Shown piece by piece: positions 1 to 31,069 of a DNA stretch of 31,069 nucleotides. The notes below the pieces were generated by a model, which saw only the letters and a program-made list of their open reading frames with translations, did no database searches and was not told the DNA's origin. The DNA is taken from assembly GCA_046539925.1 (NCBI GenBank), contig JBKHFZ010000016.1, forward strand, positions 1 to 31,069. Direction: 5' to 3'. Each line of letters opens with the position of its first letter. Within the stretch, counting starts at the first letter, position 1. A program made the position numbers and the translations under genes. Source of the DNA: Spirochaetaceae bacterium (lineage in GTDB: Bacteria; Spirochaetota; Spirochaetia; DSM-16054; Sediminispirochaetaceae).

Positions 1-299
1 TGGCTCTCATTAGTAACGAAATAGCTACAAACGCCATAAAGTACGGTTTTTTGGAGGACGGGGAGAACTCATTTTTCGTCGCTATGAAGAGGGACAGCGC
101 GACACAAAACTGTATCTACACTCTGGCTAATAGCGGAAACCCCTTTCCGGAGGACATAGAGATAGGTACTACCACGTCTCTGGGTCTGCAGCTTATAGAA
201 ACCCTTGTCGAGCAGCTTCAGGGGACTATTGAGCTTATCAAAAAACCCTACGCGGAGTACCGCATCTCTATTCCCGGGGAGAAATTTTCCTCCACCTGA
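1..299 (+). CDS. Sensor histidine kinase, C-terminal fragment (HATPase_c region), 5'-truncated by the window edge
   Basis: Reading from nt 3 gives ALISNEIATNAIKYGF...GENSFFVAMKRD...SLGLQLIETLVEQLQGTIEL, the N-box and G-box region of a HisKA_2/HWE-type kinase ATPase domain. Stop at 297-299. Confidence 0.6.
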   Translation, partial: ALISNEIATNAIKYGFLEDGENSFFVAMKRDSATQNCIYTLANSGNPFPEDIEIGTTTSLGLQLIETLVEQLQGTIELIKKPYAEYRISIPGEKFSST

Positions 300-309
300 G
301 CCTGTGACC

Positions 310-2061
310 CTAGGAGGACTCCGAGATCCAGGAATCTATAGTTTTTTCTATCGCGGCAAGCCTTTCGGCGGTGCTTATCCTCGCTTTCTCCAGGGTTTCG
401 TTTTCTCCGCCCCTGCAGGATGCGTAAAACTTGATCTTGGGCTCGGTGCCCGAAGGCCTGGCAGTTACTATTGTCTCGTCTTCAAGGACAAACTGCATTA
501 CATCCGAGGCAGGCAGTTTAATCTCCCTTAGGAGACTTCCGTCCCTCGAAGAATACGCCTTTCCCTCCTTGTAGTCGCGCAGCTCGCGCACCTCTATTCC
601 TCCCACCTCTTGCGGGGGATTTTCGCGAAGTCTCTTCATGAGCGCGTCCATAGAGGCCTTTCCCTTCTGCCCCTTGAAGGTCCTGCTTAAAAGTATCTCT
701 TCGAAATAACCGTAGGTCTCGTAAATTTCCTCTAAACGATCGATAAGGGTTTTACCGGAGGTGCGATGGTACAAGGCCATCTCCGCGGTAACAAAAGCGG
801 CGGAGACCGCGTCCTTGTCCCGGACCCTGTCGGTCACCAGGTAGCCGTAGCTCTCCTCGCCGCCAAAGATGTAAGTCTCTCCCGTGGATTCAAACTCTTT
901 TATCTTTTCCGCTATATACTTGAAACCTGTAAGCACATCGTAGCTTGCCGCACCGTAGGCTTCGGCTATAAGACGCTGCAAGTCGGTGGTAACTATCGTT
1001 TTTACAAAAGCCGGCTTCTCAGGTAGAGTACCGAGCTCCTTCCTCGTGGAAAAAATGTAATCCGCCAGCAACACTCCGAGTTGATTCCCCGAGACCAGCT
1101 CGAGTTCTCCCGTAGAGTTCGGGACTGCTATCCCCAGCCTGTCTGAATCGGGATCTGTTCCCATAACAAGATCGGCGTTCTCCCTCTTTCCCAGTTCAAG
1201 GGACATTTTCATTGCGCCGCTCTCCTCGGGATTCGGTTTTTCCACCGTGGGAAAGTTCCCGTCCGGGGCATTCTGCTCCTCTACAGGGATTACCTCCACA
1301 CCCATCTCGCTTAAAACCTGGGGCAGTATTACCGAGCCGGTACCGTGGAGGGGAGTAAAGACCACTTTGAGATCTTTTCCGTACTTTTTAAGAAGCCCAG
1401 GCCTGAGGCTGCAGGACTTAACCATACCGCGGTACGGCTCATCTATTTTTTCGTCAATTACTTCCAGAAGCCCCTTGGACTCCGCATCTTTTTTATCGAT
1501 TACCCGTATCTCTTTTCCCACCGAACGAACTTCCTCTATAATTCCCTTGTCGTGGGGTGGAACAATCTGACCGCCGTCGGACCAATACACTTTATAACCG
1601 TTATACTCAGGAGGATTGTGGCTCGCGGTTACTACTATCCCCACGGTAGCCCCGAGTTCCCTTACCGCGAAGGAGAGTTCCGGGGTAGGTCTAAGGGAGG
1701 AGAATAGCCATACATGCATATCGTTAGCGCAGAGAACCCTTGCGGCCTCTTCGGCAAAGAGGTCCGAGAAATTTCTCGAATCGTAGGCAATAACAGCAGA
1801 TCCTCCAGACCCGAGTTTTTTTACGTAGTTTGCCAGGCCTTGTGTTGCCTGCTGTATCATAAAGGGATTGATTCTGTTGTACCCTCCGCCTATCACACCG
1901 CGAAGCCCCCCAGTCCCGAAACTGAGGGAAGTATAAAAGCGGTCGTTGAGCTCTTCCGTATCGTCTGCATCGAGCACCTTTTCCAGCTCATCCCTAAAAT
2001 AGGGGTGCGTCTCCAGCTTTAAGTACTCCCGTGCAAGTCCTTTTATAGCGTCTACATCCAT
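310..2061 (-). CDS. Phosphoglucomutase/phosphomannomutase (alpha-D-phosphohexomutase family)
   Basis: 583 aa with the active-site Ser motif TASHNPPEYNGYK and a GGEESYG sugar-binding region. GGAGGG ribosome-binding site before the ATG at 2061. Confidence 0.85.
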   Translation of the reverse strand: MDVDAIKGLAREYLKLETHPYFRDELEKVLDADDTEELNDRFYTSLSFGTGGLRGVIGGGYNRINPFMIQQATQGLANYVKKLGSGGSAVIAYDSRNFSDLFAEEAARVLCANDMHVWLFSSLRPTPELSFAVRELGATVGIVVTASHNPPEYNGYKVYWSDGGQIVPPHDKGIIEEVRSVGKEIRVIDKKDAESKGLLEVIDEKIDEPYRGMVKSCSLRPGLLKKYGKDLKVVFTPLHGTGSVILPQVLSEMGVEVIPVEEQNAPDGNFPTVEKPNPEESGAMKMSLELGKRENADLVMGTDPDSDRLGIAVPNSTGELELVSGNQLGVLLADYIFSTRKELGTLPEKPAFVKTIVTTDLQRLIAEAYGAASYDVLTGFKYIAEKIKEFESTGETYIFGGEESYGYLVTDRVRDKDAVSAAFVTAEMALYHRTSGKTLIDRLEEIYETYGYFEEILLSRTFKGQKGKASMDALMKRLRENPPQEVGGIEVRELRDYKEGKAYSSRDGSLLREIKLPASDVMQFVLEDETIVTARPSGTEPKIKFYASCRGGENETLEKARISTAERLAAIEKTIDSWISESS

Positions 2062-2142
2062 ATATGGCCCCTCCTTTACTTACTTTAAGTGCTAACCTCA
2101 CTTAAGTATAATAAGATTTAGTTCCATTTGTCCAATTTTCGC

Positions 2143-2835
2143 TTACGACTTTGGAGAGACGACCCTCTCCGAAAACAGGGAGAGGATCTCCTTCGGTTCG
2201 CTCACCAGCATTTTAGCCCCTCCATCGAGTATCTCCTCTCGGCTTCTGTACCCCCACAACACACCTACAGGGTACATACCGCCTCGTACGGCAGTCTCCA
2301 TATCTACATCGCTGTCTCCCACGTAGATAACCTCTTCCGGTCTTACTCCCATCTGTTCCATTATAAAAAGCGCGCCGGCAGGGTCGGGTTTTGCGGGTAA
2401 ATCCGTGCTGCGACCGCGGATTACCTCGAAATACTTTGCACCGAGAGTTCTCGATACAACATCTTTCGTCAAGCTGTCCTCTTTATTAGACAGAACGGAG
2501 AGACGAATACCCCTATCTACCAGGGTATCGAGGAGATCCACAACCCCCGAATACGGTACAGTGGAGGCTACAGGATTTTCTCTATACCGGGATACAACTT
2601 CATCCCCCATTCGTTGCACCTTCTCGTCGCTTATATCTTCATCAGGTAAGGCTATTCGTGTCGCTTTATATAGCCCCCACCCTACCGCCGTGCGGTAGAA
2701 CTCCCTTTCGTGTTCCGGGTATCCGTACCGCAGGAGCACATTGTTAATCGCATCTGCTATGTCCGGAATAGTATAGAGCAGAGTTCCGTCGAGATCGAAA
2801 ATTACGCTTGTATAAGAAGAGTCTTGTTGTTCCAT
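2143..2835 (-). CDS. HAD-superfamily phosphatase (phosphoglycolate phosphatase/beta-phosphoglucomutase-like)
   Basis: HAD motif I DLDGTL sits immediately after the internal ATG at 2835 (MEQQDSSYTSVIFDLDGTLL); motif IV GDSDVD near the C-terminus. The track ORF extends to 2955 through a non-homologous N-terminal extension. Confidence 0.75.
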   Translation of the reverse strand: MEQQDSSYTSVIFDLDGTLLYTIPDIADAINNVLLRYGYPEHEREFYRTAVGWGLYKATRIALPDEDISDEKVQRMGDEVVSRYRENPVASTVPYSGVVDLLDTLVDRGIRLSVLSNKEDSLTKDVVSRTLGAKYFEVIRGRSTDLPAKPDPAGALFIMEQMGVRPEEVIYVGDSDVDMETAVRGGMYPVGVLWGYRSREEILDGGAKMLVSEPKEILSLFSERVVSPKS

Positions 2836-2977
2836 ATAGTGAACAACGTAATGGATTTTACAAAAAATGGAAAGATAAAAGGTTCCGCATCCGCTTGTCA
2901 TTGGGCAAAAAAACGCGGTATTGTTGGCGTGAATTGCAGTAAGCCGTATATGCATCTACATTAAAAGAGAGGTTTGG

Positions 2978-4147
2978 ATGAGCGGAGAGAATACTTCCGT
3001 AACCGGTACCCGATATAACGTCGGGATCTCCAGGTGTACCGGCTACAACCGGGAAAAAACCGCTGCAGCGGTAGAGGAGGCGGTCCATAGAGCAGGAGGA
3101 TTGGACATTGAGGGAAAAAGAGTCTTGCTCAAGCCTAATATCCTTCGAGATGCGGACCCGGGCAGAGCCATTACCACCCATCCGGAGATACTACGGTCGG
3201 TTATCCGTGTGTGCAGTGCTCGGGGGGCCTCGGAAATACTCGTTGGCGACAGCCCCGGCTTTGCCCCCGGCGGTTTTAGCGGGAGAAAATCTTCCCTCCG
3301 GCAGGTCGTAGAGGATGAAGGAGCGCGATGGGTAGATTTTCATTCGGAAAAAACCGTCAGGGAGGTGCCGGATCCCCTGCGGGAGAGGGTATTCCATGTA
3401 ACATCGGTACTCGACTCGGTGGATGCTGTTATAAGCCTTCCCAAACTCAAAACCCATACCCTCATGTATTATACCGGCGCGGTAAAGAACCTCTTCGGTC
3501 TTATACCCGGGCTTGCCAAACCCCCCTTTCATGTGCGATACCCCGGCAGAGAGGAGTTCGGCGAGATGCTCATAGACCTCGCGGAGGCGGTAAAGCCCCA
3601 CTACGCAATTATGGACGGGATAGTGGCAATGGAAGGCGCCGGTCCGGGAAACGGAAACCCCCGGGCGACGGGGGTGGTTGCTGCGAGTCCGAGCTGTCTT
3701 GCCCTGGATATTGCGCTTTGCCGAATTATCGGATACGACCCGCTTACGGTACCTACCAACCGAATCGGGCTGGCTAAAGAACGTAACCGCGAAGAGGGGT
3801 TGAAAAGTGCCGAAGACATCAGGCTTGTAGGGGCTTCCTTTGAAGAACTCAGGATCGAGAATTTTGAGCTTATAGGCAAAGGCGAGTTCTCCCGTTTTTG
3901 GAGGGTGGTTACCCGCAACCCGCTTTTAAGGAAAGTTGAGGTAAAACTTCGGAAAAAGCCCGTGTTTAACCACGAGAAGTGTATCCACTGCGGGGAGTGC
4001 GTAAACATATGCGCTGCGGGAGCTCTCTCCATGATAAAAGTCGAGGGAAAGCGGCGTATCCGGGTAGACTACAGCCGTTGTATCCGCTGTTACTGCTGCC
4101 ACGAAATTTGCCCCGCCGACGCCATACGAATAGGGAGAAGCCGTTGA
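2978..4147 (+). CDS. DUF362-domain protein with C-terminal 2x[4Fe-4S] ferredoxin domain
   Basis: N-terminus ...GKRVLLKPNIL... is typical of DUF362. C-terminus has CIHCGECVNICAAGA and CIRCYCCHEICPADAI, two CxxCxxCxxxCP motifs. AGAGAGG ribosome-binding site. Confidence 0.7.
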   Translation: MSGENTSVTGTRYNVGISRCTGYNREKTAAAVEEAVHRAGGLDIEGKRVLLKPNILRDADPGRAITTHPEILRSVIRVCSARGASEILVGDSPGFAPGGFSGRKSSLRQVVEDEGARWVDFHSEKTVREVPDPLRERVFHVTSVLDSVDAVISLPKLKTHTLMYYTGAVKNLFGLIPGLAKPPFHVRYPGREEFGEMLIDLAEAVKPHYAIMDGIVAMEGAGPGNGNPRATGVVAASPSCLALDIALCRIIGYDPLTVPTNRIGLAKERNREEGLKSAEDIRLVGASFEELRIENFELIGKGEFSRFWRVVTRNPLLRKVEVKLRKKPVFNHEKCIHCGECVNICAAGALSMIKVEGKRRIRVDYSRCIRCYCCHEICPADAIRIGRSR

Positions 4148-6149
4148 AACTGAATTTAGCTGAAGAACTCAACCCGGAACAACTGAAGGCCGCCGAGATA
4201 ATAGACGGCCCCCTTCTTATTATAGCCGGTGCCGGGTCGGGCAAGACGAGGACCGTTACATTTCGAATTGCACACATGCTCGAGAAGGGAATACCCCAAT
4301 CCTCGATTCTTGCCCTTACATTTACCAACAAAGCGGCCAGGGAGATGGCGGAGAGAGTCCGCTCTCTTACCGGCAGGCGTCTCTCGAACCTCACCGTATC
4401 CACATTCCACGCCTTTGGAGTAAAGGTCCTCAGGAACTCGATAGACAGGCTCGGCTACACATCCACCTTCAGCATATACGACCAAGTGGATAAACTCTCT
4501 CTATTAAAAGAGGTGGCCCGAGAGTTAAAGATAAGCCATGACGCGGTGGATTTTTACCAGGCGGGCAATCTCTTTTCCGCCATAAAAACCGGCAGAGCCG
4601 AGTGGACCAGGGAGAACACCGGGCTTAAACCTATGTACCAGGAGTACACGGAACATCTTAAGGTGTACAACGCGGTGGATTTTGACGATCTTATTATGCT
4701 CCCTATCCGTCTCTTCGAGGAGCACCCGGATGTTCTCGAGGAGTACCGCAATAAATACCGTTATCTTATGGTAGACGAGTTTCAGGACACATCCCTCTCC
4801 CAGTACCGACTTATGAAGCTCCTCGGAGAGGAATCGAAGAACCTCTGCGTGGTGGGAGACGACGATCAGTCCATATACTCATGGCGTGGCGCCAATTATA
4901 TGAACCTGCTGCAGTTCGAAAGGGATTTTCCCGAAAGAGTCGAAATAAAGCTGGAGCAGAATTACCGTTCTACCCGGCATATACTCTCAGCTGCAAACGA
5001 ACTTATATCCCACAACACCAACCGCAAGGGTAAAGTCTTGTGGACTGGAATGGACGGAGGAAAAGCAATAGAACTCTTCTATCCCGAGGACGAAGCAAAG
5101 GAGGCGCAATTTATCTCGGAGATGATTAAAAGCCTCTCTATGCAGGAGCGTATACCCTACCACGACTTTGGCATACTCGTTCGAACCAACAGTCTCTCCG
5201 CGGCAATAGAAAACGCCCTCCTCGCGGAGAATATACCCTATAAAGTCTCAGGAGGACAAAGCTTCTTCCAGCGCAAGGAGATAAAGGATATAACCGCCTA
5301 TCTGCGGGTCATAGCCAATCCGGATGACGATGTAAACCTTTTGCGGATTATCAATACCCCGAGAAGAGGCATAGGAAAGACCACCCTTCAGAAAATCAGG
5401 GATATAGCCGCAGAAAAAAATATCTCCCTCTACTCTGCGGTTTCCGCTATTCGCTGGGCATCGGATGCACCGGTTACTCAGAAAGCAAAGGAGCATTTGG
5501 ATGAGTTCCTCTCGCTTATCGAATACTACCGTGAGACGATTTTAAGGGGAAAAAAATGGCGGAATCGACCCGAGCCCTGGTCGAGAGAATAGATTACTGG
5601 GGGCACTTGCTGCAGGAGTATCAGACAAACGACAACGTTGCCAAGTGGAAGTACAACAATATCGGCATCTTCCTCGACCTTTTTGACCGATGGGAGAAGG
5701 ATCCCGATACGGAGGAACCCACGCTCTTTAACTGGCTCGGCAGAATCAGCCTCATTACCAAGGACGACGACAAGGAAGACGAAGAGGGCAAGATCAATCT
5801 GATGACTGTTCATGCCTCGAAGGGGCTCGAGTTCGGCGTGGTCTTTTTAGCGGGGGTCGAGGATCATCTTATTCCCCACGCACGGGCAATCGAGGAGAAC
5901 GAAGAGAATATCGAGGAGGAGCGAAGGCTCTTCTACGTTGCCATTACCCGGGCCAAACAGAAACTCTACATTACCAGCTGCAAGAGCCGTAAATCCCTTA
6001 AAGAGAGGACCGACTCAGTCCCCTCGAGGTTTCTCGAAGAGATTCCGGGGGAGCTGATTGAGTTTCACAGCCCGGAAGAAGAGGTGGACGCCGAAGAGGC
6101 GGCAGACTATTTTGCGATGATGAAGGAGAAACTCGCTAAAAAGAGATAG
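4144..6149 (+). CDS. UvrD/PcrA/Rep-family ATP-dependent DNA helicase, interrupted by a +1 frameshift at an A7 tract (5550-5556)
   Basis: N-terminal part (frame of ORF 3979-5592, probable TTG start at 4144 overlapping the upstream stop): LNPEQLKAAE...AGAGSGKTRT (Walker A), VDEFQDTS (motif II), VGDDDQSIYSWRGA. C-terminal part (ORF 5556-6149, different frame): VHASKGLEFGVVFL, VAITRAKQKLYITS (motif VI). Summed length about 680 aa, normal for the family. Confidence 0.8.
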
Positions 6150-6155
6150 GGAGCT

Positions 6156-6392
6156 TTAACTTCCTTCGAGCATCTCCACTATCTCGTCCACGCTTTTGAC
6201 CTTTCCTTTTACTTTTACATCTCCGTCAATTACGAGAGCAGGGGTAATTAACACACCCATATCATTTATTGTTTCGGGGTCCTCGACCTTTTCCACCTCC
6301 ACATCCAAGCCGAGTTCCTCCACGGCGGCTTGTGCGTTTTGCATCAACTCTTCACATTTTCTGCATCCGCTTCCGAGTACCTGTATTTTCAT
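6156..6392 (-). CDS. Small thioredoxin-fold redox-active disulfide protein (Thioredoxin_3-like)
   Basis: 78 aa, MKIQVLGSGCRKCEEL with a CxxC near the N-terminus, typical of 'redox-active disulfide protein 2' family members. Confidence 0.65.
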   Translation of the reverse strand: MKIQVLGSGCRKCEELMQNAQAAVEELGLDVEVEKVEDPETINDMGVLITPALVIDGDVKVKGKVKSVDEIVEMLEGS

Positions 6393-6459
6393 GTATGATC
6401 CTCTCTTCTTGGTTTATGTGGACGATCTGAAAGATCTCGCACCATAAAATATATAAGCC

Positions 6460-7596
6460 CTAGACCACAAAACGCAAGAGGCATCCGATCTCGTTATCCT
6501 CAATTTTATGGGCGTAGGAGAATAAGTGTCTTACCTCCCCTTTCTGTTCGGCAGTCTCCTCTACAATCTCCTCTATAATATTCTCACTTTTTTCCAGCTG
6601 TTCTCCACAGACGGGGCATCTCTGGGACTTAAGTGAGAGATAATGATCCCTTGGACAGAAATACCCCTCTTTTTTCGCCTCCGGGTGAACAACGAGGGTG
6701 TGAATCTGGCCGTTCATAAGGGCTTTAATTGCAGGCCCCGTGCCGAGAACCGCCTTGCCGCCGTTGTAGGCATTTTCGAAAAGATTTTGAACAATCTCCT
6801 CCTCTCTCTGCCTCTCCCATTCCGTGGCCAGCTCTTTTACTTTCTTTTTGATTACATCCACACTGTTTTCCGGATTGGCTTGGATTTCCCCGACCAGCCT
6901 TTTTTCAGGATAACTGTGCAGGTTGTCCTGCAGAATATTGAGTTCACCTCTGTCGCTGCCGCCTATTATAAGGTAGTCGTACCCTCCGGCCTGAAAGTTG
7001 TCGAAAATCGTATCGGCAACCTGTTTTATATGCCTGAGCTTGTGGTCTTTTATGTATCGTTCGTACCTCTGTTCTCCGAGACCCTTCAAGGCCTCGTCTC
7101 GGGCTCCCTTTATCTCCTCTTCCGTAAAGATATCCGTTCTTTCGTTCATGTTTCCGCCGGAATAGGAGAACATCTTGGCCTTGTGGGAATCTACAACTAC
7201 GACACAAAACAGGGGAAACTGCTCGTCCAGCACAAGAAGCGGATTCACATGGGGAGCCGGTTCCACCCATAGGTTGCTCGGCAGGGAGACAGGCAGTTCA
7301 AACTCCTCCCAGTTACCCAGTGTGTCGGCACAGATAACAAGAAGTTTGGTGTTTTTGAAGCTTCCCTCTCTGTTGACAATCTGATCCTCGATCTTAAGGA
7401 GAAGCTTCTCGAGTTTTTCTCTCTCTTCCTGACTGTAGCTCTTATCGTCCCGTAGCTCCTTGATCTTTCCTCTTACAAGAGAATTGATCGTGCTCGTCAA
7501 CTCCCAAGGAACAGTAACGTTTAGATAAAGACTCACCGTAGGATGCGCTTCGTTACGATACTTCTTAAGTGCCTGTAATCGTTCTCTATACGACAT
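6460..7596 (-). CDS. Bacterial eRF1/Pelota(Dom34)-like protein with C-terminal Cys4 zinc ribbon
   Basis: 378 aa. PLFCVVVVDSHKAKMFSYSGG resembles the start of eRF1 domain 2 (FGFIVIDGSGALFG). AIKALMNGQIHTLVVH resembles eRF1 domain 3 (TLKALEMGAVEILIV). No GGQ motif, so Pelota-like. C-terminus carries CPRDHYLSLKSQRCPVCGEQ plus an acidic tail. From memory only. Confidence 0.5.
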   Translation of the reverse strand: MSYRERLQALKKYRNEAHPTVSLYLNVTVPWELTSTINSLVRGKIKELRDDKSYSQEEREKLEKLLLKIEDQIVNREGSFKNTKLLVICADTLGNWEEFELPVSLPSNLWVEPAPHVNPLLVLDEQFPLFCVVVVDSHKAKMFSYSGGNMNERTDIFTEEEIKGARDEALKGLGEQRYERYIKDHKLRHIKQVADTIFDNFQAGGYDYLIIGGSDRGELNILQDNLHSYPEKRLVGEIQANPENSVDVIKKKVKELATEWERQREEEIVQNLFENAYNGGKAVLGTGPAIKALMNGQIHTLVVHPEAKKEGYFCPRDHYLSLKSQRCPVCGEQLEKSENIIEEIVEETAEQKGEVRHLFSYAHKIEDNEIGCLLRFVV

Positions 7597-7681
7597 GATT
7601 CCTCCTCACACACAAGATACGGATAAATAAACGGGCTCGTCAAATCTTGACTGTGAGTAGAAGAGTGTTTAGCATATCGGG

Positions 7682-8698
7682 ATGAGTAATATGAAATATA
7701 GAGGTTTTTTCCATAGATTTGACGAAAGAGACACCCTGTTTTCAAGAGTAAGGCTTACCCCCGATACATCAGTATACCACAACTACTATAAAAGAAGACC
7801 GGAAAACAAAGAGATCGACGAGGAATTTCGCTCAATTGAACCGGGGAAATTTAGCGATAAACTCCCCGAAGCTCCAATGGTCGAGGCGACTTTCGGCCTT
7901 ATCTCTCAGCTCCGTTCTCTTGTAAAGGGATACCCGGAGGAGTACCGTTATTCCGGAGAGGAGAAGCCCGGCCCCGTGGAGCTTACCGAATATCTAAAGA
8001 AACAGGCGGGGAGGTACGCTGTTGTTCTGGCAGATTCGGTAGAGATGGAGGAGCGCTTCTACTACTCGGTTCGAGGCAGAGGCGAGAGTTACGGAGAGCC
8101 GGTGGATACAATGCTCCCTCGGGGTTTTGTATGCGCCGTACAGATGGATAGGGACGAAATTTCAACCGCCCCCGGTATTGGAGAGGCCGCGGAAGTGGCC
8201 GGTTCTTACCTGAGGGTTGCCGTGCCGGCTCTGGTTATTGCCGCATACCTGCGCTCTCTCGGCTACGAGGCGCGTGCGCATATAGACGGAGAGACGGAAC
8301 TGGTAATGCCCCCGGTTGCGGAGAAGGCCGGGTTTGGTAAAATAGGACGCCACGGTCTTTTGGTTTCAAAAACCTACGGGAGTCTTCTCAGACTCTCGGT
8401 AGTAACTACGGATGCACCTCTTTTCATAACGGAAACCTCTCCCGACTCTTTTCCCCTCGAGAAGGCCTGTGAGTCCTGCCGACGCTGTGCGGACTTCTGC
8501 CCCTCCAATGCGGTTCCGGGGGGCTCTATACTCTCGAATTGGGAAGAGGCCGTAAGAAGTGTAGACCACGAAGCGTGCTTCCGTATGTGGAAAAAGTTTG
8601 GTACAGACTGCGGTGTCTGTCTTGCCGTCTGCCCGTACAACGCGGGTAAAACCGAATCAAAATCCCCGGATTTTCTTAAAAAGTTTATGTATGGATAG
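7682..8698 (+). CDS. 4Fe-4S dicluster-domain protein (QueG/reductive-dehalogenase-superfamily-like)
   Basis: 338 aa. C-terminal CESCRRCADFCPSNAV (CxxCxxCxxxCP) and CGVCLAVCPYNAG motifs. Family assignment tentative. Confidence 0.5.
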   Translation: MSNMKYRGFFHRFDERDTLFSRVRLTPDTSVYHNYYKRRPENKEIDEEFRSIEPGKFSDKLPEAPMVEATFGLISQLRSLVKGYPEEYRYSGEEKPGPVELTEYLKKQAGRYAVVLADSVEMEERFYYSVRGRGESYGEPVDTMLPRGFVCAVQMDRDEISTAPGIGEAAEVAGSYLRVAVPALVIAAYLRSLGYEARAHIDGETELVMPPVAEKAGFGKIGRHGLLVSKTYGSLLRLSVVTTDAPLFITETSPDSFPLEKACESCRRCADFCPSNAVPGGSILSNWEEAVRSVDHEACFRMWKKFGTDCGVCLAVCPYNAGKTESKSPDFLKKFMYG

Positions 8699-8734
8699 TT
8701 TCGATTGCTGCGAAGCAGCAATTGAAACTATAAC
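8699..8734 (+). other. Strong intergenic stem-loop (16-bp stem with one G.U, GAA loop), no U-tract
   Basis: TAGTTTCGATTGCTGC-GAA-GCAGCAATTGAAACTA immediately after the stop of the Fe-S gene and upstream of the AKR gene. Confidence 0.5.
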
Positions 8735-8756
8735 ATAGATAAGGAGAGTATATAGT

Positions 8757-9581
8757 ATGAATTTACGCACAACCACAACACTACACAACGGAACTTTAAT
8801 GCCTTTAATAGGATTGGGGGTGTTTCAGGTCGAAGACGGGCCGGAAGTGGAGAACTCGGTACGCTGGGCTCTCGAACTGGGGTACAGACATTTGGATACG
8901 GCATCTTACTATCAAAACGAAGCCGGCGTTGGCAAAGCCCTCGCGGAGAGCGGTGTAGACAGAGAGGATGTGTTTCTTACCACCAAGGTGTGGAACGACC
9001 AGCAGGGGTATCAAAACACCCTCGATGCCTTTGACGAGAGCAGAAAAAAACTGAGGACAGATGTAGTTGACCTCTACCTCGTGCACTGGCCGATAAAGGG
9101 TCTCTATAAGGATACCTGGAAGGCCCTGGAGAAGCTTTATGCGGAGGGAAAGGTAAGAGCCATAGGTGTAAGCAACTTTCTTATACATCATATAGAGGAG
9201 CTTTTGAATAACACGGATGTTGTGCCGGCGGTTAACCAAGTAGAACTCCACCCCTTTCTTCGACAGAAACAGCTTCACGATTTCTGCGTACAAAAGGGCA
9301 TACAGATAGAGGCGTGGAGCCCGCTTACCAGAGGCAGGTTTCTCGACAATGCCGTAATTACCGATATCGCCGCCGCCCATGGAAAGAGTCCGGCTCAAGT
9401 GCTTATCCGCTGGGACCTGCAACACCATATCGTTACTATTCCAAAGTCGACTCACAGGGAGCGCATTAAAGAAAACAGCGAAGTCTTCGACTTCGAGCTT
9501 ACGCAGGAGGAGATGGAGCGGCTCGACTCCCTCGATACGGAGACGAGAATCGGACCGCATCCCGACGTTATGGGTGGTTAG
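8757..9581 (+). CDS. Aldo/keto reductase (2,5-diketo-D-gluconate reductase-like AKR)
   Basis: 274 aa. [31 protein letters not shown] and [13 protein letters not shown] are classic AKR signatures. Confidence 0.85.
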
Positions 9582-12370
9582 CTCTCCTCTCGTATTGAGT
9601 TCATCACATCATACACCTTCGTAAGCTCATTCTCGAGCACCTTGACCAGTGTGTGGGGTGTCTGAGGGTCTCTCTCCCCTGGTGAGGATCCTGCTGTAGT
9701 GGCAACTCTCTCCAGCTCTTCGGCGGTCTGCTGAACCCTCTCTGCGTAGAGGGTCATCGCCGCTCCTTTTACCGCGTGGGACAGACTTCTCAGCTCTTCC
9801 CATCTTTCTCCCTTTAGGGCATCTTTTATTTGTTCCAGATGGATCGGCATATCCCTGACAAATATATCCGCCAGCTCCAGTATATCTTCATCGTCGTGGG
9901 ATGAGTATTCTTTAAGGGCTTCTCTATTAAAAATGAGTCTATCCTCATCGGGAATTTGGGGCTGAGCATGCTTCTTCTGGAGATACTTTTTAAGAGTATC
10001 TATCAAATCCTTGGGGCGAAGCGGTTTGGAGAGATAATCGTCCATCCCTGCTTCGAGACAGCGCTCTTTATCTCCCTTCATAACATGGGCGGTCATGGCT
10101 ATTATGGGTATGTGCGGTGGTATATCCTTGTCGTTGCTCTTTCTTATCTCTCGGGTAGCTTCAAAACCGTCCATTATAGGCATCTGCACGTCCATTAGAA
10201 CAAGATCGCACTTTTGTCTTGTTAAAACCTCGAGAACGTCTTTTCCATTTTTTGCCGAGACAAAAGTGTAACCCAGCTTCTCCAAACTCTTTTCCGCAAT
10301 AGTTCTATTAATAGCATTGTCGTCGGCAATAAGAATGCAATACCCCTTGTTAGCCGGGTCATACTCAAATCTGGTGTTTTTTTTCAATCCGTCGGCAGTA
10401 GGAGCGACAGTTGGAGCAGAAGTCGGGGCAGGTGTCGAAGCGGGCGCGGCCCCGGAAGCCGGTTCGACTGTGTGTGCGCCTTCAACGTGGGCTATTGGCG
10501 GAGAAGCAGCCGAGACTTTACCGTTTTCTGCGAGGCACTCGTACAAAACGGTAAACAGTCTCGTCTCTTTAAGAGGTTTAGAGAGAATTCCGTCAAAACC
10601 GTAACGGTCGTATTTATAACGGTCGGACACCGAATTGTGGTCCAAGAGCAGCACAATTCGCGCTTTCCCTCTCTCCTCGGCGTCTTTAATTTTTCTTAGT
10701 ACAATATCCGGGCCGGGGTTCTCCAGATTTTCAGAAATCAATACAAAATCGTATGTGCCCTCCCTCTCCTTATTTTGGGAAACGTGTTCAAGGACTTCTT
10801 CGAGACTCTCTGCGGTCTCACATTTTATTCCCTGGAAAGAGAGGATGGACACAAGCATGTCTCTGCCGGATTTGTGTCTGTCTGCAATTAAAACGCGTAG
10901 ACGCCGGTTTTCTGAAACAGGGAGTTTAGTCCCCTTCTTTGATATCGGGTCGAGGGGTATCACAAATGGCAGGGTCAGGGAAAATGTCGACCCCCTACCT
11001 TCGGTGCTCTCTATATCGATGGTTCCCCCCAGCAAATCGGTAAGGCGCTTTACGATTGAGAGTCCCAAACCGGTCCCCCCGTAGTGTCGGCTCGATGAAG
11101 AATCCACTTGGGAGAAGGGCATAAAGAGTTCCTTCATCTTCGCTTTTGGAATTCCAATACCCGTATCGATCACGTCAAAGGTTATATCAATACGGGATTG
11201 GTCTACGCTCTTCAAATATCCCCTTACCTTCACTTCCCCTTCTTGGGTAAACTTGACCGCATTTCCCACCAGGTTAACCAGAATTTGCTGAAGCCTTACC
11301 GAGTCTCCCACCAGGTATCTTGGTATATCGGGGTCTATGTGGTAGACAAGTTCTACATTCTTTCCTATAGCCCTTTGAGAGACAATATCTATAACCTCTG
11401 AGGATACGCTATCGAGATCGAAGGTTCCCCTGTTCAACTCCAATTTACCCGCCTCAATTTTGGAGAAGTCGAGAATATCGTTAATAAGGGTAAGCAGATG
11501 ATTGCCACTGCCTATAACCGTCTGTACAAATTCCTGTTGTTCGGAATCCATATTTGTATCCAAAAGAAGGGAGGAAGACCCCAGTATAGCGTTCATGGGT
11601 GTACGTATCTCGTGGCTCATATTGGCCAAAAATTCCGACTTTGCCCTGTTTGCCCTCTCGGCTTCCCTCTTTGCCTCTTGCAGCTTCCCCTCGTTCTCCC
11701 TGATATTCGTAATATCCCTCATAAAGGTGAGAAGACTTCGTTCACCTTCAAACTCCAATAGGGTGGTAGAAGTCAAGAAAAAGTAGTTCCTGTTCTCCAT
11801 TTTTATCTCCCGTTCCTGCCCCTTGATCTCTTCGTGCTCCTCGAGCTTTCTCACAAACTCTTCTCGCTCTTTTTTATCCCGCCACAGGCCGAGGGCAATG
11901 CTGTCTTCTCCGATACAGTCTCCCCTCTCTATCCCCAGAAGTTCCAGAAAAGCGGAGTTTGCGTCCAGAACAACACCGTCTTTCAGCCTGGTAAGAAGAA
12001 TCGGATCGGGGCTTATCTGGAAAATGCGGGTAAACTTCTTCTCGGATATTCTCTTGAGCTCCTCCGCTTCCACTTGTTGTGTGATATCATGAAAAATTGC
12101 CAGCTGAACCTTTTTCTCGTACCAGCTGGTATTGGTGGTCATCATCTCGACTCTGCGGAGACCTCTTTTTTTGTTGAGGATATCAATCTCCGTCTTTTCT
12201 CCGGAGATAAGGGGAAACCCGAGATTTGTTCTCTCCAGCTCCTCCTCCTTTCTACCGAAAATATCCGCTGCAGCCGGATTTGCATAGAGGATGCTTCCCT
12301 GTTCATCCACGATTACAATTCCGTCCTGGCTTTTCTGCAGCAGAGCCATAAAGGGGTTTTCTCTATCCAT
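9578..12370 (-). CDS. Hybrid sensor histidine kinase: PAS-PAS-HisKA-HATPase_c, pseudo-receiver, Ala/Pro/Ser/Thr-rich linker, receiver, HPt
   Basis: Two PAS modules at the N-terminus. H-box [15 protein letters not shown]-box [10 protein letters not shown]-boxes DTGIGI and [10 protein letters not shown]. The first receiver-like domain reads YDFVLIS where the phospho-acceptor Asp is expected (pseudo-receiver). Linker [22 protein letters not shown]. Second receiver is canonical ([23 protein letters not shown]). C-terminal HPt ([15 protein letters not shown]). Start re-called to the ATG at 12370 (MDRENPF), giving an 8-nt ATGGATAG overlap with the kaiC stop; the track start is 12397. Confidence 0.85.
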
Positions 12371-13898
12371 TGTCAAACATATCTTTAAGCCGTTCATCTT
12401 CGGCGGCAGTGGCGGTATGTCTCGGATTGCCCGATAGTATTCCCGTCACGTTTGTAAAGGGTCTGCCTATATGCATTCCCTTCGCATCTATTGTAAATTC
12501 GCGGATATCCTTGTCGTGCATGGAACCTCGCATCTTTAATACGGTTAAACCACGCCTCATTTCGCCGTATATTTCCACGTACCGAAGAATCAATATGGAG
12601 TCGGTAAGAGTCGATATATGGGCCTCGGTTACCGATGAGCCGCCGGTAAGAGTTGGAGTGGTGGAAGTAAAGAGACCGGCTATCTCCTTGTGTTTTATAA
12701 AGGAGGTTACGCTGATAATGAATTCACGAAACCCCTTTGTCGTGGAGATCCTCTCTACGGCACTCAGGCTGTCCAGGGCGACTCTTGCGGGGTTGAACTC
12801 CTCTATGGAGTCCTTTATGCTGATGAGGTGGTCCTCAAGACTGGAGACTTCGGGATATTTACACACTACCCTGAGCTTTCCCTCCTCCTCCCATTTTCTG
12901 TAGTCCACTCCCCAACCGGTGGCGTTGCGAACGAGCTGCTCCCTGCTCTCCTCGAATGCAATAAGCAGGCATCTCTCTCCGCTTTTTGCGCCCCCCGCCA
13001 TAAACTCCGTGGTGGTGAGTGTTTTTCCCGTACCCGTTGCTCCGGAGACGAGTATTATACTGTCGCGGTAGAAACCGCCTCCGCACATTTTATCCAACTC
13101 TTCGTTGCCGGAACTTATACGCACGTAGGAGGAGTTCTGCTTTAACTCGAGGGCGGAGAGGGGAATAATAACTATCCCCCTGCCTGAGACAATGGAAAAG
13201 GGAAACTCCCCCTTTTGATGGTTGGCACCCCGAAACTTGAGTACCTCTATCGTTCTCCTGCGCTTCTCGTCCTCCAGAACGTTTCTCAGAATAATTACGT
13301 TGTCTGTTACAAACTCCTCCACGCCAAAACGGGCTACCTGTCCGTACTCCTCGTCCCGCTCGGCGGTAAGAATGGTGGTAACTCCCAGGGACCTGAGGGT
13401 AAATACCGCCCGAAGCAGCTCCCCCCGTACAATAGTGGAGTTCCCCAGGGCGGTAAAAATAGCGCCGAGGGCGTCTATGCTCACCCGCTCCGCGTTCACC
13501 TTATGAATTGCGTTTTCTACCCTCGACAGGAGTCCGCCCAGGTCGAAATCCCCGGATATAACGGTCTCCTGCTCCATTACCGGAGAGGCGTCCACAAATA
13601 TCCACTTGCCCTCTTCTTCCCACTTCTGTATATCCCATCCGAGGGAGTTGATATTTTTACGAATATCCTCGGGCCTCTCCTCGAAGGTAACAAAGACACC
13701 ATGTTCTCCCCTCAGAACACCCTCTGCTAAAAACTGTATGGCAAAGATGGTTTTTGCACTCCCGGAAGTTCCCGTAACGAGGGTGGTTCTGTTTTTGGGG
13801 ATTCCTCCGTAGGTAATAATGTCGAAGCCCTCTATGCCTACATCCAATTTTCCTACTGCAGTTTCGGTATCGCTCTTTTTGGAACTCTTTTTAGCCAT
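12363..13898 (-). CDS. kaiC: Circadian clock protein KaiC homolog (double RecA/KaiC domain ATPase/autokinase)
   Basis: 511 aa, two tandem KaiC domains. CI: GTSGSAKT plus catalytic pair FEERPED. CII: Walker A GATGTGKT plus FEESREQ. Phospho-site context [25 protein letters not shown] matches S. elongatus DSHISTITDTIILLQYVEIRGEMSR (S431/T432). The C-terminal tail [28 protein letters not shown] aligns with the KaiC A-loop region IKDSFRNFERIISGSPTRITVDEKSEL. Confidence 0.92.
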
Positions 13899-14181
13899 TC
13901 TTTTCCTCCACGCTCAGGAGCCGTAGCACCTCTTCTGTGTCCGAAAGATCGCCGATTATCCTGCGACCGCCCTCTCCAGGCTCCCCGGTAACATAAATAA
14001 GTGTTGGTGTAGCCAAAATCCTCTCCTCTTCCGCCTGGTCGGGGTTTTCCAATACATCTATTACTATCATGTCGAAATTTTCGGAAAGCAGCCTCTTGTA
14101 GATCGAACGAAGATTGCGCACCGCCTCCTGGGATCTCTGGGTTCTTCCCGTCACAAACAGTTTTAATAAATTGTTTTTCAT
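13891..14181 (-). CDS. kaiB: Circadian clock protein KaiB homolog
   Basis: About 96 aa from the ATG at 14181: MKNNLLKLFVTGRTQRSQEAVRNLRSIY...DVLENPDQAEEERILATPTL...RIIGDLSD matches cyanobacterial KaiB (LKLYVAGNTPNS...[20 protein letters not shown]...RIIGDLSD). The track ORF starts at an upstream TTG (14244). Stop overlaps the kaiC ATG by 8 nt (ATGGCTAA). Confidence 0.9.
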   Translation of the reverse strand: MKNNLLKLFVTGRTQRSQEAVRNLRSIYKRLLSENFDMIVIDVLENPDQAEEERILATPTLIYVTGEPGEGGRRIIGDLSDTEEVLRLLSVEEKNG

Positions 14182-14182
14182 C

Positions 14183-16039
14183 TCAGAGCCCGTCCCTGGA
14201 ATAGCCGGTTTCGAAAGACGATTGATTACGATAAAAAGAGACAAGATGCCCCATAAGTTCCATAGCCAGAAGCCTCCCCTCGTCGGTAAGCGCCTTCGCC
14301 CTCTTGTAATTCACGCCGCTGCTGAGGTTCTTTAATGCCGTCACGTGCAGCTCCACCACATCCTTTGGTCCTGCTTCCATAACACCCAGCCTCTGGGCGA
14401 GAGTCTGTAGACGGGAAGAAATCTTCTTGTCTGTTCTGTACATTCTCTCCTCCAGACGATCGTTTAATACAGCCTTATAGCTCTCTATCATCTCGTTGAA
14501 ATCGTCGGGTTTTGTCTCTCGAATCATCTTCTGAGAGTACATTCGACCGGTAACGTTTGTAGGCCCTGGGGAGGAGTACGTCTCCATTCTCATTATCTCC
14601 GCCTCGAGCTGTTTGACTCTGCTCTCCATCTCGTTCTTTTGTTCGGTAATATCAATGCCCGTAGATATAATGTTCTCTACACCCCCTTTCTGGTCCGGTA
14701 CAACCGTATTGGTCCACGCAATAAACTTTTTCTCTCCGTATTTCGTTATCCAATGGTTTTCGTGGGTATTCGGATACATTCCGTGTAACAGTTCCTTGAA
14801 TACCTTTCCCACATCCTCTTTTTCTTCCTCCGGGACGAGATCGAAAAGCGAGATTCTCGAAAGTTCTTCCTCGGTATAACCGGAAACAAGCTCACAGGTC
14901 TTATTCATCCGCATTATACCGCCGTCTTTATCTATAATGACAATAAGAGCCCCGGAGGTCTCAAGAATAGCCTCTACAAACCTCTCCTCTCTGTAGAGAG
15001 CATCCTCGGCTTGCTGTTTTTCCGTAATATCCCGAATTAGTCCAATGTATCCTGTTAATTGCTCGTTACCGTCTTTAAGGGAGAACACCTTTGTCTCACC
15101 GGGAAACACCTCTCCGTTCTTTTTTTGGTAATAGACGGTAAACAGAAAGGCCGAGTTATCTGTCCGCCGGATTTTATCTCCAAGGTTTTTAAACTCGTCT
15201 TCGTCTTCGTATACAATGGATGTTTTTTTTCCCTCGAGTTCGGATAAAGTGTATCCGAACTGCTCGGTAAATGCCTGGTTGCAGTCTATAATCTTTCCGT
15301 CGGTATCCGCCACCAGAATGGCGTCTCTAATGCTGTTGTAAAGATTTTTGTAGCGTCTTTCGCTGTACTGCAGCTCCTGTTGAGCTTCGGAATACTTTTT
15401 GAGATTGTTAATCCACAGGTCGAGCTCCGACTCTTCGGGCTTGTCCCCCAAAAGTTTATCCGGAGGCAGGTAATAGAAATTGTCGTACACCTCTGTTCCG
15501 ATAATTGCGTGGGGGTGGGTTCTCAAGACATCGAGCATTACAGAAGGGGAAAACCTTCGCTTGTCGTACTGACAGAGCCCTATACATCTGTGAGCGGGGA
15601 TAAATCGGTTGAGCTTGTTCTCGTACTCTATAAGCCGTTCCGTGCCCGGCAAGTCTTTTAAAGCCCAGGTCATCTCTCCCGTTACCCGGAAAGCGGAAAA
15701 GCCCTGATCTAAAGCTTTATTCGTCTCTTCCTTGAGAAGTGCGATCATGGCATCCGGGTCGAACTTGCCGTCTTTGGTATAGGTCTCGTCTCCTGTGAGT
15801 ATAACGAACCGGCCTGTCTCCATGTAATTATCCAGGTCTACCCCTTCTTCCCGCAGATATCCGGTTACTGTCTCTGCAGTGTGTGCATCTACAATGTAGA
15901 TAACCTTCTGGTTTTTCTCGAGACCGAGCCTCACAAAGAGGGACACCACCTGTTTGTGCTCCTCCTCGGTCCGGTAGATGCAACAGAGATGGTCCCCCGG
16001 TTTGAGACTGCGTATGTCCTGTAATGCCGAATATGCCAT
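14183..16039 (-). CDS. MEDS-domain / PAS / PAS sensor protein with a helical C-terminal region proposed to be KaiA-like
   Basis: From the ATG at 16039: MAYSALQDIRSLKPGDHLCCIYRTEEEHKQVV..., a MEDS-type N-terminal domain (DHxCxIY signature). Two PAS modules follow (residues about 230-470). The C-terminal 110 aa, KDVVELHVTALKNL...EGRLLAMELMGHLVSFYRNQ, resembles my recollection of the KaiA C-terminus (KVVEIHMELMDEF...RLTLIDVIAHLCEMYRRS). Stop lies 1 nt before the kaiB ATG. The track start (16072) is a TTG. Confidence 0.75.
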   Translation of the reverse strand: MAYSALQDIRSLKPGDHLCCIYRTEEEHKQVVSLFVRLGLEKNQKVIYIVDAHTAETVTGYLREEGVDLDNYMETGRFVILTGDETYTKDGKFDPDAMIALLKEETNKALDQGFSAFRVTGEMTWALKDLPGTERLIEYENKLNRFIPAHRCIGLCQYDKRRFSPSVMLDVLRTHPHAIIGTEVYDNFYYLPPDKLLGDKPEESELDLWINNLKKYSEAQQELQYSERRYKNLYNSIRDAILVADTDGKIIDCNQAFTEQFGYTLSELEGKKTSIVYEDEDEFKNLGDKIRRTDNSAFLFTVYYQKKNGEVFPGETKVFSLKDGNEQLTGYIGLIRDITEKQQAEDALYREERFVEAILETSGALIVIIDKDGGIMRMNKTCELVSGYTEEELSRISLFDLVPEEEKEDVGKVFKELLHGMYPNTHENHWITKYGEKKFIAWTNTVVPDQKGGVENIISTGIDITEQKNEMESRVKQLEAEIMRMETYSSPGPTNVTGRMYSQKMIRETKPDDFNEMIESYKAVLNDRLEERMYRTDKKISSRLQTLAQRLGVMEAGPKDVVELHVTALKNLSSGVNYKRAKALTDEGRLLAMELMGHLVSFYRNQSSFETGYSRDGL

Positions 16040-16116
16040 GTTACTGAGAAATAGTAGTAAAAAAAAAATCAAACCGCAAGATTTACGAGAAAATAATTAA
16101 TTTTTAATACTCCTTA

Positions 16117-16146
16117 TTGACATCTTATCCTTACTGCTTCTATAGT
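16117..16146 (+). promoter_or_regulatory. Sigma70-type promoter for the ilv leader (TTGACA-18 nt-TATAGT)
   Basis: TTGACA at 16117-16122 and TATAGT at 16141-16146, about 20 nt upstream of the leader ATG at 16168. Confidence 0.55.
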
Positions 16147-16167
16147 TCTTTACGAGGTGGAGGTATA

Positions 16168-16290
16168 ATGCGTAAGGCGAAACCGCATACAAGTACGAAT
16201 TTCTCATTTTATAGCGACAGTGCACCCGCTCTGCTCGGTCTAGTCGTCGTACTACCCCTCCTCTCTCAACACCGTCGGGAAAGCGGTTAG
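16168..16290 (+). CDS. ilvBN attenuator leader peptide (40 aa, Leu/Val-rich)
   Basis: GGAGG ribosome-binding site 6 nt upstream. The ORF encodes MRKAKPHTSTNFSFYSDSAPALLGLVVVLPLLSQHRRESG. The run LLGLVVVLPLL places 6 Leu and 3 Val within 11 codons. An intrinsic terminator and then ilvB follow. Confidence 0.6.
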   Translation: MRKAKPHTSTNFSFYSDSAPALLGLVVVLPLLSQHRRESG

Positions 16291-16310
16291 GCCATACTTG
16301 TAGATATACA

Positions 16311-16351
16311 GGAGCCTGTCGCCATCCCGGCGACGGGCTCCTTTTTTTTTT
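16311..16351 (+). terminator. Rho-independent terminator (attenuator) upstream of ilvB
   Basis: GGAGCCTGTCGCC-ATCCC-GGCGACGGGCTCC (13-bp stem, one G.U) followed by T10. ilvB ATG lies 32 nt downstream. Confidence 0.8.
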
Positions 16352-16382
16352 GCGCCCCACAGGGCTTTAAAAGGAGGTTTGG

Positions 16383-18086
16383 ATGAAGAAAGGAAGAACA
16401 ACAGGGGCAAAGGCTCTTGTACGAACTCTGGAGAAGAGGGGTACCGAAATCATTTTCGGGTATCCGGGGGGGGCAAACCTTCCCGTATACGAAGCGCTGG
16501 AACGCTCCGGCATCCGTCATATACAGGCACGCCACGAACAGGGTGCTGCCCACATGGCCGACGGCTATGCCCGTGCTACAGGTAAAACCGGCGTCTGTCT
16601 TGCTACAAGCGGCCCAGGAGCCACAAATCTTGTTACGGGGATCGCTACCGCGTATATGGATTCCTCTCCGGTTATTGCGATTACAGGACAGGTGCCTCGT
16701 AACATGATAGGCAACGATGCTTTTCAGGAAGTCGACATAACGGGCATAACCATCCCCATTACAAAGCACAACTATCTTATTCAATCCGCCTCTCAAGTGG
16801 CTCCTACCGTAGAGGAGGCGTTCTACCTTGCAGACAGCGGAAGACGAGGCCCAGTGCTTATTGATATACCGAAGGATGTTATGCAGGAGGATTTTGCCCT
16901 GGAAAGCGAGAAAAACGGCGCCCTGGAGGGATACAACCCCACTGTCAAGGGACACCCGGGCCAGATTAAACGGGCCGCCTCCATAATAAAAGAAGCCGAA
17001 AGACCGGTTATTATTGCAGGGGGAGGTGTGTTTTTGTCCGATGCATTTGCATCACTCTCCGCTTTTGTAGAGGCGGTACAAATTCCCCTCGTATACACCC
17101 TGATGGGGAAATCCGCTTTGGATAACCGTCATCCCCTCAACCTGGGACTCTACGGTTACCACGGCGGAAGGCCGGCGAATACGGCGGTAACGGAGGCGGA
17201 TATAATTATTGCGATCGGCACCCGCTTTGGAGACCGCTCCACCGGCCCCCTTGCCGGTTTTGCCAAAAACACAAAAATAGTTCACATCGATGTAGACCCT
17301 GCGGAGATAGGAAAAAATGTTCCTGCGTACCTGCCCATTGTTGGGGATATAGACCACATACTCCCCAAGCTTACATCCCTTCTCTCCTCGGACACTCCTC
17401 GCAGCAAATGGTACGAAAGATGGGTAAAAGTTACGGAGGAGGAGAAATCTAAAAAGCTCCGCCGCGGCTTTTCCAAAGACCAGGAGAACTCGCCGGCTTT
17501 TACCACCGCGTCGATTACAGAGAGGGCTGCAGAGTATTTTAAGGAGCCTGTTCTTGTTACCGACGTAGGAAGGCATCAGATCTATGCGGCCCGGTACTTT
17601 CCCCTGGCCTCCGGAAGAACCTTTATAAGCTCCGGAGGACTTGGAACAATGGGCTTTGGGCTTCCGGCAGCTATAGGCGCGTCCATCGGGCTTCCGGATA
17701 CGCAGGTACTTCTTATTACAGGGGACGGTTCGTTTTTAATGAACAACCAGGAGATCGTGACCGCGGCAGAATCCGATGTCGATGTAACCGTGCTTGTTAT
17801 GAACGACAGCCGACTGGGTATGATAGAACAACTGCAGGATTCATTTTACGGTGCCGGCTTTGATGTGAGCAGATTTCCCGGGGATATACGGTTTGACCGT
17901 CTTGCCGAGACCTTTGGAGGAACCGGGTACCGTGTGAACAATTTTGAGGAACTCGATACGTCCCTTGCAGCGGCCACCAAGACGAGGGGCATCAAAGTAA
18001 TAGACTGCAAAATAGAAGAGGAGACCCACGTGTATCCTATGGTAACCGGTACACACTTACTCGAACTGGCGGAAGGAGAGGCATGA
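16383..18086 (+). CDS. ilvB: Acetolactate synthase (acetohydroxy-acid synthase) large subunit
   Basis: 567 aa TPP enzyme: GYPGGANLPVYEAL, GPGATNLVTG and the TPP-binding GDGSFLMNNQE. AAAGGAGG ribosome-binding site. Confidence 0.9.
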   Translation: MKKGRTTGAKALVRTLEKRGTEIIFGYPGGANLPVYEALERSGIRHIQARHEQGAAHMADGYARATGKTGVCLATSGPGATNLVTGIATAYMDSSPVIAITGQVPRNMIGNDAFQEVDITGITIPITKHNYLIQSASQVAPTVEEAFYLADSGRRGPVLIDIPKDVMQEDFALESEKNGALEGYNPTVKGHPGQIKRAASIIKEAERPVIIAGGGVFLSDAFASLSAFVEAVQIPLVYTLMGKSALDNRHPLNLGLYGYHGGRPANTAVTEADIIIAIGTRFGDRSTGPLAGFAKNTKIVHIDVDPAEIGKNVPAYLPIVGDIDHILPKLTSLLSSDTPRSKWYERWVKVTEEEKSKKLRRGFSKDQENSPAFTTASITERAAEYFKEPVLVTDVGRHQIYAARYFPLASGRTFISSGGLGTMGFGLPAAIGASIGLPDTQVLLITGDGSFLMNNQEIVTAAESDVDVTVLVMNDSRLGMIEQLQDSFYGAGFDVSRFPGDIRFDRLAETFGGTGYRVNNFEELDTSLAAATKTRGIKVIDCKIEEETHVYPMVTGTHLLELAEGEA

Positions 18087-18601
18087 TGAAACATACAATT
18101 TCCATTCTTTGCGACGACATTCCAGGTGTAATGACCAGAATATCCGGCCTTTTCTCGAGGCGCGGATTCAATATAGAGAGTCTGACCGTGGGCCACACCG
18201 AGCTTCCAGGGAAAAGCAGGTTTACCATTGTTGTTGAGGGAAACGAGGATATTCTTGAACAGGTGCGAAAACAGCTGCAGAAGCTGGTGCATGTTATCAA
18301 AGTGTGGGACCTGGATATTGAACGCATAGTCGAAAGGGAGCACGCCCTGGTTAAAGTTGAGGTGCACGAGCAGGACCGCGGACTTCTTCTACAGCTGATA
18401 ACCGCTCTACAGGCCCGCATAATTAACTCGAGGGGCCCCGTGTGGGTGCTGGAAATAACGGGAGATACGGCATCTATCGACAGTGCCATTAACCTTTTGA
18501 ATCAGTTTACCATTCTGGAGTCGATCCGCACCGGCAAAATCGCCCTTGAACAGGGAACAAAGTTACCCGCGTCCAGGGAGAGAGATAAGGGCGGCTTTTA
18601 A
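18083..18601 (+). CDS. ilvN: Acetolactate synthase small (regulatory, ACT-domain) subunit
   Basis: 172 aa, ISILCDDIPGVMTRISGLFSRRGFNIESLTVG (ACT domain). Start overlaps the ilvB stop (ATGA). Confidence 0.88.
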   Translation: MMKHTISILCDDIPGVMTRISGLFSRRGFNIESLTVGHTELPGKSRFTIVVEGNEDILEQVRKQLQKLVHVIKVWDLDIERIVEREHALVKVEVHEQDRGLLLQLITALQARIINSRGPVWVLEITGDTASIDSAINLLNQFTILESIRTGKIALEQGTKLPASRERDKGGF

Positions 18602-18644
18602 AAACTTCAGCTATATGAAGGTTATAAGAAGGCTATAGAAAGGG

Positions 18645-19871
18645 TTACTTGTCAAACAGGGTAAACTGGGAATCCGCACCACCGCCCTCGGGGAGCGCCG
18701 CGTACTGTTGAATAAGGTGATTAACCACCTTGGGACGGTAGTCCGAGTAGCGCACTCCGAAGGCATTCTCCATTGTGGTATCCGACCAGATTACCTGGGC
18801 TTGAAGGTTGTAGAGCACTTTATTATTTCTGTCTTTAAGACGCAGGGTTATTATTTGCCCCGGTTTGAGTTCCGCCTCCGTAATACCCGACATACCGGTA
18901 AGGGAAATATCGCTTATATTGCCGGTATAAAAAGTTACCTGATCCGGGGTAAGGGCAAAACTCCCCTCCACTTTGTAGCGCCTTGAATCTCTGCGCTCTC
19001 CCTCGTAGATGCTTATACGCCGCTTACCGTTTACTTTTGAGTAGTAAAGAGATTTGTCCGCGCACTCTATTAACGCATGGCCGTCTTCGGCGTGGTACGG
19101 ATAGTTTCCAATTCCCCCCGAAAAGGAGAGCTGGCGGTTATGAGGGAAATCGGTCTGTACCACGCATTCCAAAAGCCGCTCGGAGAAAATCTTTGCGCCG
19201 TTAATATCGGTATGGGGAAGAATAATAACAAACTCCTCTCCCCCGTAACGGGCTGCCGTATCTTCGGTTCTTAAATAATTTTTTATAATAAAGGAAAACT
19301 TTTTTAGCACCTCATCTCCGAGGAGGTGACCGTATGTATCGTTTACCTCTTTGAAGTCGTCGATGTCCATCATCAGAAGAGAGAAGGTGTGTCCGTATCG
19401 TTTTGCCCGGTGTACCTCTTTCTCCAGCTGGGAGTCGAAGTAACTCCTGTTAAACAAGCCCGTTAGATAATCCAGATTGCCCGAGCGCACCATAGATTCG
19501 TATTTACTCAGCTCCATAAACTTGGGACACTGCAGTTTGGGATTTATATTGAGCAAGTAATCGAGCATCCCGACCCTAAAGCCGACATTACGTCCCTGTA
19601 CCATCTCCAGCTGCGCAGTATGCTCGAGTATATTATTGTAGTGTTCCCTGGCTTCTTCTTCGGACATTACGAGGTCCGACAGAATGTGCATAAAGTTGGA
19701 GAAGAGGTGTGTTTCGTCGTACTTCTCCTCATCGAGGCATTCCACGAGGGGATCTATGGAGTCGGAACCGCTGCAGAGCCTCTTTATAAGCCGAGAAACA
19801 CGTTTTTGATCTTCAGGTATTCTGTCCACATTAATCAATGTAACTCCATTGAGCGGGTAAATCAAGCTCAT
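18645..19871 (-). CDS. Diguanylate cyclase (GGDEF) with C-terminal PilZ domain
   Basis: GGDEF domain with an intact active site RYGGEEF and an RxxD I-site candidate. The C-terminus has the PilZ motifs RRDSRRY and DISLTGM (RxxxR ... DxSxxG). Start re-called to the ATG at 19871 (MSLIYPL); the track start at 19937 is a TTG. Confidence 0.8.
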   Translation of the reverse strand: MSLIYPLNGVTLINVDRIPEDQKRVSRLIKRLCSGSDSIDPLVECLDEEKYDETHLFSNFMHILSDLVMSEEEAREHYNNILEHTAQLEMVQGRNVGFRVGMLDYLLNINPKLQCPKFMELSKYESMVRSGNLDYLTGLFNRSYFDSQLEKEVHRAKRYGHTFSLLMMDIDDFKEVNDTYGHLLGDEVLKKFSFIIKNYLRTEDTAARYGGEEFVIILPHTDINGAKIFSERLLECVVQTDFPHNRQLSFSGGIGNYPYHAEDGHALIECADKSLYYSKVNGKRRISIYEGERRDSRRYKVEGSFALTPDQVTFYTGNISDISLTGMSGITEAELKPGQIITLRLKDRNNKVLYNLQAQVIWSDTTMENAFGVRYSDYRPKVVNHLIQQYAALPEGGGADSQFTLFDK

Positions 19872-19936
19872 TAATCCGCGTTTGAAAAGACATTTCCCGG
19901 CTTGTGTTTTTGGATAAACCCTATTATGATTTTCCA

Positions 19937-20476
19937 ATGGAATACAGAAACGACAATAACGAAAAATACGTACTCGAGGAGATGATTCCGAGTACCACCA
20001 TCTCTCAAACTGTAGAGAGAATTGCCGGAGAGATCGAAAGCACCTACGAACAAGTCCACCTTGTTGGACTGCTAAAGGGTTCCTTTGTCTTCGTAGCCGA
20101 CCTTATGAGAACCCTTAAAATTCCGCTTACCGTCGATTTTATGGCCGTATCCAGTTATGTCGGGACCAAGAGCTCCGGGGAGATAAAGATACTCAAGGAA
20201 CTGAATGAGCCTATTTTTGACAGGGACGTCCTTATTATAGAGGATATTGTCGATACGGGGCTTACTCTCTACGAAACAATAGAACTGCTAAACACACGAG
20301 ACCCGAAACAACTCAAGGTGTGTGCGCTCTTGGACAAGCACGAGCGCCGGGAAAAAGAGATAGAGGTGGCTTACACGGGCATCCAAATTCCCGATGAGTT
20401 TATTGTAGGGTACGGGATAGATTACGAACAGCGCCACCGGGAAGTGGACGGCATCTACAAAGAAAAGTTTATCTGA
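19937..20476 (+). CDS. hpt: Hypoxanthine(-guanine) phosphoribosyltransferase
   Basis: 180 aa from the ATG (MEYRND...) aligns end-to-end with E. coli Hpt: VGLLKGSFVFVADL, DVLIIEDIVDTGLTL (PRPP motif), IPDEFIVGYGIDYEQR. The track start at 19904 is a GTG. Confidence 0.9.
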   Translation: MEYRNDNNEKYVLEEMIPSTTISQTVERIAGEIESTYEQVHLVGLLKGSFVFVADLMRTLKIPLTVDFMAVSSYVGTKSSGEIKILKELNEPIFDRDVLIIEDIVDTGLTLYETIELLNTRDPKQLKVCALLDKHERREKEIEVAYTGIQIPDEFIVGYGIDYEQRHREVDGIYKEKFI

Positions 20477-20561
20477 GCGCAGGGGTATACACATGTGCCG
20501 TGTGTAATGGGCTTGGCGTGGTTTAGTTTGGTTTGGTTTGGGCAGGATCGTTTTACCCTGC

Positions 20562-21995
20562 TCAAGTCTCCTTTACTTCAAAGTTCTCCCCGTACTTTTT
20601 CCTGTAGTATTCGAGCCTTTTCTCTATATCGCTCTGTTTTCCCTTGCTCTCCGCATTAACCGGGGGGCGTTTCTTTTTCTCACCTCTATGGTCTCTCGTG
20701 CTTTTCTTTGGGCCCTTTGAGTCTCTTGGTCCTCTTGAGTCTCTTGATCCTCTTGAATTTTTGCTGCCGCCCCTTCGATCTCTTGAGCGGTCGTTCGAGG
20801 GTTTTGAAAGACCGCTGGAGACATGCATCCCCGCGCTTTTGTCTTCGGTCTGCAGAAGCTCTTCGCTTGCCCTCTGTACCGGTATCTTCATTTTGATAAA
20901 TTCCTCTACCGGCTCAAGCCCGAATACGAGCCGCTCGCACGCCAATGTTACCGCTTTACCGGTATTGCCTGCACGGGCGGTTCTTCCGACGCGATGCACG
21001 TAGTTTTCCGGGTCTTCGGGAATGTCGTAATTTATCACCATATCCAGATCGTTTATGTGGAGCCCCCTGGCGGCAACGTCCGTAGCCACGAGGATTCTCA
21101 GCTCTCCGCTTTTTATCTTTTCTATTATAGAGAGACGCTTCTTTTGAGGAAGGTCGCCCATAATATACTCCGCGTGATACCCGTTTATGTTCAATCGCTT
21201 TGCAATTTTTACGGCGGCGTGTTTTGTATTGGTAAAAATGACCGCGTTGGCGGGATTCTCCTGCTCAATAATACCGAGGAGAAGTTTGAACTTTTCGCCG
21301 GTGGATACATGGTACAAGACCTGGCTTATCTCGTCGACGGTAATACTGTCGTTGGAAATAATTATTTCCTTTGGTTCGTAGAGAAACTCCCAGGCAAGCT
21401 GCTGAATTTTCATTCCCAGGGTTGCGGAAAAAAGCATGGTTTGCCTTTTTTGCGGCCCGGACATGTGGCGGAGTATCTTTTTTAAATCCGGCAGGAAGCC
21501 CATATCGAAGAGTCTGTCCGCCTCGTCTATGACGAGGGTATCTACGTCCTTAAAAGAGAGCTTTTTAGACTGGGCAAAATCCAGAAGCCTTCCCGGGGTG
21601 CCTATAATAATGTCTACTCCCTCTTTTATATCCCGCTCCTGCTGTTTGTATCCCACTCCCCCGTAGAAGGATGCCGTCTTTAACGACAGCCCTCCGGATA
21701 GAAGCTGAGCCTCTTCGTCAATCTGTACGGCGAGTTCCCTTGTTGGTGCTACAATGAGCGCTTTGTGCCGGCCATTGTCGTCCCGCGTGAACTTTTCGAA
21801 TATGGTAAGCAAAAAGGCCGCGGTTTTACCCGTACCGGTCTTGGATTGGACGGTAACGTCCCGGCCATCTTCCATTGCGTGGCGGAAAACTTCTTCCTGA
21901 ACGGGAGTACACTCTTCAAATTTGGCATCTTGTATGCCCTGTAATATTTTTTGTGAGAAACTAAAATCGGTAAACTTCATAGGTAATTGTACCAT
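20562..21995 (-). CDS. DEAD-box ATP-dependent RNA helicase with Arg/Ser/Gly/Lys-rich C-terminal tail
   Basis: Q-motif TPVQ, Walker A SKTGTGKT, DEAD (VIDEADR), SAT, HRVGRTAR. Tail reads RDRRGGSKNSRGSRDSRGPRDSKGPKK. Confidence 0.9.
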   Translation of the reverse strand: MVQLPMKFTDFSFSQKILQGIQDAKFEECTPVQEEVFRHAMEDGRDVTVQSKTGTGKTAAFLLTIFEKFTRDDNGRHKALIVAPTRELAVQIDEEAQLLSGGLSLKTASFYGGVGYKQQERDIKEGVDIIIGTPGRLLDFAQSKKLSFKDVDTLVIDEADRLFDMGFLPDLKKILRHMSGPQKRQTMLFSATLGMKIQQLAWEFLYEPKEIIISNDSITVDEISQVLYHVSTGEKFKLLLGIIEQENPANAVIFTNTKHAAVKIAKRLNINGYHAEYIMGDLPQKKRLSIIEKIKSGELRILVATDVAARGLHINDLDMVINYDIPEDPENYVHRVGRTARAGNTGKAVTLACERLVFGLEPVEEFIKMKIPVQRASEELLQTEDKSAGMHVSSGLSKPSNDRSRDRRGGSKNSRGSRDSRGPRDSKGPKKSTRDHRGEKKKRPPVNAESKGKQSDIEKRLEYYRKKYGENFEVKET

Positions 21996-22050
21996 AAAAA
22001 TTTACGGTGTGAATAGAGGTTGCCCGCTTTAGAATCGATACAGCACCGCT

Positions 22051-24030
22051 TCAGTCCTGATACACCATATAGTCCAACATCTCATCGTCGGTATCCCGGG
22101 TAAAGGACCAGAGCTCCTCCTCCGAAAAGGAGGAAAAAGCCCCAAAAGTGGTTGTCTTATCGCTGTCTATGTCGGAGGTGTGGCGAATATAGGTTGTTTG
22201 GTAAAAGCTGAGTTTTTTGTCTCGGTGGATACCCATATTTATCAGGGTAAGTGCACCTCGCTGCATGAGCTTGAGTTTTTTCAAAAGATCATCCCTGGAG
22301 ACTATACTCCAGACTCCGAAAAAAATCGGCTGTCTGTGGTTGTTCATATCTCCTATAAACTCACCCCGAATAAGCTGTTCTTTATCTTTTCCCAGGTAAG
22401 GTACAAAATCAAGATGCTCCGCGAGTTTTCTGTCCGTAGCCAGGAAGTTCCCCGTCTCCGGGTCGAGGGTAAAAATCATCACATTCTCGATTGCCTGTCC
22501 GTAACTCTTAAACAGAGCCCCCCGATAATTTTCTATATCCACCCTTGAATACAGATGGAAGAGCCGTTTCTGTATTTCCAGGGTTATATCCAGAAACCAC
22601 TCTTTTATTTGAACATTTTCGCAGCGGAAAGAATCCAGTTCGCTCTTCAGCTCCTCTTCTTCTATTTTGTTCATAATAAAAGACAGCACCGTTCTAAAGA
22701 TGGTTCGAATGTTGTGGTGTTTGCCGAACTGGAGGATAAGATCAAAGAGGAACAGCTCCATATTTCTCAGCTGCCATATAAAAGCGATAACCTCGGTACG
22801 CGTTGTCTCCGTACCGATTGTATACACCTCGTAAAGTCTTTTTAGCTCGTTGTACCTTCTCTCGAGTTTTGCATACCACTTGTCCTGCCCTTTAATCGGC
22901 TTTTTAAAGCGAATATTCCATATAGTCCCCTCTCCCTCCTTGCTGTCTACGTGTAAATTCTCAGCTCCAAAGGTGGAATAGATCTGAATAGTACCGAGGC
23001 CCTCACCCTCCTTGCGGTCTTTTGTGGTATTTCCCACAAAGGCGGGCACTCCTGCCTCATCTTTTTTAAGGAGGTGCTTTGGAATACCAATGCCGTTGTC
23101 TCGAATCATCATAATTACTTCGTTGTCTTTTCCCTTGTTATCCCGAATCTCTATTTTAATTACTCCCTTTCGGTCTGTCTCCGCAATGGCCTCTAGAGAA
23201 TTTGAGACGATATTGACGAGGGCTCTTCCAAAATTTACATAGTATCCGAGCACAAGAGGAGACTCGGTTTCCAAAACAAGGTGAAGTGAGCAGGGAAGAG
23301 AGGAGGCTTCCACAAACGGGACTATCCTCTCAAAAATAAGGTCCTTGATATTTACCTCATGAATGCTGCTCATTGTATCTCGAAAGGCGTTGAGGGTATT
23401 TATAAGAGTTGTTGTCTCCCGGTTAATGTCCTCGATAATTTTGCCGCAGTTATCGACGGAAAGCATGTCCACCATGTGCGAGAGAAGGCGGATCGTTTTG
23501 CGAGCATCGTGCCTGGTCTTTCCAATCTCTTCGTTTAAAAATATCCCTCCCTCTTTGTTCGAGGAGGCAAAAGCTGCAATATCTTTTGCCCGTGCGTAGA
23601 GATGATAGAATATCAGGTTTCTGTAGACGGTAGTATCTCCAAGATTAAAACCCTTGTGCTGGAAAAACTCGAGGGTATCTACCTGCTTCTCCCAGAGATA
23701 GAGATACACTATTGCATCCGGTGCAACATTGACGGCAAGATATTCGATAAAAAGGGTGCCTATTCCCCTCCCTCGGCCAAAGGGGCTCGTTACCAGTTTG
23801 TATATGTTGAAATTCCTCTTTTTTTCATCGGAATATACAAGAACGTACCCGAGGATCTCTCCCTCCTCTATCCACACATAACTGTGTTCATAGTCCTTTA
23901 CCGACTTGCTGTCCTTTACGTAGGGAGAGGGAATTATAAAGGTGTCTATATGCAGAAGCGGATTCTTCTGTATTCTCTCCTCGAGTTCCGGGGTAAGCGT
24001 ATGAATTGCGTTTAACGATTTGGTGTCCAT
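22051..24030 (-). CDS. Multidomain protein: N-terminal GNAT acetyltransferase fold, central GHKL/HATPase_c ATPase, about 280-aa C-terminal domain of unknown function
   Basis: GNAT motif region VWIEEGEILGYVLVY...SPFGRGRGIGTLFIEYL. HATPase_c with N-box NIVSNSLEAI, G1 IRDNGIGIP, G2 GEGLGT. No canonical HisKA H-box seen. Start re-called to the ATG at 24030 (MDTKSLN); the track start at 24099 is a TTG. Confidence 0.6.
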   Translation of the reverse strand: MDTKSLNAIHTLTPELEERIQKNPLLHIDTFIIPSPYVKDSKSVKDYEHSYVWIEEGEILGYVLVYSDEKKRNFNIYKLVTSPFGRGRGIGTLFIEYLAVNVAPDAIVYLYLWEKQVDTLEFFQHKGFNLGDTTVYRNLIFYHLYARAKDIAAFASSNKEGGIFLNEEIGKTRHDARKTIRLLSHMVDMLSVDNCGKIIEDINRETTTLINTLNAFRDTMSSIHEVNIKDLIFERIVPFVEASSLPCSLHLVLETESPLVLGYYVNFGRALVNIVSNSLEAIAETDRKGVIKIEIRDNKGKDNEVIMMIRDNGIGIPKHLLKKDEAGVPAFVGNTTKDRKEGEGLGTIQIYSTFGAENLHVDSKEGEGTIWNIRFKKPIKGQDKWYAKLERRYNELKRLYEVYTIGTETTRTEVIAFIWQLRNMELFLFDLILQFGKHHNIRTIFRTVLSFIMNKIEEEELKSELDSFRCENVQIKEWFLDITLEIQKRLFHLYSRVDIENYRGALFKSYGQAIENVMIFTLDPETGNFLATDRKLAEHLDFVPYLGKDKEQLIRGEFIGDMNNHRQPIFFGVWSIVSRDDLLKKLKLMQRGALTLINMGIHRDKKLSFYQTTYIRHTSDIDSDKTTTFGAFSSFSEEELWSFTRDTDDEMLDYMVYQD

Positions 24031-24115
24031 ATAAGCAGTATAGTATACTTTTACAGGTTTCGCACGCCCTGCGGCTGCAAGCACGCATCTCGGCGGCAAG
24101 GGAAGCGACGAGAAT

Positions 24116-24136
24116 ATGGTTCAAAGCTTGGGTAAA
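24116..24136. repeat. Left copy of a perfect 21-bp inverted repeat (ATGGTTCAAAGCTTGGGTAAA)
   Basis: Exact reverse complement of 25127-25147. Lies in the divergent intergenic region between the GNAT-ATPase gene and the metalloenzyme gene. Confidence 0.9.
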
Positions 24137-24203
24137 AAGCGGATAAAGACGCGGCGCTCGACAACAATGCAGTCAAAATAGTAATATGCAGCAGGACGAG
24201 GGT

Positions 24204-25118
24204 ATGAGAAAACTGTTTTTCTTTTTTATAGACGGTATAGGCCTTGGGGAGGATGACCCGGAGATAAATCAGCTGTGTTCTTTTCTCTCCCCCTTTTTGG
24301 GGTCGATCCACTTTACCTCACACAATGCGCCTCGCAGGGGAGAAAACTTTATTCTTCTGCCGGCGGACGCGTGTCTTGGTGTTGAGGGTACCCCCAAGTC
24401 CGCCACCGGACAGACGAGCATAATGACAGGTGTAAATGCGTCCCGTCTCCTCGGCTACCACATGCAGGCTTTTCCCAACAATTCCCTCATCGAACTGCTG
24501 CAGCGGGAAAATCTCTTTTTATCTTTAAAGGAGAAGGGAATAAGCTCGACCTGCGCAAATCTCTACAGCCATGAGTTCCTCGAAGAGAGAAAAAATAAAC
24601 GCAAAAATATGCTCCCCGTCTCCACGCTGTCCCTTGAATCCGCGGGTATCCCCCTTCGTTTTATCCAGGACTACAGGGAGGGGAAGGCTCTCTTTGCCGA
24701 TATTACCAACCGCTTCTTAAGGGCACGGGGGTACAACCTTCCCATTCTCTCTCCTGGCGAGGGTGCGGAGAGGATAGTAGGGCTTTTACGGGAGTACCAA
24801 TTTGTCTTTTTTGAATATTTTCTTACCGACTCCTACGGGCACACGATGGAGTTTCGCCGTATCGAGAAAGAGGTGGATAAGCTCAATGAGTTTTTAGCCC
24901 GTCTGCAGCAGGCCGTAAACAACGAGGACGACCCCGTAGATATACTTATTACAAGCGATCATGGAAACGCGGAAGATAATAGAACCGCCGATCATACCCG
25001 AAATCCCGTTCCCTTCTTTTTCGCCTCCCGCAGTATTTCCTCTTTTACATATTTTGAAGGGGAAGTAAAAAGTTTGACCGATATAAAGCAGGCAATTCTC
25101 TCTTACTTCGATAAGTAG
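24204..25118 (+). CDS. Alkaline-phosphatase-superfamily metalloenzyme (cofactor-independent phosphoglycerate mutase / phosphopentomutase-like 'metalloenzyme' domain)
   Basis: MRKLFFFFIDGIGLGEDDP (N-terminal metal-binding Asp region) and ILITSDHGNAEDNRTADHTRNPVPFF (C-terminal DHG/His metal site). Start could be 24186 or 24204. Confidence 0.6.
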   Translation: MRKLFFFFIDGIGLGEDDPEINQLCSFLSPFLGSIHFTSHNAPRRGENFILLPADACLGVEGTPKSATGQTSIMTGVNASRLLGYHMQAFPNNSLIELLQRENLFLSLKEKGISSTCANLYSHEFLEERKNKRKNMLPVSTLSLESAGIPLRFIQDYREGKALFADITNRFLRARGYNLPILSPGEGAERIVGLLREYQFVFFEYFLTDSYGHTMEFRRIEKEVDKLNEFLARLQQAVNNEDDPVDILITSDHGNAEDNRTADHTRNPVPFFFASRSISSFTYFEGEVKSLTDIKQAILSYFDK

Positions 25119-25126
25119 ATTTGTCG

Positions 25127-25147
25127 TTTACCCAAGCTTTGAACCAT
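25127..25147. repeat. Right copy of a perfect 21-bp inverted repeat (TTTACCCAAGCTTTGAACCAT)
   Basis: Exact reverse complement of 24116-24136. Located 9 nt after the metalloenzyme stop. Confidence 0.9.
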
Positions 25148-25154
25148 CACTCTA

Positions 25155-25991
25155 CTATACCTGCTTATCAAGGAACAGAGTCGATTCCTCTATGGAATCT
25201 CTAGACACACAGGCTTCTTCCCCCGATCCGAGGTTTTCCGCTGAGAGCGATAGAAGAAACGGACGGCCCCCGTACACGCGGGTCGAGTTGAGGGTAACTA
25301 CCCTCCCGTCATGATCGAAAGCCGGACCATTTACTGCCTTTCTCGGCTCATGGCTTCTTATAATCAGTCGACAACCGAGGGCTTCCAGTATTCTATCTGT
25401 TACATCGGGGCCGAACACGGTACCCGCTCCCCGCATATTTGGAGAGATACCCTTCTCCGGGCCGGGATCGCTCCATAGAATATCCTGCCTCAATTTTTGA
25501 TCCGGCTCTTCCAGAGAAGAGGGGTCTTCTATACCTTTACCAATTCCGCCGTGAACAAAAAGAGTGCCCCCCGCTATTGCCGCAATAGAGAGTTTATTCA
25601 TAAATCCTTTAAAGGTGGAATCGAAAAACTTTTCCCACCCTCCCCTCTTTCTATTTGCCTCCTCAATTAAAGTGCAGGGTCTAAAAGTCGGTTCCCCATC
25701 CTCGGTATACTCCTCATGATTACCCTTTAGAGCCGCTACTTTGTCCGGATGTGCATCGAGAAGCGCGTTAATCCCCTCAATTACCTCAACCCCTTCGGCT
25801 CCTCGGTCGGCATAATCTCCGAGAAAGACAACAATGTCCCCCGGTCTTCGCAGGGAGAGCCCCCGTTTAAGGGCAGCCAGGTCCCCGTGAATATCCCCGA
25901 AGACCAATAAGCGCCCGTCCTCTCCAGGGGATATTCGTGCCAATAAACCGTCTCTTTGAATTTCCGCTTTACTTTCTGCGCCGCCGCTCAT
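25155..25991 (-). CDS. PPP-family (calcineurin-like) serine/threonine protein phosphatase
   Basis: GDIHGD, GDYADRG and GNHE motifs in the canonical order and spacing. Confidence 0.8.
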   Translation of the reverse strand: MSGGAESKAEIQRDGLLARISPGEDGRLLVFGDIHGDLAALKRGLSLRRPGDIVVFLGDYADRGAEGVEVIEGINALLDAHPDKVAALKGNHEEYTEDGEPTFRPCTLIEEANRKRGGWEKFFDSTFKGFMNKLSIAAIAGGTLFVHGGIGKGIEDPSSLEEPDQKLRQDILWSDPGPEKGISPNMRGAGTVFGPDVTDRILEALGCRLIIRSHEPRKAVNGPAFDHDGRVVTLNSTRVYGGRPFLLSLSAENLGSGEEACVSRDSIEESTLFLDKQV

Positions 25992-26003
25992 ACCTCTTTC
26001 CCT

Positions 26004-26786
26004 TTAACCGTTAGAAAGGTAATTTTCTACTATGTGAATTCTCTCGTTATAATAATCTTTTCGGCCTTTGTTAAAGGAGCTCGGATCGCCTTCTATACCC
26101 GTTTGAGCGGGGCTAAGCTCCCTTGTTTTTTCGGTGAGAGTTTTTAGATAGTCCTTCCATGTCATGGAGACTTGGACCCCGCTTTTTGGCGCACCCTCCA
26201 TTATCTTCTTCCAGTCCTCTCCCTTTTTCCGCTTTATCAGGGCAAGCAGAACCAACTCATCCGGAGAGAGATCTTCCAACATCTCTATCCCGGTCTCTCT
26301 ATTTAACATTACCCTGTAAAACTCCTCCTCCGCCTTTTTGTATTCTCCCTTTTCGTAATACATCTGGGCCAGCAGGGGAAACCTTTTCTCCGTCATGTAG
26401 GTTCTTGTCTCGGACATTTCCAAAAACTCCTGAGCCTTTTTTAAATTACCGTCTTCGAGGTATGCAGAACCTATAAAAAATGCCAATGCGGGAGAACGGG
26501 TCTTTTCCCACCCTTTCAAGAGCACCTCGAAACGGTGTTTGAGATTCCTGTTATCAGAATGATACAGAAAGTATTCAAGATAGATCTCCGGACTGTCGGT
26601 AAACTTGTTCACCCCTTTCTCCAGTATCGAGTCCGCCTTTTCGTAGTTTTCCCGGTGGCGGTGGTAATTTGCATCGTCTATTGCCCTTTTCCATCCTGGG
26701 GTTTTTATTAACGGGAGAACAACCCTAAAAAAGATTACCAGTAAAAAGAGAAGCCCCGGTAGGAGCAGCAGTAAAGTAAAAGACAT
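26004..26786 (-). CDS. Membrane-anchored TPR-repeat protein
   Basis: N-terminal hydrophobic helix (SFTLLLLLPGLLFLLVIFF) followed by TPR-like repeats (YYEKGEYKKAEEEF, AYLEDGNLKKAQEFLE). Confidence 0.6.
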   Translation of the reverse strand: MSFTLLLLLPGLLFLLVIFFRVVLPLIKTPGWKRAIDDANYHRHRENYEKADSILEKGVNKFTDSPEIYLEYFLYHSDNRNLKHRFEVLLKGWEKTRSPALAFFIGSAYLEDGNLKKAQEFLEMSETRTYMTEKRFPLLAQMYYEKGEYKKAEEEFYRVMLNRETGIEMLEDLSPDELVLLALIKRKKGEDWKKIMEGAPKSGVQVSMTWKDYLKTLTEKTRELSPAQTGIEGDPSSFNKGRKDYYNERIHIVENYLSNG

Positions 26787-26798
26787 AGAACACTCCTG

Positions 26799-27320
26799 TC
26801 AATTTTTGCATGGAAGTATTTGGTATTTTCCGTTTAAAGCGTCGACAATTACGAAAAACGGCTTTTGGTTCCGGGAAGAACATCTTACGAGCCAAAAAGG
26901 TTTGTGTATAACTTTCTCCTCTATTATCTCCTTTCTGGGGACAAAGAGCATCTTTAACTTGGTGGTGATAGAATGTTGCAGATAGGTCTGCGCTGTCTCG
27001 GAGGCCTTCTCTATGGAAATGTCCGGGTCTATTACCAGATCTTCGTCCACGTCCAGAGTATCCAGGTTAAACCTGTCCGCGCTGGAGGCGGTGTTGTTTA
27101 TCATATCCACGAGAATATGGGCCTCGAAGGGTCTTTTGTGGCGTTGAATGGCAAAAGTAAAATGATAATGTCGCCAGTAATAGGGGTAATATATTTTCTT
27201 CTGTGTGTGAACTCTATCCAAACGTGATTTCTGATAGAGAATTCTCTCCGCCTGTTTGGAGGTGACACTGTTCTGTATAGAAAGAATAGACGTCTCTTTT
27301 ACCTGTTCCATTGTGTGCAC
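26799..27320 (-). CDS. Hypothetical protein (173 aa), first gene of a putative hyp-TPR-PPP phosphatase operon
   Basis: ORF with coding-like composition, 12-nt gaps to the downstream genes, no motifs recognised. Confidence 0.4.
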   Translation of the reverse strand: MHTMEQVKETSILSIQNSVTSKQAERILYQKSRLDRVHTQKKIYYPYYWRHYHFTFAIQRHKRPFEAHILVDMINNTASSADRFNLDTLDVDEDLVIDPDISIEKASETAQTYLQHSITTKLKMLFVPRKEIIEEKVIHKPFWLVRCSSRNQKPFFVIVDALNGKYQILPCKN

Positions 27321-27392
27321 TGTATCATACTAGAAGAACTGCAGCCACCCTCATTATATAGAGGGGGGCTGCAGCGGTAATTTTAAAGTAAC

Positions 27393-28970
27393 TTACTTGT
27401 TTAACTTTGTAGAAATTGCACCGGCCTCCGCCGCCAGATTAGCTTCCGCCGCTGCCAGCATATCGGGAGGTATGGGGCCGACCCTGTGAGCCTCGTCCAT
27501 GGCGTTGAGTATTTCTTCGGACACCGGATGAGACTTCTGTGTAGCCTTACTTACGACTATCATCAGGATAAATGAGACTACGAGACCTACCAGCATTTCG
27601 TGGAAGCCTGTCTTATCGTTAATTCCCAGTAACTCCCAAAAGAATGCCGTAGCGGCGCCGCCTATCATAGAGGCTATGGCCCCGGGGATATTTGCTTTTT
27701 TCCACCACACAGCGCAGATGTACGCCGGCATAAAGGCACTACCCAGAACAGAGGTGGTAAAGATTACTATTGCAAACACACCGGGGGGCTGTATAAGGGC
27801 TACCAGGATACCGATAACACCAAAGGCGAGAATGAGGATTCTCGACACCCACACCATATGTTTGTCGGAAGCATCTTTTTTGATAAACCGCCAGAAGATG
27901 TCCCTGGATGCCACCGTACCTACCTGCAGCAGAATAGAGTCGGCGGTAGACATAATTGCCGCCATAATTGCCGCCATAACGATACCCACCATAAAACCTG
28001 GAAGCAGTTTGTTGGCAACCATAAATATTGCCATTTCAGGATCTCCGAGCTGAGGCAGTATAACCAGCGCAAAAATACCGATAAGGTAGGGAGACGTTAC
28101 AAAGAACAGGTTCCACAAAGTAGAGTAGAAACCTGCCATCCTCGCCGTTCTCGGGCTCGTCATTGCCATATGTCTTACTACAACGTGGGGCCAGCCCATA
28201 TAGCCCACCGAGAACACGAGCACAGCTCCCGCGACATTCCCCCATTGTCCCTGGTTGGCGAGATCCTTACCCCAAATACTGAGGTATGTGGGATCGATAT
28301 CGGCAATTGCCATATTTGCCTCGGTCCATCCGCCGAGATAACTCAAGGACGCGGAGAATATCCAGATCATACCGATAACCATCACAATACTCTGGAAGAA
28401 GTCCGAATACGCAACCGCGATATACCCACCCAGGAAGGTGTAGAGCATAATAATCGCCACAGCTATTAATAGGGCAGACCCGTAGGGTAGCCCGGTAACG
28501 AGAGCCATACCCTTTCCGCCTGCAATAAACTGGGCGAGTACGTAGAAGAAGAGAAAGAATACGGTGAGTCCTGCGCCTATTATCCTGACGGCGGGATGGG
28601 GGTAACGTTTTTCCAAATACTCTATCGAAGTAAGCGAACCGAGAATTTTGGAGAGTTTTCTCATCCTGCGTCCGATTACAGAGAGGTTGACCACACCACC
28701 ACCGATATCGCCTACAGCGTACCATATCGACCAGTACCCTGTGGTGTATCCGAGGGAACCTCCGCCGAGGAACATGTAGCCGCTCATCGAAGTGGACTGA
28801 AGAGTCATAGCGGTTATGAGGGGACCTATTTTTCGGCCGCCTAAAAGATAACTCTCCATGTTCTGAGCTCCACCCTTACGCACGGACCAGAAGCCGATTC
28901 CGATAACAACCGCGTAATAGAGGATAAGAAAGATGATAACAACAGCGTTTGGTGTAGGTACTTCGCTCAT
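27393..28970 (-). CDS. Sodium:solute symporter family (SSS; PutP/PanF-like) transporter
   Basis: 525 aa, about 13 predicted TM helices, SSS signature region GGGSLGYTTGYWSIWYAVGD... Paired with an overlapping small membrane ORF, as for yhdT-panF. Confidence 0.8.
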   Translation of the reverse strand: MSEVPTPNAVVIIFLILYYAVVIGIGFWSVRKGGAQNMESYLLGGRKIGPLITAMTLQSTSMSGYMFLGGGSLGYTTGYWSIWYAVGDIGGGVVNLSVIGRRMRKLSKILGSLTSIEYLEKRYPHPAVRIIGAGLTVFFLFFYVLAQFIAGGKGMALVTGLPYGSALLIAVAIIMLYTFLGGYIAVAYSDFFQSIVMVIGMIWIFSASLSYLGGWTEANMAIADIDPTYLSIWGKDLANQGQWGNVAGAVLVFSVGYMGWPHVVVRHMAMTSPRTARMAGFYSTLWNLFFVTSPYLIGIFALVILPQLGDPEMAIFMVANKLLPGFMVGIVMAAIMAAIMSTADSILLQVGTVASRDIFWRFIKKDASDKHMVWVSRILILAFGVIGILVALIQPPGVFAIVIFTTSVLGSAFMPAYICAVWWKKANIPGAIASMIGGAATAFFWELLGINDKTGFHEMLVGLVVSFILMIVVSKATQKSHPVSEEILNAMDEAHRVGPIPPDMLAAAEANLAAEAGAISTKLNK

Positions 28971-29110
28971 TTTATACCCTCCTCCTTCTCCTCAATCTCT
29001 TTATCGTCGGGCCAGTTGCGACTCAGATAAAGGAAGACCAGGGTGTAGATAACCCAAAAAGCAGGGAATCCGAATAACACCAGACTTGTAGATGCGGGTA
29101 GTCCAAACAT
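28967..29110 (-). CDS. Small membrane protein (47 aa), YhdT/DUF997-like symporter-associated subunit
   Basis: Untracked ORF MFGLPASTSLVLFGFPAFWVIYTLVFLYLSRNWPDDKEIEEKEEGIK. AAGGAGG ribosome-binding site 7 nt upstream. Its TGA overlaps the symporter ATG (ATGA). One TM helix plus an acidic tail. Confidence 0.6.
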   Translation of the reverse strand: MFGLPASTSLVLFGFPAFWVIYTLVFLYLSRNWPDDKEIEEKEEGIK

Positions 29111-29139
29111 CAGCGCCTCCTTATAAAATGTATTACTCT

Positions 29140-29167
29140 ATTTTAACATGATGAAGATATTTGTCAA
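29140..29167 (-). promoter_or_regulatory. Sigma70-type promoter (TTGACA-16 nt-TAAAAT) for the small-ORF/symporter operon
   Basis: On the minus strand TTGACA (29162-29167) and TAAAAT (29140-29145), about 30 nt upstream of the small-ORF ATG. Confidence 0.55.
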
Positions 29168-29227
29168 ATTGAATATAATATTAATTTTATTGACTTTCTT
29201 ATTAAGGAAATAGAGGGGCAAGCGATA

Positions 29228-30355
29228 CTAATCTGAATCACTTTCTTCTCCCTGTCTTAGCGGTTTTTCTACATCTCCGTCCTCTCTCGTCTGATTCTGC
29301 ATCTTCTGCAGCGCCGCCAGCCCCGCAGGGCTGCCGAGGTCCATGCTCTCAATCGCAGAGGAGGGCATAAGCATTATCGATCCCTTGCTCTGCCGGAGAC
29401 CGTCGTAGACCATATTCATGGCCCGCAGCTGAAATGCCTGGGGATTGTTCCGATAAAACTCGTTGGCGGTGGTCATCTTCTCTGCAACCGAAATTTCCGC
29501 GTCTCCCAAAATCTCGCGAGCCTGCTTTTCCCTGTAGGCCTGGGCTTTCCGGCTCATTATATCCTCCAGTTCCTTCGGAATAATAATGTCTGTAAACTCC
29601 ACGGAGAGGACTGTAATGCCCCAGGGGTTTGTTTTTGCATCGAGTATTCTCTGCAGCTCCCGCCCTACTTCGTCCCGCCTGGAAAGCAGAGTATTAAGGT
29701 CGTGGCTGCCTATGGAATCGCGCAGAGCCGTCTGAGCGGAGAGGGTTACCGCCTCCAGAAAATTTTCCACCTCCAGGATTGCTTTCTCCGGGTCCCATAT
29801 CATCCAAAAACAGATAGCGTCTATGTGCACGGGCACATTGTCCATGCTCAGGGTACGTTCCGCGCTAAAATCCGTAACCCTTATACGGGTGTCCACCTTG
29901 TGGGCAATTCTGTCTACAAAAGGGATGAGGAAAAATATACCCGCCTCCTGTACTCTCTTAAACTTTCCAAAACGCAGTATAACCGCCTTGTCCCAGTGGT
30001 ACATAAGCTGGGTGGTAGAGGAGAGCATTAAGGATAGTGCCGGGATTAGGTACGCCAGGGGTTCGGTGGATGAGGAGAGGTAAAACAGAACAATCCAGCC
30101 GGCTAAAAGTGCAAAGAGAAGCATATTCCAGATTGATACCAGCGCAATTATTAATCCGGATATAATTACCGCCATGGTAATTCCCTGTATCTCCAGGTCC
30201 GAAAGTCCCAAGCCGGCCAGTTCAAAAACCGCAACAGCGGCAACAGCTAAAATTATGAGTACCAGCAGTGAAAAGGTGTTGAATATAAAATCTTTTTCCA
30301 GACGGAATGAGGGCAAGTTCTTTATGCGGGTATACCGTTTTTTTAAAAAATTCAT
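29228..30355 (-). CDS. SPFH/band-7 (stomatin-like) membrane protein with multi-TM N-terminal region
   Basis: 375 aa. N-terminal 3-4 hydrophobic helices, then the SPFH core (ILRFGKF..., IRVTDFS...LSMDNVPVHIDAICFW, TNPWGITVLSVEFTDI), C-terminal coiled region. Confidence 0.75.
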   Translation of the reverse strand: MNFLKKRYTRIKNLPSFRLEKDFIFNTFSLLVLIILAVAAVAVFELAGLGLSDLEIQGITMAVIISGLIIALVSIWNMLLFALLAGWIVLFYLSSSTEPLAYLIPALSLMLSSTTQLMYHWDKAVILRFGKFKRVQEAGIFFLIPFVDRIAHKVDTRIRVTDFSAERTLSMDNVPVHIDAICFWMIWDPEKAILEVENFLEAVTLSAQTALRDSIGSHDLNTLLSRRDEVGRELQRILDAKTNPWGITVLSVEFTDIIIPKELEDIMSRKAQAYREKQAREILGDAEISVAEKMTTANEFYRNNPQAFQLRAMNMVYDGLRQSKGSIMLMPSSAIESMDLGSPAGLAALQKMQNQTREDGDVEKPLRQGEESDSD

Positions 30356-30379
30356 GAAAATATCCTCCTCGCTATGCTG

Positions 30380-30778
30380 TTATTCACGCTCCTGCAGTTC
30401 CTGCAAATGGTCTATGATGTCCTGAGTGGTAAAGCCGTAGGACCCCGCTTTAGAGAGAAAATCGCGGCTTATCTGGGTCAGGATTCTCTCGCGCTCTATA
30501 TCGTCAATCTCTATCTTGTTATCCGAAATAAAGGTTCCCGTTCCCTGCTGAGTATTTACTATTCCCCGAATTTCCAGCTGGTTATACGCCTTTGCAACGG
30601 TATTGGGGTTTATCTGCAGGTCCACCGCCAGACTCCGCACCGTAGGCAGCTGATTTCCCTGCTGCAGTCGGTTGTCCGCAATGGCCATTTCTATCTGCAG
30701 AATAATTTGCTTGTAAAAGGGTACACCGCTTTTGGGATCTATTGTGAATTTAAGATTTTCCAACTTTCTAGCGGCCAT
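30380..30778 (-). CDS. GntR-family (YtrA-like short) transcriptional regulator
   Basis: From the ATG at 30778 (AGGAGG ribosome-binding site 9 nt upstream): winged-HTH GVPFYKQIILQIEMAIADNRLQQGNQLPTVRSLAVDLQINPNTVAKAYNQLEIRGIV, then a short C-terminal domain. The track start at 30811 is a TTG. Confidence 0.8.
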   Translation of the reverse strand: MAARKLENLKFTIDPKSGVPFYKQIILQIEMAIADNRLQQGNQLPTVRSLAVDLQINPNTVAKAYNQLEIRGIVNTQQGTGTFISDNKIEIDDIERERILTQISRDFLSKAGSYGFTTQDIIDHLQELQERE

Positions 30779-30811
30779 ATCCTCGGACCTCCTGTACAGG
30801 ATACAATTCAA

Positions 30812-30831
30812 TGTACTAGTTATTTAGTACA
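30812..30831. promoter_or_regulatory. Palindromic candidate GntR operator TGTACTA-N6-TAGTACA
   Basis: Perfect 7-bp inverted repeat containing GT/AC cores, just downstream of the predicted -10 of the gntR promoter. Confidence 0.5.
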
Positions 30832-30836
30832 ATAGA

Positions 30837-30865
30837 ATAATAGCCCTTCAATGACCCCTTGTCAA
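30837..30865 (-). promoter_or_regulatory. Sigma70-type promoter (TTGACA-17 nt-TATTAT) for the gntR-SPFH operon
   Basis: On the minus strand TTGACA (30860-30865) and TATTAT (30837-30842). The palindrome begins about 6 nt after the -10. Confidence 0.5.
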
Positions 30866-31069
30866 GAAAAATGTTTTACCTATTCCACACCTCATCTATC
30901 TTCCCGAAGGCCTCTTCCAGGATAAGCAGTTCGGTTAACCCTATTGTGACTTGATTGATGTACACATTTACCCATTTAAGTCTGAATTCTTTGTGCAACG
31001 GTTTTTCCAGCTATCGGAAAAACGGATAGAAATCACAGAAAAGTAAAAAATACTACAATTAAGCGTAAG

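Follow-up and report, generated by a model that had tools for sequence, protein, structure and literature searches.

Introduction

By the prevailing view, bacteria outside the cyanobacteria lack KaiA and are limited to hourglass timers, and full KaiABC-type clocks are almost confined to cyanobacteria. Whether true Kai-based oscillators exist outside the cyanobacteria is a long-standing question. In 2024, a KaiA3-KaiB3-KaiC3 system was described in Synechocystis sp. PCC 6803 and relatives (Koebler et al., PMC11372060). The KaiC3 autokinase is stimulated by KaiA3, and when KaiC3 is combined with KaiA3 and KaiB3 in vitro, its phosphorylation goes through cycles; stimulation of KaiC by KaiA3 was reported for the Synechocystis protein only (PMC11372060). 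The reported occurrences of KaiA3 cover 15 cyanobacteria and five other genera, and in every case the protein has a receiver domain (PMC11372060). The KaiCs of the KaiC3 group oscillate in the presence of their cognate KaiB and KaiA3 (PMC12081879). No description of MEDS or PAS fusions to KaiA or KaiA3, or of Kai systems in spirochaetes, was found in the open-access literature.

Here I analysed a stretch of 31,069 nucleotides (the window) from a Spirochaetaceae bacterium (assembly GCA_046539925.1, contig JBKHFZ010000016.1). A preliminary description made from the sequence had proposed a Kai system with a fused input, a possible KaiA-like stimulator, and a phosphorelay kinase in one operon. The anatomy and the central guess of this proposal were borne out, the KaiA-like domain being supported by a weak sequence match, predicted fold, family, and synteny, while parts of its background needed correction.

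The four-gene operon

As listed in Table 1, four tightly coupled genes lie on the minus strand, at the positions and in the dense packing that had been claimed, and encode a MEDS-PAS-PAS-KaiA-like protein (ORF1), KaiB, KaiC, and a hybrid histidine kinase (HK). Direct reading of the junctions also gave the expected spacing of 1, 8, and 8 nt. ORF1 and kaiB are separated by a gap of 1 nt (TGA-G-ATG), while kaiB and kaiC overlap by 8 nt (ATGGCTAA) and so do kaiC and the HK gene (ATGGATAG).

Table 1. Coordinates in the window of the operon genes and of the domains and motifs in their products.
Feature	Coordinates	Strand	Description	Basis
ORF1	14183-16039	minus	618 aa; MEDS - PAS - PAS - KaiA3-like C-terminal domain (sensor-fused KaiA homologue)	ORF, Pfam, identical NCBI protein, full-length homologues
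MEDS domain (residues 16-176)	15512..15994	minus	KaiC/RecA-like fold without P-loop (pseudo-KaiC, 'iKaiC')	
Two PAS domains (residues 229-340, 367-460)	14660..15355	minus		Pfam PAS / PAS_9 / PAS_3 and TIGR00229
KaiA3-type KaiA-like module (residues 470-618)	14186..14632	minus	signalling helix, conserved extended segment, helical bundle ~505-607	
kaiB	13891-14181	minus	96 aa; KaiB3-like	Pfam KaiB, PDB KaiB matches, alignment with related KaiBs
kaiC	12363-13898	minus	511 aa; double-domain, KaiC3-like	NCBIfam TIGR02655, PRK09302, PDB matches
KaiC CII phosphorylation sites T424, S429, T430	12600..12629	minus	conserved across 57 KaiCs	alignment to Ser/Thr sites in KaiCs of solved structure
KaiC C-terminal tail motif EDERLKDMF (residues 500-508)	12375..12401	minus	candidate site at which a KaiA-like dimer would dock	
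HK gene	9578-12370	minus	930 aa; PAS-PAS, HisKA, HATPase, pseudo-receiver, receiver, HPt	Pfam, receiver comparison, ortholog alignment
HK pseudo-receiver (residues 490-617)	10520..10903	minus	directly after the catalytic core	receiver comparison, ortholog alignment

An NCBI assembly look-up revealed an identical ORF1 protein in GCA_046540915.1 (contig JBKHEI010000018.1), where the gene calls are likewise 618, 96, 511, and 930 aa. The exact KaiC protein has no record in the contig index, although the ORF1 look-up led to the same operon. Three further spirochaete MAGs (L001-L003) have an operon of the same four genes, again with the HK gene after kaiC, and full-length homologues of ORF1 are found in these loci and as P0003. 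At another locus (L084), kaiB, kaiC, and sensor-kinase genes come after a MEDS-GAF-PAS variant. Spirochaetia / Spirochaetaceae MAGs are the closest relatives, in agreement with the earlier suggestion that the host is not a cyanobacterium. Upstream of ORF1, a consensus promoter scan gave nothing convincing on the minus strand. The window has no Rfam matches and no response regulator gene.

KaiC and KaiB

The kaiC product is a circadian-type double-domain KaiC with tandem RecA-like domains, scoring above the curated cutoffs of NCBIfam circ_KaiC (TIGR02655; 609.8 bits, cutoff 546.25) and PRK09302 (708.5 bits, cutoff 408) and matching Pfam PF06745 in two stretches (392 bits). Both Walker A motifs (GTSGSAKT at residues 43-50 in CI, GATGTGKT at residues 286-293 in CII) are present, together with the Ser-Thr pair and the upstream Thr. 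The Ser-Thr pair in HISTLTD and the two catalytic Glu-Glu pairs noticed in the preliminary description were located at S429/T430, E73/E74 (CI), and E316/E317 (CII). The CI Walker A is a variant in which Ala replaces the Gly before the Lys (GSAKT). This variant is common to all KaiCs adjoining KaiA3-like genes and, being family-wide, is probably functional.

The protein ends 11 residues past the start of its tail motif, whose pattern, E-[VI]-[DE]-R-x-x-x-[LM]-F, is kept in essentially all KaiCs adjoining KaiA3-like genes. KaiA binds the KaiC C-terminal peptide (title of PDB 5c5e), and by analogy the motif is a candidate docking site for the KaiA-like domain. Among PDB sequences, ancestral KaiC-beta (8zn5) matches with 699 bits, cyanobacterial KaiCs with 564-583 bits, and Rhodobacter KaiC (8dba) with 338 bits, while KaiCs adjoining KaiA3-like genes at non-spirochaete loci match with 705-798 bits. 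The marks of a KaiC2-type protein, a C-terminal coiled-coil of ~50 aa and Ser-Ser sites, are absent from this protein of 511 aa with Ser-Thr sites. As judged from its sequence, the protein is KaiC3-like, having the Ser-Thr pair and the conserved tail motif and lacking the KaiC2 coiled-coil extension.

KaiB matches Pfam PF07689 with 73.4 bits (cutoff 27) and the KaiBs in the PDB with E 1e-15. The Pfam profiles confirmed both proposed families, KaiB and KaiC, with E values far beyond chance. Against the NCBIfam equivalogs for canonical circadian KaiB, the protein scores 69 bits and does not reach the cutoffs of 110 and 145, as would fit a KaiB3-like subtype. Alignment with the KaiBs of related loci revealed a 3-residue insertion specific to the window.

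The sensor-fused KaiA-like protein

Pfam gave no Response_reg match in ORF1, whose N-terminus consists of MEDS and two PAS domains, and no recognisable output or enzymatic domain. The MEDS domain (PF14417, 174 bits) has a KaiC/RecA-like fold and lacks a Walker A motif; it scores 55.6 bits against NCBIfam RsbA_anti_sig, below the cutoff of 210. The PAS pair matches TIGR00229 over two stretches (152.8 bits), while the NCBIfam models for DosP, FixL, and NifL match weakly, far below their cutoffs. The LOV motif NCRFLQ is absent from the sequences of both PAS domains.

The last ~149 residues of ORF1 have a weak but consistent sequence match to the KaiA C-terminal domain. Pfam KaiA (PF07688) aligns over model positions 14-117 of 122 with 18.1 bits (E 0.003), below its gathering cutoff of 22.2, and the best three PDB sequence matches each span an entire KaiA C-domain. 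When a profile of 36 family sequences was used against PDB sequences, seven KaiA chains were among 11 matches, with E values of 0.04-2.7 and the unrelated SHERP on top; the KaiA match was not sharpened. Comparison by hhalign with an alignment of canonical KaiA kept the same register (P 4e-4, probability 34%). The identity to KaiA is 15-22%. Sequence alone is insufficient as proof of homology at this level, and fold and synteny are therefore needed.

The AF2 model of the C-terminal domain is a helical bundle (pLDDT 88.7), predicted to have the four-helix-bundle fold of the KaiA C-domain. The top three Foldseek matches are KaiA (probability 0.99-1.00), and three different KaiA entries are included among the best structural matches. 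KaiA and RsbU belong to a common SCOP superfamily. RsbU_N (PF08673) was rejected as the identity of the domain, with 12.8 bits and no place in the structural match lists. A word-indexed search with the C-terminal 149 aa returned two fragments only, and the idea of an orphan domain was discarded because an exhaustive HMM search gave a large family.

This family consists of 1,571 clusters at 50% identity, and the domain is C-terminal in all of them. The N-terminal domains of 128 members are REC (70), PAS (about 60), GAF (9), MEDS (8), MASE3 (3), and protoglobin (1), and none of the 128 reaches E 1e-3 with canonical Pfam KaiA. Family members are publicly annotated as 'PAS domain', 'MEDS domain' or 'CheY-like', and their KaiA-like part therefore escapes routine annotation. 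In a one-genome-per-species collection, 312 loci were confirmed. A synteny search had been proposed as a check: of the 80 loci retained, 74 have kaiB as the next gene downstream of the KaiA-like gene, and kaiC then follows in 58. KaiA3-like domains adjoin kaiB or kaiBC in at least 10 phyla.

Is this the family of KaiA3? Among the proteins picked out by a profile of the ORF1 C-terminal domain are those of Microcystis, Crocosphaera watsonii, and Roseiflexus, with tblastn E values of 1e-29 to 1e-32. KaiA3 has been published for these taxa, and the proteins have the published KaiA3 architecture of REC followed by a KaiA-like domain. The Microcystis loci have kaiB and lack an adjacent kaiC. The missing adjacent kaiC of M. 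aeruginosa NIES-843 is an exception reported by Koebler et al., whose supplement file of reciprocal-BLAST hits lists a 'CheY' of this strain (PMC11372060). The C-terminal domain of ORF1 is placed in the Sll0485 family via these members; taxa, architecture, and synteny are the grounds for tying ORF1 to KaiA3. As is typical of KaiA3, the ORF1 gene is immediately upstream of kaiB3(-kaiC3)-like genes, with the 1-nt gap and then the 8-nt kaiB/kaiC overlap, while the N-terminal NarL-type receiver is absent. Given the weak sequence match, the predicted fold, the family membership, and the synteny, the C-terminal part of ORF1 is KaiA-like, and the question mark that had been attached to this label can be dropped.

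The hybrid histidine kinase

Pfam revealed two PAS domains, HisKA, HATPase_c, two Response_reg stretches, and Hpt in HK. The phosphorelay set is complete: H253, HATPase_c (106.8 bits), the receiver residues D683/D684, D727, T760, and K782, and H865 in SHAVKGAA of the HPt domain. The first receiver-like domain has no acidic pair and has Ser546 at the place of the phospho-Asp D727 of the second receiver; the DD pair is absent from it in all four spirochaete orthologues. Thus, the kinase had been correctly read as carrying a pseudo-receiver, a true receiver, and an HPt domain. The N-terminal KaiB-like (thioredoxin-fold) domain that marks SasA is not present, since the N-terminus consists of two PAS domains. 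In CikA, the pseudo-receiver is placed directly after the kinase catalytic core. HK likewise has its pseudo-receiver C-terminal to the kinase core, and has no GAF domain.

Proposed working and alternative explanations

It is probable that the operon encodes a post-translational Kai timer of the KaiA3-KaiB3-KaiC3 type, expressed with a signalling kinase from one translationally coupled transcript. By analogy with KaiA and Synechocystis KaiA3, the KaiA-like domain would dimerise, bind the KaiC tail EDERLKDMF, and stimulate CII autophosphorylation at S429/T430. Phosphorylated KaiC would recruit KaiB, KaiB would sequester the KaiA-like protein, and KaiC would then dephosphorylate. The phosphorylatable receiver is replaced by MEDS and a pair of PAS domains, which a conserved helix connects to the KaiA-like bundle, so that signals from the environment or from metabolism (redox, O2, or a small ligand) would gate the activator directly. 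The gated activator would set or reset the phosphorylation state of KaiC. HK would most likely read the KaiB-KaiC state, possibly via its pseudo-receiver as CikA does, and would pass phosphate via the receiver and HPt to a response regulator encoded elsewhere. Is the timer a free-running oscillator or a signal-reset hourglass? The sequence is compatible with either.

A bolder reading, which I offer tentatively and with some doubt, is that KaiA-type activators are a large modular family and not essentially a cyanobacterial invention, a family in which nearly every kind of input (REC, PAS, GAF, MASE3, protoglobin, or the pseudo-KaiC MEDS) is coupled to a KaiA-like bundle driving KaiB and KaiC. 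The spirochaete operon would then amount to a whole three-protein oscillator, open to direct entrainment, in a host that is not photosynthetic, and MEDS would be a KaiC decoy able to bind KaiB or to assemble together with KaiC. If true, the decoy would give a feedback connection found in no described Kai system.

The operon may instead be a non-temporal stress or signal switch, bistable or graded, which uses the same biochemistry of KaiA-like activation and KaiB antagonism to report redox or nutrient state to HK without timing day length, as has been proposed for the KaiBC homologues of Legionella and Pseudomonas. The host is apparently a non-phototrophic Spirochaetia bacterium, direct PAS/MEDS input could make the state track the signal and not time, and a passage of Koebler et al. 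cites stress-response roles of KaiBC in Legionella and Pseudomonas (PMC11372060). However, KaiC keeps every feature tied to slow ordered phosphorylation (the T/S/T sites and both Glu pairs) and is closest to the KaiC3/ancestral group, in which oscillation was reconstituted (PMC12081879), and a mere switch is unlikely.

Could ORF1 be an output or a buffer and not the stimulator of the autokinase, its KaiA-like bundle and MEDS docking on KaiC/KaiB so that clock state controls ORF1, or its MEDS decoy titrating KaiB? This is very unlikely: no output or enzymatic domain is recognisable in ORF1, the REC, PAS or GAF input at the N-terminus of most family members fits signal flow into the KaiA-like domain, KaiA3 stimulates KaiC3 (PMC11372060), and MEDS, found in 8 of 128 members only, cannot be central to the function of the family.

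Least probable of all is a KaiA-independent KaiBC hourglass of the kind known in Rhodobacter, in which KaiC would self-phosphorylate, KaiB would drive dephosphorylation by the ATP/ADP ratio, and ORF1 would be a co-transcribed sensor with C-terminal helices for dimerisation; although the ORF1 C-terminus matches KaiA below the Pfam threshold, the known mechanism uses a KaiC2-class C-terminal coiled-coil of ~50 aa and Ser-Ser sites (PMC10076222), the window KaiC (511 aa, Ser-Thr) has 338 bits with Rhodobacter KaiC and 583-699 bits with KaiC1/ancestral KaiC, and a generic dimerisation helix is not expected to accompany kaiB as this domain family does, at 74 of 80 loci in many phyla. The preliminary description had given such hourglasses as background, but these belong to the KaiC2 class with its coiled-coil tail (PMC10076222), which the window KaiC lacks, and the match to cyanobacterial KaiC (583 bits) far exceeds that to Rhodobacter KaiC.

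The locus and its family bring KaiA3-like domains fused to direct sensor domains, beyond the receiver-only KaiA3, and suggest that full KaiABC-type clocks are modular and widespread. A pseudo-KaiC domain fused to a KaiA-like domain is a design not yet explored. With four coupled genes and soluble proteins, this compact operon lends itself in practice to reconstitution in vitro, which bears on a self-sustained clock in a non-phototroph and on entrainment by a sensor-gated KaiA.

Comparison with known systems

Like KaiABC of Synechococcus elongatus and Thermosynechococcus, the operon has the three components in one cluster. Its KaiC has catalytic and phosphosite motifs identical to those of canonical KaiC (564-583 bits), while the tail sequence differs (the EDERLKDMF motif) and the CI Walker A is GSAKT. 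KaiB matches canonical KaiB (E 1e-15), and the C-terminal domain of ORF1 is predicted to share the KaiA C-domain fold; the domain is 15-22% identical to KaiA and below the Pfam KaiA cutoff, and the pseudo-receiver N-domain of KaiA is replaced by MEDS-PAS-PAS. The kinase has PAS domains in place of the KaiB-like domain of SasA. As in CikA, a histidine kinase core is directly followed by a non-phosphorylatable receiver-like domain, while the input is PAS and not GAF, and a true receiver and HPt are added. By analogy with CikA, this domain may dock on fold-switched KaiB. With the MEDS regulators (DcmR, RsbA-type anti-sigma factors) and archaeal iKaiC, ORF1 shares the MEDS profile match and a KaiC-like fold without a P-loop, but its MEDS is fused to PAS and KaiA-like domains and encoded beside a true KaiC.

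The Rhodobacter sphaeroides KaiBC hourglass (KaiC2 class; Pitsawong et al. 2023, PMC10076222) is likewise a non-cyanobacterial kaiB-kaiC pair, but it has no KaiA-like partner (PMC10076222), and its KaiC (338 bits) has the ~50-aa coiled-coil and the Ser-Ser sites that the window KaiC lacks.

With the KaiA3-KaiB3-KaiC3 system of Synechocystis sp. PCC 6803 (PMC11372060), the operon shares the gene order KaiA-like, kaiB, kaiC, a C-terminal domain in the HMM family of the REC+KaiA-like proteins of Microcystis, Crocosphaera, and Roseiflexus, and a KaiC with Ser-Thr sites and no long tail. The preliminary description had called the architecture undescribed. This does not hold for the core of KaiA-like, kaiB, and kaiC, a kind already described by Koebler et al. 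in 2024 (PMC11372060); novelty is limited to the input of MEDS-PAS-PAS and to the occurrence in a spirochaete. The spirochaete operon, known from its sequence, differs from the Synechocystis system in that ORF1 has MEDS and two PAS domains instead of the NarL-type receiver (618 aa versus ~300) and that a translationally coupled hybrid kinase is added downstream of kaiC.

Organization of the operon and its neighborhood

It was found that four ORFs are closely packed on the minus strand at positions 9578-16039. Direct reading of the junctions revealed a 1-nt gap between ORF1 and kaiB (TGA-G-ATG), an 8-nt overlap of kaiB and kaiC (ATGGCTAA), and an 8-nt overlap of kaiC and the kinase gene (ATGGATAG), in agreement with the coordinates and spacings of the preliminary description. 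The gap and the two overlaps indicate that the four genes are translationally coupled. Both overlaps (13891-13898 and 12363-12370) share the form ATGG(C/A)TA(A/G), and the upstream protein ends with Asn-Gly in each case. This repeated overlap suggests a conserved translational-coupling signal. An identical ORF1 protein and the same four gene calls are found in the NCBI assembly GCA_046540915.1.

Coordinates of the operon genes, neighboring genes, and ORF1 domains
Feature	Position	Strand or orientation	Basis or score
ORF1, 618 aa	14183-16039	-	ORF reading
kaiB, 96 aa	13891-14181	-	ORF reading
kaiC, 511 aa	12363-13898	-	ORF reading
Hybrid histidine kinase gene, 930 aa	9578-12370	-	ORF reading
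ilvBN	upstream of operon	divergent	
Aldo-keto reductase gene	downstream of operon	convergent	
MEDS domain	ORF1 residues 16-176		174 bits
Two PAS domains	ORF1 residues 229-340 and 367-460		Pfam

The neighbors of the operon are unrelated housekeeping genes. Further genes in the window encode a phosphoglucomutase/phosphomannomutase-family protein, a HAD hydrolase, a UvrD-like helicase, a GGDEF-PilZ protein, and a DEAD-box helicase. The nearest relatives of ORF1 come from MAGs of Spirochaetia, Spirochaetaceae, and Sediminispirochaeta. Thus, the host is a spirochaete; the other genes of the window had already suggested that it is no cyanobacterium.

Between ORF1 and ilvB, the plus-strand region 16117-16382, which has no Rfam match, resembles a transcription attenuator of the leader-peptide type for ilvBN. 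It comprises, in order, a sigma-70 promoter close to consensus (16117-16146, 11/12 positions), a Shine-Dalgarno site, and a 40-codon ORF that starts at ATG 16169 (MRKAKPHTSTNFSFYSDSAPALLGLVVVLPLLSQHRRESG) and includes a Leu/Val-rich run. A GC-rich hairpin of 14 bp with its T9 tail (16310-16351) comes next, and the ilvB start at 16383 lies immediately beyond it. A UvrD/PcrA-like helicase (3979-6149, plus strand) is broken into two overlapping frames, one with the UvrD N-terminus and the first half of UvrD_C (3979-5592) and the other with the last third of UvrD_C (5556-6149); either the gene is a frameshifted pseudogene or the assembly is in error here. Two minus-strand ORFs are unusual: a 682-aa ORF (22051-24099) with GNAT acetyltransferase and HATPase_c domains together, and a 378-aa ORF (6460-7596) with a bacterial eRF1-like domain (baeRF family 10/12).

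The KaiA-like domain of ORF1 and its family

The last ~149 residues of ORF1 have no above-threshold Pfam match. This region had been tentatively called KaiA-like. The Pfam KaiA model is matched below threshold (E 0.003) over nearly its whole length, and the top three PDB sequence matches are to C-terminal domains of KaiA, each aligned over its full length. With a 36-sequence family profile, 7 of the 11 PDB matches are KaiA chains (E 0.04-2.7). An hhalign comparison with a 30-sequence alignment of canonical KaiA covered 97 columns with the register unchanged (P value 4.3e-4), at a probability of only 34%. As judged from sequence, the likeness to KaiA is weak and consistent. Since helical bundles are promiscuous, the fold alone is insufficient. 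Rather, the KaiA-like identity is supported by the predicted fold, the register-consistent sequence matches, the near-obligate synteny with kaiB and kaiC, and the published biochemistry of KaiA3 in combination, and the tentative call was upheld. Residues 470-489 form a conserved helix (pLDDT about 80). Ahead of the bundle lies a conserved segment 'SSPGPTNVTGRMY' (residues ~490-505, lower confidence), which, speculatively, could be the counterpart of the KaiA linker, the part paired with KaiB in the night complex.

A three-sequence profile of the C-terminal domain was used for an exhaustive HMM search, in which 1,571 cluster representatives reached E <= 1e-3 and 1,243 of them E <= 1e-10. The KaiA-like domain is C-terminal in all of the best 150 of the 1,571 matches. 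The N-terminal domains of 128 complete members are REC (70), PAS (about 60), GAF (9), MEDS (8), MASE3 (3), and protoglobin (1). None of these 128 proteins reaches the Pfam KaiA model at E 1e-3, and family members are annotated at source as 'PAS domain S-box', 'MEDS domain-containing', or 'CheY-like'.

In a one-genome-per-species collection, 312 loci were confirmed by scanning, and 80 of them were kept. The kept loci belong to Spirochaetes, Chloroflexota (Chloroflexaceae, Roseiflexus, Anaerolineae, and Dehalococcoidales), Cyanobacteria (Microcystis, Crocosphaera, Hydrococcus, and others), Desulfobacterota, Latescibacterota, Acidobacteriota, Planctomycetota, Verrucomicrobiota, and Armatimonadota. 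Their ORFs were searched with the window proteins, a synteny check proposed in the preliminary description, and the gene order was borne out: in 74 of the 80 loci kaiB directly follows the KaiA3-like gene in the same orientation, kaiC lies downstream in 58, and a histidine kinase gene is found less than 1.8 kb past kaiC in 18. The Microcystis loci have kaiB and lack an adjoining kaiC, which is the exception reported for M. aeruginosa NIES-843 by Koebler et al. (PMC11372060). The proteins of Microcystis, Crocosphaera watsonii, and Roseiflexus have the published KaiA3 architecture, REC plus the KaiA-like domain in about 290-300 aa. I conclude that the C-terminal domain of ORF1 is a KaiA3-type KaiA-like domain.

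The MEDS fusion is recurrent and no one-off. The same four-gene operon was found in three other spirochaete MAGs; two of the ORF1 homologues are MEDS-PAS-PAS-KaiA-like (L001 and L002) and one has a single PAS (L003). An Anaerolineae MAG has MEDS-GAF-KaiA-like proteins, and in the locus L084 a MEDS-GAF-PAS-KaiA-like gene precedes kaiB, kaiC, and sensor-kinase genes. The KaiC of L084 (8343-9876) is called as two genes of 236 and 271 aa (CI and CII), which points either to a frameshift or to a KaiC that is truly split.

Several loci deviate from the usual layout. Right upstream of the main cluster, L019 (4927-7494) and L037 (2072-3875) have a second, far more divergent cluster with a KaiA-like match of 28-33 bits, a kaiC of about 590 bits, and, in L019 only, a kaiB. 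This hints at still more remote KaiA-like subfamilies. In the Planctomycetota loci L070 (6693-9665) and L076 (6552-10013), matches to a kinase core, REC, and the KaiA-like domain are consecutive, in a single stop-free frame in L076, and kaiC follows directly; kaiB was not detected between or near the KaiA-like and kaiC matches. In nine loci of Chloroflexaceae or Roseiflexus (L011, L015, L021, L024, L039, L047, L057, L074, and L079), a histidine kinase gene lies immediately upstream of the KaiA3-like gene on the same strand. The KaiA3-like protein is REC+KaiA-like in L047, the locus checked, and the upstream kinase may be the cognate kinase of the KaiA3-type receiver.

KaiB, KaiC, and the hybrid kinase

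KaiB and KaiC had been called unambiguous, and profile searches agreed, with Pfam matches for KaiB (73.4 bits) and KaiC. The KaiB scores below the NCBIfam equivalog cutoffs for canonical KaiB. It has a 3-residue insertion, YVTGEPGEGGRR, absent from the closest spirochaete orthologues, and the spirochaete KaiBs lack the PPP[LV]RR motif of canonical and other KaiB3-like KaiBs.

The KaiC passed the circadian KaiC model TIGR02655 (609.8 bits, cutoff 546) and PRK09302 (708.5 bits). The expected Glu pairs and Ser-Thr phosphosites were located: CI has the Walker A GTSGSAKT and E73/E74, CII has the Walker A GATGTGKT and E316/E317, and the phosphosites are T424, S429, and T430. Among solved structures, the best agreement was with 8ZN5 (699 bits), the ancestral KaiC-beta reconstructed by Mukaiyama et al. 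(PMC12081879), followed by cyanobacterial KaiCs (564-583 bits), and only 338 bits were obtained with the Rhodobacter KaiC2-type structure. Pitsawong et al. distinguish KaiC1/KaiC3 from KaiA-independent KaiC2 by a coiled-coil extension and by Ser-Ser versus Ser-Thr sites (PMC10076222). In contrast to the Rhodobacter class, the 511-aa window KaiC lacks the ~50-aa coiled-coil and has Ser-Thr instead of Ser-Ser sites. The KaiA-independent hourglass background invoked earlier is unlikely for this protein.

The CI Walker A (KaiC residues 43-50, window 13749-13772) has Ala/Ser at the normally invariant Gly before Lys. In an alignment of 57 KaiCs, GT[SA]GS[AS]KT is present in every KaiC adjoining a KaiA3-like gene (L001-L080), which at the sequence level shows a subfamily trait, not a defect of the window gene. 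The signature may tune CI ATPase activity. A C-terminal motif, E-[VI]-[DE]-R-x-x-x-[LM]-F, is also conserved among the 57 KaiCs. Its window version, EDERLKDMF (residues 500-508), lies directly past the A-loop region. By analogy with KaiA, which binds the KaiC C-terminal peptide (PDB 5c5e), it is the likely docking site for the KaiA-like domain.

In the kinase, two PAS domains are followed by HisKA (H253), HATPase_c, a receiver-like domain (490-617), a canonical receiver, and HPt (H865). The receiver-like domain lacks the acidic pair in 4/4 spirochaete orthologues and has Ser546 at the phospho-acceptor position in the window kinase, whereas the canonical receiver retains D683/D684, D727, T760, and K782. 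The earlier reading as pseudo-receiver, true receiver, and HPt therefore holds.

Proposed mechanism and comparison with known systems

From the parts list, gene coupling, and family relationships demonstrated here, the following mechanism is proposed. The KaiA-like bundle would dimerise and bind the KaiC tail, promoting CII autophosphorylation, and KaiB would then bind phospho-KaiC and sequester the activator. MEDS and PAS would gate the activator on a signal via the conserved helix 470-489, standing in for the KaiA3 phospho-receiver and for the pseudo-receiver of KaiA, which is quinone-sensing. The hybrid kinase would read the KaiBC state, possibly via its CikA-like pseudo-receiver, and would relay phosphate through the receiver and HPt to an unlinked response regulator.

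The preliminary description had considered the architecture undescribed. In the searchable open-access literature, I found no description of sensor modules replacing the receiver, especially the pseudo-KaiC MEDS, of a spirochaete KaiA3-type system coupled to a hybrid kinase, or of how large the KaiA3-like family is and how widely it is spread across phyla. The claim stands for the MEDS/PAS input and the spirochaete system with its coupled kinase and not for the core, since the KaiA3-KaiB3-KaiC3 kind of system is already known (PMC11372060). In vitro, the KaiC3-group proteins of Synechocystis and Cyanothece show oscillation when combined with their cognate KaiB and KaiA3 (PMC11372060, PMC12081879).
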